Source: Deltaproteobacteria bacterium | GTDB taxonomy: Bacteria; Desulfobacterota; Deferrimicrobia; Deferrimicrobiales; Deferrimicrobiaceae | Assembly (NCBI GenBank): GCA_016218975.1 | Contig: JACRCO010000037.1 | Coordinates: forward strand, 203,757 to 267,756 | Direction of reading: 5' to 3' | Length of the DNA stretch: 64,000 nt | Shown here: positions 1 to 64,000 of the stretch, piece after piece | Layout of the letters: each line of letters starts with the position of its first letter | Position numbering within the stretch: the stretch's first letter is position 1 | Notes under the pieces: model-generated | Seen by the model: the letters and a program-made list of their open reading frames with translations, nothing else | What the model was told of the DNA's origin: nothing | Databases searched by the model: none | Position numbers and translations under genes: made by a program

Positions 1-510
1 GAGAAATTCGGAAGTTCCGACCGCCTGCTGCTCCCGGATCTTCAGGTTTTCGTCGATGAAGAAAGAGGAAAGACGCGCCGTGGTAAGCATCGCCATCTGC
101 CTGTTTTCGTGGTAGAAGGAAAGCCTGAAAGCGTCTGTTCCAAGGACCTGTATATCGATCCGCCTTCGCATTTCGTCGACAACGTCTTCAAGCGGTTTTT
201 TCTTCCTTTCATCCTTGAAAAGACCGAGTTCGTCCATGACCGACACCAGGCATGTGCGGCTCAGCACCTGCTGTTTCAATGTGGCCAGGCGCGCCTCGAT
301 CCTGATGCTGACGCTGGAACGGACGTAATTCTCGGGCACGCGCTGCGGGATCACCAGGATCGTCGTGCTCGATTTGAATTGTTCAGGAACCACGACACAG
401 TAGACGCTCGCGCCGAAGAGGATGAACAGGATCGAAAATACGATCATCCATTTTCGCCGGCGATATATTTCCAGAATGTCCTGGAGAACCAGGTTCGGTG
501 GAAGGGGCAT
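1..510 (-). CDS. Polysaccharide chain-length determinant (Wzz/GumC/EpsF-like), N-terminal part; gene runs off the left window edge
   Basis: Reverse-strand ATG at 508-510 follows the revcomp of ggaggg. Translation MPLPPNLVLQDILEIYRRRKWMIVFSILFILFGASVYCVVVP... has an N-terminal TM helix then a Wzz-like periplasmic segment. It sits next to Wza-like and OMP genes. Not in the ORF track because it is truncated. Confidence 0.55.
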   Translation of the reverse strand, partial: MPLPPNLVLQDILEIYRRRKWMIVFSILFILFGASVYCVVVPEQFKSSTTILVIPQRVPENYVRSSVSIRIEARLATLKQQVLSRTCLVSVMDELGLFKDERKKKPLEDVVDEMRRRIDIQVLGTDAFRLSFYHENRQMAMLTTARLSSFFIDENLKIREQQAVGTSEFL

Positions 511-529
511 CGTTCCCTCTGTTTTTTTC

Positions 530-1837
530 TTAAAAGAGGTTGTAGGTTTCGCCCAGGGTCACGGCGAGCAAGACCGACTCGCGCTTCAGATCGTCCCCGG
601 AAATTCCGTGCGACCATTGACGGAAGAAGTTTCCGTAAAGGCTCAGCGTGGCCCATTTCGCCGGCATGTATCGTATTCCGGCCGTTCCGTTCGCCGACAC
701 CAGGTCCACCTCCACCGCGGCATCCGTGGAGCGATTCGTCTGGCAGAAGCCGGAGAGGTCCAGCCACCATCCGCTTGCGAACTGGTCGGCCAACGAGAGA
801 ACGGCATTCGCCCGCCTCGTCGTCCGCCCGAACGTGCCGCCGCCCGCCAGCTCGTACTTTCCGGAAACAAGCGCTCTGAAATCCTTCCGGGAATACGTCA
901 GGGACAACAATCCGCTCGGTGACCAGGTCTCGTTCTTCTCGTCCCCTATTCCTGTGGATTCCCTGCTGAGCGTCGCCCCCGCCCTGGCATCCAGCGTGTT
1001 GCTTTCGGTGAGCCGGTACGTTCCGGAAAAACCGCCCGAATAAATCCTGGAATTCGGCCTGCCGCTGAAAGAGTTGTAGCTGGTGTCCCCGTAAACGCCG
1101 GAGGAGAAGCGATCCGTGAGCTTGTAATTCACTGCCATGTTTCCCGAAACGACTCTCGAATCGATAAGGCCTGTGGGATTGTCCGTGAAATCGCGCCTTC
1201 TCGCCCCTCCTCCGATTTCGACGTTGACGTTCGGCGTGAGCTCGTATCCGAACTGCGCCGATCCCGAGATCTCCCGCACCTCCGTAATGAAGGTAACCGT
1301 GGACTCCGAAACGGAAAGCACGGTAATTCCGGTATCCGCCGGGCCTTCGCTGCGCGCGGGTTCCGACGAAGTGGACTCGATGCCGTAACCCGAAGAACCA
1401 GGAGTTATGACCGTAGGTATCAACTCCAGGACATTGCGGCGCACGGAATCCCGCGCCTCGATGTACCTGGCCGTCGGACGCAATGAAAACCGGGGTGTAA
1501 ACTTGATGGGCTTCGTTGTGTTCAGCCCGAGATCCTTGGTCGCCGCGGTCTTGTCCAGGAGCGTGAAATCGGAATATCTCTCCAGTTCGAATCCGCCGCT
1601 CAGGTTCAGAGTCGTGTCCATCGTTTCGAGGGAAAGCGTCAGCTTCGGGTTGGCGCGGAAAACGAAGTCGCTTTGTTCGTTCGACGATGTGTTTAATACG
1701 TTCGAGTCCCAGCTCTCCCCGATAGTGATCGAGGGAGTGGCTTTAAGGTTCACAGCCCAGGATTCGGAAACGAGCCCGAACACAAGTATGAATCCGATCG
1801 CGGCGATTCTTTTCAAGTCCGTTATCCCCCCTTTCAC
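530..1837 (-). CDS. Outer-membrane beta-barrel protein, PEP-CTERM/EPS-locus associated
   Basis: Signal peptide MKGGITDLKRIAAIGFILVFGLVSESWA; Ser/Thr/Gly/Tyr-rich alternating beta-strand composition; C-terminal residue Phe (YNLF) is typical of OMPs. ATGA overlap with the upstream Wza-like gene. Confidence 0.5.
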   Translation of the reverse strand: MKGGITDLKRIAAIGFILVFGLVSESWAVNLKATPSITIGESWDSNVLNTSSNEQSDFVFRANPKLTLSLETMDTTLNLSGGFELERYSDFTLLDKTAATKDLGLNTTKPIKFTPRFSLRPTARYIEARDSVRRNVLELIPTVITPGSSGYGIESTSSEPARSEGPADTGITVLSVSESTVTFITEVREISGSAQFGYELTPNVNVEIGGGARRRDFTDNPTGLIDSRVVSGNMAVNYKLTDRFSSGVYGDTSYNSFSGRPNSRIYSGGFSGTYRLTESNTLDARAGATLSRESTGIGDEKNETWSPSGLLSLTYSRKDFRALVSGKYELAGGGTFGRTTRRANAVLSLADQFASGWWLDLSGFCQTNRSTDAAVEVDLVSANGTAGIRYMPAKWATLSLYGNFFRQWSHGISGDDLKRESVLLAVTLGETYNLF

Positions 1838-2514
1838 GGCACTACGATCGTGTCGCCCGGTTTCAGCATGTAATTCCCCTCCCCTTCCTCTTCAAGCAGA
1901 TTGTAATAGTTGATTTTCCTTACCTCCTGCTTCTTGCCTGTGCCACGGACCAGCTTGATGCTCCGGGGCGAAGCAAACTGCGTGAATCCGCCGGCCTGCG
2001 CGAGCGCCTGGAGAATCGACACGTCGCTCCTCAAGAGATACGTCCCCGGTTTTGCGACATTGCCTATCACGAAGATTCTCGGAGCGTTTACCTGTATCAC
2101 GATGACGGATACCTGGGGCTCGACGACGAATGCCTTGAGTTTCTGATGGATGCTGCTTGCCAGTTCGGCCGCGGTCAACCCTTCAGCCTGGACATCCTGG
2201 ACCAGCGGCAACGATATCTTTCCGTCCGGCCGCACCGCCACGTCCATCGTCATATCCTTGTTTTCCCATACGGAAACCTTCAGGATGTCTTCCGGCCCAA
2301 GCCTGTATTCCGGACCGGCGACCGGGGCAGCCGCAGGGGGAACCTGTGAAGGCACGGGCGCCGCAGTCGAAGGTGAAGCCACGGCAGCCGACGATGGAGG
2401 CGCAGCCGATGCCTTACCCGGGTTTTTGACATTTCGTTCTTCCGCACGGACCGGCAGGCAGACCGCCGAAACGATCAAAGCCGCCGCGCAGGCTACCGCC
2501 CATAAGGTCTTCAC
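1834..2514 (-). CDS. Polysaccharide export protein (Wza/EpsE family, periplasmic)
   Basis: PEYRLGPEDILKVSVWEN...DGKISLPLVQDVQAEGLTAAELASSI...PRIFVIGNVAKPGTYLL is a polysaccharide-export (Poly_export/SLBB) signature. The ORF-track start is TTG at 2547; the GTG at 2514 has a GGAGGGG Shine-Dalgarno 5 nt upstream and gives the signal peptide VKTLWAVACAAALIVSAVCLPVRA. Confidence 0.75.
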   Translation of the reverse strand: MKTLWAVACAAALIVSAVCLPVRAEERNVKNPGKASAAPPSSAAVASPSTAAPVPSQVPPAAAPVAGPEYRLGPEDILKVSVWENKDMTMDVAVRPDGKISLPLVQDVQAEGLTAAELASSIHQKLKAFVVEPQVSVIVIQVNAPRIFVIGNVAKPGTYLLRSDVSILQALAQAGGFTQFASPRSIKLVRGTGKKQEVRKINYYNLLEEEGEGNYMLKPGDTIVVP

Positions 2515-2575
2515 CTTTACCCCTCCATAAACGCTTTTATACTGCAAAAACAGGGAATTGCCCTTCCTGAGCCTT

Positions 2576-4036
2576 CTACTCCCGGTTCAGTCCGCATTCC
2601 TTTATCTTGTACAGTAATGCCTTATAACTGATATCGAGCAGTTGAGCGGCTTTTCGCCGGTTCCAACGCGTCTGGCTGAGCACCCGCTCGATCAGGTCCC
2701 GCTCCGCGTTGCGCTGTGCGATCTTCGCAACCTCTTTCAGCGTCCCCTGTTCCGGCAGGTATGTATCGTTTCCGTTCCGTGCGGCATGGTTGTTCCCCGC
2801 CGCTGCCCTCGGAGGTTGGGGACGGTGCGACTCTTCGCGCTCATCACTATACGTCGAATAGGAACCGTTCTCCTTTTTGCGCAGGAATTCCGAGATAAGC
2901 TGACTCTCGCTGCCCAGGATGACGAACCGCTTGATGTTGTTCTCAAGCTCCCGCACGTTTCCGGGCCAGGAGTAATTAAGGAACATATCGGTCAAACGGG
3001 GGGAAATATTAACTCTTTCCCGGTTGTACATTTCCGAGTATCGGGTCAGGAAATAGTCCACCAGCAACGGGATGTCGTCCTTCCGGTCGCGCAAGGGAGG
3101 CAGGATTATGTTCACGACATTGATCCGGTAGAAAAGGTCGCGCCGGAAGCGGTTCTCGTCCACCATGCGCTCCAGGTTTTTATTGGTGGCCGTAAGGATC
3201 CGGCAGTTGACCTTGACTTCCCTTTCCCCTCCGATCCTGTAGAACTGCCTTTCCTGCAGGACGTGGAGAAGTTTCGATTGAAGGTCCTGGTGCATCTCGC
3301 TGATTTCGTCCAGGAAGATCGTGCCGTTCTGGGCGATCTCGAAGCGGCCGTACTTTCGCCGGTGGGCGCCGGTGAACGCACCGCGTTCGAACCCGAAAAG
3401 CTCACTTTCCAGCAGCTCCCGCGGCAGGGCCGCGCAGTTCACCTTTATGAAGGGTTCGTTCGCACGCTCGGACGCCTTGTGCAGCGATTTGGCCACCAGC
3501 TCTTTGCCGGTGCCGCTTTCCCCGGTGATAAGGACAGTGATATCGGTGTTCGCCACCTGGTCGACGATCGCCTGCACCTTGCTCATCCTGTCGCTCAAGG
3601 AGAAAAGGAGCTTGTATTCGTCCTCAGACCTTGACTTGGTCTTCAGTTCCTCGAGTTCCCACTTGGCCTGCGATGTTTCGAGGACCATCTGGATCTTGAG
3701 CAGCAGTTCCTCGCCGCGGAAGGGCTTCTTGATGTAGTCGTTCGCACCGTCTTTCATGGCTCGCACGACTTCTTCGACGTCACCCTGGCCGGAGACCATG
3801 ATGATGGGGGTGGCCCCCCCGTTCGAACGGAACGGCTTTATGAGGTCCACTCCGCTCCCGTCCGGAAGGAAAATGTCGAATATCAGGCAGGAGAAGTGGT
3901 GCTTGTCGAGGGTCTCGACCGCTTCCGCCTTGTTGAAGGCGGTAACCACCTCCATGCCGCTCTCCGTGAGCAGATTTTTCGTGAACTGCATGAAAACGGG
4001 ATCGTCGTCGACGACAAGGATTGTAGAAGACGGCAT
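2576..4036 (-). CDS. Sigma-54-dependent response regulator (receiver + AAA+ sigma-54 activator + Fis-type HTH), PrsR-like
   Basis: ILVVDDDPV...DIFLPDGSG receiver; GESGTGKE Walker A and GAFTGA sigma-54 contact motif (FGFERGAFTGA); C-terminal HTH. The ORF track over-extends it: the ATG at 4036 is preceded by GAGGAGG and begins MPSSTILVVDDD. Confidence 0.85.
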   Translation of the reverse strand: MPSSTILVVDDDPVFMQFTKNLLTESGMEVVTAFNKAEAVETLDKHHFSCLIFDIFLPDGSGVDLIKPFRSNGGATPIIMVSGQGDVEEVVRAMKDGANDYIKKPFRGEELLLKIQMVLETSQAKWELEELKTKSRSEDEYKLLFSLSDRMSKVQAIVDQVANTDITVLITGESGTGKELVAKSLHKASERANEPFIKVNCAALPRELLESELFGFERGAFTGAHRRKYGRFEIAQNGTIFLDEISEMHQDLQSKLLHVLQERQFYRIGGEREVKVNCRILTATNKNLERMVDENRFRRDLFYRINVVNIILPPLRDRKDDIPLLVDYFLTRYSEMYNRERVNISPRLTDMFLNYSWPGNVRELENNIKRFVILGSESQLISEFLRKKENGSYSTYSDEREESHRPQPPRAAAGNNHAARNGNDTYLPEQGTLKEVAKIAQRNAERDLIERVLSQTRWNRRKAAQLLDISYKALLYKIKECGLNRE

Positions 4037-4258
4037 AGGCTCCTCCTCAGCCGGAAGATCTTCGCAAACGCCATGCCCGACATGCATTATTTGGTAACAA
4101 ATGGCTATCTCACTGGATAAAGTGTCAAAAATCAATGGGTTAAATATGTACAATTTTCCCCAAAACAGAGGTGGTGTGGTCGCGTTGCGACAAAATATGT
4201 CACAATACGGCACATATGGGAAAACTTTTAGACAATTACCGCTTAATTGGGAATCTTG

Positions 4259-5398
4259 TTACGCAGGTAGGGAGAAAGAGACCTTGGTTCCTTTGCCCGG
4301 TTCGCTTTCCAGCCAGATCTTCCCTTTCTGAATTTCAAGCAGTTTCTTGCATATATGCAGACCAAGGCCAATCCGTGCATTTGCGTCATTTGCGGACACG
4401 ATCCGTTCCTCGGAAAATATCTTTTCGGCCTGGGCCTTCGGAATACCCTTCCCGGTATCGGCGACCCAGACGGTAGCCGATACGGCGTCCCCCGGCTTTG
4501 CCCCTACAGTGATCTGCCCGTCACGCGGGGTGAACTTGATGGCGTTGTAGAGTAGATTGTCCAGAACTTGCATGACCCGTTCCGGGTCCGCCTTCACGCT
4601 CAAGCCGGGTCCCGCGTTTTCCAGAACAAGCCGGATCTGTTTCTGCTCCGCGAAGGGCTTGTAGAAAGCGATGCAGTCGTTCAGAACCTTGTGAAGCTCG
4701 AACCTTTTGATCTGTAGCTGCAATTCCCCCCTGCGCGCGGCCTCGTAATCCAGGAGGGTGTTTGCCATCGCCCGAAGTTTCCGGACCGAACGGCCGAACT
4801 GCCGAACGAGCTCCGCGCCCTCCATGCTGGCGCAGATGCTGCAACGCGAATCCAGGTCCTGATAATACCCTTCCAGAACGGTCAACGCCGATTTGAAATC
4901 GTGGGCAGCCATGGAAATCATGAAGCCTTTCAGCTCGGCCTGCACCTTCGTCTGCTTGAGGTCCGCCTGGATCTTCGACAGGCGTTCGCCGACGCCTTTC
5001 TCGACCCGTTCGCTTTCGAGGCTTAAATTCAGTTTTTCGACGGAACGGGCGACCGAATGAAGCAGGATGCCTTGGGCTACGGGCTTCCTCAGGAAGTCGT
5101 AAGCCCCCTGTTTAAGCGCCTCTATGACCGATTCCAGCGACGGAGATGTGGACAGGAAGGTGAACGGCAGGTCAGGATACCTGCGAAGCGTGTCCCTCAG
5201 GAATTCGAACCCGCATCCCTTCCCGGCCCTCAATTCGGACAGGATAATGGTTTTCCCCTTGACCTTCCGAAGGTGATCCGCGGCATCGTCGAAATTGGAA
5301 ACCGCGGTGACGTCATATTTCTCGTTTTTGAGAGTCTCCTGCGCCTGGGCGAGGAATTTCGGGTCGTCGTCGACGATGAGGACACGTAGGCATTGCAT
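4259..5398 (-). CDS. Hybrid signal protein: N-terminal receiver domain fused to HisKA + HATPase_c histidine kinase
   Basis: LIVDDDPKF...SELRAGKG receiver; MAAHDFKS (H-box); C-terminal ATPase motifs (DTGKGIPKAQ, GLGLHICKKL). Sits directly upstream of the sigma-54 regulator. Confidence 0.75.
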   Translation of the reverse strand: MQCLRVLIVDDDPKFLAQAQETLKNEKYDVTAVSNFDDAADHLRKVKGKTIILSELRAGKGCGFEFLRDTLRRYPDLPFTFLSTSPSLESVIEALKQGAYDFLRKPVAQGILLHSVARSVEKLNLSLESERVEKGVGERLSKIQADLKQTKVQAELKGFMISMAAHDFKSALTVLEGYYQDLDSRCSICASMEGAELVRQFGRSVRKLRAMANTLLDYEAARRGELQLQIKRFELHKVLNDCIAFYKPFAEQKQIRLVLENAGPGLSVKADPERVMQVLDNLLYNAIKFTPRDGQITVGAKPGDAVSATVWVADTGKGIPKAQAEKIFSEERIVSANDANARIGLGLHICKKLLEIQKGKIWLESEPGKGTKVSFSLPA

Positions 5399-5475
5399 AA
5401 GAAAAAGGATATTACCACATGGGAATATGCGCCATTAGAAAAAGAAAACTCACCGGTTCAATTCCCTGCCAGAAG

Positions 5476-5552
5476 CCAATCATGAAAAGAAATGGTGGCG
5501 GTGCAGGGAATTGAACCCCGGACACTGCGGATATGAGCCGCATGCTCTCACC
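5476..5552 (-). tRNA. tRNA-Met (anticodon CAT), CCA encoded
   Basis: Revcomp GGCGGTGTAGCTCAGATGGTGAGAGCATGCGGCTCATATCCGCAGTGTCCGGGGTTCAATTCCCTGCACCGCCACCA folds as a cloverleaf: 7-bp acceptor stem, U8, GCTC/GAGC D-stem, anticodon loop CTCATAT, TTCAATT T-loop. G1-C72 is paired, so it is not an initiator. A lysidine-modified Ile2 tRNA cannot be excluded from sequence alone. Confidence 0.8.
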
Positions 5553-5662
5553 ATCTGAGCTACACCGCCACAACGGCAGGAAAGACGAATATTACAGACA
5601 GGATGCCACCAAAGTCAACCCCGTTTCAGGCCGTAATCCCGCGTGTAAATCGAGCGGCGGGA

Positions 5663-7198
5663 TCATTTCAACCAGATGAGGTTCCACTCTCCGAACTGGC
5701 CGAGGATTTTCCCCTTGTCCCGGGATGCGATCCCGATGCGGAGCGTCCGTCCGGAGGGCGAAAAATCGATAAAGGAGTCCCTCGCGGAGCTGCCCGTCTG
5801 CGGCGTCCGCCAGGCGAGCTGGAGCGAATCTCCGTCCTGTGCGAAGCACATCGCCTCGGCGTTCGAGTAAACCCGTATATTCTCGAAGAATGCCCCGGCA
5901 GTGACGATGTTGTTCATGACGATCAACTCGTCCGTCCTGTCGCCGTCCAGGTCCGCCCCGAACATCCGGTTCGGCATAAAAAGCCGTTTCGCGTCCTGTC
6001 GACCGTCCTCCTTGCCTGCGAAAACAAGGGGTGCGCGCACCGCCGTTTCCGTTCCCGACACGGAGTCCATCCCCTCCCACAGTTTCTTCCCGTTTTCGTC
6101 CAGAAGGTTGAGCCGGTCCCTTTCGTTGATCGTTGCGAATCTCGTTTTCCCGCCGTTGTTCAATGCCGCGAACGAGTATATCCAGGTCCCGTCGGGGAGC
6201 GGGAGCGCGGCACTCCTGTCATCGGCCGCTGCGCCGTATTTTCCCGGAGCCAGGCGGAACACCGGGCCTTTGTGGATCGTGACCGGATCGGATTCCTGGG
6301 CGGCGAGTACGATACCGTCCTTCCCAATGTCCAGCGCGCGCAGGAAATAGGGGATGTCCCGGGCGATCGGCTTGTACTGCCTGCTGTCGCCGTCGTACTC
6401 CCAGACGTCGGAAAGCGATTTCCCGGCGACGTAGCGCACGGATATGATCTCCGCGATCCCGTTCCTGTTGATGTCCGCCGCGTCCACGTGGATGAAATCG
6501 GCGCCTGCGTCGGTAATGCGCGCCTTTTCCACCAGGTCGTCGCCTTCCATCCGGTACACCGCGAGGTCGTTCGGGTACGCCGCGACGATCTCCATCTTCC
6601 CGTCCCGGTCCGTGTCGTTCCGGGCTACTGAAACGACATCGCCCACGATATCGCGGCTTCGTGACACCGTACCCGACAGGCGGGGTATCTTCCTCCTGCC
6701 CGCCCCTTCGCCCACCGTTTCATCGCCGAAAAAAAGATATTTCAACCTGGAAGCGGCTTCGGTGGCCATTCGCGCATATGCCGGAGGCGGGTCAGCCCCC
6801 TTTCGCGCGCCGTCGTCCACGCCGGTGACGACGAGCGTTCTTCCTTTGCCGGGATCCTCGACCGTTGAAAGCGTCAGGTCCAACGTGACGGACCTGCCGA
6901 TCCGCGAAACGGCGCCTGCAAGGATGTAGGTCGCTCCCATGCCGCGAGCCTTGTTTCTCCTTGCCGTCAGGTCATCAGGCACCGCAGCGGCCATGATCCT
7001 CACGTCGAGCCGGTCCTGGAGTTTTTCTCCGATCGACCGGCCAAGGCGATCGACGTCGGCGGCGATAGTGTTGTCGGACAGGTTCTGCAGCGGAAAGAAG
7101 GCCACGACCTGCTTCGCCGCCCATGCGGCGCCGGACGCAACGAGGAAGCAGGCTGCCGCTATCGCTGCGAGGAGGAGCGAGTTCGTCTTCACCCTCAT
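5663..7198 (-). CDS. Secreted FG-GAP/VCBS-repeat (beta-propeller) protein with an N-terminal alpha/beta domain
   Basis: Signal peptide MRVKTNSLLLAAIAAACFLVASGAAWA. Repeated D-x-D/N-x-D-G motifs (DTDRDGKMEIV, DINRNGIAEII, DLDGDRTDELIV). ORF track over-extended: ATG at 7198 with an AAGGTGG Shine-Dalgarno, ATGA overlap with the upstream isochorismatase gene. Confidence 0.55.
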   Translation of the reverse strand: MRVKTNSLLLAAIAAACFLVASGAAWAAKQVVAFFPLQNLSDNTIAADVDRLGRSIGEKLQDRLDVRIMAAAVPDDLTARRNKARGMGATYILAGAVSRIGRSVTLDLTLSTVEDPGKGRTLVVTGVDDGARKGADPPPAYARMATEAASRLKYLFFGDETVGEGAGRRKIPRLSGTVSRSRDIVGDVVSVARNDTDRDGKMEIVAAYPNDLAVYRMEGDDLVEKARITDAGADFIHVDAADINRNGIAEIISVRYVAGKSLSDVWEYDGDSRQYKPIARDIPYFLRALDIGKDGIVLAAQESDPVTIHKGPVFRLAPGKYGAAADDRSAALPLPDGTWIYSFAALNNGGKTRFATINERDRLNLLDENGKKLWEGMDSVSGTETAVRAPLVFAGKEDGRQDAKRLFMPNRMFGADLDGDRTDELIVMNNIVTAGAFFENIRVYSNAEAMCFAQDGDSLQLAWRTPQTGSSARDSFIDFSPSGRTLRIGIASRDKGKILGQFGEWNLIWLK

Positions 7199-7764
7199 CG
7201 GATCAGCGACGCCACCTTTTTGAATTCCGGAGTGGCCGCGACCTTCAACAGCTGGAAAACCGCCGTCTCGGTGCTGAAGACCGTGCATCCGGCGTCGCGC
7301 AGGGCCTGGAGACCGCTTTGGTAGTTGTGCATGAAGCGGGAGGATACCGCGTCGTCGATGACGAAGACCGAATATCCGGCGCGCGTGAGGTCCGCCGATG
7401 TCTGGTAGACGCAGACGTGCGTTTCCATGCCGACGATCGCAACCTGTTTCCGTCCGGCCGATGCGACGGCCTGCAGGAACCCCTCGTCGCGCGCGCAGCT
7501 GAAAGTCAATTTTTCGATCCGCTGGAATCGTTTCCCCTCCAGGGGCTGCATTATCTCCGGTACCGTGGATCCCAACCCTTTCGGATACTGCTCCGTAAGC
7601 AGGATCGGAAGTCCCAGCGTGCCCGCCGCCTCGATCATTATCTGCATGTTCTTCAGCGCCCTCGGGTAAAGATCCGGGTGGATTGCAGGGACGAGCCGGG
7701 ACTGTACGTCCACCACGAGGAGCAGCGCATCCTCCCTGTTCAGGAAATCGACCATTTTATGCAC
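7195..7764 (-). CDS. Isochorismatase-family cysteine hydrolase
   Basis: LLVVDVQ...AIVGMETHVCV...VFVIDDAVSS is the isochorismatase/CSHase family signature (D-K-C triad region). Confidence 0.8.
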   Translation of the reverse strand: MHKMVDFLNREDALLLVVDVQSRLVPAIHPDLYPRALKNMQIMIEAAGTLGLPILLTEQYPKGLGSTVPEIMQPLEGKRFQRIEKLTFSCARDEGFLQAVASAGRKQVAIVGMETHVCVYQTSADLTRAGYSVFVIDDAVSSRFMHNYQSGLQALRDAGCTVFSTETAVFQLLKVAATPEFKKVASLIR

Positions 7765-7769
7765 CCTCC

Positions 7770-8972
7770 TTATCGGCCTTGGACGTCGCAGGCGATGACT
7801 TCTTCTTCCATTATAGTGAGTTTCTCGAACCCCTCATGTGTGACGAGATATGCGTTCTCTATTCCGACCGCGCCTTCGCCGGGGAAGACGAACTTGGGTT
7901 CCATGGCGAACGTCATCCCTGCCGCCAGGACGGTCTTCGATCCTTTGGCGATGAAAGGAATCTCGTCGGTTTCGATCCCGATGCCGTGCCCGATGAACTT
8001 GACGTTGTATCCGGGAGGGCCCATGAATTTCGCAGCGAAGGGACCGCGAGACGCCATTTCCAGTCCGATTTCGTAAAGGTCTCCCGCTACCGCTCCCGGG
8101 CGTATGGCGCTTTCGATGTTCCGCAGGATCTTGACCGTCATGGCGTAGGCTTTGGCGAGCTTCTCCGGCAGCGTGCCGATTACGAAGGTCCGGGCCATGT
8201 CAACCAGGTAGCCGTCCTGCGCCCACATGGTATCGACGATGATCGGCTCGTCGACGCCGAAGGGACGATGTCCCTGCCCTGCGGGGGCGTACGGGCCCAA
8301 TCCTTTTCCGGCGGTCGGGAAATCGGCGTAGGAGGGTATCGCGGCGTCAGGTCCGGAAATCACGCATCCCAGCCCCACTTCCTGGTTCCAGGCGCGCATT
8401 CGGGTGATGGTCGTGTGGCCGGCGGCGATCGCCCTGCCCTGTAGAATTCCCTGCAGCTCCTTTTCGGTCATGCCGGGCCGTATCTCCTGCCGGGCGGAGG
8501 ATATGAGCGCAGAAAGATTTTTTCCGCAGGCGCGCAGCGCATCGATTTCGGACGGCCCCTTGACCGAGCGGATTTCCCTTACGATGGCGGATATGTCCAC
8601 CGCCTTCGCGGCTGGAAACATTGAGGAGTAACGGTTGAAGGTCTGCACCGGCATGACGTCCATCTCGAACCCGAGCGACCGGAAGGCAATGCCCTTTTTC
8701 TCGAAATAGGCGGGGATCTCTCTGGGGCTTGCGATCCTTTCGATGATTTCGACAGGCGATTCGGTCATCGCGCGCTCGTACACCTTTCGTACGAAGTAGA
8801 CCGGATCTCCCTCGGCGCGGACCACCAGGATCCCCTGCTGGATGGAGCCTGCGAAATAAAACAGGTCGGCATTCTGAACCACGACCGCTGCATCGACGCC
8901 TGCCTCGATGAGCCTCGCCCGAAGCGCCGCCAACCGCTTTCCTATCTCCTCTTTCGGCGTCAGCCTGTACAT
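7770..8972 (-). CDS. M24-family metallopeptidase (Xaa-Pro aminopeptidase/creatinase-like, with creatinase N-domain)
   Basis: Creatinase-N-like N-terminus plus the C-terminal pita-bread fold (HGIGIETDE, GMTFAMEP). ORF track over-extended: ATG at 8972 preceded by GGGAGGGG. Confidence 0.8.
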   Translation of the reverse strand: MYRLTPKEEIGKRLAALRARLIEAGVDAAVVVQNADLFYFAGSIQQGILVVRAEGDPVYFVRKVYERAMTESPVEIIERIASPREIPAYFEKKGIAFRSLGFEMDVMPVQTFNRYSSMFPAAKAVDISAIVREIRSVKGPSEIDALRACGKNLSALISSARQEIRPGMTEKELQGILQGRAIAAGHTTITRMRAWNQEVGLGCVISGPDAAIPSYADFPTAGKGLGPYAPAGQGHRPFGVDEPIIVDTMWAQDGYLVDMARTFVIGTLPEKLAKAYAMTVKILRNIESAIRPGAVAGDLYEIGLEMASRGPFAAKFMGPPGYNVKFIGHGIGIETDEIPFIAKGSKTVLAAGMTFAMEPKFVFPGEGAVGIENAYLVTHEGFEKLTIMEEEVIACDVQGR

Positions 8973-8981
8973 ACCCCTCCC

Positions 8982-9036
8982 AAAAACAGGGACGTTCTTA
9001 AAAACTTGAAAACGGGGACGTTCCTTAACTTTTTTC
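8982..9036. repeat. Two direct copies of the ~24-nt GGGACGTTC-core element (aaaaacagggacgttcttaaaaac; gaaaacggggacgttccttaactttttt)
   Basis: Read directly from the sequence. AT-rich flanks in a GC-rich genome. Sits 4 nt upstream of the M24 peptidase Shine-Dalgarno on the coding strand. Confidence 0.8.
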
Positions 9037-9088
9037 CACAATTATACCCGGGACGATCCTCCAAACTCTAACACGGGATGGAATAGAG

Positions 9089-9418
9089 CTAAGCGGACTT
9101 TTTCAGCAGGTCTGCTATGTATTTATTCAGGCTCAAACCCTTGCGGGCAGCAGTCAGTGCAAGCCGGCGGTGCAATTCGGGGCCAATGCGAACATTGAAA
9201 CTGCCTTTTAATGATTTCTCCGGCTCGATCCCTCGTTTGCCACACATCTCCAGATAGTCATCGACCGACTCTTCAAACGCCTTCCTCAGTGAGGCCACAT
9301 CTGTTCCCTCGTAACTTACCAATGCCCGGATGAATTCGATTTTTCCGTAAAAGATCCGGTCCTCATCGTTGTAGCATACGGAACCGTAATATCCGAGATG
9401 GGTCATCATGTTTTTCAT
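9089..9418 (-). CDS. hicB: Type II toxin-antitoxin HicB-family antitoxin
   Basis: YGSVCYNDEDRIFYGKIEFIRALVSYEGTDVASLRKAFEESVDDYLEMC is the HicB N-domain signature; C-terminal RHH-like DNA-binding tail; 4-nt overlap with hicA. Confidence 0.8.
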   Translation of the reverse strand: MKNMMTHLGYYGSVCYNDEDRIFYGKIEFIRALVSYEGTDVASLRKAFEESVDDYLEMCGKRGIEPEKSLKGSFNVRIGPELHRRLALTAARKGLSLNKYIADLLKKSA

Positions 9419-9705
9419 ATCAATCCTTCCCCCTTCAGGAGTTCCTCGACCTGCTCCACTTGATAACGCTTCAAAATCGGGGTTGGATGGGGCCGATGAA
9501 GGTTTATCTGCGGATAATCCGGGTGGGAAAAACGAACGCGTGATCCGCCGGTTTTCCCGATGCCCGCTCTGCTATATCCGAATCCCTCCAGCATTGCTAC
9601 GAGTTCGTTCCATGTGAAATCTTTCGGTCTGGAACGGAACCGTTGAATTAACTTATCGCGTTTTGTCACGTGTCGATCATACCGTACAGGAAAAGCGGAT
9701 TGCAA
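9415..9705 (-). CDS. hicA: Type II toxin-antitoxin HicA-family mRNA interferase toxin
   Basis: KDFTWNELVAMLEGFGY...GGSRVRFSHPDYPQINLHRPHPTPILKRYQVEQVEELL is the HicA/YcfA fold signature. The true start may be the internal GTG (VTKRDKLIQRF...). Confidence 0.75.
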   Translation of the reverse strand: MQSAFPVRYDRHVTKRDKLIQRFRSRPKDFTWNELVAMLEGFGYSRAGIGKTGGSRVRFSHPDYPQINLHRPHPTPILKRYQVEQVEELLKGEGLI

Positions 9706-9745
9706 CTATTATTAGTTACACCCCATCACGGATGAGATACGTGAA

Positions 9746-9772
9746 TATATAAGGAACGTCCCCGTTATTAAG
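9746..9772. repeat. Single copy of the GGGACGTTC-core element (tatataaggaacgtccccgttattaag), upstream of hicA
   Basis: Same core (GGAACGTCCCCGTT) as the copies at 8982-9036 and 11936-12083. Confidence 0.75.
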
Positions 9773-9781
9773 TATTCGTCG

Positions 9782-10558
9782 TTATTTTTTCTCGGACCAG
9801 AGTGTTTCGAGTTCCTGGTAGGACTTGGGGAATTCGGCCTGGTAACGCAGGAAGACGGGGACCGGGTATCGGACGCCGCCTGCGTGCGTCTTCTCAAGCC
9901 CCTCGACAACCTCTTCGCTCATTGCGAACGGAAAGGTGAACGCCATCTCGTCGTCGCCCGTCATGCCGAAGACCCTGTCGCCGAAGCATGGAAGGATGAC
10001 CTGCGGCTCACCGGTTTTTTTCCCTTTGATGACGATATCGGCGCAATCACCTCGGCCGGAAAAGTCGCTCTTGATGCTGCCGCCTTTCTTGTAGAGGCAG
10101 GCGTTGAGCAGCCTAAGCACCTGCGCGGAATTTCCGTAAACCAGTACGGTGTCGGGAATGAAGTTCGCGCGGCCGAGCGGACCGGCTACCACATGGGCAT
10201 ACTCGCCGTAGTCGTATTTCTCCAGTGCATCCTCGAACCTTGCGCCCGCCTCGCGGCAGGCGGCGTACATCCCCTCCGCCAGCGTCCCCGATGAATAGTA
10301 TTCGTTTCGTTCCTCGAAGCCGAACACGGCTTTCGCGATCGGGCAGGAAACGTCCGCACCGGACATCGCAACCGCCCAACCGTAACGGCGTGCGATGGAT
10401 ATCGCCTGGCAGACGGCGACCTTTACTCCAAGATGCTTCGATGGAATCTTAACCTTATCCGGAAGCGGCTCGCCGGGCTTGAAGGACTTTATTCCCACCG
10501 GGAAAGTATGCACGCGCAGATATTTTTCGAGTTGGGCGTTCAGCGTGGCGGCGTCCAT
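9782..10558 (-). CDS. DUF169-domain protein (uncharacterised COG2043 family)
   Basis: Length ~258 aa and motifs GVKVAVCQAISIARRYGW, CP...VFGFEE, VILPCFGDR recalled from the DUF169 family. There is no functional assignment. Confidence 0.55.
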   Translation of the reverse strand: MDAATLNAQLEKYLRVHTFPVGIKSFKPGEPLPDKVKIPSKHLGVKVAVCQAISIARRYGWAVAMSGADVSCPIAKAVFGFEERNEYYSSGTLAEGMYAACREAGARFEDALEKYDYGEYAHVVAGPLGRANFIPDTVLVYGNSAQVLRLLNACLYKKGGSIKSDFSGRGDCADIVIKGKKTGEPQVILPCFGDRVFGMTGDDEMAFTFPFAMSEEVVEGLEKTHAGGVRYPVPVFLRYQAEFPKSYQELETLWSEKK

Positions 10559-10601
10559 CGATCTTCTCCTTTTCGGGGAACATTATCCCGCTTTTTCTCA
10601 G

Positions 10602-11879
10602 TCAATCCCACTTTCGTGCGTCGATGATTTTCTTTTCCCGCTCGGTCATCTCCGATTCCTGCAGAAATACGACCTCGCCCCGCAGGCGCGTCAACTCCCG
10701 CGCGGTCTCGGCGATCCTCTCCCGGAGCGAGTCCGAGGAAGCCGCACCGGCGGCGAGCAGCGCGCGGATCTCCATTTTATCCTCGTGACCTGCCCGGGAA
10801 ACCACGATCTGCGCGGCGGATATTTCCGGAACCTTCCTTTCGAGCTGCATCACCTGTTCGGGATGGACGAACATCCCCTTGATCTTGGTCACCTGGTCCA
10901 CCCTTCCCACGATACGTACGAGGCGGGAGGAGGTTCGGCCGCAACGGCACGTTTCTTCGGTGCGGATGGAAAGGTCTCCGGTGGCGAAACGGACAAGCGG
11001 ATAGATCGTGTTCGGCAGGGTGACGACAACCTCGCCGATCTCGCCGGGCCCGACGGTCTTGCCGGAAGCGGGGTCGAGGAGCTCCATCACGATCTCGTCG
11101 TTGATGTGCATTCCGTTCGCCTCGTGGCACTCGTATGCGAGCGATCCCACATCGGCAGTACCGTATGCCTGTCGGACCCGGATACCGAATTCCTCCCTGA
11201 ACCGTTTGCGGAGCGATTCCGGCAGCATCTCCGCGGCGACCAGCGCGACCTGGAGCATCAATCCGTCCCCGGGCGTCACACCCATCTCCCTGGCCTTCTC
11301 CAGAATGGACATCAGGAACGACGGCGTCCCGACGTACCCGGTGACGGACAGGTCCCTTAAAACCTGCGCCTGCATCTCGGTGTTGCCGACACCGGCCGGG
11401 ATCACGGTGCAACCGATCCGGATCAGCGCTTCGTCGAACATCAAGCCCGCCGGAGAAAAGTGATACATGAACGTGTTCTGGACGATATCGCCCTCGCGGA
11501 AACCTGCGGCCACGAAAGCCTTCTCCCATCGCCAGTGGGTCCCGTCCCTCCCTTCAGGATCGTAGGTCGGGCCCGGCGATACGTAAATGCGGCGCATTTG
11601 ACCCGGCTCCACGGAAGCCAGGCCGCCGAACGGCGGTTCCGCTTTCTGGATGTTTTTCAGGTCCGCTTTCCGGGTCAGGGGGATTTTATTCGAATCGGTG
11701 ACGTCCTTTACGTCCTCCGGCCGTACGCCCGCCTCGTCCATCTTCTTGCGCGTTCCCGGAGCCTTCTCGTAGGCGTATCGCACCGTTTCCCGGAAGATCC
11801 GGTTCTGGTATCCCGCCCGGTCCTTCGGCGACATCTTCTCCTGCTCTTCGTAATAGAACCCGCGCGTCCGGTCGATCAT
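10602..11879 (-). CDS. Phenylacetate-CoA ligase-family (PaaK / coenzyme F390 synthetase-like) adenylate-forming enzyme
   Basis: PaaK-family architecture: N-terminal YYEEQEKMSPKDRAGYQNRIFRETVRYAY, central adenylation motifs (YGTADVGSLAYECHE, VHPEQV), C-terminal ACT-like tail. Confidence 0.8.
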   Translation of the reverse strand: MIDRTRGFYYEEQEKMSPKDRAGYQNRIFRETVRYAYEKAPGTRKKMDEAGVRPEDVKDVTDSNKIPLTRKADLKNIQKAEPPFGGLASVEPGQMRRIYVSPGPTYDPEGRDGTHWRWEKAFVAAGFREGDIVQNTFMYHFSPAGLMFDEALIRIGCTVIPAGVGNTEMQAQVLRDLSVTGYVGTPSFLMSILEKAREMGVTPGDGLMLQVALVAAEMLPESLRKRFREEFGIRVRQAYGTADVGSLAYECHEANGMHINDEIVMELLDPASGKTVGPGEIGEVVVTLPNTIYPLVRFATGDLSIRTEETCRCGRTSSRLVRIVGRVDQVTKIKGMFVHPEQVMQLERKVPEISAAQIVVSRAGHEDKMEIRALLAAGAASSDSLRERIAETARELTRLRGEVVFLQESEMTEREKKIIDARKWD

Positions 11880-11935
11880 TGAAAACTCCTCTCCGGCTTA
11901 AGAGGAACACTATGAATCGGGAAAAAATAAACTTA

Positions 11936-12083
11936 CAAACAGGGACGTTCCTGAACTTTTTCGATCAAGAAATTATAAACTTTACCAAGAAAAAAGTTCA
12001 GGAACGTCCCTGTTTGCAGGTAAATTATCGTTGTTCGAAACTTTTTAAGAACGTCCCTGTTTTTAAGAGTGTCCCTGTTTTTG
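11936..12083. repeat. Cluster of four copies of the GGGACGTTC-core element, including a 25-bp perfect inverted repeat (11937-11961 / 11991-12015, 29-nt spacer)
   Basis: aaacagggacgttcctgaacttttt ... aaaaagttcaggaacgtccctgttt are exact reverse complements. Two further copies follow (ctttttaagaacgtccctgtttttaag; agtgtccctgtttttg) before the livF stop at 12091. Confidence 0.85.
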
Positions 12084-12090
12084 CGCTTAG

Positions 12091-12885
12091 TTACGAGAGC
12101 CAGCGTTTGCGGCGTTTGTAGTGTTTGATGTCGCGGTAGGATTTCCGGGCGCCGACTTCGTTCATGCCGAGGTAGAACTCCTTGACGTCCTCGTTGTTCG
12201 CCAGTTTTTCCGTCTCCCCGTCGAGGACGACCTTTCCGTTCTCCATGATATAGCCGTAGCTCGAAATGGAGAGGGCTACGCGGGCGTTCTGCTCCACGAG
12301 AAGGATCGTCGATTTCTCCTTTTCGTTTATGTCCTTGATTATAGCGAAGATCTCCTTCACAAGGAGAGGCGACAACCCGAGAGACGGCTCGTCAAGAAGC
12401 ATCAGCTTCGGCCGGGCCATGAGCGCCCTCCCGATGGCCAGCATCTGCTGCTCGCCGCCGGACAGGTACCCGGCCAGCCCCTTCCGGCGCTCCTTCAGGC
12501 GTGGAAAATAGGTGTAGACCCGCTCGTAATCCCCTTTGACGTTCTTCCCGTCCTTCCGCGTATACGCTCCGCACCGCAGGTTCTCCTCCACCGTCAGGTC
12601 CTCGAACACCCTGCGGCCTTCCATCACCTGGAAGATCCCCCGCCGGACGATATCCTCCGCGTCGCGCCCGTTTATCTTCTCCCCCTCGAAAAGGATCTCT
12701 CCGTCGGTCACCTCTCCCTCCTCGGACTTGAGGAGGCCGGAGATCGCCTTGAGGGTTGTGCTCTTTCCCGCGCCGTTCGCCCCCAGGAGCGCCACGATCT
12801 GCCCCTGCGGCACGACGAGAGAGAGCCCCTTGAGCACCAGGATAACGTCCGAGTAGATCACCTCTATGTTGTTCACTTTAAGCAT
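12091..12885 (-). CDS. livF: Branched-chain amino acid-type ABC transporter ATP-binding protein (LivF-like)
   Basis: GANGAGKST Walker A, LSGGEQQMLAIGRAL signature, LLDEPSLGL Walker B. Confidence 0.85.
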   Translation of the reverse strand: MLKVNNIEVIYSDVILVLKGLSLVVPQGQIVALLGANGAGKSTTLKAISGLLKSEEGEVTDGEILFEGEKINGRDAEDIVRRGIFQVMEGRRVFEDLTVEENLRCGAYTRKDGKNVKGDYERVYTYFPRLKERRKGLAGYLSGGEQQMLAIGRALMARPKLMLLDEPSLGLSPLLVKEIFAIIKDINEKEKSTILLVEQNARVALSISSYGYIMENGKVVLDGETEKLANNEDVKEFYLGMNEVGARKSYRDIKHYKRRKRWLS

Positions 12886-12957
12886 GCAATCCCGCCCGCC
12901 GTAGGATTTCCGGGAGATCGGGGGGAGGATATCCTCCCCCCTGCGCCCGTTGACGCT

Positions 12958-14130
12958 TTACAGCCCGAGCCACTCCATCTTGCGCGGAAGCTCGATCGTC
13001 TTCTTCAGGACCAACTTTCCTTTCTGGTACTCGTAGATCTTCGCCGACATATTCGGACGATGATCCTTCGGATCGAAGGTGATCCTGGAGGTCAGCCCGC
13101 CCGTGTCGAAATTCTTGATCGACTCGAGAGCCGCCTTTACGCCGGGGCCGTTAAGCTGGCCCTTCTTGTCCGCGATCTTCAGGGCTTCGCAAAGGACCAT
13201 CATGGAGACCCAGCCGCGGACGTAATGGGTGTTCTGGTACTGGTTCTTCGTGATCTCCTTGATGAGCTTCATGCCGGGAACGTTTTCGCCGTAAAGCGCT
13301 GCGGCCTGCAGACCCAGCGCTCCATCGGCCGCGTCGCCCGCCATCTTGAAGAGGTCTTCGTCGTTCCCCCAAAGGTTTACGAAGAACTTCGTCTTGAGGC
13401 CGAGCTTCTTGGCGTCCTTAAGGATGACCGCCGTGGAAGGAGTCGTCCCGCCGATCCATGCGAAGTCGGCGCCCTTGCTCTTGAGCGACAGCATCTGTGA
13501 GTTCGCCTCGATGGCCTTCAGCCCGACTTCCTCGTCGCCCACGATTTCGAACCCGAGTTCCTTGGCGTATTCCTTCCCGCCCTTGATGGGAGCGATGCCG
13601 TAGGGAACGTTCGGGTAGATGAACGCCACCTTGGGTTTACGCTTCTCTTTCCAATTGTCCTTGATGTACTTCAGTCCCGCGCGAAGCTGCGTAGTGTAGT
13701 CGGCGGCGATGAAGAAGTTGTATGGGGCCTTAGACATGTCCATAAGGTGCGCGGAATAGGACGCGGATATGTAGGGGATCTTGTCCTGCGCGACGAAGCC
13801 GGTGAGCGCCTCGGTGTCGCCCGAGCCCCAGCCCTGGACCGCAACGACCTTCTCTTCAACGTATTTCTTGTACTGGTTGATCGCCTTGTTCTTGTCGTAA
13901 GCGTAGTCGAACATCAGCATGTCGATCTTCTTGCCGTTGATCCCGCCCTTGCCGTTGATGTAATTCTTGTAGTCCTGGATCCCCTTGGCGTAAGGGTTGC
14001 CGACCGAAGAGGTCGGGCCGGTCAGGTCTGCGAGGTGCCCCACCTTGATGTCGGCGGCCGTTGCCACGCCTGCGGCGAGGAACAGCGCACATGCCACGAC
14101 GGCGGCGATCCGGATCGTTCCCTTTCTCAT
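12958..14130 (-). CDS. ABC transporter periplasmic substrate-binding protein (LivK / type I PBP family)
   Basis: Signal peptide MRKGTIRIAAVVACALFLAAGVATA then IKVGHLADLTGPTS... ORF-track start trimmed to the ATG at 14130 with a GGAGGGGAGA Shine-Dalgarno. Confidence 0.8.
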   Translation of the reverse strand: MRKGTIRIAAVVACALFLAAGVATAADIKVGHLADLTGPTSSVGNPYAKGIQDYKNYINGKGGINGKKIDMLMFDYAYDKNKAINQYKKYVEEKVVAVQGWGSGDTEALTGFVAQDKIPYISASYSAHLMDMSKAPYNFFIAADYTTQLRAGLKYIKDNWKEKRKPKVAFIYPNVPYGIAPIKGGKEYAKELGFEIVGDEEVGLKAIEANSQMLSLKSKGADFAWIGGTTPSTAVILKDAKKLGLKTKFFVNLWGNDEDLFKMAGDAADGALGLQAAALYGENVPGMKLIKEITKNQYQNTHYVRGWVSMMVLCEALKIADKKGQLNGPGVKAALESIKNFDTGGLTSRITFDPKDHRPNMSAKIYEYQKGKLVLKKTIELPRKMEWLGL

Positions 14131-14292
14131 TCTCCCCTCCTTCAACTTGTGGTTGGTGCCGGTTTCATCCGGCGTAAAATTCCCTTTGCCGTGGTGCCGT
14201 TCCGTCCACATTTACCGTCCCCGTACCCCCTTTCCCTTAAGGTTTTTTCCCCCATTGGATGTGACGCCAAGGTTGTACGCTCGATAGCACGC

Positions 14293-15339
14293 TCAATACG
14301 AAAACGGGTACAGCTTCCAGTAGGCCTTGATCATTTTCCACCGGTGGGCCAGACCGTCGGGCTCGAAGATCAGGAACAGGACGATGATCAGCCCGAATAT
14401 CCCGTGCTCGAAGGCGATCGCAAGCTTCGCGATGCTCGGCAGGTCGGCCTGCACGATCTCAGTCACAACCGACAGGACTTTCGGCAGCAGGATCATGAAC
14501 ACTGCTCCGAACACCGAGCCGATGATGCTTCCCAGCCCGCCGATGATGATCATCGCGAGATAGACGACGGAGACTTCTATATTGAACTGCTCCGACGTGA
14601 CGAACTTAAGCGAGTGACCGAACAGCGCCCCCGCCACACCGGCATAAAACGATGAGATGCCGAACGAAAGCAGGCGGTACTTGAAGAGGCTTATCCCCAT
14701 GATCTCCGCGGAGATGTAATGGTCGCGCACCGCCATGAATGCACGCCCCGTCCGTGTGCGCATCAGGTTCGTCGCGAACAGGATCATCAGGACCGTGATT
14801 GCCAGGACAATGTAGTAATAGGAAAGGTCCGAAGCGAACGTGAACTCGCCGATCGACGGGCGCGGAATCGTAATACCGTAACTGCCGCCGGTCACCGCCT
14901 CCCACCGGATGAATATCCACTCCAGTATGAACTGGGACGCCAGAGTCGCGATGGCAAGATAAAGACCTTTGAGGCGCAATGAAGGGATCCCGAACACCAT
15001 GCCGCACAGGGCCGTGACGACGCCCGCAGCCGGGACGCCGACCCAGAATGAGAGCCCCATCTTCGCCGTGATGTATGCCGACGTGTAGGCCCCGACTCCG
15101 AGAAACGCTCCCTGCCCGAGGGAAATCTGCCCGGTGAATCCGGTGAGGATGTTGATGCCGACGGCCCCGATCGAAGCGATCAGGATCTGGAGGAGGATCC
15201 AGAGATACTCTCCCTTGAGCATGTGCGGCAAGACAAGGAGGAACGCGAGGAACAGCCCCATGCAGACCTTGATGAAAGGAGTCTGTAAGATCTCCGCGTC
15301 CTTCTCGTAGGATGTTCGATAGTCTCCGCAATAATGCAT
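14293..15339 (-). CDS. livM: Branched-chain-type ABC transporter permease (LivM-like)
   Basis: Polytopic membrane protein with a LivM-like conserved loop (GQISLGQGAFLGVGAYTSA). Confidence 0.85.
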   Translation of the reverse strand: MHYCGDYRTSYEKDAEILQTPFIKVCMGLFLAFLLVLPHMLKGEYLWILLQILIASIGAVGINILTGFTGQISLGQGAFLGVGAYTSAYITAKMGLSFWVGVPAAGVVTALCGMVFGIPSLRLKGLYLAIATLASQFILEWIFIRWEAVTGGSYGITIPRPSIGEFTFASDLSYYYIVLAITVLMILFATNLMRTRTGRAFMAVRDHYISAEIMGISLFKYRLLSFGISSFYAGVAGALFGHSLKFVTSEQFNIEVSVVYLAMIIIGGLGSIIGSVFGAVFMILLPKVLSVVTEIVQADLPSIAKLAIAFEHGIFGLIIVLFLIFEPDGLAHRWKMIKAYWKLYPFSY

Positions 15340-15371
15340 CCGCTAACCCCTTGGGCAGTTTGCCTGCAATT

Positions 15372-16268
15372 TCATACCCGCTCGATCTCCTTGGTTCCGA
15401 ACAGTCCGTACGGCTTGATCATAAGGATTATGACCAGGAATACGAACGGCGCGACTTCCTTCACGCCGCTCAAGTCGAAGTAGTTCTTGCATATTCCGTC
15501 CGACAGGTTTTCGAGGAGCCCTATGATCAGCCCGCCCAGCGCCGCGCCGAGGATGGAATCGAGCCCTCCCAGGATCGTGGCCGGGAAAACCTTGAGCCCG
15601 AAGTGGTAGAGGGAGCTGTTGATTCCGTTGATGTTGCCGATAAGCACCCCGCCGATCCCGGAGACGACCGCGGAGATCACCCAGGACAGCGCGAAGATCT
15701 GCTTGACGGAGATCCCCATCGACTGTGCGACCTGCTGGTTGAAGGCGGTGGCCCGCATCGCGACGCCCGCCTTGGAATATTTGAAGAAGAGCGAGAAGAC
15801 CGCCAGGAGGAACAGCGACAGGACGAAGCACCAGACGAACTCCTGGGAGATGGGGAGGCCGCCGATTTCGATCATCTGCTGCGGGAAGAGCTTCGGCTCG
15901 TAGACGAGGATCTCCGTCCCCCATATGGCCGAAACGATGGACCTGAACACGAGGGCAAGCCCGATTGTGACCATGATGATGGAGATGATCGGCTCTCCGA
16001 TCATGGGCCTGAGGATCAACCTCTCAAGGAAAAGCGCGAGGACCATTGCGAACGCGATCGTCAGCAGCAACGCCGCCCAGAATGGGATGCCCATCTGCAC
16101 CACGAAGGCGAAGCAAACATATGCGCCCACCATCAGAAGCTCGCCCTGCGCGAAGTTCACGACTCGCGTCGCCTTGTAGATGATCGTGAACCCCAGCGCC
16201 ACGGCCGCGTAGATGCTGCCGATGACCAACCCGCTGATGACGAGCTGAAGCAGGTATTGCGTCGTCAT
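15372..16268 (-). CDS. livH: Branched-chain-type ABC transporter permease (LivH-like)
   Basis: MTTQYLLQLVISGLVIGSIYAAVALGFTIIYKATRVVNFAQGE is the LivH signature. Confidence 0.85.
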   Translation of the reverse strand: MTTQYLLQLVISGLVIGSIYAAVALGFTIIYKATRVVNFAQGELLMVGAYVCFAFVVQMGIPFWAALLLTIAFAMVLALFLERLILRPMIGEPIISIIMVTIGLALVFRSIVSAIWGTEILVYEPKLFPQQMIEIGGLPISQEFVWCFVLSLFLLAVFSLFFKYSKAGVAMRATAFNQQVAQSMGISVKQIFALSWVISAVVSGIGGVLIGNINGINSSLYHFGLKVFPATILGGLDSILGAALGGLIIGLLENLSDGICKNYFDLSGVKEVAPFVFLVIILMIKPYGLFGTKEIERV

Positions 16269-16278
16269 GCCGTCCTCC

Positions 16279-18186
16279 TCACAGGTCCTTCACGACGAGA
16301 GTCGTCTTGATGTTCGATGTCTTGCCGTCCTGGTACTTGATCACGGCGTCGATCGGGATCGACATCTCGCCCGCGTACATCCCCTCGATCACGTGCTTGT
16401 ACCGCTCCCCCACGAATGCGCGCCGGACCTTCCGCGTGCGGGTCAGCTCGTCGTCGTCGGCGTCCAGCTCCTTGTACAGCAGGCAGAACTTCTTGATCCG
16501 CGTGGTAGCGGGAAGCGTCTCGTTGACTTTCGCGGTCTCCTTCATGATCAGGTCGACGACCTCGGGCTTGGAGGCGAGGTCGGTGTATGTCGTGTAGGAG
16601 ATACGGCGGCTTTCCGCCCATTTACCCACGTTGGGATAATCGATGCAGATCATCGAGGCGATGAAGTCCCGCACGTTCCCAAGGCAGACGCATTCTTTTA
16701 TGTAAGGAGAGAATTTCAGCTTGTTCTCGATGAATTGGGGAGAGAACCTCGTCCCGTCGTTCAGGTGCATGACGTCCTTGACGCGGTCGATGACGATCAG
16801 GTGCCCGTCTTCGTTGAAGTACCCGGCGTCGCCGGAGTGCAGCCATCCGTCGGAGAGAGTCTTCTCCGTCTCCTCCGGGTTCTTGTAGTAACCCAGGAAA
16901 ACCGACGGGCTGCGCGAAAGGATCTCGCCGGAATCGGACAGGGCGATTTCCGTTTCCGGGATCGGCTTGCCCACGGAATCGAAATTGATGTCGCCGTCCC
17001 GGTGGATGCAGGAGATTCCCGAGATCTCGGTCTGCCCGTATATCTGCTTGAGGTTCACGCCCATCGCGTTGAAGAACTTGAAGACGTCCGGGCCCAATGC
17101 GGCCCCGCCGGTAGACGCGGTGCGGATCCGCAGGAGGCCCAGCCGGTCCTTCAGGGCGCGGAACACCAGGTAATAGGCGAGCCGGTGGCGCACCAGGAGC
17201 CCGGCGGACGGCTTCCGTTTCCTGAAGATGGTGTCGGCGTATTCGTAGCCGACGGGCACCGCCCAGTGGTACATCGCACGCTTTAGCCAGGAGGCGTCCA
17301 TCACCTTCACCTGGACCGTGGAGGTCATGTTTTCCCAGATACGGGGGGGAGAAAACATGATCGTGGGGCCGACCTCGCGGATGTTCTCCTGCACCGTCTC
17401 CGGCTTCTCCGGGAAGTTCACCGTGAAGCCCGTGAGCAGCGCGCTGGAAAGGCACATCATCTGCTCGCCGATCCACGCCAGCGGAAGGAAGGAGACGAAC
17501 TCGTCCTTTTCCCCCTTGTGATCCACCTCCATCAGGTTCGCGGCCATCGTGAGCAGGTTGCGGAATGACAGCATCGCCCCTTTGGGAAAACCCGTCGTGC
17601 CGGACGTGTAGCAGATTAGCGCAAGGTCCTCGAGCTTCGTCTCGGCGATCTTCTTCTCGTAGAGCCCGGGCTCCTTCTGCTCCAGTTCCCGCCCGAAGTT
17701 CTCCACTTCCTTGAAGTCGAGGAGGTACGGCTCCTTGTAGCCTCGCATCCCCCGCGGATCGCTGTAGACGATGTACCGGACCTTCGGGAGCTGCTCCTTC
17801 ATGTCGAGGATCTTGTCCACCTGCTCCTGGTCCTCGGCCACCACGAACGTGGAATCGGAATGGTCGATGACGTAGGCGACCTCCTTGAGCGTAGAATCCT
17901 GGTACAGGCCGAGCGGGATCGCCCCTGCCGCCTGCGCGGCGACTTCGGCCCATACCCACTCGGGCCTGTTGTCCCCGATGATCGCGACCTTGTCGTTGGG
18001 AGCCAGCCCCAACGAAACCAGCCCCAGCGAGAAATACTTCACGTGCTCGTGGTATTCCTTCCAGGTGAACTCCTGCCAGATGCCGAACTCCTTCTCGCGC
18101 ATGGCGATCTTTTTGTCTCCGAGCCGCTCGGCGTTGCGGGCGAGGAGCTTCGGGAACGTATCGTGACGGGCCAGGATTTCCTTCAT
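16279..18186 (-). CDS. AMP-dependent long-chain acyl-CoA synthetase/ligase, embedded in the Liv-type ABC operon
   Basis: YTSGTTGFPKGAM AMP-binding motif and ~635-aa FadD-like architecture. 8-nt overlap with the upstream livG. Confidence 0.85.
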   Translation of the reverse strand: MKEILARHDTFPKLLARNAERLGDKKIAMREKEFGIWQEFTWKEYHEHVKYFSLGLVSLGLAPNDKVAIIGDNRPEWVWAEVAAQAAGAIPLGLYQDSTLKEVAYVIDHSDSTFVVAEDQEQVDKILDMKEQLPKVRYIVYSDPRGMRGYKEPYLLDFKEVENFGRELEQKEPGLYEKKIAETKLEDLALICYTSGTTGFPKGAMLSFRNLLTMAANLMEVDHKGEKDEFVSFLPLAWIGEQMMCLSSALLTGFTVNFPEKPETVQENIREVGPTIMFSPPRIWENMTSTVQVKVMDASWLKRAMYHWAVPVGYEYADTIFRKRKPSAGLLVRHRLAYYLVFRALKDRLGLLRIRTASTGGAALGPDVFKFFNAMGVNLKQIYGQTEISGISCIHRDGDINFDSVGKPIPETEIALSDSGEILSRSPSVFLGYYKNPEETEKTLSDGWLHSGDAGYFNEDGHLIVIDRVKDVMHLNDGTRFSPQFIENKLKFSPYIKECVCLGNVRDFIASMICIDYPNVGKWAESRRISYTTYTDLASKPEVVDLIMKETAKVNETLPATTRIKKFCLLYKELDADDDELTRTRKVRRAFVGERYKHVIEGMYAGEMSIPIDAVIKYQDGKTSNIKTTLVVKDL

Positions 18187-18192
18187 CGCTTT

Positions 18193-18984
18193 TTAACGCT
18201 CCTCCAGCTTCCGCAGAAAATCGTCTTCCTCGCCGATGTAGGCGCGGATGACGGTGGGATCGTTCGCCACTTCGGCGGGCTCCCCTTCGGCGATCTTCAC
18301 GCCGAAATCGAGGACGCTCACCCGGTGGCTTATGTCCATCACCACGCCGAGGTCGTGCTCGATCAGGAGTATCGTCACCCCCCACTCCTCGTTGATGTCG
18401 AGGATGAAGCGGGCCATGTCCTCTTTTTCCTCAAGGTTCATCCCCGCCATAGGTTCGTCGAGCAGCAGGAGCTTCGGTTTCAGGGAGAGCGCCCGCGCCA
18501 GCTCCACGCGCTTGCGCAGCCCGTAGGCGAGCGTTCCGACCGGCTTCTTGCGGATGTTCTCGATTTCCAGGAAGTCGATTATGTCCTCGACCGCCTTCCG
18601 GTTCTCTATTTCTTCCGTCCGGGCGGGACCGAGGTAAATGCCGCCGGTGAAGAAGCCGCGCTTCAGGTAGAGGTGGCGGCCCAGCATCAGGTTGTCGAGT
18701 ACCGTCATGTGATGGAAGAGTGCGATGTTCTGGAACGTGCGCGCGATCCCAAGGTGGGCGACCCGGTCCGGCTTCATTCCGGTGATCCGGCTCCCTTCGA
18801 ATATGACGCCCCCCTGTTGCGGCTTGTAGACGCAGGAGATGCAGTTGAACACCGACGTCTTGCCGGCGCCGTTCGGGCCTATGATGGCGTGTATTTTACC
18901 CTTTGCGACTTCGATCGACACTCCGTTGATGGCCTTCACGCCCCCGAACGAAAGATGGACGTCGTCGATTTTCAGTAGCGGCAT
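18193..18984 (-). CDS. livG: Branched-chain-type ABC transporter ATP-binding protein (LivG-like)
   Basis: GPNGAGKTS Walker A and the LivG-type insertion. Start trimmed to the ATG at 18984 (MPLLKIDDVHLSFGG). Confidence 0.85.
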   Translation of the reverse strand: MPLLKIDDVHLSFGGVKAINGVSIEVAKGKIHAIIGPNGAGKTSVFNCISCVYKPQQGGVIFEGSRITGMKPDRVAHLGIARTFQNIALFHHMTVLDNLMLGRHLYLKRGFFTGGIYLGPARTEEIENRKAVEDIIDFLEIENIRKKPVGTLAYGLRKRVELARALSLKPKLLLLDEPMAGMNLEEKEDMARFILDINEEWGVTILLIEHDLGVVMDISHRVSVLDFGVKIAEGEPAEVANDPTVIRAYIGEEDDFLRKLEER

Positions 18985-19288
18985 TAATAGATTCCCCCGA
19001 GGTGATCGGAAAATGTAACAGCAATCCACATGCCACCGGCCAACCGGTGTTTGAAATATTTTCTTATGGATAAATGTCCTGAAAGGTCAGGCGGATATGG
19101 CCGGAAAGCTTATGAATAACTTTTAGAATGAATTTCTGTTTTTCGGAATCGGATGGCAACGATACCAAGAAAGCGTCGTAAACTCTTGGTAAAAATGCCA
19201 ATGCGGCGCACGCCCGGTTACACGTAAAGGGCATACCCTATGGCAGGTCATATCTTATGACAGGAAGGACAACCGCCCCGGTACGTGT

Positions 19289-20389
19289 TCATTTCTTGCG
19301 GCGAATTCTCCCGGACCACGCCAGCGCTGCCAATCCGCTTCCGAACAATGTCATGGTTCCCGGCAGAGGCACCGGGGCGGCGTTCGGCGTGAGGAGGAAG
19401 GATCTCGTGGTGCCGTCCGTAGCCTTACCATACCCTACGATCTGCCCGGCGTCGTTGATGTCCGTCGCATAAGTGGCGCCCCATCCGAAGATCTCGGAAA
19501 CGATCATGTTCAGGTCGGTCATTGCCCCGTCGCTGTAGAGGAAGGCGTGATTGCCGTTCCCGGCCGTGCCGGACCACCCGACCACTTGCCCGGCATTGTT
19601 GATGCCGGAGGCAGTCGAAAATCCGCCCAGGGTGCCCAGGTCGATCATCTTGCCGCCGCTGTACAGGAAGGCACGTTGGGCGTTCCCGGCTATGCTGGAC
19701 CACCCTACCACCTGCCCGGAGTTGTTGATCCTCAGGGCTTCACTGCTGCTCCCGCCCAGCGTGCCAATGTCGGTCATCGACACGCCGTTATAGAGGAAGG
19801 CGTGGTAGGCGTATCCGGCAGTAAAGGATCCCCCGACCACCTTCCCGGAGTCGTTGATGCCGGAGGCGCTGCTGTCGGTTCCCCCCACAGTGCCCAGGTC
19901 GGTCATCGTCCCGCCGCTGTACAGGAAGGCGTGCGAGAAGTTTCCGGCTGTGGTGGCCTCTCCGACCACCTTCCCGGAGTCGTTGATGCCGGAGGCACTG
20001 CTGCTTCCGCCCAGCGTGCCCAGGTCGGTCACCGTTCCGCCGCTGTACAGGAAAGCGTGGTTGTTGAATCCGTTTGTGCTGAAACCACCTACCACCTGCC
20101 CGGAATTGTTGATGCCTAAGGCATAGCTCGAGACCCCTCCCAGCGTGCCCAGGTCGGTCATCGTCCCGCCGCTGTACAGGAAGGCGTGCGAGACGTTTCC
20201 GGCTGTGGTGGCCCCTCCGACCACCTGCCCGGAATTGTTGATGTCCTTGGCCTGGGTTAAACTTCCCCCAAGGGTTCCCAGGTCGGTGAAAGTGTAACTG
20301 GGTGATGCAATGGCGGTTCCCGCCGCCGGCAGTATGCACAGTATCGCCCACGCCGCGATTCCTCGCGCTCTTCGATTCCTGAAAATCAC
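19289..20389 (-). CDS. Secreted HAF-family extracellular repeat protein with a PEP-CTERM-like C-terminal sorting tail
   Basis: Eight ~44-aa repeats of the HAFLYSGG(T)MTDLGTLGG(S)... type. C-terminus VPLPGTMTLFGSGLAALAWSGRIRRKK is a P-x-P motif, TM helix and basic tail, i.e. a PEP-CTERM-like exosortase signal. The GTG at 20389 has a GAGGGGGG Shine-Dalgarno and gives the signal peptide VIFRNRRARGIAAWAILCILPAAGTAIA. Confidence 0.65.
   Translation of the reverse strand: MIFRNRRARGIAAWAILCILPAAGTAIASPSYTFTDLGTLGGSLTQAKDINNSGQVVGGATTAGNVSHAFLYSGGTMTDLGTLGGVSSYALGINNSGQVVGGFSTNGFNNHAFLYSGGTVTDLGTLGGSSSASGINDSGKVVGEATTAGNFSHAFLYSGGTMTDLGTVGGTDSSASGINDSGKVVGGSFTAGYAYHAFLYNGVSMTDIGTLGGSSSEALRINNSGQVVGWSSIAGNAQRAFLYSGGKMIDLGTLGGFSTASGINNAGQVVGWSGTAGNGNHAFLYSDGAMTDLNMIVSEIFGWGATYATDINDAGQIVGYGKATDGTTRSFLLTPNAAPVPLPGTMTLFGSGLAALAWSGRIRRKK
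19560..20300. repeat. Intragenic tandem DNA repeats (~132-bp period, ~6 units) encoding the HAF repeats
   Basis: Repeated ggtggg...cacctgcccgg...gttgatgcc...gtcggtcat blocks. Mirrored by repetitive fake ORFs in other frames (19547-20119, 19788-20351). Confidence 0.7.
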
Positions 20390-20485
20390 GGATTGTTCCC
20401 CCCTCTTATTATCGAAGGCTTCCGGCAAGACGACGTCAGTCCGGTATCTGATCCAGATCGCAAACCTTCTTGGCCAATTATTCAC

Positions 20486-20502
20486 CGCAATAATTATGCC
20501 TG
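20486..20502 (-). promoter_or_regulatory. Candidate sigma-54 (-24/-12) promoter for the HAF/PEP-CTERM gene
   Basis: Minus-strand cAGGCATaattaTTGCg gives GG-N10-GC spacing matching TGGCAC-N5-TTGC at 4 of 6 plus 4 of 4 positions. It lies ~95 nt upstream of the GTG start, and two sigma-54 activators flank the gene. Confidence 0.3.
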
Positions 20503-20701
20503 CGGTTCCAATAATCCGCACTTTGCGTAAACTTATTTTTCGTTAATTTTTACTGCAGGATATTCGACAATAAAACTTCGCTACATAAACAGTCTTAAAG
20601 ATTGGACTCCGTTTTAGTAACAAACCGGGTAACTGTACGCAAATTTTTTCACCATCATGCCCGCCCGTACGTCCAGATAATTGCAACCGGGAGGCCGGAG
20701 A

Positions 20702-22090
20702 CTATCCCCCGCGATAGTCGTCGAGCATGATGCCGTAACGTTTCATTTTCTCGGAGAAGTTCTTGTTGTCCATGCCCGCGGCCCTTGCGGCCTCCGTCAG
20801 CTTCCCGCCCGAGCGGCGCAGCAGGTCCTCGATGTACCGTTTCTCGAAGAACGAGACGACGCGCTCCTTCGCCTCGCGGAACGGCATGTCGGAAGAATAC
20901 GGGAACCCTTCGCCTGTCCCGGACGGGAACAACAGGTCGGGCGGGATGCGGAGCTCCTCCCCCTTCTCGCGGATCACGGCGCGCTCGATGATGTTTTCCA
21001 GTTCGCGGACGTTCCCCGGCCAGTCGTACGACTGGATGGCGACGACGCTTTCCGCAGACAGCCGCCTGATCTTCTTTCCGCATTTCCGTGCGAACCTCAA
21101 AAGGAAGATCTCTCCCAGCACGGGGATGTCCTCCTTGCGTTCCCTAAGCGGAGGAACGCGGAGCGGGAAGACGTTCAGCCGGAAGAAAAGGTCCTTGCGG
21201 AACCTGCCGGCGGCCACTTCTTCCTCGAGCGTTTTGTTCGTCGCGGCGATGATGCGCACGTCCACGTCGATCTGCCGGCTCCCGCCGATCCGGATGAATT
21301 TCCGCTCCTGTATCGCCGAGAGCAGCTTCGTCTGCAGGGAAAGGGGGACTTCCCCGATCTCGTCGAGGAACAGGGTTCCGCCGTCCGCCAGGTGAAAGTG
21401 GCCCTTTCGCTCGCTTGTGGCCCCGGTGAAGGAGCCCTTCGCGAAGCCGAACAGTTCCGATTCGAAGAGCGTCTCGGGAATCGCCGCGCAGTTGATCTCG
21501 ATCAGAGGCCCGTTCTTCCTCGGACCGCTGTAGTGGATGCCGCGGGCGATCAGCTGTTTCCCCGTGCCGGTCTCCCCCGAAAGCAATACCGTGGTGTCGA
21601 GAGGCAAAACGTTATCGACGTCCTCCTGGAGGCGGCGCATCGCGGTACTCTCGCAGACCACCGTCTTCCGGAATTCGAACGCCTCCTGGTTGCGCGTGGC
21701 CCGGTACTTGTCCGCGACCCGCAGGTCGTGGATCTCGAGGATGCGCCGGACCATGAGCAGCATCTCGTCGGGCTCGAAGGGCTTCAGGATATAGTCTCCC
21801 GCCCCCGCCTTCATCGCGTCGACGGCCGTCTTGATGCTCCCGTATGCCGTCATGAGAATCACCGGGAGTTCGGGAAACTCCTCGTGGAGGGAGGCGGTGA
21901 AGGCGATGCCGTCCGTGCCGGGCATCCGGACGTCGCTCACGACAAGGTCGAACTCGTCGTTCCGCAGTTTCTCCCACGCCGCGGGTACCGAGGAGGCCGT
22001 GTCGACCAGGAAGCCCGCCGAGAGGATCGTCTTGGCGAGCGGACGGAGGAATATCTCCTCGTCGTCGACCAGCAGGATCTTCCGCTTCAT
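20702..22090 (-). CDS. Sigma-54-dependent response regulator (NtrC/CbrB-like)
   Basis: Receiver (LLVDDEEIFL...DVRMPGTDG), AAA+ core (GETGTGKQ, ESELFGFAKGSFTGA), C-terminal HTH. 4-nt overlap with the upstream kinase. Confidence 0.85.
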   Translation of the reverse strand: MKRKILLVDDEEIFLRPLAKTILSAGFLVDTASSVPAAWEKLRNDEFDLVVSDVRMPGTDGIAFTASLHEEFPELPVILMTAYGSIKTAVDAMKAGAGDYILKPFEPDEMLLMVRRILEIHDLRVADKYRATRNQEAFEFRKTVVCESTAMRRLQEDVDNVLPLDTTVLLSGETGTGKQLIARGIHYSGPRKNGPLIEINCAAIPETLFESELFGFAKGSFTGATSERKGHFHLADGGTLFLDEIGEVPLSLQTKLLSAIQERKFIRIGGSRQIDVDVRIIAATNKTLEEEVAAGRFRKDLFFRLNVFPLRVPPLRERKEDIPVLGEIFLLRFARKCGKKIRRLSAESVVAIQSYDWPGNVRELENIIERAVIREKGEELRIPPDLLFPSGTGEGFPYSSDMPFREAKERVVSFFEKRYIEDLLRRSGGKLTEAARAAGMDNKNFSEKMKRYGIMLDDYRGG

Positions 22091-25000
22091 GGGTTTCCTC
22101 CTCCCGCCCCGAATGGGAAACGCGGCAGAGTTACGGACACCTGCGTCCCTTTTCCTTCCCGGGATGCGACCCGCACTTCCCCGCCGTGAAGCTCGACAAG
22201 ACGCTTGACGATGGGCATTCCCAGCCCCACCCCCTGCGCCTTCGTCGTGTAGAACGGCTGGAACACCTTCGCTACCTCCTCCGCGGTCATGCCCTGGCCG
22301 TTATCTTCGACCGAAAGCCGCACGAAACCGTCCTGCCCCGCAACGCTTACGTTCACCCTTCCGCTTCCCGGAGGGGCCGCCTCGACGGCATTCTTCACGA
22401 TGTTGGTGATAACCTGCTTGATCCGAACCCCGTCCACCGCAGCCGTCAGCGGTCCTCCCGAACCGGTCACTTCCACTACCACGCCTCTCTCCCCCCAGTC
22501 TTCCTCCAGCCCGAAAACCGCCGACTTCGCTATCCCGTGCAGGTCGTACTCGTCCACCTGGAGGACGATCTCCCGCGTGTAGTCGAGCAGCTCGTTGACG
22601 ATCACTTCCATCGATCCTACCGCGTCACGGATGTGTTCCACCACGTCCGCTTCCTCCGCACCGCGGATTTCGTCCCGAAGCAGCCGCAGGCTCATCTTGA
22701 TGGAGCCCAGCGGATTCCGGATCTCGTGCGCGACCCCTGCGGCCATCTGGCCCAGCGAGGCGAGCTTCTCGCTCTGCAGCATTTTGTTCTGCATCGCCTT
22801 GATCTCGGTGAGGTCCTTGAAAGACGAGACGAAGCCCATCGGCTTGCCCCGGTCGTCGATGATCTTCGCGGTGGAAAGAAGCGCGTCCGCGGTGGTCCCG
22901 TCCTTCCGGACGATCTCGACCTCGCCCCGCCAGAAACCGGTCCTGTAGGTGGAGCGGGCGATGATCCGGCGCTTCTCGCGGTACTCCGTGTCGCAGATCA
23001 GGATGTTGAAGTCGAATCCGATCATTTCCGACTCCGCGCGCTGGAAGAGACGGCAGGCGCCCTCGTTGACGTTGATGATCCTTCCGTCGAAGTCGAGCGA
23101 GACGATGCCGTCGTCTATGCTCCTCACGACGCTGGCAAGAAACCTCTCCTTCGCCCTGATCTCCCCTTCCTTGTGCGAAATCTCCTCACGCGTGCTTGCG
23201 AGGTCCTTCTCCATCTCCCTGTACGATTCGACCAGCGTGCGCGCTTCGGCCAGCGAAAGCGGGAGCATGTCGCGCAGGACGTTCCTGGCGGCGATGACGC
23301 CGATCGATCCGGTCAGGATCCGCTCCAGCCGCTGCGGCAGGTCCATCTGCCGTATCACGGCTTCGCGCGTCTCCCCGCGGTTTTTCACTTCCCGGATCTC
23401 CCTGACCACCTCCCCGATCTCCCCGTCCTTTTCGTGGCCCGCGTACCGCGTCACCACTTCCTCGACATCTTCCAATGAAAGGTAATGCGCACCCCCGGCG
23501 GAGGCGATTACAGGCACCGCCGCGGGGAACCGTCGCCCTGTCGCCGCCGGGTCGAACCGCTCGAACCGGCGGTCCTCCTCCCGGCCAGGTGCGGCCAGGT
23601 AGGATCCGGCGACGAAACCGAGGCAATTGAGAAACAGGCTCCAGAAGACGGCGTTTCCCACAGGGTCCGCGATGCCCAGCCCCAGAAGCCGTGTCGGCGC
23701 GAGGACCGCTATCCCGAAGGGCCCGTCGGCGAGTATCCCGCCCCCCACGAAGCCGGCCTTCACCATTGCGGGGAGGACAAGGGTGTAGAACCAGGCGGCG
23801 AAACCCAGGCAGATGCCCAGCAGAGCCCCCCTCGTGCTCGCGCGTTTCCAGTAGAGCCCGCCGAAGACCGCGGGGCCGAACTGTGCGACGGCGACGAAGG
23901 AGATGACGCCGATTTCCATCAGGACCATGTTGCGCGACATGAGCATCGCATAGAGGTACCCGAGCATGAGGACGATCAGCATCGAGCCGCGGGCGGCAGC
24001 CAGCAGGTAGGTATAGGCGTGGAACCCTTTCCGAAGCCGCAGGATCGCCGGGATCACGAGGTTGTTCGCGACCATCTTTCCCAGAGCGACGGATGAAACC
24101 ATCACCATGGCGGTGGCGGCCGAGAACCCCCCGAGGAATACGGCGAGGCTCAAGGACCTGTTCCCCGCCAGCATGGGAATGGAGAGGATGTACTTGTCGC
24201 CCGCGGAGGCCGGCAACCCGAGGAGGATGCCGCCGAACGCGATCGGGATCACGAACATGTTGATCGCGAGCAGGTAGAGCGGGAACATCCACATGGCGGT
24301 CTTTATGTGCTTCTCGTCGTTGTTCTGCACGACGAGGATGTGGAACTGGCGGGGAAGCAGCAGCACGTCGATCGAGGCTATCGCCATGTACGCCAGCCAG
24401 CGTGAATAGCCCCCTCCCGGGACGTCCCTGACCGTCGCAAGGCGGCTCCATTCGGGGTGCGACAGGATCCTTCCGTATATATCTCCCATCCCGTCGAAGA
24501 CGCCGTAGCAGACGAAAAGCCCCGCCGCCACGAAGATCACGATCTTGACGACGGACTCCAGCGCGACCGCCGTCAGCAGGCCTCCCTGGGGCTTCGTGAA
24601 GTCGAGGTAGCGGCCTCCGAAGAAAAGAGCGAACGCCCCGAGGAACAGGAACACCAGGAGCATCGGCTCCGCGTATCCTGACCTTCCCCCTGCGGACCCG
24701 GCGATCAGGTCGAACGAGATGGAGACCGCGCGCAGCTGCAGCGATATGTAGGGGACGCTGCCGACTACGAGGAGCAACGTCGCGAGCGGACCGATCCAGG
24801 CATGCCCGCCGTACCGCACGCTCAGGAAATCCGGCACCGACGTGATGTTGTGCGCCCGGCAGACACGCACCATCTTCCTTAGGAAAAACCACCAGCAAAG
24901 GGCGAAGACCGATGGGCCGATGAACAACCCGAGGAATGATCCCCCGTACTCCGCCGCGTTCCCGATGCAGCCGTAGAACGTCCAGGATGTGCAGTACACG

Positions 25001-25152
25001 CAGGCGGCGAAGACGTAGATGTACCGGTCAAGCCCGCGCTCCCGGATAGCCGGAAACCAGCGCTCGCCAAGGTAGCCGACGCCGAAAAGGAGCAGCAGGT
25101 ACGCCGATATGAGCGCAAGCACCGCCGTGCCGGAAAACAGGGGGGGAGGCAC
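22087..25152 (-). CDS. Sensor histidine kinase with an N-terminal sodium:solute symporter (SSS/SLC5) domain, a PAS domain and HisKA/HATPase (CbrA-like)
   Basis: ~500-aa polytopic N-terminus with SSS-like helices; PAS (ASVVRSIDDGIVSLDFDGRIINVNEGA); H-box AAGVAHEIRNPL; G-boxes DNGQGM / GLGMPIVKRL. Confidence 0.8.
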   Translation of the reverse strand: MPPPLFSGTAVLALISAYLLLLFGVGYLGERWFPAIRERGLDRYIYVFAACVYCTSWTFYGCIGNAAEYGGSFLGLFIGPSVFALCWWFFLRKMVRVCRAHNITSVPDFLSVRYGGHAWIGPLATLLLVVGSVPYISLQLRAVSISFDLIAGSAGGRSGYAEPMLLVFLFLGAFALFFGGRYLDFTKPQGGLLTAVALESVVKIVIFVAAGLFVCYGVFDGMGDIYGRILSHPEWSRLATVRDVPGGGYSRWLAYMAIASIDVLLLPRQFHILVVQNNDEKHIKTAMWMFPLYLLAINMFVIPIAFGGILLGLPASAGDKYILSIPMLAGNRSLSLAVFLGGFSAATAMVMVSSVALGKMVANNLVIPAILRLRKGFHAYTYLLAAARGSMLIVLMLGYLYAMLMSRNMVLMEIGVISFVAVAQFGPAVFGGLYWKRASTRGALLGICLGFAAWFYTLVLPAMVKAGFVGGGILADGPFGIAVLAPTRLLGLGIADPVGNAVFWSLFLNCLGFVAGSYLAAPGREEDRRFERFDPAATGRRFPAAVPVIASAGGAHYLSLEDVEEVVTRYAGHEKDGEIGEVVREIREVKNRGETREAVIRQMDLPQRLERILTGSIGVIAARNVLRDMLPLSLAEARTLVESYREMEKDLASTREEISHKEGEIRAKERFLASVVRSIDDGIVSLDFDGRIINVNEGACRLFQRAESEMIGFDFNILICDTEYREKRRIIARSTYRTGFWRGEVEIVRKDGTTADALLSTAKIIDDRGKPMGFVSSFKDLTEIKAMQNKMLQSEKLASLGQMAAGVAHEIRNPLGSIKMSLRLLRDEIRGAEEADVVEHIRDAVGSMEVIVNELLDYTREIVLQVDEYDLHGIAKSAVFGLEEDWGERGVVVEVTGSGGPLTAAVDGVRIKQVITNIVKNAVEAAPPGSGRVNVSVAGQDGFVRLSVEDNGQGMTAEEVAKVFQPFYTTKAQGVGLGMPIVKRLVELHGGEVRVASREGKGTQVSVTLPRFPFGAGGGNP

Positions 25153-25153
25153 G

Positions 25154-25342
25154 TCAGTCCTCCAGCTTCCGGCTTGCGACCGCCAGGAAAACGACGAGAA
25201 CCGCCCATCCGAGGAACAGGTAAATGAAGATGGATGGGATCCCGAGGATGGACATGGCTCGGTCCGCCGCGCCTATAAACGGCCAGCAGAACACGCACAG
25301 GAAAATGAAGCAAAGCGCCTTGGCGAAACCTTCGCCGCCCAT
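25154..25342 (-). CDS. Small two-TM membrane protein, DUF4212-like (SSS-transporter small subunit)
   Basis: 62 aa, two hydrophobic helices, ends 2 nt before the SSS-domain kinase start. DUF4212 proteins typically sit immediately upstream of SSS transporters. The family assignment is from memory only. Confidence 0.4.
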   Translation of the reverse strand: MGGEGFAKALCFIFLCVFCWPFIGAADRAMSILGIPSIFIYLFLGWAVLVVFLAVASRKLED

Positions 25343-25491
25343 CCGCCGTCCCTTCGTCCGCCGTCCCTTCGTTGATTTCCCCGGATGCCCTATTGTACTA
25401 TCAGAATCGTCATGGATGCGTTCGTACTGATCCCACTTGCCCTCCTTCTGGCTGGCTCCATAGCCGTCATCCTTACGGTGTACATGTACAA

Positions 25492-25995
25492 GTGAGCCGG
25501 TTCCCGATCGTACTGGCCGCGTTTCTGCTTCTGTCTCCTTCCGCGGCCGGAGCCGACATATACCGTTGGGTCGACGAAAGCGGCACAGCCCATTTCACCG
25601 ACGATGTTTCGAACATTCCCGCTCCCTACCGCGGGAAGGCGAAGACCATCATCAAGGAAGCCCCGCCGGAAACCTCTCCGGCTCCTCGTCCCGAGCCGGC
25701 ATTCCAGCCTCCTGCGCCGCACAACACGCCCGCGTCGCAAGAAGATGCCGAACTTGAAGCGGCCCGGGAGCGTGATGCGCTCGCGTCGGAAGTGGAGCAG
25801 ATGAAGGCGAAAATCAACGCGAAGGAAACGCTTGTCAAGACTGTGGACGACCGGCGGAACCTGGCGCTTAATCCCTTACGCGCACGCGTCGTTGATCCGG
25901 CGGACCTCGACCTGTACGAAAAATACAAGGCGGAGCTGCCACAGGACCGTGAAAGGCTGCAGGAACTCGAGAATCGCCTCCAGTCGTTCAGATAA
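25492..25995 (+). CDS. DUF4124-domain secreted protein
   Basis: Signal peptide VSRFPIVLAAFLLLSPSAAGA then DIYRWVDESGTAHFTD (DUF4124 hallmark), a Pro-rich linker and a coiled-coil tail. ORF-track TTG start trimmed to the GTG at 25492. Confidence 0.6.
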   Translation: MSRFPIVLAAFLLLSPSAAGADIYRWVDESGTAHFTDDVSNIPAPYRGKAKTIIKEAPPETSPAPRPEPAFQPPAPHNTPASQEDAELEAARERDALASEVEQMKAKINAKETLVKTVDDRRNLALNPLRARVVDPADLDLYEKYKAELPQDRERLQELENRLQSFR

Positions 25996-26932
25996 CCCCG
26001 AATTCCTCCGGGAGCGGCGCGGACACGGAAACCGGCTCCTTGCGCGAAGGGTGTGTAAACCGCACTTCCCCGGCATGCAGCATCAGGCGGAGCTTTCCGG
26101 GTCCCTCGGCGGGAACCGTGCCGTACCGGCGGTCGCCCACGATAGGGTACCCCGCGGCCGCAAGGTGCGCCCGGATCTGGTGCCGTTTACCCTTCGATAT
26201 CACGGCGCGGACGAGAGTGCGGTCCGCCGAGATACGAATCGGCCGCACATAGGTCCAGTATAACGGGTCCTCCTCGAACCGGTCCGTCCGTACCCTCACC
26301 TTATCCCCTCCCGACGGGTCGAGAAGGAAGGAAAGCGACATCTCCTTATCCATGCGGCCGCTGACGAGACATATATACGTTTTGACGATCCGCCCTTTTT
26401 CGCGCTCGCGCCGCAGGAATTCGAATGCCTCGCCGGATAGCGCGGCCGGCACCGCTCCGCTCGTCGCGTAATCGAGCCGCGTAAGGAGGGTAAGCCCCGG
26501 TTCCCTCGATATCTCCATGACTTCCGGATGTTTCCAGCGCAGGTATCCCGCGAGCGTCCCTCCTTCCAGCGGCCTCTGAGGCTCCGTGTGGACGTTTGCC
26601 GGCTTCAGCAGAACGGCCGCCCCGCCGTCCTCGTGAAGGATGGCGGCGCCGGGCAGGTCCCCCGCCACAGGCAGCCAGTCGTCCCGATCCGCGATGCGCC
26701 GGACGGACACTACCTCCCCCGCCCTCAGTATCCGGCCCTTCGCCTCGGCCTTTCCGCCTACCGCAACATCCCCGCCTTCGATGGCGAAGCGGATGCTTTT
26801 CGCCGGCAGATCCGGGAACACACGGCGGAGGAGCCGGTCCAGCCTGGATCCGTCCATCTCGTCCGGAACCTTCCGTATCAGTCTTTCACGCACCTTGAAA
26901 CCCCTGCCGTTTCCGGAGGATATGCGGCACAT
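25988..26932 (-). CDS. RluA-family pseudouridine synthase with an N-terminal S4 domain (RluD/RluC-like)
   Basis: S4 domain (RLDRLLRRVF), catalytic HRLDYATSG, C-terminal KRHQIRAHLAAAGYPIVGDRRYG. The internal ATG at 26932 was placed by codon arithmetic and its coordinate is uncertain by +/-3 nt. Confidence 0.8.
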   Translation of the reverse strand: MCRISSGNGRGFKVRERLIRKVPDEMDGSRLDRLLRRVFPDLPAKSIRFAIEGGDVAVGGKAEAKGRILRAGEVVSVRRIADRDDWLPVAGDLPGAAILHEDGGAAVLLKPANVHTEPQRPLEGGTLAGYLRWKHPEVMEISREPGLTLLTRLDYATSGAVPAALSGEAFEFLRREREKGRIVKTYICLVSGRMDKEMSLSFLLDPSGGDKVRVRTDRFEEDPLYWTYVRPIRISADRTLVRAVISKGKRHQIRAHLAAAGYPIVGDRRYGTVPAEGPGKLRLMLHAGEVRFTHPSRKEPVSVSAPLPEEFGVI

Positions 26933-27072
26933 TGTACCGCCGCAAGGCACTGCCCGGCGATGGCCATGTTTCCCATTGACACCCTCCGGACGTTTTGTAT
27001 ACTGTATACAGTCGACCATCCTTCAACCCGAATTCGCAACCGGCGTACGTAACCGCAGAAGGAGGAAGGGAT

Positions 27073-27298
27073 ATGTACACGAAGATCCTCGTCCCGCCTG
27101 GGGTATGCCCATGATATGGACGTGGACATTCTGGTCATGAGCACGCACGGCCGCACGGGCTTTTCCAAGGTACTCATGGGAAGCGTCGCGGAACAGGTGA
27201 TGCTGACGACAAAACGGCCCGTCATGCTGGTGAAGCCCGAAAAGTTCCCCGTGGCGCACCACGTCGATGAAGGGGAGGTTTTTACAAGCGCGCACTGA
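27073..27298 (+). pseudogene. Universal stress protein (UspA-family) gene remnant with an internal deletion/frameshift
   Basis: AGGAGG Shine-Dalgarno then ATG MYTKILVPPGVCP-stop (typical Usp N-terminus) at 27073-27114. A +1-frame ORF at 27116-27298 encodes only the Usp C-terminal half (DVDILVMSTHGRTGFSKVLMGSVAEQVMLTTKRPVMLV). The ~80 central residues of a normal Usp are missing. Confidence 0.5.
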
Positions 27299-27374
27299 CG
27301 CCGCAACAGGCGGGGGTCCCCCCCTCCTCCGGCCCTGCCGGAGAGCCACCCCCACAATCAACCGCGCGCTTTAG

Positions 27375-27410
27375 CGCCCGGCAGGCCCTGACCGCCTGCC
27401 GGGCGTTTTC
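27375..27410 (+). terminator. Rho-independent terminator hairpin (possibly bidirectional)
   Basis: cgcccggcagg-(9 nt loop)-cctgccgggcg is a perfect 11-bp GC-rich stem followed by TTTTCGTTGGTTT. An A-rich run on the opposite side means it could also terminate the convergent 27417-27797 gene. Confidence 0.55.
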
Positions 27411-27416
27411 GTTGGT

Positions 27417-27797
27417 TTACTGGATCCTCAGGTTGACGGGTGACGACGGGGTAAACGCGGGGACTGCCCAGGACAGGGGGGCCGAATAAGAGGAATTCAC
27501 GCCGCCGACCGTGGCCCTGACACCGAAATAAATCGTGCTTCCCCGGGGCATGCCGGCGGTGCTCACGTTGAAAGTCACAGAGGTCGACGACGCCCCCGTC
27601 GCCAGGGTGTTCGGCGAGGCGAGGCTGGAACTGGTCGACCAGACAGTCGTGTATGTTACCGTTGCGGACCCAACGGCGGATCCGTCGGTGTAGGTGGTTA
27701 CCGCGTCCCAGGACAGCGTTTCCGCACGCGCGCCGGAGGCGCATATCAGGATGCCCGTTACGAGAACCAATGACGCGATGACGTGTTTCGCTTTCAC
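27417..27797 (-). CDS. Small secreted FN3-like protein (signal peptide; Ser/Thr-rich)
   Basis: Signal peptide MKAKHVIASLVLVTGILICASGARA. LSWDAVTTYTDGSA...YFGVRA...SAPLSWAVP resembles a fibronectin-III-like beta-sandwich. Paralogous to the adjacent lipoprotein. Confidence 0.45.
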   Translation of the reverse strand: MKAKHVIASLVLVTGILICASGARAETLSWDAVTTYTDGSAVGSATVTYTTVWSTSSSLASPNTLATGASSTSVTFNVSTAGMPRGSTIYFGVRATVGGVNSSYSAPLSWAVPAFTPSSPVNLRIQ

Positions 27798-27824
27798 GGA
27801 ATCCTCCTTACCGCTCTCCCCTTC

Positions 27825-28280
27825 TCACGTGCGACTCCACATCACAGGTGTCGAAAAGCCGGATCTGAGACCGTCGACGCCGACCGACTTGATGCTGAGG
27901 AAATAGACCGTTCCGCTCTGCGTGAACGGGGCCAGGTTGTTGAGGTTGAATGCGTTCGTAAGGGAAGGGAGATACGTTCGTCCGTCTGGCCCGAGAACGT
28001 TCGTAACCGCCGAAACCTGTGCGACCGCTACGTCGCTGTCGGAAAATTGTTCATCGCTACGCAGATAAAGTTCGTAGTAGTCCAGATCCGCGTACGGATC
28101 CATGACCGAATTGTCGGAAAATGTCGTAGGCGGATCCCACGCCAGCGAAGGGGCGGAAGACCCCGGGGAAGTCGTTCCCTGCCCGCTTTCGCCTCCTCCT
28201 CCCCCACCGCCGCATCCTATGAGAAGAATGGCAATCGTAACCGCCAAGGCTGTCTTCGTGAATTTGCCGGCTCGTTTCAT
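27825..28280 (-). CDS. FN3-like lipoprotein (lipobox LLIGC, Gly-rich linker)
   Basis: MKRAGKFTKTALAVTIAILLIGC-GGGGGGG then LAWDPPTTFSDNS...YELYL...YFLSIKSV...STPVMW. Start trimmed to the ATG at 28280. Confidence 0.5.
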   Translation of the reverse strand: MKRAGKFTKTALAVTIAILLIGCGGGGGGGESGQGTTSPGSSAPSLAWDPPTTFSDNSVMDPYADLDYYELYLRSDEQFSDSDVAVAQVSAVTNVLGPDGRTYLPSLTNAFNLNNLAPFTQSGTVYFLSIKSVGVDGLRSGFSTPVMWSRT

Positions 28281-28639
28281 CCTGCTTCCCCTGCCTTGGC
28301 GGGTTCGCCTCACCGCTTGCCGAACAGGGGTATTTCATGGCGCGTGCCAATGGAAACAGACGGACATCAATTTTTTGACGCACATATAACATATCGATTA
28401 TTAAAGGTATAATCTCCACTTCACCTTCACACCGGATTACCGGTCCGGCGGCCGGTAATAGAATTATTGCGATATCGTAATAAATATTTTCAAAACCGAA
28501 TTACACGGAAGGCGGACGGATCATAAGGGGGAGACGGGTGCCTTGCTGACTCAAATGAAAAAGGGAGACATGCACGCGGCAAAAGTTACTTGCCGATGCG
28601 CGCCTCCCTTATTTTCCGGGGGATCAGTCCGGGCGACTG

Positions 28640-29239
28640 TTATTTGGAGTCCGCTTGGACCACCGCGGCCTTATTGATCGAAACGGTTTTTCCCGGCAGG
28701 TGCTCGAACATTCCGGACCTGCCTATGGGGACATTCCGGATCTTGTCCACGACATCCATCCCTTCGATCACCTTTCCGAACACCGCATATCCGAACCCCT
28801 GTGGAGTTTCATTCGAGTGGTTGAGGAAATCGTTGTTCACCACGTTAATGAAGAATTGGGCGGTGGCGGAGTCCACTACCATCGTACGCGCCATGGCGAT
28901 CGTCCCGCGGTCGTTTTTGAGCCCGTTTCCGGCCTCGTTCTTTATGGGCGGCCTGGAGGGGCGCCGTTCCCTCATGTCTTGCGAGAACCCTCCCCCCTGG
29001 ATCATGAAATCACGTATGACACGGTGAAAGATCAGCCCGTCGTAATGTCCTTCCTTCACGTACGAAAGAAAGTTGGCGACGGTGATCGGCGCCTTGTCGG
29101 GATACAGCTCGACCTTGATGTTTCCCATGCTGGTTTCCAGTAGAACCACCGGTTTCCCCCCTTTTTTCGGCGCGTCGGCGGCATACGCCGCGCCGCAGGA
29201 AATCGCAAGAACGAGTACCGATACGGCGAGTTTTCGCAA
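28640..29239 (-). CDS. ppiA: Periplasmic cyclophilin-type peptidyl-prolyl cis-trans isomerase
   Basis: Signal peptide then [47 protein letters not shown] is the cyclophilin signature. Confidence 0.85.
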
Positions 29240-29265
29240 GGTTTCCTCCGCGCGAAACGTTATAT

Positions 29266-30849
29266 TTGAAGGAACATTCTATTCCATGTCCGTGTTTATA
29301 TAAAGCGGATGCAGGCATTATAATCAGGTACGATCCCCAGGCGGCATGGGAGGTTCTCATCAGAACTGCGGCGTGCGCATGCCTTGCGCTCATTTTCCTC
29401 GGGACATCCGTCGTTCATGCCCGCGGCGCTGTCGTCTCCCTCGACCAAGCCGTAAGGACGGCTGTCGGGAACAACCTGTCTCTCCGCGCGGCGACTTTCA
29501 CCCCGGCGGTATCGGCCACGGATATCCGGCGCGCCCGGGCGGTCTACAACCCACGTTTCACTGCCGCCCTCGATCACAGTGGATCGAACTCCCAGGCTGC
29601 CCCGGATTCCTTTTTCGTGGAAAGGAGCCGGTCCGTCGACGCGAATTTCTCGGCCGACATGCTGCTGTCCACTGGCGCCACGGCTTCGGCGTCATTCGCC
29701 AATCCCTGGCGGAAGGACAACCTTGGAACTTCGTTCTCGCGTTTCGCGCAACCAGACTTTTCCCTGTCCCTCTCGCAGCCGATCCTCCAGGGGCTCGGCA
29801 AGGAAGTCACGGAACGGGGGATCACCGTGGCGGAATTCGCGACGGAATCGTCGATTGCCGGATGGCGCTCGCAGGCGCTGACCGTTTCCGGAATCACGCG
29901 CGACCGGTATTTTTCCGTCATAAAGGCCCGCGAAAACCTCCAGACGCGAAAGGCATCCCTGGCTCTCGCCAACGAAATACACGCGAGCAACGAAGGCCGC
30001 GTCCGCGCGGGGGTACTGGCGGCGGTCGAACTGCTGGATTCCCGCCTCGGGGTCGCGCAACGTGAAAAGGACCTGCTGGCTGCGGAAAAGACGGCGCTCG
30101 ACGAAGCCGATACACTGCTCGTCCTCATGAACATGCCTCCGAACACCGCCCTGGAACTTGCCCAGCCGGAATTTTCGGCGGCCGCGGTCGACCGGTCCGA
30201 GGAAGGCGCCCTTAAAAAGGCGTTCGCGATGCGACCCGACATCCTTCAGGCAAAAATCAACCTGCGGAGCCAGGAGTTCAGTTCGAAGATCGGAAGGAAC
30301 CTCCTCCTGCCTTCCCTTGCGCTCAAGGGGAGCGCGGGAGTCTCCGGACTGGCGCAGGACTACGGAAGCGCGTTCGACGACATGAGGAGCGGAAAATACC
30401 CCTCCTGGGCGGTAGGGCTCGAATTCTCCTACCCGTTGGGGAACGATGCGGCGGAGGCCGACCTGGCGAAGAACCGGCTCCTTGCCGGCCAGTCCAGGGT
30501 ACAGATCCGGTCACTGGAAGAAACGGCGGGTCTCGAGGTCCGCCAGGCGATCCGCAACCTGGAAACACTGGAGAAGCAGATCGCGGTCGCCCGGCGCAGC
30601 GTGGAGCTCGCGGAGGCCCGGTTCGACTCCTACGTCAAGCGCGGCAAGGTAGGGCTGGCCACGACCAAGGACATTTTCCAGGTGGAATCGGACCTGACCG
30701 CCGCCCGGGAATCCCTCACCGCGGCGCTCGCCGATTACCAGGTCGGCGTCACCCGGTTCTGGACCAGCACCGGTGAGCTCCTCGAGAGGCACGGAATACG
30801 GATCGAGGACCGTGAAATAGAAAACATAGCCTGGAAAGGACTCCAATGA
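29266..30849 (+). CDS. TolC-family outer membrane efflux protein
   Basis: Two OEP repeats ([19 protein letters not shown]...; ...[18 protein letters not shown]) and a signal peptide. Only an in-frame TTG at 29266 was found as a start, so the start is uncertain. A TATAAT-like box lies at ~29322. ATGA overlap with the adaptor gene. Confidence 0.7.
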
Positions 30850-32039
30850 AGCGAGCGATCGCCGCCGCAGCCGCGGTCTGCCTGCTCGGCGCGTCGGGTT
30901 ACTACTTCTATGCCCGCAGCAACGGCAAGGCACCCGAATTCCGTACGGCCAAAGTGGAAAAGGGGGATCTCTTCGATACCGTTTCCGCCACGGGGAACAT
31001 AAATCCCGTGACCACCGTTCAGGTGGGGAGCCAGGTCTCCGGGACCATCCAGCACATCTACGTCGATTTCAATTCGCGCGTGAAGAAGGGGCAGGTGATC
31101 GCGAAGATCGACCCTCAGCTCTTCGAGGCGTCCGTAACGCAGGCGAGGGGGAACGTTACGAGCGCATCCGCCGCGGTGGAGAAGGCGAAGATAGTGACGG
31201 CGGACGCCTTGCGGACCCTGCGCCGCAACAAGGAGCTCATAAAGAACGGCTACGTGGCGCAGGCCGACGTGGATGCAGCACAGACGGCCTACGATTCCGC
31301 GGAGTCGACGCAGAAGGGAGCGGAGGCGCAGCTCGAACAGGCCAGGGGGGCGCTCTCCGTCGCCGAGACGAACCTTCGCTACACGACGATCAAGTCCCCC
31401 GTGGACGGAATCGTCATATCCCGTAACGTGGACGTGGGGCAGACGGTGGCTGCAAGTTTCCAGACCCCCACCCTTTTCACCATCGCGCAGGACCTCACGA
31501 AAATGCAGATCGACACCAATGTGGACGAGTCCGATATCGGCAGGACCGGCCCCGGACAGGAAGCCGCTTTCACCGTGGACGCCTGGCCGGGGAAAACGTT
31601 TTCCGGAAAGGTCATCCAGGTGCGCAACTCGCCGATCGTGACCCAGAACGTCGTGACCTACGACGTCGTCATCCAGGTAGACAACAAGGACCTGGGCCTC
31701 AAGCCCGGGATGACCGCAAACGTGTCGATCCGCATTCGCGACTTCAAGGACGTGGTGAAGATCCCGAACGCCGCCCTGCGGTACCGCCCGGCGGCTGCCG
31801 AGAAGAAAAAGCCGGAAAGCGGAAAGGACAAGGACACCCATGGATCGCACGTCTTCACGATCGGCAAGGACGGAAAACCCGCCGCGGTCCCCGTAAAGAC
31901 GGGCGTAAGCGACGGGACGTTCACCGTCCTTCTCGAGGGCGGCCTGAAGCCGGGAGACGAACTTATCGTGGCCGAGACACGCAAGAACCAGGGGAGCACG
32001 ACCGGTGCGGGTCCGCCCGGCATGGGGGGCTTCCGTTAA
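30846..32039 (+). CDS. Efflux transporter periplasmic adaptor subunit (HlyD/MacA family)
   Basis: N-terminal anchor; biotinyl-lipoyl-like QVGSQVSGTIQHIYVDFNSRVKKGQVIAKID; coiled-coil; beta-barrel domains. Confidence 0.85.
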   Translation: MKRAIAAAAAVCLLGASGYYFYARSNGKAPEFRTAKVEKGDLFDTVSATGNINPVTTVQVGSQVSGTIQHIYVDFNSRVKKGQVIAKIDPQLFEASVTQARGNVTSASAAVEKAKIVTADALRTLRRNKELIKNGYVAQADVDAAQTAYDSAESTQKGAEAQLEQARGALSVAETNLRYTTIKSPVDGIVISRNVDVGQTVAASFQTPTLFTIAQDLTKMQIDTNVDESDIGRTGPGQEAAFTVDAWPGKTFSGKVIQVRNSPIVTQNVVTYDVVIQVDNKDLGLKPGMTANVSIRIRDFKDVVKIPNAALRYRPAAAEKKKPESGKDKDTHGSHVFTIGKDGKPAAVPVKTGVSDGTFTVLLEGGLKPGDELIVAETRKNQGSTTGAGPPGMGGFR

Positions 32040-32042
32040 TCC

Positions 32043-32741
32043 GTGGGAACTCCCGCGATCGAAATACGCGGCCTCTGCAAAACCTACCGCCTCGGCGAAG
32101 TGAGCGTGGAGGCGTTGAGGGACGTCACGCTCGATATCGAGCGGGGGGAATTCCTCGCGGTCATGGGCGCTTCGGGATCCGGAAAATCCACGCTCATGAA
32201 CATACTGGGATGCCTCGACCGCCCCACCGCCGGTTCCTACAGGCTCGACGGCGAGGACGTCGGGACGCTTTCACGGGATGCGCTCGCGGGAATACGCAGA
32301 AAGAAGATCGGCTTCGTATTCCAGGGATTCAACCTGCTCGCACGGATGACGGCGCTCGAGAACGTGGAGCTGCCGATGATCTACGACAGCACCCCGTCCG
32401 CTGTCCGCCGTGAGCGTGCCCGCGAGGCGCTTCGAGCCGTGGGCATACTGGACCGGGAGCACCATAACCCCACGCAGATGTCGGGGGGCCAGCAGCAGCG
32501 GGTCGCCATAGCGCGCGCCATCGTGAACACTCCCTCCCTTCTGCTTGCCGACGAGCCCACCGGCAACCTGGACACCGCGACCAGTTTCGAAATCATGAAG
32601 GCCTTCCGGGGGCTGGCGGACGAACGGGGGATCACGCTTGTGCTGGTGACGCACGAAGAGGACATCGCCGGATATTCGAAGCGCATCGTGCGGTTCCGCG
32701 ACGGCCGGATCGTTTCGGACAAACCGGTGGGTGCGCCGTGA
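32043..32741 (+). CDS. ABC transporter ATP-binding protein (MacB/LolD-like)
   Basis: GASGSGKST Walker A, MSGGQQQRVAIARAI signature, LLADEPTGNLD Walker B. GTG start. Confidence 0.85.
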   Translation: MGTPAIEIRGLCKTYRLGEVSVEALRDVTLDIERGEFLAVMGASGSGKSTLMNILGCLDRPTAGSYRLDGEDVGTLSRDALAGIRRKKIGFVFQGFNLLARMTALENVELPMIYDSTPSAVRRERAREALRAVGILDREHHNPTQMSGGQQQRVAIARAIVNTPSLLLADEPTGNLDTATSFEIMKAFRGLADERGITLVLVTHEEDIAGYSKRIVRFRDGRIVSDKPVGAP

Positions 32742-33964
32742 ACCTCTACTCCGCTTCCAAGGTCGCCTACCGTTCCCTGAGGGCGAACAAGATGCGCTCG
32801 GTCCTCACGATGTTGGGGATGATCATCGGCGTCGCGGCCGTCATCGCAATGGTGGCTATCGGCGCGGGCGCGAACGAGAGGATTTCCGCACAGATCGCAT
32901 CCATCGGCTCGAACCTGATCATGATCCTCCCGGGCAGCACCACATCCGGAGGATTGCGATCCGGCTTCGGCGGCGTCCCCACACTTACGATGGCGGATGC
33001 GAAGGCCATCGGCAAGGAGCTCCCCGCCGTGGCGCGGGCGGGGCCGACGATCCGGAACACCGCCCCCGTCGTTTACGGCAACCAGAACTGGAGCACGATC
33101 ATCCAGGGCGTCACGCCCGAATACTTCCAGATCCGCGAGTGGATGGCGGAGAACGGCAGATTCTTTACGGAGGCGGAGGTGGAATCGGCCTCCAAGGTCG
33201 CGGTGCTGGGCCAGACCGTCGCGGTGAACCTCTTCGGAGAGGAAAACCCGATCGGGAAGATCGTCCGCATCAAGCGCATCCCGTTCACCGTGGTGGGAAT
33301 CCTGGAGAGGAAGGGACAATCCCCCCAGGGTCAGGACCAGGACGACGTCGTCGCCGTTCCCATTACCACCTCACAGAAGAAGTTGTTCGGCACCACCCAC
33401 ATCGGGATGGTCGGTGTCATACTCGTGCAGGCGGCCGGCCCGGACTCGGTGAAGGAAGCCGAAAAACAGGTTTCTGACCTCCTGCGGCAGCGGCACCGGA
33501 TCGGTCCGGCCCAGGATCCCGATTTTTCCATTCGCAACCTTTCCGAGATGCTGGCAGTGGCGGAAGCCTCCACCCGCGTCATGAGCCTGCTGCTCGGCGC
33601 AATCGCCTCGGTTTCACTGCTGGTGGGGGGGATCGGGATCATGAACATCATGCTCGTCTCCGTGACAGAGAGGACGCGGGAGATCGGGATCAGGATGGCC
33701 GTCGGCGCAAGGGAGCGGGACATCCTTCTCCAGTTCCTGATCGAGGCGCTCGTCCTTGCAGTCACCGGCGGGACGATCGGCATCCTGCTGGGGATCACCG
33801 GGTCGTCGTTGATCTCGAGATTCGCGGGTTGGTCCACCCTGATTTCGGGCGGGGCGATCCTGCTGGCGTTCGGGTTCTCCGCGGCGGTGGGGGTCTTCTT
33901 CGGATTCTATCCGGCGCGCAAGGCGTCGCGGATGGACCCGATCGAGGCGCTCAGATACGAGTGA
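32738..33964 (+). CDS. ABC transporter permease, FtsX/MacB family
   Basis: MacB_PCD periplasmic domain plus a C-terminal FtsX 3-TM bundle (IGIMNIMLVSVTERTREIGIRMAVGA). 4-nt overlap with the ATPase gene. Confidence 0.85.
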   Translation: MNLYSASKVAYRSLRANKMRSVLTMLGMIIGVAAVIAMVAIGAGANERISAQIASIGSNLIMILPGSTTSGGLRSGFGGVPTLTMADAKAIGKELPAVARAGPTIRNTAPVVYGNQNWSTIIQGVTPEYFQIREWMAENGRFFTEAEVESASKVAVLGQTVAVNLFGEENPIGKIVRIKRIPFTVVGILERKGQSPQGQDQDDVVAVPITTSQKKLFGTTHIGMVGVILVQAAGPDSVKEAEKQVSDLLRQRHRIGPAQDPDFSIRNLSEMLAVAEASTRVMSLLLGAIASVSLLVGGIGIMNIMLVSVTERTREIGIRMAVGARERDILLQFLIEALVLAVTGGTIGILLGITGSSLISRFAGWSTLISGGAILLAFGFSAAVGVFFGFYPARKASRMDPIEALRYE

Positions 33965-33972
33965 CCGCCGGG

Positions 33973-34683
33973 TTATGGCCCGGGCAGGGTGAGGACGACG
34001 CGGCCCATGAGCTGCTCCTTCTCCCCGGAAGGGCGCGCGGCGCCGACGATGATGGAGGTCACGGGGCCGCTCGGGTAGCGGCCGTAGGCGGCCATGAAAT
34101 CCTCCCTTAAATTCCTGCGCTCGCGGACCGTCTTCCCCTTATCCTCTTCCCCGGCCAGGATAAAAACCGTTTCCTCTTCGCCGGTTCGGTACATCGATCC
34201 CACCGGGACCTGGTTCCCCCACGCGTAGACGAGACGGATCCCGCCGGGAGGGAACCCGTGCCGGATCTTCCTGAAGAAATACAGGAATCGCGTCCGCCAG
34301 CCGAGTTCCTGGGAATCCTTCCCGAAGACGACGGTCACGGAAACAGGGAAGCGCGTCCGGAATTCCTTGTAGTCGCGGGAGGAGGAATTCGTCCCGTCGG
34401 ACGAAAATTCGAAGGCCAGAATGCCGCCCGCCGCGTTATCCAATGCCACTTTCTTCGACCAGGACACCCCCGATCCGGGGGGAAGAGCGAACTCCGCCGA
34501 GAGGCGATTGCCGTTCGCTTCGGCTTTAATGCGCGGCACGCTGCTCCAGTATCCCGAGGTCCGTTCCTCCCACCCCGCCGCCGAAAGTGAAGGTGAAGGA
34601 TCCGCTCCGACTGCAACAGCGACTGATAGCAGCATCATCGGGAGCGAAAGAATCGCCGCCAACCGGGCCGTGCGGAGAGTCAT
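33973..34683 (-). CDS. Secreted DUF3047-like protein
   Basis: Signal peptide MTLRTARLAAILSLPMMLLSVAVAVGA. ~220-aa mature domain with no catalytic motifs. Family assignment is from memory and of low certainty. Confidence 0.4.
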   Translation of the reverse strand: MTLRTARLAAILSLPMMLLSVAVAVGADPSPSLSAAGWEERTSGYWSSVPRIKAEANGNRLSAEFALPPGSGVSWSKKVALDNAAGGILAFEFSSDGTNSSSRDYKEFRTRFPVSVTVVFGKDSQELGWRTRFLYFFRKIRHGFPPGGIRLVYAWGNQVPVGSMYRTGEEETVFILAGEEDKGKTVRERRNLREDFMAAYGRYPSGPVTSIIVGAARPSGEKEQLMGRVVLTLPGP

Positions 34684-34693
34684 TCCCTTAACC

Positions 34694-35446
34694 CTAACCT
34701 TCATCTCCCCGCTCCTCCTCGCGCCGCGACAACTCCCATCCCGCCCCCCTCAGCTTTTCCGTGAAGGAATCGGCGCAGGCTGCGGCACGCGCAAACTCGT
34801 TCGCGCGAAAAACCACACGGACGCTGTACCCCGCCTCCATCATCGGGTACGAGCCCACGCTCACGTCCGGGAAGTCGGCCATCGCATCTTTCATGATCCC
34901 GGCGTAGCCGGACTCGGGAACCTTCCCGAACAGGATCACGCGGCTTTTGCGTTTCCCCTCGATGTGCGGGCGGATCCAATCGAACATCCTCTGAAGCAGC
35001 ATGGGAACCCCGGGAAACGCGGCCATCCGGGAGACGAAGAACCCCGGCGCCGCGCTGACCGGATTCGGGATCAGCGACGCGCCTTCCGGCACCTGCGCCA
35101 TCAGCATCCTGTAGGTGTTGATGCGGTCGCCGTAATATCGTTCAAGCTCCTCCTTCGCGTCGGGATGGACTATCAGCGGCACGCCGGCCACGCGCGCCAC
35201 CGCTTCCCGCGTGATGTCGTCCGGGGTCGGCCCGATCCCCCCTGTGAGAACCAGGAGATCGGCTTCCCCCAGGTAAGCGCGAAGATGCCTGGCAACCGTT
35301 TCGATGTCGTCCGGAAGGATGGCGCACAGCGTCACTTCGGCTCCCCACTCGTTGAGCCGGTGAAGGATATACCCCAGGTTCGCTTCACTGACTTCTGCCT
35401 TCAGGACTTCATCCCCCAGGATCACGACCCCCACCCTTGTCGCCAT
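34694..35446 (-). CDS. CinA-like molybdopterin-binding (MoCF_biosynth) domain protein
   Basis: VGVVILGDEVL...LVLTGGIGPTPDDITREA is the MoaB/MogA/CinA N-domain signature. Confidence 0.7.
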   Translation of the reverse strand: MATRVGVVILGDEVLKAEVSEANLGYILHRLNEWGAEVTLCAILPDDIETVARHLRAYLGEADLLVLTGGIGPTPDDITREAVARVAGVPLIVHPDAKEELERYYGDRINTYRMLMAQVPEGASLIPNPVSAAPGFFVSRMAAFPGVPMLLQRMFDWIRPHIEGKRKSRVILFGKVPESGYAGIMKDAMADFPDVSVGSYPMMEAGYSVRVVFRANEFARAAACADSFTEKLRGAGWELSRREEERGDEG

Positions 35447-35544
35447 ACGCCCTGTCTTTACCCCCGTTCCGCAATCGGATTATCTTAACGGATGCGGGAG
35501 GAAAAATCATTGGCTTTACCGCGCGCAGATAAGTTAAAACTTAC

Positions 35545-36627
35545 ATGGATCGTCATTCCGACGGAGAGAACGCCTTGAAAAAACCAATGACCTACGCCGC
35601 CGCCGGCGTGAGCATCGACGAGGGGGAGCGGCTGGTTTCCCTTATCCGGCCGATGGTCCGGACGACTTACCGCAAGGAAGTGCTTGGGGACATCGGTTCG
35701 TTCGCCGGATTCTTCCGTTTCCCGTCGAAAAGGTACCGGAACCCGGTGCTTGTCTCCGGGACCGACGGTGTGGGAACGAAAGTAAAGGTCGCCTCGATGG
35801 CCGGAAAGCTGGACACGGTCGGAATCGACCTCGTGGCGATGTGCGTCAACGACATCCTGGTCCACGGGGCGGAGCCCCTGTTCTTCCTCGACTACTACGC
35901 CACGGGGAAACTGTCCGCCGCTGACGGCGCCGCCGTGGTCTCCGGGATCGCGGAAGGGTGCCGCCAGGCCGGATGCGCGCTTCTCGGGGGGGAGACCGCC
36001 GAGATGCCTTCCGTGTACGCTCCGGGGGAGTTCGACCTTGCGGGATTCGCGGTGGGAATCGTCGAACGGGGGAAAATCATCGACGGCCGCACGGTCCGGC
36101 CGGGCGACGTCCTCCTCGGGCTTGCCTCCTCGGGGCTGCACAGCAACGGGTATTCGCTGGCGCGGAAGGTCGTCTTCGAGCGAATGAGAAAAAAGGCGGA
36201 CTCGCCGGTCCCCGAATGGGGCACGACAGCCGCCGGGGAATTGTTGAAGCCCACCAGGATCTACGTGCGGCCGGTGCTTTCCCTCTTGCGCAAGGTCCCG
36301 ATCCGCGCAATGGCGCACATCACCGGCGGAGGGATACCCGGAAATGTGCCGCGGACGCTGCCGGACGGCGTGACGGCTGTGATCGAGAAAGGGAGCTGGC
36401 CGGTCCTCCCGGTATTCGAAACGATAGCGCGCGAGGCGCGGCTCCCGGAAGAAGAGGCGTACCGCACCTTCAACATGGGGATCGGAATGGTAGTGGCCGT
36501 CCGCGCCGCCGACGCCGGAACGGCGCTTCGTATTTTGCGCCGCGCCGGTGAATCCGCATACGTCGTGGGCGAAATAAGGAAAGGCCGGAAGGGCGCCCCG
36601 CAGGTCCTTCTCGCCGGAGGAAGATAA
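35545..36627 (+). CDS. purM: Phosphoribosylformylglycinamidine cyclo-ligase
   Basis: AIR synthase signature (GVGTKVKVASMAGKLDTVGIDLVAMCVNDILVHGAEPLFFLDYYATGKL). The true start may be the ATG at 35587 (MTYAAAGVSIDEG). Confidence 0.9.
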   Translation: MDRHSDGENALKKPMTYAAAGVSIDEGERLVSLIRPMVRTTYRKEVLGDIGSFAGFFRFPSKRYRNPVLVSGTDGVGTKVKVASMAGKLDTVGIDLVAMCVNDILVHGAEPLFFLDYYATGKLSAADGAAVVSGIAEGCRQAGCALLGGETAEMPSVYAPGEFDLAGFAVGIVERGKIIDGRTVRPGDVLLGLASSGLHSNGYSLARKVVFERMRKKADSPVPEWGTTAAGELLKPTRIYVRPVLSLLRKVPIRAMAHITGGGIPGNVPRTLPDGVTAVIEKGSWPVLPVFETIAREARLPEEEAYRTFNMGIGMVVAVRAADAGTALRILRRAGESAYVVGEIRKGRKGAPQVLLAGGR

Positions 36628-37283
36628 TGAGCGACAGGCCCGCCATCGCCGTGCTCGTTTCGGGAAGCGGCTCGAACCTTCAGGCGATCATCGACGCCTC
36701 CGAGCGGGGGGAGATCCCCTGCCGGGTCGGGATCGTCATCAGCAACAAGGCGGACGCCTACGGCCTCGTCCGGGCCGGGAAGCACGGCATCCCCACGGAG
36801 GTCGTAAGCCACAAGGATTATCGCACGCGCGAAGAGTTCGACGGGCGGCTTGTGGAAACCATACGCAAGAGCAGGGCCGAGCTGGTCTGCCTGGCCGGAT
36901 TCATGAGGGTGCTCACCCCGGTGTTCGTCGGCGCCTTTCCCAGCCGGATATTGAACATACACCCGGCGCTGCTACCCTCATTCCCGGGCACGCACGGCCC
37001 CCGGCAGGCGCTGAACTACGGCGTCCGGTTTTCCGGATGCACCGTACATTTCCTCGACGAAGGGGTCGACACGGGGCCGATCATCGTGCAGGGAGTCGTT
37101 CCGGTGTACGACGACGACACCGAGGATACGCTCGCAGCGCGGATACTGGTCCAGGAGCACAAGATCTACCCGATGGCGATCCGGCTCTTCTTCCAGGGAA
37201 GGCTGCGGATCGAAGGGCGGCGCGTCTTCGCCGACGGCCTCCCCCGCATCCCCGAGTTCTTCCACCGCAACCCCGACGCTTAG
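36627..37283 (+). CDS. purN: Phosphoribosylglycinamide formyltransferase
   Basis: IAVLVSGSGSNLQAII...LVCLAGFMRVL...NIHPALLPSFPG is the GART signature. Confidence 0.9.
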   Translation: MSDRPAIAVLVSGSGSNLQAIIDASERGEIPCRVGIVISNKADAYGLVRAGKHGIPTEVVSHKDYRTREEFDGRLVETIRKSRAELVCLAGFMRVLTPVFVGAFPSRILNIHPALLPSFPGTHGPRQALNYGVRFSGCTVHFLDEGVDTGPIIVQGVVPVYDDDTEDTLAARILVQEHKIYPMAIRLFFQGRLRIEGRRVFADGLPRIPEFFHRNPDA

Positions 37284-37343
37284 GGACCCCCCCGGCCGGG
37301 ACCCGGCCCCGATGCGTACCCGCGAGTCGTGCGAGCCCGTTCG

Positions 37344-37955
37344 TCACACGGTCCAGAGGAAGAGGCGGTAGCCCCAGTACTTCCACCCTTCCACGAAGAA
37401 CAGCCGCAGCGTACGCGGCAAGGCGTTCCGGTCCCGCCACTCCGAGCGCACCGCGATCACGTAAATCCCTACCCCGGGCTGTATGACCGAACGAAGAGCG
37501 AAGTAGGCGCGCGGCACGTGATAGTCGGAAGTGACCAGGATCACCTGCCGGAATTTCCTGTCCTCGGACAGCCCCTTGGCCGAAAACGCGTTCTCCATGG
37601 TGTTCTCGGACCATCCCTCGACATGCAGGCGTCCCATGTCCTCGGGGGGGATCTCCCGGCGTCCGGGCAGGATCCTTTCGATGCGCGTTCCGCCCCTGGC
37701 GCCGAGTATGAAAAGTTCCTTGCCCTTGCCCTCCTTCCATGCCCGGAATCCCTCGGCGATCCGGTTCTCTCCCCCGGCAAGGACGAATATCGCATCCGAC
37801 TGCGTCGCCGCGGGAGGGCCCGGAAGGCGTCGCGCTGCGATGTGCGGCACCGCCGCGCCCCCACCGGCCGCCAAAAGCAGGAAGAAGGCCGCGGGGAGAA
37901 ATACCCCTTTCTTGCGCCGGGAGGAAAGGAGATTTTGATCTTGCCTGAGATTCAT
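37344..37955 (-). CDS. YdcF/DUF218-family (SanA/ElyC-like) membrane-anchored protein
   Basis: DAIFVLAGGENRIAEGFRAWKEGKGKELFILG ... ILVTSDYHVPRA is the DUF218 core. ORF track over-extended; ATG at 37955 (MNLRQDQNLL...). Confidence 0.65.
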   Translation of the reverse strand: MNLRQDQNLLSSRRKKGVFLPAAFFLLLAAGGGAAVPHIAARRLPGPPAATQSDAIFVLAGGENRIAEGFRAWKEGKGKELFILGARGGTRIERILPGRREIPPEDMGRLHVEGWSENTMENAFSAKGLSEDRKFRQVILVTSDYHVPRAYFALRSVIQPGVGIYVIAVRSEWRDRNALPRTLRLFFVEGWKYWGYRLFLWTV

Positions 37956-37997
37956 TAAATGTGGTAATTTCCTTAGGTTAAATTTACGGAGGACGTC

Positions 37998-38186
37998 ATG
38001 GCAAAGTGCGCAATCTGCGGGAAGGGCCCGAATTTCGGGCACAACGTATCCCACGCGAACAACCGGACCCGGAAGATATGGAAGCCGAACATCCAGCGCG
38101 TCAAGACGGTGAGCGGCGGCACGGTCCGCCACATTTCCGTCTGCACGAACTGCATCAAGTCCGGCCGGGTCGTCAAGGCCGTATAG
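37998..38186 (+). CDS. rpmB: 50S ribosomal protein L28
   Basis: MAKCAICGKGPNFGHNVSHANNRTRKIWKPNIQRVKTVSGGTVRHISVCTNCIKSGRV is a canonical bL28. GGAGG Shine-Dalgarno 6 nt upstream. Confidence 0.9.
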   Translation: MAKCAICGKGPNFGHNVSHANNRTRKIWKPNIQRVKTVSGGTVRHISVCTNCIKSGRVVKAV

Positions 38187-38190
38187 CCCG

Positions 38191-38577
38191 TTACCGTTCC
38201 GGCGTCGACGCCACCGCGTCGATCTCCACAAGCGCCCCCGCCGGAAGACGCGCCGCCTGTATGGTGGCCCTCGCCGGCGGGTCCTTCGGGAAAAACCTTC
38301 CGTACACGGTGTTCATCGCGGGGAAATCCGCAAGGTCGGCGAGGTACACGGTCGTCTTGACCACCGAGGCGAACGAAGCGCCCCCCGCGGAAAGCACCGC
38401 TTCAAGGTTTGCAAGCACCCGCTCCGTCTGCGCCCCGATACCTCCATCGACCATCTTCCCGGTCGCCGGGTCGAGCGGTATCTGTCCCGAGCAGAACAAA
38501 AGCCCCCCCGCGCGGACCGCCTGCGAATACGGTCCGATCGCCGCGGGCGCCGCGGCGGTCCCGATTATCTCCCTCAT
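38191..38577 (-). CDS. ridA: RidA/YjgF-family reactive intermediate deaminase
   Basis: APAAIGPYSQAV...GQIPLDPATGKM...VKTTVYLADLADF is the RidA signature. Confidence 0.85.
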   Translation of the reverse strand: MREIIGTAAAPAAIGPYSQAVRAGGLLFCSGQIPLDPATGKMVDGGIGAQTERVLANLEAVLSAGGASFASVVKTTVYLADLADFPAMNTVYGRFFPKDPPARATIQAARLPAGALVEIDAVASTPER

Positions 38578-38579
38578 CT

Positions 38580-40724
38580 CTATCCCTTTCCTCTCTCCAC
38601 GGAGAATACGTTTTTAAGCTTCTCGACGGACTTGATCAGGGTCGCGAGGTGCTGCGCGTCGTTGACCGAAACTTCGAAGTTGCAGATCGCGCGCTTGTCC
38701 CGCGTCGTCATGACGACCGCCCGCCGTATGTCCACGTCGCTTGCGGTGATCGTGCGCGAAATGTCTGCGAGGAGTCCCGGCTTGTCGGCGCAGACGACCT
38801 TCAATTTGACCGGGTGCGCCGCTTTCGTTCCCGCCTCCCAGGCCACCTCGATCGCCCGCGCCGGATCGTTCTCCAGCGCTTTCGGGCAGTCCTTTGCGTG
38901 GATCGTCACGCCCCTCCCCCGCGTGATGAAACCCACGATCGGATCCCCGGGCACCGGGTGGCAGCAGTTCCCGAGCCGAATGAAAATGTCGTCCATCCCC
39001 TTCACGATGATCGCGCTCGGCTTCCTCGCGGTTACCCTTCTGATCAGGGCGCCGAGCCGGCTGTCCTTCACCTTTTCCTGCAGCTGCTCCGGCGGCACCA
39101 GCCGGCGCAGAAGCGGCATGAGCGACATCTTCCCGTACCCCAACGCTACGCAGTAGTCGTCCGCGGTTTTAAGGCGGCTCTCCTGCAGCGTCTCCTCGAA
39201 TTCCTTCGCCTTGAGCACCTTGTTCAGGGAGAGGGAGTATTTCCGCAGCTCCCGTTCCAGAATCTGGCGCCCGAGGGCGAGGCTGCGCTCCTGCTGCTCC
39301 TGGCGGACGAAGGCGCGGATCTTGTTCAGGGCCCGGTTCGTCCTGGCTATCTTGAGCCAGTCCTTGCTCGGAGTGTGGGCGGGATGGGTGATGATCTCGA
39401 CGACGTCCCCGTTCTTGAGCGCCGTCTTCAAGGGAACCATCTTGCCGTTCACCTTCGCGCCCACGCACTTGTTTCCGACCTCCGTGTGGATCGCGTAGGC
39501 GAAGTCGACCGGTGTCGCTCCCTGCGGCAGTTCCTTGACGTCGCCCCGGGGGGTGAATACGTATACTTCCTCGGGGAAAAGCTCCACCTTCACCGTGTTA
39601 AGGAATTCCCGCGGATCCTTCATGTCCTGCTGCAGCTCGAGGATCTGCCGGAGCCACAGGAACATCTGGTCGCCCTTCCCGACGACGGGCCGCCCCTCCT
39701 TGTATTTCCAGTGCGCCGCCACTCCGTATTCGGCGATGGCGTGCATCTCCTCCGTGCGGATCTGGATTTCCATAAGCTCCGCGTTCGGCCCGAACACCGT
39801 GGTGTGGAGGGACTGGTATAGATTCTGCTTGGGCATCGCTATGTAGTCCTTGAACCGGCCGGGAACGGGCTTCCACAGGCTGTGCACGATCCCGAGCACC
39901 TCGTAGCACTCGCGCACCGACTTCGCGATGATGCGGAACCCGATGAAATCGTAGACGTGGTCGAAGTCTATCCCCTGCCGCGCCATCTTCTGGAACAACC
40001 CTGCGATGTGCTTCGAACGCCCGCTGACCGCCGCCTCGAGACCCGCTTCCACAAGCTTCTTTTCCAGCAGCTCGACGACGCTGTGCACGTGGCTTTCCCG
40101 GTCCCGCTTCCGTTCGTCGGCAAGACGCACGAGCTCGCGGTAATCCTCCGGGTGGAGGATCTCGAAGCATCGGTCCTCCAGCTCCATCTTCACCCGGGAC
40201 ATGCCGAGGCGACTCGCGATGGGATTGTAGATGTCCTGGGTTTCACGGGAGACGGCGACCTGCTTGTCGCGGGAGAGGTGGGCGATCGTCCTCATGTTGT
40301 GGAGGCGGTCCGCCAGCTTGACGAGGACGACCCGCAGGTCCTTCCCCATGGCCAGGATCATTTTACGGAGGGACTCGGCCTTCTGGTCGGCGACGTCGGA
40401 AATCACGACGCGGCTGATCTTCGACACGCCGTCCACCATCGCCGCTATGGTATCGCCGAAGAGATCGCGGATCTCCTCGATCGTCGCCACCGTGTCCTCC
40501 ACGGTGTCGTGGAGCAGGCCGACGGCCACCGTCTCCTCGTCGAGGTTCCAGTCCGCGAGGATGTGCGCAACGTTCAGGGGATGGATGAGATAGGGCTCGC
40601 CCGACTGCCGGAGCTGCCCGTGATGCACCTTCGCCGTGAAGACGTAGGCCTTGTGGATCAGTTCGATGTCGCCGTTCGGCCGTGACGCCTGGACCCGTTC
40701 GACGATGTCATGTAGTCGGAGCAT
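38580..40724 (-). CDS. Bifunctional (p)ppGpp synthetase/hydrolase RelA/SpoT
   Basis: HD hydrolase (HPLNVAHILADWNLD...HDTVEDT), synthetase, TGS and ACT domains. Conserved rpoZ-spoT arrangement. ORF-track N-extension trimmed to the ATG at 40724 (MLRLHDIVERV). Confidence 0.9.
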   Translation of the reverse strand: MLRLHDIVERVQASRPNGDIELIHKAYVFTAKVHHGQLRQSGEPYLIHPLNVAHILADWNLDEETVAVGLLHDTVEDTVATIEEIRDLFGDTIAAMVDGVSKISRVVISDVADQKAESLRKMILAMGKDLRVVLVKLADRLHNMRTIAHLSRDKQVAVSRETQDIYNPIASRLGMSRVKMELEDRCFEILHPEDYRELVRLADERKRDRESHVHSVVELLEKKLVEAGLEAAVSGRSKHIAGLFQKMARQGIDFDHVYDFIGFRIIAKSVRECYEVLGIVHSLWKPVPGRFKDYIAMPKQNLYQSLHTTVFGPNAELMEIQIRTEEMHAIAEYGVAAHWKYKEGRPVVGKGDQMFLWLRQILELQQDMKDPREFLNTVKVELFPEEVYVFTPRGDVKELPQGATPVDFAYAIHTEVGNKCVGAKVNGKMVPLKTALKNGDVVEIITHPAHTPSKDWLKIARTNRALNKIRAFVRQEQQERSLALGRQILERELRKYSLSLNKVLKAKEFEETLQESRLKTADDYCVALGYGKMSLMPLLRRLVPPEQLQEKVKDSRLGALIRRVTARKPSAIIVKGMDDIFIRLGNCCHPVPGDPIVGFITRGRGVTIHAKDCPKALENDPARAIEVAWEAGTKAAHPVKLKVVCADKPGLLADISRTITASDVDIRRAVVMTTRDKRAICNFEVSVNDAQHLATLIKSVEKLKNVFSVERGKG

Positions 40725-40738
40725 GGAGCGCTCCGCGT

Positions 40739-40933
40739 TCAGGCTTTGACCCGCACCGTCCCCTGCGCGATTTCCCTGAGCGCCACCACCGTGGGCTTGT
40801 CCCTTCGCTGGGACGTGTCGATCGAAGCGCCCTGCCCGCCCAGAAGCTGCTTGGCCCGCTTCGCCGCCACCACCGTAAGCTCGAAGTGGCTGTTCACGCG
40901 ACGAAGACAATCTTCTACCGTTACTCGCGCCAT
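40739..40933 (-). CDS. rpoZ: DNA-directed RNA polymerase subunit omega
   Basis: [30 protein letters not shown] is a canonical RpoZ N-terminus. Confidence 0.85.
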
Positions 40934-40945
40934 ATTCTCCCTCTC

Positions 40946-41551
40946 CTACCCGGAAAGAATCCTTTCAAGCCGCTCGCGTACGCGCTCCCTGCGGAGCCGC
41001 TGCGCGCGGACGATCCACTCGACTTGCCGTACCGCTTTCTCGAGGCTGTCGTTTACCACCAGGTAATCGTAGTGAAGGAGATCCCGCATCTCCTTCCCCG
41101 CGACCTCCAGCCGGGCCTCCATTTCCTCACGGCTGTCGCGCCCACGGTCCGCCAGCCTCCGGGAAAGCGTTTCCCCGTCCGGGGGGAAAATGCCGATCAG
41201 AACGGACTCCGGAAGCGCTTCCTTGATCTTCCGTCCGCCCTGGACGTCTATCTCGAGAACGGCGTCCACCCCGCGGGAAACGATGGACCTGACGGTTTCG
41301 CGGGAGGTCCCGTATCGCATCCCGTAAACATTCGCGAATTCCAGGAACTCCTTCAAACTTATCATTTTATCAAAATTATCTTCAGTAATGAAAAAATAAT
41401 CCTTACCCTCGGCCTCGCCGTTCTTGCGCCGCCGCGTGGTGTAGGAGATGGAAAGCTCGAGCCCCTCCACCCTCTCGATCAGCAGCCTGCAGATCGTGGT
41501 CTTTCCCGACCCCGACGGGGCCGAAATGACGAATACGTCTCCGTTTGCCAT
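40946..41551 (-). CDS. gmk: Guanylate kinase
   Basis: SAPSGSGKTT P-loop, YTTRRRKNGEAEGKDYFF, guanylate kinase fold. Confidence 0.9.
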   Translation of the reverse strand: MANGDVFVISAPSGSGKTTICRLLIERVEGLELSISYTTRRRKNGEAEGKDYFFITEDNFDKMISLKEFLEFANVYGMRYGTSRETVRSIVSRGVDAVLEIDVQGGRKIKEALPESVLIGIFPPDGETLSRRLADRGRDSREEMEARLEVAGKEMRDLLHYDYLVVNDSLEKAVRQVEWIVRAQRLRRERVRERLERILSG

Positions 41552-41554
41552 GGA

Positions 41555-42442
41555 TTACTCCACGTTCTGGATCTGTTCCCGGATCTTTTCCATTTCGGTC
41601 TTTGCGGTCACGGCCAGCGCCGATATCTCCGAGCGGGCGGACTTGTTGGAAGCGGTGTTCAATTCGCGGAAGACTTCCTGGACGAGGAAATCGAACCTTT
41701 TGCCCACGGCCTCGCCCGGCTTCTCCAGCAGTTTCCCGAGCCCGGCAAGATGGGACCGCAGGCGGTCGCACTCCTCGGTGATGTCCAGCCGGTCCAGCAG
41801 GAAAGCCGCTTCCTGGTGAAGCCTTCCGGGATCGATGCCTGCCTCCCCCGCGAGTGATTGTATCCTTTCCTTGAACTTTACTATGGCAAATTCCTTGTTT
41901 TCAACGGATAATGCGGCGATATTATCCGAAATAACCGCAAGCTCCGACACCCCGGCGGCTACGACCTCCCGAAGGCGCTCTCCTTCATCGCGTCTCGATT
42001 CCTGCAGCATCGCGACCGCGCTCCGAAGGGCTTTTTCGGCAAGTTCCCAGTGCTCCTCGGCGGGATCCGCCCCTTCGGCGGCGAACACGAACAGGTCCGG
42101 GACACCAAGCAGATCCCTGAAAGAAAGCTCTATGGGCAGACCGGCTTCGTCGCGGATCCGGTGGGCCTCGACGAGAAAGGAATTCAGGGCTTCGCGATTC
42201 ACCCTGACCGTCGTTCCCGTGCTTCCCCACTCCCGGACTGCGAGTAATACATCGACCTTTCCGCGCCGCAACGCTTCCCGGACAACTCCGCGGATCCTCG
42301 GTTCCCAGGAAAAGAACTTCGAGGGGCATCTCACGTGGATGTCGAGGAACCGGTGGTTCACCGACCGGACGTCGGCGGTGATTGCGATATCCTTACCGTG
42401 GGCCTCGCCCCTGCCGTACCCCGTCATGCTCATCCACGACAT
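41555..42442 (-). CDS. yicC: YicC-family protein (DUF1732)
   Basis: MSWMSMTGYGRGE...VRSVNHRFLDI is the YicC N-domain signature. Conserved yicC-gmk-rpoZ-spoT order. Start trimmed to the ATG at 42442 with a GGAGGAG Shine-Dalgarno. Confidence 0.8.
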   Translation of the reverse strand: MSWMSMTGYGRGEAHGKDIAITADVRSVNHRFLDIHVRCPSKFFSWEPRIRGVVREALRRGKVDVLLAVREWGSTGTTVRVNREALNSFLVEAHRIRDEAGLPIELSFRDLLGVPDLFVFAAEGADPAEEHWELAEKALRSAVAMLQESRRDEGERLREVVAAGVSELAVISDNIAALSVENKEFAIVKFKERIQSLAGEAGIDPGRLHQEAAFLLDRLDITEECDRLRSHLAGLGKLLEKPGEAVGKRFDFLVQEVFRELNTASNKSARSEISALAVTAKTEMEKIREQIQNVE

Positions 42443-42981
42443 GTCGGCTCCTCCGCGGCGAGTTTTCTGGCTTCCCTGAGCCTTCCCCGCACTTCCCCAA
42501 GGTATGAGCGTATGCTTTCGGAAGCGAGGTCCGGGTACGACCAGGGAAGAGGCCGGTACCCCCCCCTCTCGTAGATCAGCGTGAGGTCCGCGAACACTCC
42601 GTCGCGAAGGTACACGCGATGGCTGTAATTCTTGCCTGTGGCAAGGGAATAATTCTCCTCCGTCAACAGCCCCGGATCCACGTTTACGGTGCGCTTGCCG
42701 CCATCGGAAAATGCCGCCTCCATCTCTTCCGCCGCAAGCTTGGCCCATGCAAGCGAGTCGCGCGGAACGAGCCGTTCCATCACGACGAACCTTCGATACA
42801 ATGGAACTCCCATTTCCTTCGCATAATACTCGGTCCGGTCGAAGGGGAATATTCCGCTCGTTTCCGCCACCTGCCCGAACCGGTCGGAGATAGCCGCGAG
42901 GGCTTTCCGGAAGCGTTCCTCTTCCCTGTAGATCACGGATACCACGAGCCTTGCGGGCGGCGGCGAGCCTCGCCGGCTCAT
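42430..42981 (-). CDS. DUF4416-domain protein
   Basis: RTVNVDPGLLTEENYSLATGKNYSHRVYLRDGVFADLTLIY matches the recalled DUF4416 core. Confidence 0.55.
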   Translation of the reverse strand: MSRRGSPPPARLVVSVIYREEERFRKALAAISDRFGQVAETSGIFPFDRTEYYAKEMGVPLYRRFVVMERLVPRDSLAWAKLAAEEMEAAFSDGGKRTVNVDPGLLTEENYSLATGKNYSHRVYLRDGVFADLTLIYERGGYRPLPWSYPDLASESIRSYLGEVRGRLREARKLAAEEPTCRG

Positions 42982-44021
42982 TGCCTGGCGCGCAGGGCCG
43001 CCGCGAGCTTTTCCCTTGTGATCGGCGCGGTGCCCACCTCTCCGACTACGATGCTCGCGGCGAGGTTGGCCAGAAGCGCCGCATCGCGCAAGGATGCCCC
43101 CGAACCCATCGCCACAGCTATCGTCCCGATCACCGTGTCTCCCGCGCCGGTGACGTCGAACACCTGCCGGGCCTTCGCGGGGATGTGGAAGGAGACGTCC
43201 CTCCCCCGCTCGACGAGGCTCATCCCATCCTCACCGCGGGTTATCAGTACCGCCTTCGCGCCGCTGGCCCGCAGCAGCGCCTTGCCGCCTTCATGGATCT
43301 CCCGGTCTCCGGGCAGCTCACGGCCTCCCAGCGCCGCTTCCGCTTCCGCCTTGTTGGGTGTGATCAGCGTGCATCCCTTGTAGAAGGAGAAATCGGTCCG
43401 CTTCGGGTCGACTGCAACGAAAGCTCCGCTCCTCGCGGCGGCAACCGTCACCTCCTCGACGAGCTCCCGGCTCAATGCCCCCTTCCGATAGTCGGAGAGG
43501 ACGACACCGTCGACCTCCCGGACCGCCTTCCGAACCTTGGCCCGGAGAGCATCCTGCGCCCTGCCGTTCGGGGATTCCTTCATCTCCCGGTCCACGCGCA
43601 CCACCTGCTGGTGATGGGCGATCACTCGCGTCTTGGTCGTCGTCGGCCGGTCCCGGTCGGCGACGACAGCGGCGGCGCCGATGCGGTGCCTGCCGAGGAT
43701 CCTCAGAATCTCCCTTCCCGCGGAATCCGCGCCTATCAGGCCGGCGAGCGCGGTCCTGGCGGAAAGCCCCGATACGTTCACGGCCACGTTCCCCGCGCCG
43801 CCGAGCGCCTTCGTGTCCCCGGTTACCGCCACGACCGGGACGGGCGCTTCGGGGGAGATGCGTTTCACGTTCCCCCAGATATATTCGTCAAGCATGATGT
43901 CTCCCACCACCAAAATACGGCAGGAGGGAAATTTTTCAAGGTAATCGAAAGCGCGCGAGGTGAACCCGGCGTCATTCAATTGGAGACGCCTCCTCGACGA
44001 GCAGGATGGGTATCCCGTCAT
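42978..44021 (-). CDS. rfaE: D-glycero-beta-D-manno-heptose-7-phosphate kinase (RfaE domain I / HldE kinase domain; PfkB family)
   Basis: ILVVGDIMLDEYIWG..., GGAGNVAVN, DVTGAGDT (PfkB motifs). Start uncertain: the 44021 ATG overlaps trm112 by 50 nt; a TTG near 43979 is an alternative. Confidence 0.75.
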   Translation of the reverse strand: MTGYPSCSSRRRLQLNDAGFTSRAFDYLEKFPSCRILVVGDIMLDEYIWGNVKRISPEAPVPVVAVTGDTKALGGAGNVAVNVSGLSARTALAGLIGADSAGREILRILGRHRIGAAAVVADRDRPTTTKTRVIAHHQQVVRVDREMKESPNGRAQDALRAKVRKAVREVDGVVLSDYRKGALSRELVEEVTVAAARSGAFVAVDPKRTDFSFYKGCTLITPNKAEAEAALGGRELPGDREIHEGGKALLRASGAKAVLITRGEDGMSLVERGRDVSFHIPAKARQVFDVTGAGDTVIGTIAVAMGSGASLRDAALLANLAASIVVGEVGTAPITREKLAAALRARQ

Positions 44022-44136
44022 CTATCCGGTAGCTCAGGCGGCACTTCTCGCAAAGAAGCTCGCTTTCGTCGGTCGTCAGGCGAAGGCTCCCTTTGCACTT
44101 GGGGCATGCCAGGATATCGAGAAGCTCTTCGTCCAT
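43972..44136 (-). CDS. Trm112-family (DUF343) small zinc-ribbon protein
   Basis: MDEELLDILACPKCKGSL...LLCEKCRLSYRIDDGIPILL is the Trm112/YcaR signature. GGAGGA Shine-Dalgarno ahead of the ATG at 44136. Confidence 0.7.
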   Translation of the reverse strand: MDEELLDILACPKCKGSLRLTTDESELLCEKCRLSYRIDDGIPILLVEEASPIE

Positions 44137-44140
44137 ATCC

Positions 44141-45280
44141 TCATCCTCCTTCCCTTGGCGGAACAAGCTCCGCGAACAGCGTCCACATCCTGATTTTCCT
44201 GAACTTGGCGTAAATCCTCACGGGGATGCGGCGGGCGTCGTCGGTCATCCACATCTTCAGGTCACCCTTGTCCTCAAGCTTGCCTTCCCGCTTGATGACA
44301 GGCTGGATTACGACGGTATCCATCTTTCCGCGGACCGTGTCGATCTTCTCCCGCCCCAGCAGTCGCGATGCGATCTGGTACAGCTTACGCCCACCGTAGA
44401 CGTTGCGGGAACGGCCCTCGTCGCCAAGGTCCCGGGCACGGAAGTAATACGCGACGGTCACCGGGTCGAAGACTCCGGGGACGACATCGACCTCCTTGCG
44501 GATCTCCCCCGAATGCTTGTAGCGGTAAACGATTCTCCCCTTCTTCTGGTCGTAGAACATTATGTCGTCCTTCTTTTTCGCCCTGCCGGTGGATTCCTGC
44601 CGCAGGGGCTCCAGCGTCTTCACATCCATATAATATTCGATAGTTTCGTTTATCGGATAGATGACCGAAAGAAAATCGGAGGTCCATGCCCGGACGCTCA
44701 AATGATAGGTTTCCCGGCTGCCCAGCATGGTTTTCCCGCGGAAGTTGAAGCGCGCGTATCCCATCGTCATCCCGAGGAATTCCACACGGTAGACCAGCTC
44801 TTCCCTTCCCTTCGCCCACGAAGGTTCATCGAGGGACGCAAGCGAGTTGGGCCTTGTCGGCGTCGACGGCGCCGTTGCGGGGGTCACCGGCCTTGCGGTT
44901 TTTCGCACCGCAGGCGCCGGCACGTCCCCGGCCGCGGGTGGAACGTCTGCGCCGTGTGCGGCAGGCGGCGCAAGCTCCATCTCGGCGGATGTGGCAGGCT
45001 CCGCCGCAGAGGAAGGCGAAGGCTCCACAACGGGATGACGCGGCGCATCCGCCTGCGGAGGTTCATCAGGTCCGGCGGAGGATTCCGGTGCGATTTCCGC
45101 GACAATTTCCCCCGCGGGCGCTTCGCCGGCCGGCTCTTCGATCGAAGGAGGCGGCACGTACGCCGGTTTCGACGGGGGCTGCCCCCAATGGCATCCCGCC
45201 ATGGCGACCGCGAGAAAAGCGACGGGCAGGAAGAATCCTTTCCGGCGCAAAGCCGCACTTCGACTGCTCCTGCCGCTCAT
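44141..45280 (-). CDS. DUF3108-domain lipoprotein with a Pro/Ala-rich linker
   Basis: Lipobox LAVAMAGC; ~120-aa low-complexity P/A/E linker; C-terminal ~230-aa beta-rich domain (YRVEFLGMTMGYARF...). ATGA overlap with gmhB. Confidence 0.5.
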   Translation of the reverse strand: MSGRSSRSAALRRKGFFLPVAFLAVAMAGCHWGQPPSKPAYVPPPSIEEPAGEAPAGEIVAEIAPESSAGPDEPPQADAPRHPVVEPSPSSAAEPATSAEMELAPPAAHGADVPPAAGDVPAPAVRKTARPVTPATAPSTPTRPNSLASLDEPSWAKGREELVYRVEFLGMTMGYARFNFRGKTMLGSRETYHLSVRAWTSDFLSVIYPINETIEYYMDVKTLEPLRQESTGRAKKKDDIMFYDQKKGRIVYRYKHSGEIRKEVDVVPGVFDPVTVAYYFRARDLGDEGRSRNVYGGRKLYQIASRLLGREKIDTVRGKMDTVVIQPVIKREGKLEDKGDLKMWMTDDARRIPVRIYAKFRKIRMWTLFAELVPPREGG

Positions 45281-45852
45281 AATCGCTCCCGGGACAAAAT
45301 CCACTCGGCCGCCTCCCGTATGCTGGGAAGAAACGCGTCCGGGATTTCTCCGCGGCGCTCCCCTTCCACGCGCTCTTCCTCGCCGTAGCCGGTCGCGACC
45401 AGTATGGTCTCCGCGCGCAGGCGCTTCCCCATCGAGATATCCGACATTTTATCACCTACCACCCAGACCCTGCACGAAGGAGGGAGCGCCAGGTTTCGCA
45501 GGACCTTCAGCGCGAGCCCGGCAGCGGGCTTTCTGCAGCCGCAGGCCTGCCGGTACTTTTCGACTATGCCATCCGCATGATGGGGGCAGTATTCCACGGC
45601 GTCGAACGACACCCCGAGCCTGCGAAAATACTCGACGAAAGCCCGGTGGACCGCGTCCCATTGCTCCTCCCGGATTTTCCCCTTTGCGAGCCCGGCCTGG
45701 TTAGACACCACCGCGATGGCGTAGCCGTTTTCCGCAAGACGCCTCAAGGACTCCGCAGCGCCCGGTATCTCCTTCAGGAGCGCCGGGTCCGATATATATC
45801 CCACGTCCTCGATCAGCGTTCCGTCCCGATCCAGGAAAACGATGCCTTTCAA
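45277..45852 (-). CDS. gmhB: D-glycero-beta-D-manno-heptose-1,7-bisphosphate 7-phosphatase (HAD-IIIA)
   Basis: IVFLDRDGTL (motif I), VVSNQ, C-x-H-H-x-C-x-C-R-K-P zinc motif (YCPHHADGIVEKYRQACGCRKP), VGDKMSD. A TTG start with a GGAGGAA Shine-Dalgarno and a TTGA overlap with lpxL gives MKGIVFLDRDG, matching the family N-terminus. The ORF track over-extends by 38 codons. Confidence 0.8.
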   Translation of the reverse strand: MKGIVFLDRDGTLIEDVGYISDPALLKEIPGAAESLRRLAENGYAIAVVSNQAGLAKGKIREEQWDAVHRAFVEYFRRLGVSFDAVEYCPHHADGIVEKYRQACGCRKPAAGLALKVLRNLALPPSCRVWVVGDKMSDISMGKRLRAETILVATGYGEEERVEGERRGEIPDAFLPSIREAAEWILSRERL

Positions 45853-46754
45853 CGAGTTCCTCCGTAAAGATCCGGCTCTCCCGGGGGACGGTCCTTCCAT
45901 CTGCGCGTAAACCAGAGCCATTGCGTCGGGTCCCGGCGGATCGCCTTTTCCAGTTCTTCGTTGCATCTCCTCGTAAGGCGCAGGACTTCCTCCTCGCGCG
46001 GCGCCGCCGGGTCCATCGGGATCGGGGGGCCGAACCGCAATGTGTGGTGGAACTTGCGGCGCGGGTCCCTGAAGATGAACGCCGGATGCACCGTCGTTCC
46101 AAGGGCGAGCGCCAGCCGGGCGATGCCTGAAGGCGTGTACGCCTTGCGGGTGAAGAAATCGACCGGAATTCCTTTTCTCGGCTCCACGTTCTGGTCTATC
46201 AGGATGCCGACAAGCGTTTTTTTCCGGATCTCCCGCACGACCAGCTTGGCGGAGTCCTCCTTGCGGATAACGCGGTTTCCATTCATCTCCCTCCGCTCCG
46301 TGACGATCCGGTCCGCCAACGGGTTTTTCAGCGGACGCACTATGAACGACACCGGCGCTATGACCGCTCCGTAAACGAAGGAAAGCAGCTCCCAGTTTCC
46401 GAAATGACCGGTCATGGCCAGCGGCCCGAGCCCGCGCTCCTCCGTCGCCTTGCGGATGTGCTCCGCCCCCTCGATCCGGAAATGCTCCGCGACGTACGCG
46501 TCGTCCATCTTCGGAAGGTGGATGAATTCCGCTGCGGCCGTCCCCATACGCACATAGCAGAACCGAACGATCCGCGACGCTTCCCGGTCCCCCATTTCAG
46601 GGAAGGCTATCCGCAGGTTGATCCTTCCGACACGGCGGTGCCTTGCGGCAAGCGCCCATACGCAGAACATGACCGCTTCGAAAAGCGCCGCCCGCAGGGG
46701 GAGCGGGATCGCCTCCAGAACTTTCAGGGCGGCCCGAAGCAATGCCTCTTTCAC
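45849..46754 (-). CDS. lpxL: Lipid A biosynthesis (Kdo)2-lipid IVA acyltransferase (LpxL/HtrB family, LPLAT superfamily)
   Basis: HFGNWELL acyltransferase motif; GILIDQN; C-terminal amphipathic region. A GTG with GTGA overlap onto the lpxK stop is the probable start. Confidence 0.7.
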   Translation of the reverse strand: MKEALLRAALKVLEAIPLPLRAALFEAVMFCVWALAARHRRVGRINLRIAFPEMGDREASRIVRFCYVRMGTAAAEFIHLPKMDDAYVAEHFRIEGAEHIRKATEERGLGPLAMTGHFGNWELLSFVYGAVIAPVSFIVRPLKNPLADRIVTERREMNGNRVIRKEDSAKLVVREIRKKTLVGILIDQNVEPRKGIPVDFFTRKAYTPSGIARLALALGTTVHPAFIFRDPRRKFHHTLRFGPPIPMDPAAPREEEVLRLTRRCNEELEKAIRRDPTQWLWFTRRWKDRPPGEPDLYGGTR

Positions 46755-47740
46755 GATTCCACGGCCTTCCCGAGCCTTTCCAGTATGAGGCGGGAGAGAT
46801 CTTCCCACCCCGAAAGGAACTCCACGCCGATGCGAATCGCCTTGAGATCGAAAGGAAGCGTGCCGGAAAGCCGGACGAGGTCTTTTTCCGTCGTAAGGAC
46901 CGGCGCTCCTCCGGCCGCCGAGGCGATCCTTTCGAGGTCCGCGCGGCGATAGCGGTAATGGTCCCGAAAGGAGAAAAACTTACGGACGGCAAATCCCGAC
47001 GTGCGAAGGGTATCGGCGAACTGCCCGTTGTGCGCCAGCCCGGAAAAAGCCACGACTTCCTCGCCATCCCGGGGAAGGGATGTTTCCCTGCCGAACCGGT
47101 CGACGACCGCCCGTGCCACCATGCGTGTGTATGCACGGGGACGGTCCGCTTCGAACGGAACGGCCGCGGCGGCCTTTTCTCCCTGCGACAGGCCGGCGCA
47201 CTTGGTTATCACAAGGGCGTCTGCGCGCCGCGCCGTTTCCGGCGACTCGCGAAGGGGACCGAAAGGCAGCGTGCGCATGTTTCCCAGGACGCATGTCGCA
47301 TCGACCAGAAGTATGTCGGCGTCCCGTCCGAGAGAAAGATGCTGGAAACCGTCATCCAGCAGAAAGACATCCACATCCCTTGACCGAAGGCATTCCCTTC
47401 CCGCCTCGGCGCGGGACTCGCCCGCAAGCACGGGCACCCCGGGCAGAAGCGCGGCGAGCAGGACCGGTTCGTCGCCGCCGTATTCGGCAGTCACCGCGGG
47501 TCCGTCGCCCCGCGAGACCCAGACGACGCCGCGGCTCTTCCGTCCGTATCCTCTGGACAGGACTGCCACTTTCACTCCCGTCTCCGTGAGCCAGGAAGCG
47601 AGGAACTGCACGTGGGGCGTCTTGCCGGTTCCGCCGACCGAAAGGTTCCCTACGCTTATCACAGGGCGGGGAAGGGATTCCTGGCGCAGGATCCCGGCTC
47701 CGTAAAGTGACCTTCTCAATGTTGCGAAAGGACCGATCAC
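46751..47740 (-). CDS. lpxK: Tetraacyldisaccharide 4'-kinase
   Basis: VISVGNLSVGGTGKTP P-loop and LpxK fold. GTG start with a GGAGGAAG Shine-Dalgarno and GTGA overlap with waaA. The ORF track over-extends by 60 codons. Confidence 0.85.
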   Translation of the reverse strand: MIGPFATLRRSLYGAGILRQESLPRPVISVGNLSVGGTGKTPHVQFLASWLTETGVKVAVLSRGYGRKSRGVVWVSRGDGPAVTAEYGGDEPVLLAALLPGVPVLAGESRAEAGRECLRSRDVDVFLLDDGFQHLSLGRDADILLVDATCVLGNMRTLPFGPLRESPETARRADALVITKCAGLSQGEKAAAAVPFEADRPRAYTRMVARAVVDRFGRETSLPRDGEEVVAFSGLAHNGQFADTLRTSGFAVRKFFSFRDHYRYRRADLERIASAAGGAPVLTTEKDLVRLSGTLPFDLKAIRIGVEFLSGWEDLSRLILERLGKAVES

Positions 47741-49071
47741 CCGTTCTTCCTCCGGCGGAGCGAAAGAAGCCGTTCCACGATCGCGGCGTTCCTCTCCGTC
47801 GCGCCCCTGAATGCGGCCAGGAGTTCTCTTGCGCGCGTGCCCGTTTCGAACCCGGCAAGCGGATCCGCGGCGAAACGCGCAAGCAGCGCGGCAAGTTCGG
47901 TTGCATCCCCGACCTTGCATATCGCACCCGCATCGGTGAATATCTCCGCGATCTCCCGGAAGTTCCCCATGTGCGGCCCGACCACGGTGGGAACGCCGTA
48001 GAGGGCAGGCTCCAGGATATTATGCCCTCCCTTCGGCACGAGGCTTCCGCCGACGAAGGCGATGTCCGCCGCCGCATAGGCCGAGGAAAGTTCCCCCACG
48101 CTGTCCAGCAGGATCACCGGGGGCAGATTTTCCGCCGCATCCCGGGGCAGCAGCGTCCTCCGGACCGTTACGAAACCTTCCCGCCGGCAAAGATCTTCGA
48201 CGGAATCGAACCGCTCGGGGTGGCGGGGAGCCAGGAGGAGTTTCAGCGAGCCGTCCACGGATCTCCCCTTTTCGAAGGCGTGGAGGACGGCCTCCTCCTC
48301 CCCCTCATGGGTCGATCCCGCGACGAACCATCGCGTTTCCTCCTCCATTTTCCCCTTGAGCAGGGCGTGGAGCGGCGACATTCCCGCCGCCGGAGGCGCC
48401 ACGTCGAACTTCATGTTCCCGGTCACGGATACCGCCGCGGACGGGGCCCCGAGCGCCAGGAATCTGCGAGCGTCCTCCTCCGTCTGCGCCGTGATCGCCG
48501 AGAAGCAGGACAGCACCCGGGAGAACAGGAACCGGAACCGGGCGTACCCCCGGAAGGAACGCTCCGAGATCCTCCCGTTAACGATCATCGCCGGAATCCC
48601 CCGCTTCGAACATTCCGCGAGGAAATTCGGCCAGATCTCCGTTTCGAGGATAACCACGAGATCGGGACGCAGGCGGTCCAGGAACCTGGCGGCTGTGCAG
48701 GGCAGATCGAACGGAAAGTAGAATCGCGCGTCCGTTTCCCCTCCCAGCGCCTTCTCCGCGGTCTCCTGCCCGGTTACCGTCACCGTCGAGAACAGGATCT
48801 CGACGCCGGAAAGACGCCCGCGCAGCCTGCGGACGAGCGGCGCCGCGGAGAGGGTTTCACCCACCGACACGGCGTGGATCCAGATCCGTTCCCTGCCGGT
48901 CGCGGGAGGAACGCGCTCCATCCGCCGCCCCAATCGGTCCGGGAAATTCTTCCGCCGCCTGGGAGACAGCATGGCCCAGGGAATCCAGGCGGGGGAAAGC
49001 CCCAGCAGGGCGGCTCCCAGCAGGAAATTGTAGAGAAGGTGCACCCCGCTTCGGGGACGAAAGTCCTTCAT
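47737..49071 (-). CDS. waaA: 3-deoxy-D-manno-octulosonic acid (Kdo) transferase
   Basis: IWIHAVSVGETLSAAPLVRRL and a GT-B fold C-terminus (EPALYGVPTVVGPHMGNF). Confidence 0.85.
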   Translation of the reverse strand: MKDFRPRSGVHLLYNFLLGAALLGLSPAWIPWAMLSPRRRKNFPDRLGRRMERVPPATGRERIWIHAVSVGETLSAAPLVRRLRGRLSGVEILFSTVTVTGQETAEKALGGETDARFYFPFDLPCTAARFLDRLRPDLVVILETEIWPNFLAECSKRGIPAMIVNGRISERSFRGYARFRFLFSRVLSCFSAITAQTEEDARRFLALGAPSAAVSVTGNMKFDVAPPAAGMSPLHALLKGKMEEETRWFVAGSTHEGEEEAVLHAFEKGRSVDGSLKLLLAPRHPERFDSVEDLCRREGFVTVRRTLLPRDAAENLPPVILLDSVGELSSAYAAADIAFVGGSLVPKGGHNILEPALYGVPTVVGPHMGNFREIAEIFTDAGAICKVGDATELAALLARFAADPLAGFETGTRARELLAAFRGATERNAAIVERLLSLRRRKNG

Positions 49072-49078
49072 GAAACCG

Positions 49079-50839
49079 TCACGCGGGATCGGCTCCGGTC
49101 ACGGCGCCGGTCCTCCGCTCCTCGAACTGCTTCAGATAGAAAGTGCGGTACCGCGTATCGGAGGAAAGGAGCTCCTCGTGGGTCCCCATTTCCACGATCC
49201 GCCCTTCCTCCACCACGAGGATCGTGTCGGCGTTCCTCACGGTGGAAAGACGGTGAGCGATGACGAAGACGGTCCTGCCTTTCATCAGCGTATCGAGCGC
49301 CTCCTGCACAACCGACTCGGATTCCGAGTCGAGAGCCGACGTCGCCTCGTCGAGGATCAGGATCGGCGCGTCCTTGAGCAGGGCGCGCGCTATGGCCAGC
49401 CGCTGGCGCTCGCCGCCGGACAGCATCAGCCCCTGTTCCCCGACCTCGGTGCCGTACCCGTTGCGCAGCCTGGAAATGAAACCGTGCGCGTTCGCACGCC
49501 TCGCCGCTTCCTCGATCTTCTCCGCGGGCGCGCCGGGCATCCCGTATGAGATGTTCGCCCGCACCGTGTCGTTGAACAGGATCGTGTGCTGGCTCACGAT
49601 GCCGATCTGCGAGCGGAGCGACGAAAGAGATACGTCCCGGATGTCCGTTCCGTCGATACGGATCACGCCGTTCTGCGGATCGTAGAAGCGCGGCAGGAGG
49701 TCGACGAGAGTCGTCTTGCCGGCGCCGCTGGAGCCCACGATCGCCACCATGGTCCCGGAGGGTACGGCCAGGGAGATATCCTTGAGGACGTAGTCCCCCT
49801 CGCCGTGATACCGGAAATCGACATGGTCGAATTCGATCCCGCGTGTGACCGGCGGAAGTTCCGGGGCCCCGGGCTTTTCCTCCACCTCCGGCAGGGTGTC
49901 GAGCACTTCGAACACGCGCTCCGCGGCGGCGATCCCCTGCTGGATGACGTTGTTGACGCGGGAAAGCCGCTTGACCGGCTCGTACAGCATGAAGAGCGCC
50001 GTCATGAAGGAGAAGAAATTCCCCGGGGAGCTGTATCCCTGGACGACGCTGTAGCCGCCGTAGAAGATCACCGCGGCGGCCCCGATCCCCGCGAACGTCT
50101 CCGACAGGGGGGATGTGAGCGCCTGTACCTTGACGATCTTCATGTTCAGCCGGTACAGGTCCGCGTTCTTCGCCGCGAAACGGTCCACCTCGTACTCTTC
50201 CGCCCCGAAAGACTTGACCAGCTTTGCGCCGCTGATCGTTTCCTGCAGATGGGTGGTCAGGCCTCCTGTGACTTCCTGGGTCTGTATGCTGGTCCGCCGC
50301 AGCTTGCGGCCGAACCGGTAGATCGGCCAGAAGGCCAGCGGGAACGCGATCAGGGCGATGAGCGCCAGCCTCCAGTCCCTGTAAAACACCACTCCGATGA
50401 GGAAGATCCCGGTGAAGAAATCCTTGATGAGCCCGGTGACGGCGTCGGTGACGGCTCCCTGCATGAGCCCTACGTCGTTCATGACGCGGGACATCAGGAC
50501 GCCGGTCGGGTGCCTCATGTAGAAGGACAGCGAGAGCGACTGCAGGTGCCGGTACAGGTGCTCGCGGATGTCCCGGATCACCTTCTGCCCCACTCCGCTC
50601 ATAAGATATTGCTGCGAGAACTCGAGCACGGCCTTCGACAGGTAGACGCCGAGTACAAGGAGCGGGATGAGAGCCAGCTTCGAGACGTCCTTCTTGATGA
50701 ATATGTCGTCGAGCGCCGGCTTCACGAGGAATGCGATCGATCCGTGGAATGCGGACACCGCGACCATGAAGACCATCGCGATGAGGAGCCGCGGCATGTA
50801 AGGCCGGACGTATTCGAGCATCCGGCGATAGACGGTCAT
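49079..50839 (-). CDS. msbA: Lipid A export ABC transporter permease/ATP-binding protein
   Basis: 6-TM exporter domain plus NBD (GSSGAGKTT, LSGGERQRLAIARAL, ILDEATSALD). The true start ATG overlaps the lpxB stop (ATGA) and gives ~586 aa. The ORF-track 846-aa version is an artefactual GC-rich N-extension. Confidence 0.85.
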   Translation of the reverse strand: MTVYRRMLEYVRPYMPRLLIAMVFMVAVSAFHGSIAFLVKPALDDIFIKKDVSKLALIPLLVLGVYLSKAVLEFSQQYLMSGVGQKVIRDIREHLYRHLQSLSLSFYMRHPTGVLMSRVMNDVGLMQGAVTDAVTGLIKDFFTGIFLIGVVFYRDWRLALIALIAFPLAFWPIYRFGRKLRRTSIQTQEVTGGLTTHLQETISGAKLVKSFGAEEYEVDRFAAKNADLYRLNMKIVKVQALTSPLSETFAGIGAAAVIFYGGYSVVQGYSSPGNFFSFMTALFMLYEPVKRLSRVNNVIQQGIAAAERVFEVLDTLPEVEEKPGAPELPPVTRGIEFDHVDFRYHGEGDYVLKDISLAVPSGTMVAIVGSSGAGKTTLVDLLPRFYDPQNGVIRIDGTDIRDVSLSSLRSQIGIVSQHTILFNDTVRANISYGMPGAPAEKIEEAARRANAHGFISRLRNGYGTEVGEQGLMLSGGERQRLAIARALLKDAPILILDEATSALDSESESVVQEALDTLMKGRTVFVIAHRLSTVRNADTILVVEEGRIVEMGTHEELLSSDTRYRTFYLKQFEERRTGAVTGADPA

Positions 50840-51990
50840 GCCCATGATTCCCCCGCAGCCTGCGCCAGCATGTCCACGACCGCCCCGGAAGGTCCCGGGC
50901 CCGTCAGTTTTTCCCTCAAGGAACGGCACCTGGCCGCCAGGGTTTCCCTCCGTCCGGCATCCTCCAACAGGCCAAGGATCTCTCCGGCGACCCGGTCCGG
51001 GCGGCATTCCGCCTGGATCAGCTCCGGCAGAAACGGAAGGCCGTCCACGATGTTCGGCAATCCGATGGAGGACACCTTCGCCAGCCGCTTTCCCAACTGG
51101 TAAGTCACTTCCGACGTGCGATACACGATCACGGCAGGGACCCCCAGGAGCGCCAGTTCCAGCGTCACTGTTCCCGATGCGGCCGCCGCCGCGGCCATTC
51201 CCCGGAACAGAAGGTGGCGGTCCCGCTCGACAACCGTCACCGGAAGCCCGCTTCCGCGAAGGACGCCTTCCACGATTCCCCGGAACCTGGGTGAAGCCAG
51301 GGGCACCGCGAAATGGACTTCGGGATGATCCTTCGCGATCCGTCCGGCGGCCTCGACCATGACGGGGAAGTGCGCATGGATTTCGCCGGGCCTGCTCCCC
51401 GGCAGCAGGCCGACCAGCCGCTTCCCAGGCGGAATACCGAATCGGGCCGGATCCGGCGAAGCGTCGAGCCACGGGGCGAGTTCGTCCAGAAGCGGATGTC
51501 CCGCGAACCTGGCATTGACACCCTCGCCCCTTAGCATCGGCTCCTCGAACGGAAAAATAACCACCACCCCGTCCGTGAAGGATGAAAGCTCCCTGGCCCG
51601 ACCTCTTCTCCACGCCCAAAGCTGCGGAGGGATGTAGTAGATCACCGGAACGTTCCTCGCATGCGCCTTCCGCCCGACCCTGAAGTTGAAATCCGGGAAA
51701 TCCACGAGAAGCACCGCGCCGACATCCGGCCTTGAAGCTCTCCGCACCGCCTGCCGGAGCGCGGAGACCACCGCCGGCAGATGGCGGACCACCTCCGTGA
51801 TTCCCACGACGGAAATCGTACCGTAGTCCAGAAGGAGCCGCACCCCTTCCGCCGCGAGGCGCGAGCTGCCGATCCCTTCCATCGGGACGCGCGGGAATCG
51901 GCGGCGAAACGCCCTGGCGACGCTGGCGGCATAGGTTTCCCCCGACGGCTCGCCACAGACGATGAAAAGGGTCTTCGGTCCAGTGTTCAA
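50836..51990 (-). CDS. lpxB: Lipid-A-disaccharide synthase
   Basis: TLFIVCGEPSGE..., GT-B LpxB motifs (LLPGSRPGE, GTVTLELALLGVP). A TTG start with a GAGGAG Shine-Dalgarno and TTGA overlap with the upstream oxidoreductase gives ~384 aa. The ORF-track 554-aa version is over-extended. Confidence 0.85.
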   Translation of the reverse strand: MNTGPKTLFIVCGEPSGETYAASVARAFRRRFPRVPMEGIGSSRLAAEGVRLLLDYGTISVVGITEVVRHLPAVVSALRQAVRRASRPDVGAVLLVDFPDFNFRVGRKAHARNVPVIYYIPPQLWAWRRGRARELSSFTDGVVVIFPFEEPMLRGEGVNARFAGHPLLDELAPWLDASPDPARFGIPPGKRLVGLLPGSRPGEIHAHFPVMVEAAGRIAKDHPEVHFAVPLASPRFRGIVEGVLRGSGLPVTVVERDRHLLFRGMAAAAAASGTVTLELALLGVPAVIVYRTSEVTYQLGKRLAKVSSIGLPNIVDGLPFLPELIQAECRPDRVAGEILGLLEDAGRRETLAARCRSLREKLTGPGPSGAVVDMLAQAAGESWA

Positions 51991-52937
51991 CGTCTCCTCA
52001 TCTTCCGCAGGATGCGGAATGCCAGGTCGAGCGCGGCAAGGCCTTCCACACCGGATACAAGAGGCGATTTCCCCCCGCCGACGCAATCGAAAAACGACCG
52101 GATCTCGTCCCGAAGGGAATCCCCCTTCTCCGTCTCGAGAAGCTCCCCGGATATTTCGGGCAAATCCTTCGTTCCGTGCGGATATGTCCTGCGGAATATC
52201 TGGATCGAGTGCTCGACGAAATCCATCGAGACGTACGCATCTTCCTGGAAGATGCGGATTTTCCGCTGCTTCTTCGCGGATACCCTGCTGGCCGTGACAT
52301 TGGCGACGCAGCCGCTTGCGAATGTCAGCCGCGCGTTGGCGATGTCTATGTTGGAGGACACGACCGGGACCCCGACCGCGTGAATGCGAGTCACGGGGGA
52401 GCGGACGAAAGAAAGGATCAGGTCGATGTCGTGGATCATCAAGTCGAGCACCACGTCTACGTCCGTCCCGCGTCCTCCGAACGGCCCCAACCGGTGGCAT
52501 TCGATGAACCTCGGCTCGGTCAGTATGGAGGCCGCATCCCGCACCGCGGGGTTGAACCGCTCCACGTGCCCGATCTGGAACACGAGATTCCGCTCCGCAG
52601 CCTCCCGCACCAGGGTCCTCGCCTGACGCAGGTTCGCGGTGATCGGCTTCTCCAGCAGCACGTGTACGCCGGCGCGCATCGCGTCCATCGCAACGGCGAA
52701 GTGGGCCGTCGTCGGAACCGCGATGGACACGGCGTCCACCTCATTGAGCAGGCTCCTGTGGTCCTTGAAAAACGCCGTCCCGCATTCCCTTGCGACGTTC
52801 TTCCCGTGGTCGGGGTTCAGATCGCACACCCCGACGAACCGGAGGTCCTGGAACGACGAGATCTTCTGGGCGTGGAGCCGTCCGAGGTACCCGACACCGA
52901 TCACCCCCGCCCTGAGCGCTCCGCTCACCATCGGCAT
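51987..52937 (-). CDS. Gfo/Idh/MocA-family NAD(P)-dependent oxidoreductase within the lipid A cluster (GnnA-like position)
   Basis: Rossmann GVIGVGYLGRLH; EKP motif (VLLEKPI); C-terminal alpha/beta domain. Located between lpxA and lpxB. Confidence 0.8.
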   Translation of the reverse strand: MPMVSGALRAGVIGVGYLGRLHAQKISSFQDLRFVGVCDLNPDHGKNVARECGTAFFKDHRSLLNEVDAVSIAVPTTAHFAVAMDAMRAGVHVLLEKPITANLRQARTLVREAAERNLVFQIGHVERFNPAVRDAASILTEPRFIECHRLGPFGGRGTDVDVVLDLMIHDIDLILSFVRSPVTRIHAVGVPVVSSNIDIANARLTFASGCVANVTASRVSAKKQRKIRIFQEDAYVSMDFVEHSIQIFRRTYPHGTKDLPEISGELLETEKGDSLRDEIRSFFDCVGGGKSPLVSGVEGLAALDLAFRILRKMRRR

Positions 52938-52945
52938 CCCCTTCC

Positions 52946-53728
52946 TTATCGCAGCACCCCGCGTTTGCTGGAGCGTATGAATTCGAGCAGGCGTATCACC
53001 TCCGGAAGCTGCGTCACCTCCGATTCCACCTTCGCCGTTGCTTCCCCCATGGGCGTCCCCGACCTGAAAAGGATCCTGTACGCCGCTTTCAGCGCCGCGA
53101 TGGCCTCATCGGAAAACCGGTTCCGCTTGAGGCCGATGAGGTTCAGACCGTAGAGCGAAGGCCCCTTCTGCGGCCGCGCGACCACGGCGGTCACGTACGG
53201 CGGGACGTCCTGAGGCACCCCGGAAAGCGCTCCCACCATCGCGAACTCACCTATCCGGACGAACTGGTGGACTCCGACCAGGCCGCCTATGATGGCTGAG
53301 TCGCCCACCTCGACGTGGCCCGCCAGCGTCGCCGCGTTGGCGATCACCACCCGGCTCCCGACCCGGCAGTCGTGGGCCACGTGGCTATACGCCATGAGGA
53401 GCGTTCCGTTCCCGACTTTCGTCACACCCGTCCCGTGGGATGTGCCCCGGTTCACGGTCACGTATTCCCGTATCGTGTTCCCGTCGCCCATTTCCACCCA
53501 GGTTTCCTCTCCCTTGAACTTTAGGTCCTGCGGGGGAGCCCCGATGGAAGCGAAGGGGGATACGCGGTTTTCCTTCCCCATCCGGACGTGGGATTCGATC
53601 ACCGCGTGCGATCCGATCCGGCACCGGTCGCCGATCTCGACCTTCGGCCCGATCACGGCGTAGGGTCCGACCTCGACGCCGTCGCCCAGCCTAGCGTCAG
53701 GATCGACGATGGCCGTGGGATGGATCAT
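52946..53728 (-). CDS. lpxA: Acyl-ACP--UDP-N-acetylglucosamine O-acyltransferase
   Basis: MIHPTAIVDPDARLGDGVEVGPYAVIG hexapeptide repeats and LpxA C-terminal helical domain. Start trimmed to the ATG at 53728; ATGA overlap with fabZ. Confidence 0.9.
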   Translation of the reverse strand: MIHPTAIVDPDARLGDGVEVGPYAVIGPKVEIGDRCRIGSHAVIESHVRMGKENRVSPFASIGAPPQDLKFKGEETWVEMGDGNTIREYVTVNRGTSHGTGVTKVGNGTLLMAYSHVAHDCRVGSRVVIANAATLAGHVEVGDSAIIGGLVGVHQFVRIGEFAMVGALSGVPQDVPPYVTAVVARPQKGPSLYGLNLIGLKRNRFSDEAIAALKAAYRILFRSGTPMGEATAKVESEVTQLPEVIRLLEFIRSSKRGVLR

Positions 53729-54186
53729 TTCGCGGCTCCTTCCTGGGCCTTTTCCGCGAATGCGTCCCGGATCGTGGCTGTCAGGTCGGCCTCCGCCACG
53801 AGCGCGTCTCCGACCCTCGCCTCGCCGTGCATCTTCCATACCGGCCCCTTGTGGGCCGTTATCGTCACGTTCAGGATGAGCTGGTCTCCCGGCACCACTG
53901 GCCGGCGGAACCGGCAGTTATCGATCGCCGCGAAGTATGCGAGCTTCTTCTCGCCTCCCAGCGCCAGCAAGGCGAATATCCCCCCCGTCTGCGCCAGCGC
54001 CTCCACGATCAGGACTCCGGGCATGATTGGAATTCCGGGGAAGTGTCCCGTGAAAAACGGCTCGTTTATCGTGACGTTCTTCAGTCCCACGATGGACTTG
54101 CCCGGCACCATCTCTACTATCCGGTCGACCATCAGGAACGGGTAGCGGTGCGGCAGGAGGTTCATGATCTCCTGGATCGTGATCAT
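53725..54186 (-). CDS. fabZ: 3-hydroxyacyl-ACP dehydratase
   Basis: LLPHRYPFLMVDRI...EPFFTGHFPGIPIMPGVLIVEALAQ is a canonical FabZ. Confidence 0.9.
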   Translation of the reverse strand: MITIQEIMNLLPHRYPFLMVDRIVEMVPGKSIVGLKNVTINEPFFTGHFPGIPIMPGVLIVEALAQTGGIFALLALGGEKKLAYFAAIDNCRFRRPVVPGDQLILNVTITAHKGPVWKMHGEARVGDALVAEADLTATIRDAFAEKAQEGAAK

Positions 54187-54187
54187 C

Positions 54188-55219
54188 TCATCCCTCCCCT
54201 TTCTGTTTTTTCCCTTCTTCCAGCCGTTTCACCCTTTTGAACAATTCGGGCAGATTCGGAAGCAGGGTCGCAAGCCGCAGCCACGCCTGGTGCGGAATGG
54301 CAGGGGTGCCCGACCAGGCCCGTGAATCCTTCGCCTTCAGCGTGCCCGCGATCCCCGCCTGCGCCCCGACCATGACGCCGTCCTCCACCTCGAGGTGCCC
54401 CGCGAAGCCCGCCTGCCCGCCGATCATCACCCTGCTGCCTATCTTTACACTCCCGGAGATTCCCGCCTGCGCCGCGATCACGGTGTCCGACCCGATGGCG
54501 ACATTGTGCGCGACCTGCACGAGGTTGTCGATCTTCGTGCCCTTGCCGATCTTCGTTACGCCGAGCGCCGCCCTGTCCACCGTTGTGTTCGCCCCTATTT
54601 CCACGTCGTCCCCGATCTCGACCGTCCCCACCTGCGGGAAATTCCGGTACCCTTCGGGGGAGGGAGCGAATCCGAACCCGTCGCTCCCTATCACGCACCC
54701 CGCATGCAGGATGACGCGGGACCCGACGCGGACGTCATGGTACAGGACGACGTTGGGATAAAGCAGGCAATCCTCGCCGACGGAAGCGCCCCTTCCGACG
54801 AATACGCCCGGGAAAAGCACGGTCCGGTCCCCTATGGACGCCCCATCCTCGACGACGGCGAACGGCGCCGCGCTCACTTCCTTTCCCAGGATGGCTCCCG
54901 GGTGGATGGATGCGGAAGGCGAGATCCCGGCCGGCGGGCGGACGGGAGGATGGAACAACTCGACCAGGCAGGCGAAGGCGAAGTACGGGTTCCCTGAAAT
55001 CAGGAACGCGGCGCGCGAGCCTTCCACGCGGCTCCTGGCCACGATGGCAGCCGCTTTCGTCTCGCGCGCGAACCGCGCATACTTCGGGTTCGAAAGGAAC
55101 GTCACCTCGCCGGGGCCGGCTTCCTCTATTGGGGCTACACCGCCCACGACGGCGTCCTCGCCGTCCAGCGCCGCCCCGATGCGCGCCGCGATTTCGGACA
55201 GGCGGAACTTATTTTCCAC
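54188..55219 (-). CDS. lpxD: UDP-3-O-(3-hydroxyacyl)glucosamine N-acyltransferase
   Basis: LpxD N-domain ([12 protein letters not shown]) plus left-handed beta-helix hexapeptides. GTG start with an AAGGAGAA Shine-Dalgarno. The ORF-track version is over-extended. Confidence 0.9.
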
Positions 55220-55745
55220 CAAGCTTCTCCTTGTTGACCAGTTCCAGTACTTTCGCCGTGATGTCCAGGGACGGGCTGAAATGCACGACGCCGCCCTGCG
55301 TCTGGTCCAGGACAAGGTCGATCTTCTCCTTCCCCACGAACTTGTCGAGCTGCGCCTTGACCGATTTGAGCACTTCCTGCGTAAGCTCGCCCTGACGCGA
55401 CTGCATCTCCTTCTCCGCTTCCTGGGTAAGCTGGCGCAGTTCGGCTATCTTGCCGTTCAGCGCGTCTTCCTTCTCCTTCAGTTTTTCCTTGCCGAGGATG
55501 ATCTTCTGCTTGTCGATCTCGTCCTTGATCTTCTTCGCCTCTTCCTGCTTCTCCTCCACCTTTTTCTTGAGCTCCTCGTACCTGCTTTCGATCTTCTTCT
55601 TCGCCGTCTTGCCCGCTTCGGATTCGTTCAGGATCTTGTTCACGTCGATCACCGCCACCTTCAAGCCTTCGGCGAACGCCCCGCCGGCGAACAGAAGCGC
55701 CGCCGCGACGACCGCCGCCATCCACAACTCCCTTCCCTTTCCCAT
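55209..55745 (-). CDS. skp: OmpH/Skp-family periplasmic chaperone
   Basis: Signal peptide, Lys/Glu-rich coiled-coil tentacle region, conserved bamA-skp-lpxD order. Confidence 0.8.
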
Positions 55746-55760
55746 CGTCGTCCTCCCGGA

Positions 55761-58034
55761 TTAAAATACCGTCCCTATCGTAAACTCGGCCACCCGCTTC
55801 GATTCGCCGGGGGCCGGTTTCAGATTCCATCCGAATTCGAACCTGAGGGGCCCCATCGGCGAATACCAGCGGATCCCCGTGCCGGCCGCATACTTCAGGC
55901 CCGGTCCGTTCCAGGGCCAATCTCCCTGGCGGTAAGCGTTCCCCGCGTCGAAGAACACGACTCCCTTGAAGCCGTATTCCCCGACTATGGGGAAGATGTA
56001 CTCCACGTTCATGAACAGCTCCTTGTTGCCCCCGATCAGCTCGCCGGTATTCGGGTCCTTCGGAGAAACGGTGCGCGCCTTGAATCCCCTGATGCTGTAA
56101 GGCCCCCCGAGGAAAAACCGCTCGAAGATAGGCACCCTTCCTCCCACCGTCGTGATCGTGTGCCCCCAGAGGATGTTCGCGCTCAAGACCGTCGGGGGGA
56201 ATATCGAATAATATTTCCGCGCGTTGAGGAAGTATTTGACGAAATCGCTGTCCCCCCCCAAGGGGCCTCCCGCGTACTCGAGCGTCGCCGACTGGACCGA
56301 GCCTTTCGACGGGTCGAACATCTTGTCCGTCGTGTTGCGCGTGATGCTCGGGGAGATGCTGCGGGTCTTCTGCGTACCCTTGCTGAACTCTTCCTTCAGG
56401 ATGGTCGAGGCCGCGGAGCCCGGGTCCGTTATCAGAGTCTCGTCCATGCGGAAGGATACGCTGGCCACGGTGTATTTCGTGAACTGGTAGCCCACCCCGA
56501 TCTTTCCTCCCTTCGCACGGCGGCGGAAGTCAGGGTACTTCACGTCCGTCTTGTAGGCGCTGAGGAGAAGGCTGTAGTCCGTGTCGAAAATGTGGGGATC
56601 GCGGAAATCGAGCTGGTAGACGGTCCGCCTCGCGCCGAACTGAGAGCTCAAGGAGGCCTTCCAGCCCCGGCCGAAAAGGTTGTTCTCGGTCAACTGGATT
56701 ACGCCGAAGATCTTGTCGAGCGAGCTGTACCCCGCTCCGCCCGACAGCGTCCCCGTCGGGCCTTCCTGCACGTCGACCTTCACGTCCATCTGGCCGGGAG
56801 TTTTCGACGGCGCCGTGGTGATCTTGACGTCCTTGAAATAGGAAGTTCTGCCGAGGTTCTCCTTGCTCTCTTTCAGCCCGGTTGCGGTGTAGATCAGCCC
56901 GTCCTCGACCTCGAGCTCCCTGCGGATGATCCGGTCGAGCGTCTTCGAATTTCCCGTGATCTCGACCCTGCCGAACCGGAATTTCCCTCCGCGGTCCGTC
57001 TTGATCGTCAGGTCGGCCACCGGATATTCCTTGCGCTTCTCGACGATCGGGGAAACGATCGCCTGCGCATACCCCTTGTCGTTATGAAGCGTCGTCAGCT
57101 CGAGGAGGTCTGCCAGGAGCACCTCCCGGTTCATGACTTCTCCCCGTTTGAGCTTTACCGCCTTGCGAAGGTCCGCCTCCGGGATATCGCTTTCCCCCGT
57201 GAACCGGATCTGCCCCACGCGATACTGGCGGCCTTCGAACACGTGGATGGTTATCTCCAGCCCCTTCTTGCCGCGCTTCACCATCGGATCGGATATCTTT
57301 GAATCGAGAAAGCCGTTGTTCTGGTAGAGTGCCTCGATCTTTCGGATGTCGTTCTCGATGACGTCCTTCTTGAACGTGCCCGACTCGGTGAGGAAGGACC
57401 AGAACCCCTTTTCGCTCGTGTCCATCTGCTTCAGTATGGTTTTCCCCGGGAAATAGAGGTTCCCCGTTACGCGCATCTTGACGATCTTGAGCTTTTCTCC
57501 CTCCTCGATGCGGAACCCCACCCTCATCGAGCCGTCGGCCTCCTCCTCCACCTTCGAGTTGACCGTGGTGTCGAAAAATCCCTTGTTCTGGTACAGCTCC
57601 AGGACCTTCCGGGCCGACTCCTTGGCCTGGTCTTCCTTGAAGAGGTTCCGCTCCTTGACGGTGAGGGCGGCCCGGATGTCCGCCGCTTCCACCTCCTTGT
57701 TCCCTTCGATCCGGACGGAAGAAACGATCGGCTTTTCCGTCACGATGATCGTGATCCTGTAGCCGCCGGGAACTTCCTCGGCGTCGAACCTGACGTCCGT
57801 GAAGTACCCCATCCGGTAGACCGCCTTCACGTCCTCCCGTATCCTGGCAAGGTCGAATTCCCCCCCCGCCTTCGTCTTCATCGCCTGGCGTATGGCGTCG
57901 GCGCCGGCCCGTTTCGCCCCCTGCACGTCGACGGCCACGACGCGAAATTCCCCCGACCCGGCCTTTACGGCGGGAGGCGCGGCCATCAGCCAGGCCGCGA
58001 CGGCGCAAGCCGCCGCCATCGCCCGCAACCTCAC
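55761..58034 (-). CDS. bamA: Outer membrane protein assembly factor BamA
   Basis: Five POTRA-like segments then a 16-strand barrel ending in an aromatic residue (EFTIGTVF). Confidence 0.9.
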   Translation of the reverse strand: MRLRAMAAACAVAAWLMAAPPAVKAGSGEFRVVAVDVQGAKRAGADAIRQAMKTKAGGEFDLARIREDVKAVYRMGYFTDVRFDAEEVPGGYRITIIVTEKPIVSSVRIEGNKEVEAADIRAALTVKERNLFKEDQAKESARKVLELYQNKGFFDTTVNSKVEEEADGSMRVGFRIEEGEKLKIVKMRVTGNLYFPGKTILKQMDTSEKGFWSFLTESGTFKKDVIENDIRKIEALYQNNGFLDSKISDPMVKRGKKGLEITIHVFEGRQYRVGQIRFTGESDIPEADLRKAVKLKRGEVMNREVLLADLLELTTLHNDKGYAQAIVSPIVEKRKEYPVADLTIKTDRGGKFRFGRVEITGNSKTLDRIIRRELEVEDGLIYTATGLKESKENLGRTSYFKDVKITTAPSKTPGQMDVKVDVQEGPTGTLSGGAGYSSLDKIFGVIQLTENNLFGRGWKASLSSQFGARRTVYQLDFRDPHIFDTDYSLLLSAYKTDVKYPDFRRRAKGGKIGVGYQFTKYTVASVSFRMDETLITDPGSAASTILKEEFSKGTQKTRSISPSITRNTTDKMFDPSKGSVQSATLEYAGGPLGGDSDFVKYFLNARKYYSIFPPTVLSANILWGHTITTVGGRVPIFERFFLGGPYSIRGFKARTVSPKDPNTGELIGGNKELFMNVEYIFPIVGEYGFKGVVFFDAGNAYRQGDWPWNGPGLKYAAGTGIRWYSPMGPLRFEFGWNLKPAPGESKRVAEFTIGTVF

Positions 58035-58703
58035 GCCACGACCCTCCCGTCGTCGATGCGTATGACGCGGTTCAACCGCCCGGCCAGTTCCTCGTTATGG
58101 GTGACCATCATCAGCGTGAGTCCACGTTTCCGGTTGAGATCCATCAGCAGGTCGAATACCCCCCTCGCCGTATCCTTGTCCAGGTTGCCCGTCGGTTCGT
58201 CGGCCAGGAGCACGGACGGCTCCATCGCAAGCGCGCGGCAGATCGCCACGCGCTGCTGTTCCCCCCCGGACAGCTCTCCGATTCGATGGTCGATACGCTC
58301 CGACAGCCCCACTTCGGAAAGAAGCGCCTCCGCCCTCCTGCCGGCGTCCTCCCGGTCCATCCCGGAAATCATGCAGGGGAGCATCACGTTCTCCCTTGCG
58401 TCGAATTCCGGCAGGAGGTGATGGAACTGGAATACGAACCCGATCGTCCGGTTCCGGAACCCGGCCAGCTCTTCCTCGGGCAGGGCCGTCAGATCGCGGC
58501 CTTCATAGAAGACCGACCCCGATGTCGCCCGGTCCAGCGTTCCCACGATCTGGAGGAGCGTGGTCTTTCCCGCTCCCGAAACCCCCACGACGCCGAGCGT
58601 TTCTCCGCGATCGACGGAAAGGTCGACCCCCTTGAGGACTTCCAGCGGTCCGCCGCGCCTGGGGAAGTGCTTCCTCAGGCCTTCGACGCGGATCAGGGGG
58701 CCG

Positions 58704-58711
<8 letters not shown>
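58031..58711 (-). CDS. lolD: Lipoprotein-releasing system ATP-binding protein
   Basis: GVSGAGKTT, LSGGEQQRVAICRAL, LADEPTGNLD. Adjacent to lolC/E. Start trimmed to the ATG at 58711 (MNSGPLIRVEGL). Confidence 0.85.
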
Positions 58712-59939
<1,228 letters not shown>

Positions 59940-59946
59940 ACCGCGG

Positions 59947-61434
59947 CTACCCTTCCTTCCGCAGCTGGGGGAACAGGATCACGTCCCGTATGGACGGGGA
60001 ATCGGTGAAAAGCATGACCAGCCGGTCGATCCCGATCCCTTCCCCCGCCGCGGGCGGCATGCCGTGCTCAAGCGCGCGAAGGAAATCCTCGTCCATCGCG
60101 TGCGCCTCTTCGTCCCCCCCTTCACGCTGCCTCAACTGCTCCTCGAACCGTTTACGCTGGTCCAGGGGATCGTTAAGCTCGGAGAAGGCGTTGGCGATCT
60201 CGCGGCCGAGGACGATCAGCTCGAAGCGGTCCACGATCGACGGCCGCCGGTCGTTCTTCCTGGACAGGGGGGATACCTCGACCGGATATTCCGTCACGAA
60301 GGCGGGCCCGCGGATCTTCCGTTCCGCCACTTCCTCGAAGATCCCGATCAGCAGCTTTCCCGGTCCCCAGTCGCCCTTGACGGCCAGGCCCAGCGAGCGC
60401 GCCATCTCCCGGAGGAACTCCTCGTCGGAAAGCCGTTCCTCCGGCACGTTGCCGTACCGTGCGACCGCCGCGGCCACCGTCAGGCGTTCCCACGGCGGCG
60501 TGAAATCGAGCGTCTCCCCCTGGTATGTCACGGATGCTGTCCCGAAAAGCGATACGGCGAGGCCGGAGACCAGTTCCTCGGTAAGCCGCATCAGGTCCTC
60601 GTAGTCGGCGTAGGCCTGGTAGAACTCGACCATCGTGAACTCCGGGTTGTGCTGCGTCGAGATTCCCTCGTTCCGGAAATTACGGTTGATCTCGAAGACG
60701 CGCTCGAACCCGCCGACAAGCAGCCGCTTGAGATACAGCTCCGGCGCGATCCTCAGGTAAAGGTCCATGTCAAGCGCGTTGTGCCGCGTGATGAACGGTT
60801 TCGCGGCCGCGCCCCCGGCGACCGGCTGCATCATCGGAGTCTCCACCTCGAGGAAATCCCTCGCTGCCAGGAAGGAGCGGACGTAGGCGATTATCCCGGC
60901 CCTCCTGCGGAAAACCTCCTTGACCTTCGCGTTTACGATCAGGTCCACGTACCTCTGGCGGTACCTCGTCTCCACGTCCACGAGCCCGTGCCACTTCTCC
61001 GGCAGCGGTCTTATCGCCTTGGAGAGAAGGCGGAAACCGGACGCCTCTATCGTGAGCTCGCCGGTCTTCGTGATGAAAAGCGTCCCATCGCACCACGCGA
61101 TGTCCCCGACATCGACGGTATTACGGAAATGGCCGTAGGCTTCCTCTCCCAGCTTGTCCTTCCGCAGGTAGGCCTGAAGGTTACCTGTGCGGTCCGCGAT
61201 CGAGATGAACGCGGCCTTGCCGAAATTGCGCGACGCGAGGACCCTGCCTGCAATGTCCACGCGGATCCCTTTCTCCGCAAGCGCCTCGACGCTCAACCCC
61301 TCCGCGGCGGCCCGGGCGGCGGCGGCGGTCCAGCCGACCTTCTGGTCGTTCGGATAGGGGTTTCCTCCGGCCGCGCGGATCTCCTCCCCCTTGCGTATCC
61401 GGTCGCGGACCAGTTCGTTCCACTCCTCTTTCAC
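59947..61434 (-). CDS. lysS: Lysine--tRNA ligase (class II)
   Basis: OB anticodon-binding domain plus class II motifs ([20 protein letters not shown]; [14 protein letters not shown]). Confidence 0.9.
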
Positions 61435-62562
61435 GCCCCCCCCCTTTTAGCGCTTGCCTCTTCCTGCCCCCCGGCAAGCAGGAACCGCCTTATGAATTCC
61501 TTCAGGTCCCCGTCGAGCACGGCGTCCACGTTTCCCGCCTCGTAACCGGTCCTGTGGTCCTTGACGAGCCGGTACGGGGCGAGGACGTACGAGCGGATCT
61601 GCGATCCCCAGGCGATGTCCTTCTTCGCCTTGTGCGCTTCCGTCGCCTTCTCGGCTCGCTGCCTCATCTCCAGCTCGTACAGCTTGGAGCGCAGGATCTT
61701 CATCGCCATCGCCTTGTTCTTGTGCTGCGACCGCTCCTGCTGGCACAGGACGGTGATCCCGGTAGGCATGTGGCTGATACGGACGGCGGACTCCACCTTG
61801 TTCACGTGCTGGCCCCCCGCGCCTCCCGACCGAAGCGTGTCTATCTTCAGGTCCGTCTCGTTTATCAGGATCTCGACGTTGTCGTCGACCTCGGGGGAGA
61901 CGAAGACCGATGCGAAGGAGGTATGCCTGCGCTTGTTGGCGTCGAACGGGGAGATCCGCACGAGCCGGTGGACGCCCATTTCGGCCTTCATGTATCCGTA
62001 CGGGTGATCGCCGGAGAAGAGGATCGTGGCGCTCTTTATCCCCGCCTCCTCGCCTTCCTGCCTCTCGAGGATCTCCACCTCGAACCCCGTCCGGTCGGCG
62101 TAGCGCATGTACATCCGCAGGAGCATCTCCGCCCAATCCTGGGACTCCGTGCCCCCGGCCCCCGCGTGAATCGTCAGGATGGCGTTCCTCTCGTCGTCGT
62201 CCCCGGAAAGCATCCGGTCCAGCTCGATCTCGTCGAGGGCGCGCTCCATCTTTTCAGCGTGCTGATCGATCTCGGGCGAAAGGGACTCGTCCCCGGACTC
62301 GTCGTACAGGTCGATGAATGCGCGCAGGTCCCCGACGGACTTCTCCAGCGCGGACCACCTAGAAAGGAAGTTCTCGAGCGACTTCCGTTCCTTCAGTATC
62401 GGCTCGGCGCTTTCCGGGGAACCCCAGAACCCTTCACGCGACACGGCGGTCTCCAGCTCCGCCAGCCTGTTTTTCTTATTGTCTACTTCAAAGATAGCCC
62501 CGAAGCGCGCTGCAGCGCGATTCAAGCACGGCGAACTTTTCTTCCAGCAGTCCTGACCCCAT
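61431..62562 (-). CDS. prfB: Peptide chain release factor 2, with a programmed +1 ribosomal frameshift
   Basis: Frame 0: ATG at 62562 (GAGAGG Shine-Dalgarno) [24 protein letters not shown], then CTT TGA at 62488-62493. The +1 frame continues [13 protein letters not shown]...[20 protein letters not shown] (GGQ motif)...SPF. The ORF-track N-terminus [10 protein letters not shown]... is out-of-frame read-through. Confidence 0.85.
62488..62493 (-). other. prfB +1 frameshift site (CTT TGA preceded by an internal Shine-Dalgarno-like CGGGGC)
   Basis: Minus-strand ...CGG GGC TAT CTT TGA AGT... resembles the E. coli AGG GGG TAT CTT TGA C site. Confidence 0.8.
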
Positions 62563-64000
62563 CGACGCCTCTCAAAAGGATACACAGAATGAAAAAAGTT
62601 ATTATAGTACAGCAAATTGCGAAGATTTCACCTGTTTTCGCGTATATCGTGTCCCCTTTCCCCGGGAAGATCTCTCCGACCAGCACTTCCGAGCGGAACA
62701 GGCCAAGGGTCGCCACAGCTTCCCCGCGGGCGTCGATCAGCGCGCTGATCCCCGAATTGGCGGCGCGGACCATCGGCCTGCGGAACTCCACCGCCCGCAT
62801 GCGCGCCATCGCAAGGTGCTGCCGAGGCGCCACCGTGTCCCCGAACCAGGCGTCGTTCGTCACGTTTACGAGCCATCGCGCCCCCGCGAGCACGCTTTCC
62901 CGTATGATCCCCGGGAAGACGGCTTCGTAGCACACGGAAGCGCCCGCCGGCCCGCCTTCGACGTTGAAAAGGGCGGGGCCCGTGCCCGCGGAGAAATCCT
63001 CTCCCCCTTCCGTCATCTTGCGCACGAAGAAAAACACCTGTTTCAGCGGGATATATTCACCGAAGGGTACCAGGTGACGCTTGTCGTATCTGCCTTCCAG
63101 GACTCCCTGCCGGTCGAGGAGGAACACGCTGTTGTAATATTTCCCTCCTTCGGAAGGATTGAACCAGGGGGCGCCGAAGATCAACGGAACGCCGTTCTCC
63201 GAAGCCGACCTTTCGACTTCGCGGCTCATCTCTACCTCCCACCAGTAGAAGAAGGGGGCGGCGGTCTCCGGCCACACCGTGATCCGGGCGCCTTTCGAAG
63301 CCGCCTCGCGCGTCAGCCGCCCGTAGATTTCCAACGTTTTGTTTTGGTAGGCGGTCTCCCACTTTACCGACTGGTCGATGCCCCCCTGCGCGATCGCGAT
63401 GCGCAGGCCCGGGCCGTCGGGGCGCCTGCTCCACTCCGAGATGCGCCAGGATCCATACGCAAGGAAAAATACCAGGACGGCGATCGCGCCGGCCGCGTGC
63501 ATCGCCGCGCGGCGCCTCTCCCCCGCGGATAATATCTCTCCGGCCCGAAACAGGCATACGTTGGCAAGCGTCAGCAGGAATCCCAGTCCGAATACGCCTG
63601 CAAGGTCGGCCGCCTGCATCAGGACCGCGCTTTGCGTCAGGCTGTATCCGAACAGCATCCAGGGGCTTCCCGTGAAGAGGACCGACCGCGCGTATTCCAG
63701 GCCGGTCCAGGCGCAGGGGAACGCGAACAAGCCGGCGCTTCCGAATCTCTTGCCCAGGCGGAAGACGATGAATCCGGCGGCGGAAAAATAGCTCCCCATG
63801 TAGGCGGCGACCAGCAAAGCCGCCAGGCACCCGGCGGGCCATCCGATCCTTCCGGGGACGGCTACCGTGTATGCGATCCAGTAGAACAGCAGGAGGTTCG
63901 TACCGATGCCCGCGAGAAACCCCCGCCACGCCGCATTCCGGGAATCCCGCGCCGACTTCATCAACGTAAAGAACGGAAGCCAGCAGACGAACGGAAGCAG
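62522..64000 (-). CDS. lnt: Apolipoprotein N-acyltransferase; 5' end lies beyond the window
   Basis: N-terminal polytopic region then the CN-hydrolase domain ([21 protein letters not shown] in SVCYEAVFP). The reading frame stays open to position 64000 (..[19 protein letters not shown]). Confidence 0.8.

Follow-up and report, generated by a model that had tools for sequence, protein, structure and literature searches.

A short element with the core GGGACGTTC recurs in the gaps between genes of a 3-kb part of the window (the whole 64-kb stretch of DNA analysed here), which raises the question of how the copies came to be there and what they might do. A preliminary description of this locus had offered three answers: operator sites of a regulator co-controlling the neighbouring genes, mobile repeats of REP, BIME or MITE type marking the borders of an inserted cassette, and a structured RNA leader. 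Our analysis argues that the units are very probably small, selfish-type, non-autonomous repeats of a REP-RAYT-type system, of the TIRYT/TIRtron variety, that belong to a lineage-wide family; the system is of a known kind, met here in an uncultured group.

Repeat units and their host operon in the window

Searching the window for the 13-mer core AACAGGGACGTTC with up to two mismatches gave seven matches, all at 8985-12079, where ~1.5 are expected by chance; seven were reached in 1 of 100 shuffles. The 9-mer GGGACGTTC was found 7 times vs 1.27 expected, and one stray copy lies at 31914, inside a coding sequence. With a profile built from 97 units, significant matches within the 64 kb were restricted to 8979-12087. 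The seven copies reported earlier, and their absence from the rest of the window, are thus confirmed, except that a degenerate eighth unit (ACCCGGGACGATCC, 9046-9059, plus strand) had been missed; it was read from the sequence and falls under the search thresholds. The aligned copies have ~30 nt in common, with the consensus aCTTrmAAACrGGGACGTTCyTrAAmTTTTT. The window stretch 8402-9834 recurs with 100% identity in an independent Logan assembly (L074), so that the repeats at 8979-9776 are not an assembly artefact.

Unit 1 (8979-9008, plus strand; nhmmer E 5e-10) has the core AACAGGGACGTTC at 8985-8997, and Unit 2 (9005-9035, plus strand; family D1) is a direct repeat of it, with the starts 26 nt apart and the core AACGGGGACGTTC at 9011-9023 carrying one mismatch. 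The degenerate unit follows in the same orientation, and alignment with locus L068 of a close relative places all three in a segment of ~107 nt (8982-9088). Unit 1 abuts the Shine-Dalgarno sequence of the M24 gene. On the minus strand, hicB (9089-9418) and hicA (9415-9669) form a toxin-antitoxin pair, recognised by Pfam and with a low GC3 of 0.59. A near-palindrome, TTGCAACTATTATTAGTTAC (9700-9719), overlaps the -35-like hexamer of hicA, and Unit 3 (9742-9776, minus strand; core 9754-9766, one mismatch) lies between hicA and the DUF169 stop codon. In the gap between livF and the ligase gene, Unit 4 (11926-11961, plus strand) and Unit 5 (11991-12026, minus strand) are the left and right arms of a REPIN-like inverted doublet (pair I1) around an AT-rich spacer of 29 nt (11962-11990). 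Unit 6 (12037-12070, minus strand; core 12049-12061) is overlapped in an 18-nt register by the degenerate Unit 7 (12060-12087, minus strand; core AACAGGGACACTC at 12067-12079; family D4), the end of which is 4 nt from the livF stop codon.

The 25-bp inverted repeat with a 29-nt spacer that had been pointed out in this gap is real: the two arms of 36 nt each are 89% complementary and include a perfect 26-nt core. For the transcript of the livF-ligase gap, a stem of ~29 bp is predicted (RNA fold -69.7 kcal/mol, z -6.0), with the hairpin bordered by A and T runs; such a stem in the operon transcript might alter termination, processing or stability. Between the doublet and its orthologues in L010, L063 and L065, the spacer shows no conservation. 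Rfam gave no match at gathering score in the window, the sub-threshold matches being to miRNA precursors only and caused by the perfect hairpin.

Comparison with relatives reveals that livF, the ligase, DUF169 and M24 form a conserved operon, in which the window units are passengers in three gaps. In L063, L065/66 and L067, only 0-15 nt separate the DUF169 and M24 genes, between which hicAB lies in the window. Since the ligase and DUF169 belong to the conserved operon, the 3-kb segment is not accessory, as had been assumed, and the synteny check shows that the inserted cassette is hicAB alone rather than hicAB-DUF169-ligase. The unit arrays are a separate set of insertions, and both they and hicAB come and go between relatives. 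Nor are units present in every intergenic gap of the segment, the DUF169-ligase gap (10559-10601) being free of them.

An element occurs in the livF-ligase gap of the window, L010, L063 and L065/66 but not in that of L064, L067 or L068; it is kept in four of seven related operons. At the hicB-M24 junction, the ~107-nt segment is a clean insertion of three units that is absent in L068, and the alignment with L068 shows no target-site duplication of more than 1 nt there. This presence and absence between species suggests that the units are mobile. In L068, hicAB is found at the same site and the position of Unit 3 is also occupied, with a unit on one side of hicAB only; the repeats are therefore not simply the borders of a hicAB cassette. 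The near-palindrome TTGCAACTATTATTAGTTAC is kept upstream of hicAB in L068, L069 and L072; it is likely the HicB operator, and is distinct from the repeat unit.

Dispersal and array grammar in related genomes

A pattern search found abundant copies across related genomes, which speaks against a local regulon. In MBNT15 / Candidatus Deferrimicrobium genomes, the units are dispersed between unrelated housekeeping genes, with neighbours that include etfB, rmlB/C, cls, amt and tRNAs; some elements lie downstream of genes or tRNAs, gaps between convergent genes also carry them (L030, L052), and both orientations relative to transcription are seen. A 19-mer scan of GTDB genomes returned 62 loci, 33 of which are from one MAG, WY5.bin129, where 226 kb of fetched loci hold 71 units in 43 clusters, all of them intergenic among the gaps checked. 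A metagenome scan yielded 98 further stretches with units. For the genome of the window itself, 8 copies in the 64 kb covered are joined by 4 in L173, which is putatively from the same MAG.

The arrays follow a strict order: a run of 1-3 direct units comes first, then a spacer that varies, and a run of 1-3 inverted units closes the array. Adjacent inverted pairs are convergent in 22 cases and divergent in none among the genome loci, and in 17 and none among the metagenome loci, giving 39 convergent and 0 divergent close inverted pairs overall. By manual reading of the pair table, the variant at the outer end is the same on both arms in 17 of 20 elements; in L065, both arms have ATCAGGGACGTAG. 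There is no symmetry in the conserved part of the unit; the window variant contains a stem of 5 bp with a loop of 4 nt (CAGGGACGTTCCTG), which is lost in the WY5.bin129 variant (CAGGGACGTTCTTA).

Spacers are mostly unique and unrelated, 13 to 85 nt long, with one spacer family recurring at 3-4 loci; that most are unique argues against a simple copy-and-paste of whole doublets. Many elements recur at the orthologous site of another species, their units perfectly conserved. In the element shared by L011 and L051, the unit cores are identical at 48/48 positions, compared with 48/63 for the spacer and 534/600 for the neighbouring gene. Such perfect conservation fits host-level selection or gene conversion equally with ongoing transposition.

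The associated transposase gene and competing explanations

Units adjoin a gene for a ~300-aa Y1/HUH transposase with a DnaA-like HTH tail in seven loci. In L146 (122-1096), the match of this gene to Y1_Tnp scores 29.4 bits, above the gathering threshold of 23, and that to the NCBIfam REP-associated tyrosine transposase 68.7 bits. Units also adjoin the homologues in L138, L147 and L092, and three further loci (L173, L174, L175), fetched by protein homology alone, all have convergent units around the gene, the downstream one of which begins at the stop codon. Convergent units are thus present on both sides of the gene in six loci (L146, L138, L147, L173, L174, L175); the seventh, L092, has the upstream unit only, and the contig end cuts off the remainder. 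The downstream unit starts at or inside the transposase stop codon in L146, L173, L174 and L175. The gene neighbourhood is shared between L173, L174, L175, L146 and L092, with an NAD-epimerase upstream and TrmI-TtuA-ThiS downstream.

All 22 homologues match Y1_Tnp and 6 of the 22 also Bac_DnaA_C, and the transposase profile matches DnaA domain IV and 4ER8. The AF2 model of P0244 (MBI5575233.1; pLDDT 80.7) has TnpA-REP, 4ER8, as its best match (E 9e-5), followed by the TnpA structures of IS608 and ISDra2, and its C-terminal part is matched by the DNA-binding domain of DnaA (3PVP). Run SRR12113407 is the source of both L173 and L074, the assembly that matches the window at 100% identity, and the HicB of the window is MBI5575815.1; from the shared run and the close accession numbers we infer that the RAYT contig and the window are in the same MAG. 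The variants flanking the gene co-vary with the dispersed ones: Unit 6 from its core inward (AACAGGGACGTTCTTAAAAAGTT) is identical to the transposase-flanking units in L173, and in the L175 genome AACCGGGACGTTG is found at the RAYT gene and in 8 other gaps.

The basic unit is asymmetric and ~29 nt long, with the outer end (C)TCAAAAAC-AGGGACGTTC and the inner end YTNAAAAC(TC), and we propose that the functional elements are convergent doublets or small arrays, predicted to fold into a long hairpin on single-stranded DNA or RNA. The partner is a putatively single-copy gene at the conserved chromosomal locus epimerase-RAYT-TrmI, located within a convergent unit pair and encoding a protein of ~300 aa in which a Y1/HUH nuclease domain is combined with a DnaA-domain-IV-like HTH. 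Reasoning from E. coli TnpA-REP and IS200/IS608, we infer that this transposase may bind and cleave the units, probably as single-stranded DNA hairpins at the replication fork, and thereby spread or maintain them without target-site duplication. Recognition may differ from that by TnpA-REP, since a single unit is non-palindromic and has no GTAG tag.

The units might instead persist mainly through service to the host, for instance by terminating transcription, blocking RNase III or exonucleases, stabilising mRNA as hairpins within operons or binding a nucleoid protein, with the transposase association being historical. The 100% conservation of unit cores at orthologous sites, where spacers have diverged to ~76%, would be in line with this, as would the retention of the livF-ligase element in 4/7 related operons and the strong hairpin that the doublet makes between A and T runs; for classical REPs, such roles are described. 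However, the orthologous operons in L064, L067 and L068 work without the element, and single units, which are unable to form the hairpin, are equally conserved. Moreover, species-specific unit variants match the transposase-flanking copies, which points to continuing interaction with the transposase. We thus regard a mainly host-serving role as unlikely, and as compatible with, rather than exclusive of, the TIRYT explanation.

It is highly improbable that the elements are MITEs derived from a DDE-type insertion sequence, or promoter cassettes that a site-specific recombinase inverts. In favour are terminal inverted repeats in which outer and inner ends keep a strict polarity, several subrepeats per end that resemble binding sites, and spacers that are AT-rich and sometimes hold a TATAAT, but the clean ~107-nt insertion came without a target-site duplication, spacers are unrelated at 13 to 85 nt, and some elements are found downstream of genes and tRNAs. 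No DDE transposase or recombinase was found beside units, nor any multi-copy ORF among ~300 neighbouring ORFs, and the gene that is repeatedly flanked is the Y1/HUH transposase. Of the earlier proposal of REP-, BIME- or MITE-like mobile repeats, the essential part holds, given the dispersal in relatives, whereas the role as cassette borders fails on the one-sided unit at hicAB in L068, and the identity with classical REPs is not retained either.

Operators of a transcription factor co-regulating M24-isochorismatase-FG-GAP, hicAB and the PaaK-like ligase are extremely improbable, and this explanation is already largely refuted. The core does hold an imperfect dyad, GGRACGTYCC, and copies lie upstream of three transcription units with TATAAT-like hexamers nearby; nevertheless, the conserved unit sequence lacks symmetry, a sigma-70 scan did no better than shuffles, and hicAB has its own conserved palindromic (putative) operator. 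Identical units are also found at dozens of unrelated genes, housekeeping genes among them, and in true convergent-gene gaps (L030, L052), and the ligase upstream regions of the related operons in L064, L067 and L068 are without units. A structured RNA leader or riboswitch-like element, suggested by the strong hairpin predicted in the ligase 5' region, is scarcely credible in view of the lack of an Rfam family in the window (generic sub-threshold miRNA hairpins only), the occurrence of both orientations relative to transcription, and loops and spacers conserved in neither sequence nor length among orthologues.

With the TIRYT-type explanation, an attractive but misleading inference falls away: the GGGACGTTC elements do not make up a local regulatory code, and as the motif is no regulon signature of ligase, DUF169, M24 and hicAB, it is unfit for inferring co-regulation. 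The family also offers a clear-cut case from nature in which a TIRYT-type Y1 transposase has a cognate repeat in abundance; with exact unit sequences, lineage variants and the matched protein MBI5575233.1 at hand, recognition by the 'domesticated' transposases of subclass 2.1 becomes testable in vitro. The repeats break short-read MBNT15 assemblies, as many contigs end in them, and they could serve as lineage markers.

Relation to known repeat and transposase systems

Like classical REPs, the units are short (~29 nt, within 20-40 nt), extragenic and high in copy number. Classical palindromic REPs were rejected as an identity, the units being asymmetric and partnered with a TIRYT-type Y1 transposase; they have no stem-loop of their own within the asymmetric conserved sequence and no GTAG tag, and CGTC occurs within the core with no stem after it. 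The CGTC inside the core (GAACGTCCC) recalls the CGTC-tagged REPs of Di Nocera et al. 2013 (PMC3733652), in which an unpaired CGTC precedes a stem of 8-9 bp with a loop of 4-5 nt and no transposase is associated; here CGTC is not followed by a stem, and a transposase is associated. With E. coli BIMEs the family shares composite clusters of variable unit number in operon intergenic gaps, but BIME units alternate, while direct runs are here followed by inverted runs and are never divergent.

The likeness to REPIN-RAYT systems (Bertels and Rainey 2011) extends to hairpin-forming, extragenic inverted doublets of fixed polarity, to a syntenic, repeat-flanked Y1 transposase gene that is putatively single-copy and vertically inherited, to long persistence at orthologous sites, and to the best structural match, E. 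coli TnpA-REP (PDB 4ER8). In contrast to REPINs, the units are singly non-palindromic and without a GTAG tag, the protein has an extra HTH domain, and the spacers vary widely in length and sequence and are not part of a fixed replicating unit.

TIRtrons and their TIR-associated tyrosine transposases (TIRYTs) were described by Di Nocera et al. 2013 (PMC3733652), and TnpA-REP subclass 2.1 of Quentin et al. 2018 (PMC6006769), near the genes of which no REP-like sequences were found in that study, is equivalent to TIRYTs. It is possible, and we put it forward tentatively, that we are dealing with the first well-populated, lineage-wide REPIN-like population for these DnaA-HTH transposases, where the asymmetric 29-nt unit is what replicates or is selected, is recognised in part by the HTH in double-stranded form, needs a strictly convergent doublet or array to act, and is under purifying selection at orthologous operon gaps since its hairpins were co-opted for mRNA processing or termination.

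The TIR core (A/C/G)GGGACGT (NGGGACGT) agrees with the published GGGG[AT][CG]A[CG] at 6 of 8 positions, the last two being GT here and A[CG] there; degenerate copies, in the window at 12067-12079 (GGGACAC) and in L017 (GGGGACAC), are nearer to the published motif. Differences also lie in the host lineage, here MBNT15 / Ca. Deferrimicrobium, in a copy number that is high in at least one genome where published families are 'moderately abundant', and in the multi-unit arrays per arm, with the family and its co-varying variants kept lineage-wide. As in TIRYTs, a RAYT-like Y1/HUH protein, longer than classical RAYTs and with a C-terminal Bac_DnaA_C/HTH, is encoded between non-palindromic terminal inverted repeats, one of which overlaps the gene end, and, as in TIRtrons, copies of these TIRs are dispersed as singles, dimers and clusters.

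Repeat units in the window

A search of the 64-kb window with the 13-mer AACAGGGACGTTC at up to two mismatches recovered the seven copies of the preliminary description, all within 8985-12079, where chance alone would give about 1.5; the repeat observation is thus sound, although a degenerate eighth copy at 9046-9059 had been missed. The 9-mer core was found seven times (1.27 expected): six matches are unit sites, and the stray seventh, at 31914, lies within coding sequence. When aligned in a common orientation the copies have about 30 nt in common (aCTTrmAAACrGGGACGTTCyTrAAmTTTTT), and a profile of 97 units gave significant matches in the window only within 8979-12087; a marginal match at 39403 falls within a 776-aa ORF. 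Window 8402-9834 is reproduced with 100% identity by L074, an independently assembled Logan contig.

All genes in this stretch, as assigned from Pfam, are on the minus strand: an M24 peptidase (7770-8972), HicB (9089-9418), HicA (9415-9669), a DUF169 protein (9782-10558), a PaaK-like AMP-ligase (10602-11879; a database look-up of this protein found no record) and a LivF-type ABC ATPase (12091-12885). Contrary to the earlier claim, not every intergenic gap is occupied, since the DUF169-ligase gap (10559-10601) is free of copies.

The inverted repeat between livF and the ligase gene was confirmed, with arms of 36 nt each (11926-11961 and 11991-12026) that are 89% complementary, contain a perfect 26-nt core and lie 29 nt apart. 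For a transcript of this gap a stem of ~29 bp is predicted (-69.7 kcal/mol, z -6.0), and such a hairpin could influence termination, RNase III processing or stability. The suggestion of a structured RNA leader is not supported: an Rfam scan of 8000-13000 at a permissive E-value returned just generic, sub-threshold miRNA-precursor matches, which are explained by the perfect hairpin.

Units 6 and 7 (12042-12077) are tandem copies that overlap with an 18-nt register, a single AAAAAC block serving as the end of one unit and the beginning of the following one. L004, L037 and L047 contain this type of fusion too (TTAAAAACAGG|TTAAAAACAGGG), and its recurrence points to slippage, or else recombination, between a unit's two AAAAAC blocks.

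Dispersal, arrangement and conservation of the units

Scanning one genome per GTDB species with AAACAGGGACGTTCYTRAA returned 62 loci, 33 of them from a single MAG, Deltaproteobacteria bacterium WY5.bin129, and nine from a second, CAYILU01; other MAGs labelled Deltaproteobacteria or Syntrophaceae contributed single loci each, and the rest were a handful of chance matches, as expected. Going by the names of close homologues and one paper, the host lineage is MBNT15 / Candidatus Deferrimicrobium (GTDB: Desulfobacterota_E). The MBNT15 genome paper makes no mention of such repeats, and a literature search with the core sequence found unrelated primers only.

In WY5.bin129 the unit reads cTCAAAAACAGGGACGTTCTTAAAAACTC, and 71 units in 43 clusters are present in 226 kb of fetched sequence. 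They lie next to genes of ordinary housekeeping function (etfB, dTDP-glucose dehydratase, rmlC, cardiolipin synthase, UDP-glucose dehydrogenase, an ammonium transporter, tRNAs), and many contigs terminate within the element. The proposal that the copies are operators of one regulator controlling a common gene set is not supported; a scan for sigma-70 promoters and terminators revealed no enrichment relative to shuffles. At two loci (L030, L052) a single unit sits between genuinely convergent genes, while inspection overturned the 'convergent' assignment of L033 and L056, the GC3-based gene caller having mislabelled contexts.

Units occur singly, in direct runs and, most typically, as one to three direct units, a spacer and one to three inverted units, with the AAAAACAGGG end invariably facing outward. 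At the genome loci, 22 of the neighbouring pairs on opposite strands (<250 nt apart) are convergent and none divergent, and the independent metagenome loci give 17 convergent and again no divergent pairs. The inner cores are 33 to 105 nt apart, and the spacers are mostly unrelated to one another, with one ~50-nt spacer family at 3-4 loci. By our reading of the tabulated pairs, both arms carry the same outer-end variant (TCAAA, ACAAA or TTAAA) in 17 of 20 elements, and one outer pair has changed in a compensatory manner (CTGGGA/TCCCAG). Short partial units (CTCAAAAACAGG) accumulate in the outer flanks.

The units are also better conserved than their surroundings. In the orthologous element of L011 and L051 the unit cores are identical at 48/48 positions, compared to 48/63 for the spacer and 534/600 for the adjacent gene, and the pairs L019/L049 and L026/L042 behave likewise; all-against-all BLASTP of ~300 neighbouring ORFs indicated that many orthologous sites are occupied. 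An inverton was rejected, as the spacer of the sole duplicate locus (L004/L047) has one and the same orientation in both. Other readings of the sequence, namely integron attC and dif/Xer sites, promoters of the sigma-54 or ECF type, LexA boxes, parS sites and uptake sequences, were dropped, since they agree with neither the consensus nor the architecture.

Other repeats and hairpins accompany single units at some loci. In WY5.bin129 a second short repeat, cggaggcgcagcgccttcc, adjoins single units at L031 (~3030-3090) and L043 (~4600-4650), where it sits inside GC-rich hairpins, and the single units of L027, L029 and L030 have unrelated GC-rich, terminator-like hairpins on their inner side.

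Gain and loss at orthologous sites

Related loci were reached through close DUF169 homologues (L063-L067) and HicB homologues (L068-L073), and reveal a conserved order of livF, ligase, DUF169, M24, isochorismatase, FG-GAP and response-regulator kinase. Because DUF169 and M24 are only 0-15 nt apart in L063, L065/66 and L067, the insertion consists of hicAB and its flanks (window 8973-9781); the accessory segment of 3 kb proposed earlier has to be reduced accordingly, the ligase and DUF169 genes being part of the conserved order. The GC content of 0.50 at window 9001-10000, against about 0.60 around it, coincides with hicAB (GC3 0.59) and is consistent with horizontal acquisition of the cassette.

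At the nucleotide level L068 is 80-87% identical to the window; hicAB occupies the identical site there, a unit lies between DUF169 and hicA, and just 7 nt separate hicB from M24. Compared to this, the hicB-M24 junction of the window contains a clean segment of ~107 nt carrying three same-strand units, at which no target-site duplication of more than 1 nt was found. The livF-ligase gap differs as well: with + and - for unit orientation, the layout is + spacer - - - in the window, + + spacer - - - in L010 (the WY5.bin129 orthologue, 79% identity), + spacer - - in L063 and + + spacer - in L065/66, where both arms have the variant core ATCAGGGACGTAG, while the gap is empty in L064, L067 and L068. 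Elements are thus gained, lost and remodelled at orthologous gaps, and the livF-ligase element is dispensable, given the relatives that lack it. Mobile repeats of the REP, BIME or MITE type, one of the explanations originally offered, come closest to the truth for this dispersed family.

The idea that hicAB is a cargo bounded by terminal inverted repeats is weakened by L068, with hicAB at the same site and one unit, and by L069-71, where more distant hicAB homologues at other loci have no units next to them. Upstream of each hicAB copy examined is a near-palindrome, TTGCAACTnnTnnTAGTTGCAA (window 9700-9719; L068 ~4700-4725, L069 ~840-870, L072 ~140-170), which overlaps a -35-like hexamer TTGCAA and is probably a HicB autoregulatory operator. 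HicB as binder of the units was rejected, since it is this different palindrome that the hicAB promoters have in common.

The same region varies in other ways. L064, which has no GGGACGTTC units, bears a different GC-rich repeat of ~90 nt (…ccggcggagyc gccgcaggagggggg cgaagtgaggtaaagcgcagccgtgcagg…) in two gaps of the conserved operon (7812-8011 and 8773-9037), which suggests that repeats of various kinds tend to land in these gaps. Downstream of FG-GAP, the window and L064-L067 have the response-regulator histidine kinase, and toxin-antitoxin islands (PIN, Phd/YefM, RES-Xre, FitA-like) replace the genes there in L063 (7014-11617) and L068 (8655-10330). A longer direct repeat (catggatcgctcgaccccgcccttcccc…gtgcact…), which bears same-strand units, stands between hicAB and more small toxin-antitoxin-like cassettes in L072 (1-950; Ca. 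Deferrimicrobium sp. JBFOMV01), a layout resembling a cassette array.

The unit-flanked transposase and known systems

A regular expression for HUH and Y motifs had no match in the 62 genome loci and the window, and BLASTP among the ~300 neighbouring ORFs found no multi-copy transposase; the gene surfaced in metagenome loci only. In L146, a 324-aa ORF (122-1096, minus strand) lies between one unit at 109+ and two at 1134- and 1172-, and its stop codon falls within the unit. It matches Pfam Y1_Tnp (29.4 bits; gathering threshold 23) and, under the model cutoff of 80, the NCBIfam 'REP-associated tyrosine transposase' (68.7 bits), and has HUH (HFHFLV) and tyrosine (YIHLNP) motifs; tblastn found homologues adjoining units in L138, L147 and L092. 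As an independent test of the association, L173, L174 and L175 were retrieved on protein identity alone: all three genes are flanked by a convergent unit pair (1385+ and 2387-, 2018+ and 3036-, 9883+ and 10895-, respectively), and in all three the downstream unit starts directly after the stop codon. The gene occupies a syntenic position between an NAD-epimerase (upstream) and TrmI-TtuA-ThiS (downstream).

Sequence variants co-vary between the units flanking the gene and the dispersed copies. The L175 genome has the variant AACCGGGACGTTG at the transposase gene and in eight other gaps, and the units flanking the L173 gene (AACAGGGACGTTCTTAAAAAGTT) are of the same variant as window unit 6. L173 comes from run SRR12113407, as does the window-identical L074, and its protein, P0244, is MBI5575233.1, the window's HicB being MBI5575815.1; we infer that the transposase contig and the window belong to one MAG submission. 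A 30%-identical homologue on a contig of much lower GC (L147, PDVJ01001331.1, 1750-2770; GC 0.48) has inverted arms of 21 nt, GGGACGTTCCTGAAATTATGA, on its two sides, and the core may therefore be used outside MBNT15 too.

Y1_Tnp is matched by 22 of 22 aligned homologues and Bac_DnaA_C by six of them, in a very large subfamily (>7500 matches; JGI name 'REP element-mobilizing transposase RayT'). Single-sequence phmmer against PDB gave nothing useful; a profile of the homologues found DnaA domain IV (E 0.005) and E. coli TnpA-REP 4ER8 (E 0.011). The AlphaFold2 model of P0244 (mean pLDDT 80.7) has as its best PDB match 4ER8_A, 'REP associated tyrosine transposase bound to a REP hairpin' (E 9e-5, TM 0.64 on target), followed by IS608, IS200 and ISDra2 TnpA structures, and its C-terminal domain resembles the DnaA DNA-binding domain 3PVP_B (rmsd 1.1 Å over 64 columns). 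By analogy with TnpA-REP and IS608 TnpA, the enzyme would recognise units, cleave them and join the ends again, leaving no target-site duplication; what it recognises would plausibly be the stem that a doublet forms when it folds on single-stranded DNA, with the HTH domain aiding.

The unit falls outside the classical REP definition, having neither a self-palindrome nor GTAG or CGTC tag architecture. Its doublets that form hairpins, its long persistence and a syntenic, repeat-flanked and apparently single transposase are nonetheless REPIN-RAYT-like. RAYT-like genes with terminal inverted repeats (TIRs) instead of GTAG REPs were named TIRtrons or TIRYTs; some of these TIRs belong to moderately abundant families arranged in dimers or clusters, and the motif GGGGWSAS is common to many (Di Nocera et al. 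2013, PMC3733652). Of 26 TIRYTs, 20 are in subclass 2.1, defined by a C-terminal Bac_DnaA_C/HTH domain, and REP-like sequences were not found near subclass 2.1 genes (Quentin et al. 2018, PMC6006769). The present system agrees with these feature by feature, with two exceptions: the TIR motif and the core (NGGGACGT) match at six of eight positions, and the family is, unlike in the published description, abundant and lineage-wide. A matched protein-repeat pair for subclass 2.1 should be of use to workers on domesticated Y1 transposases.
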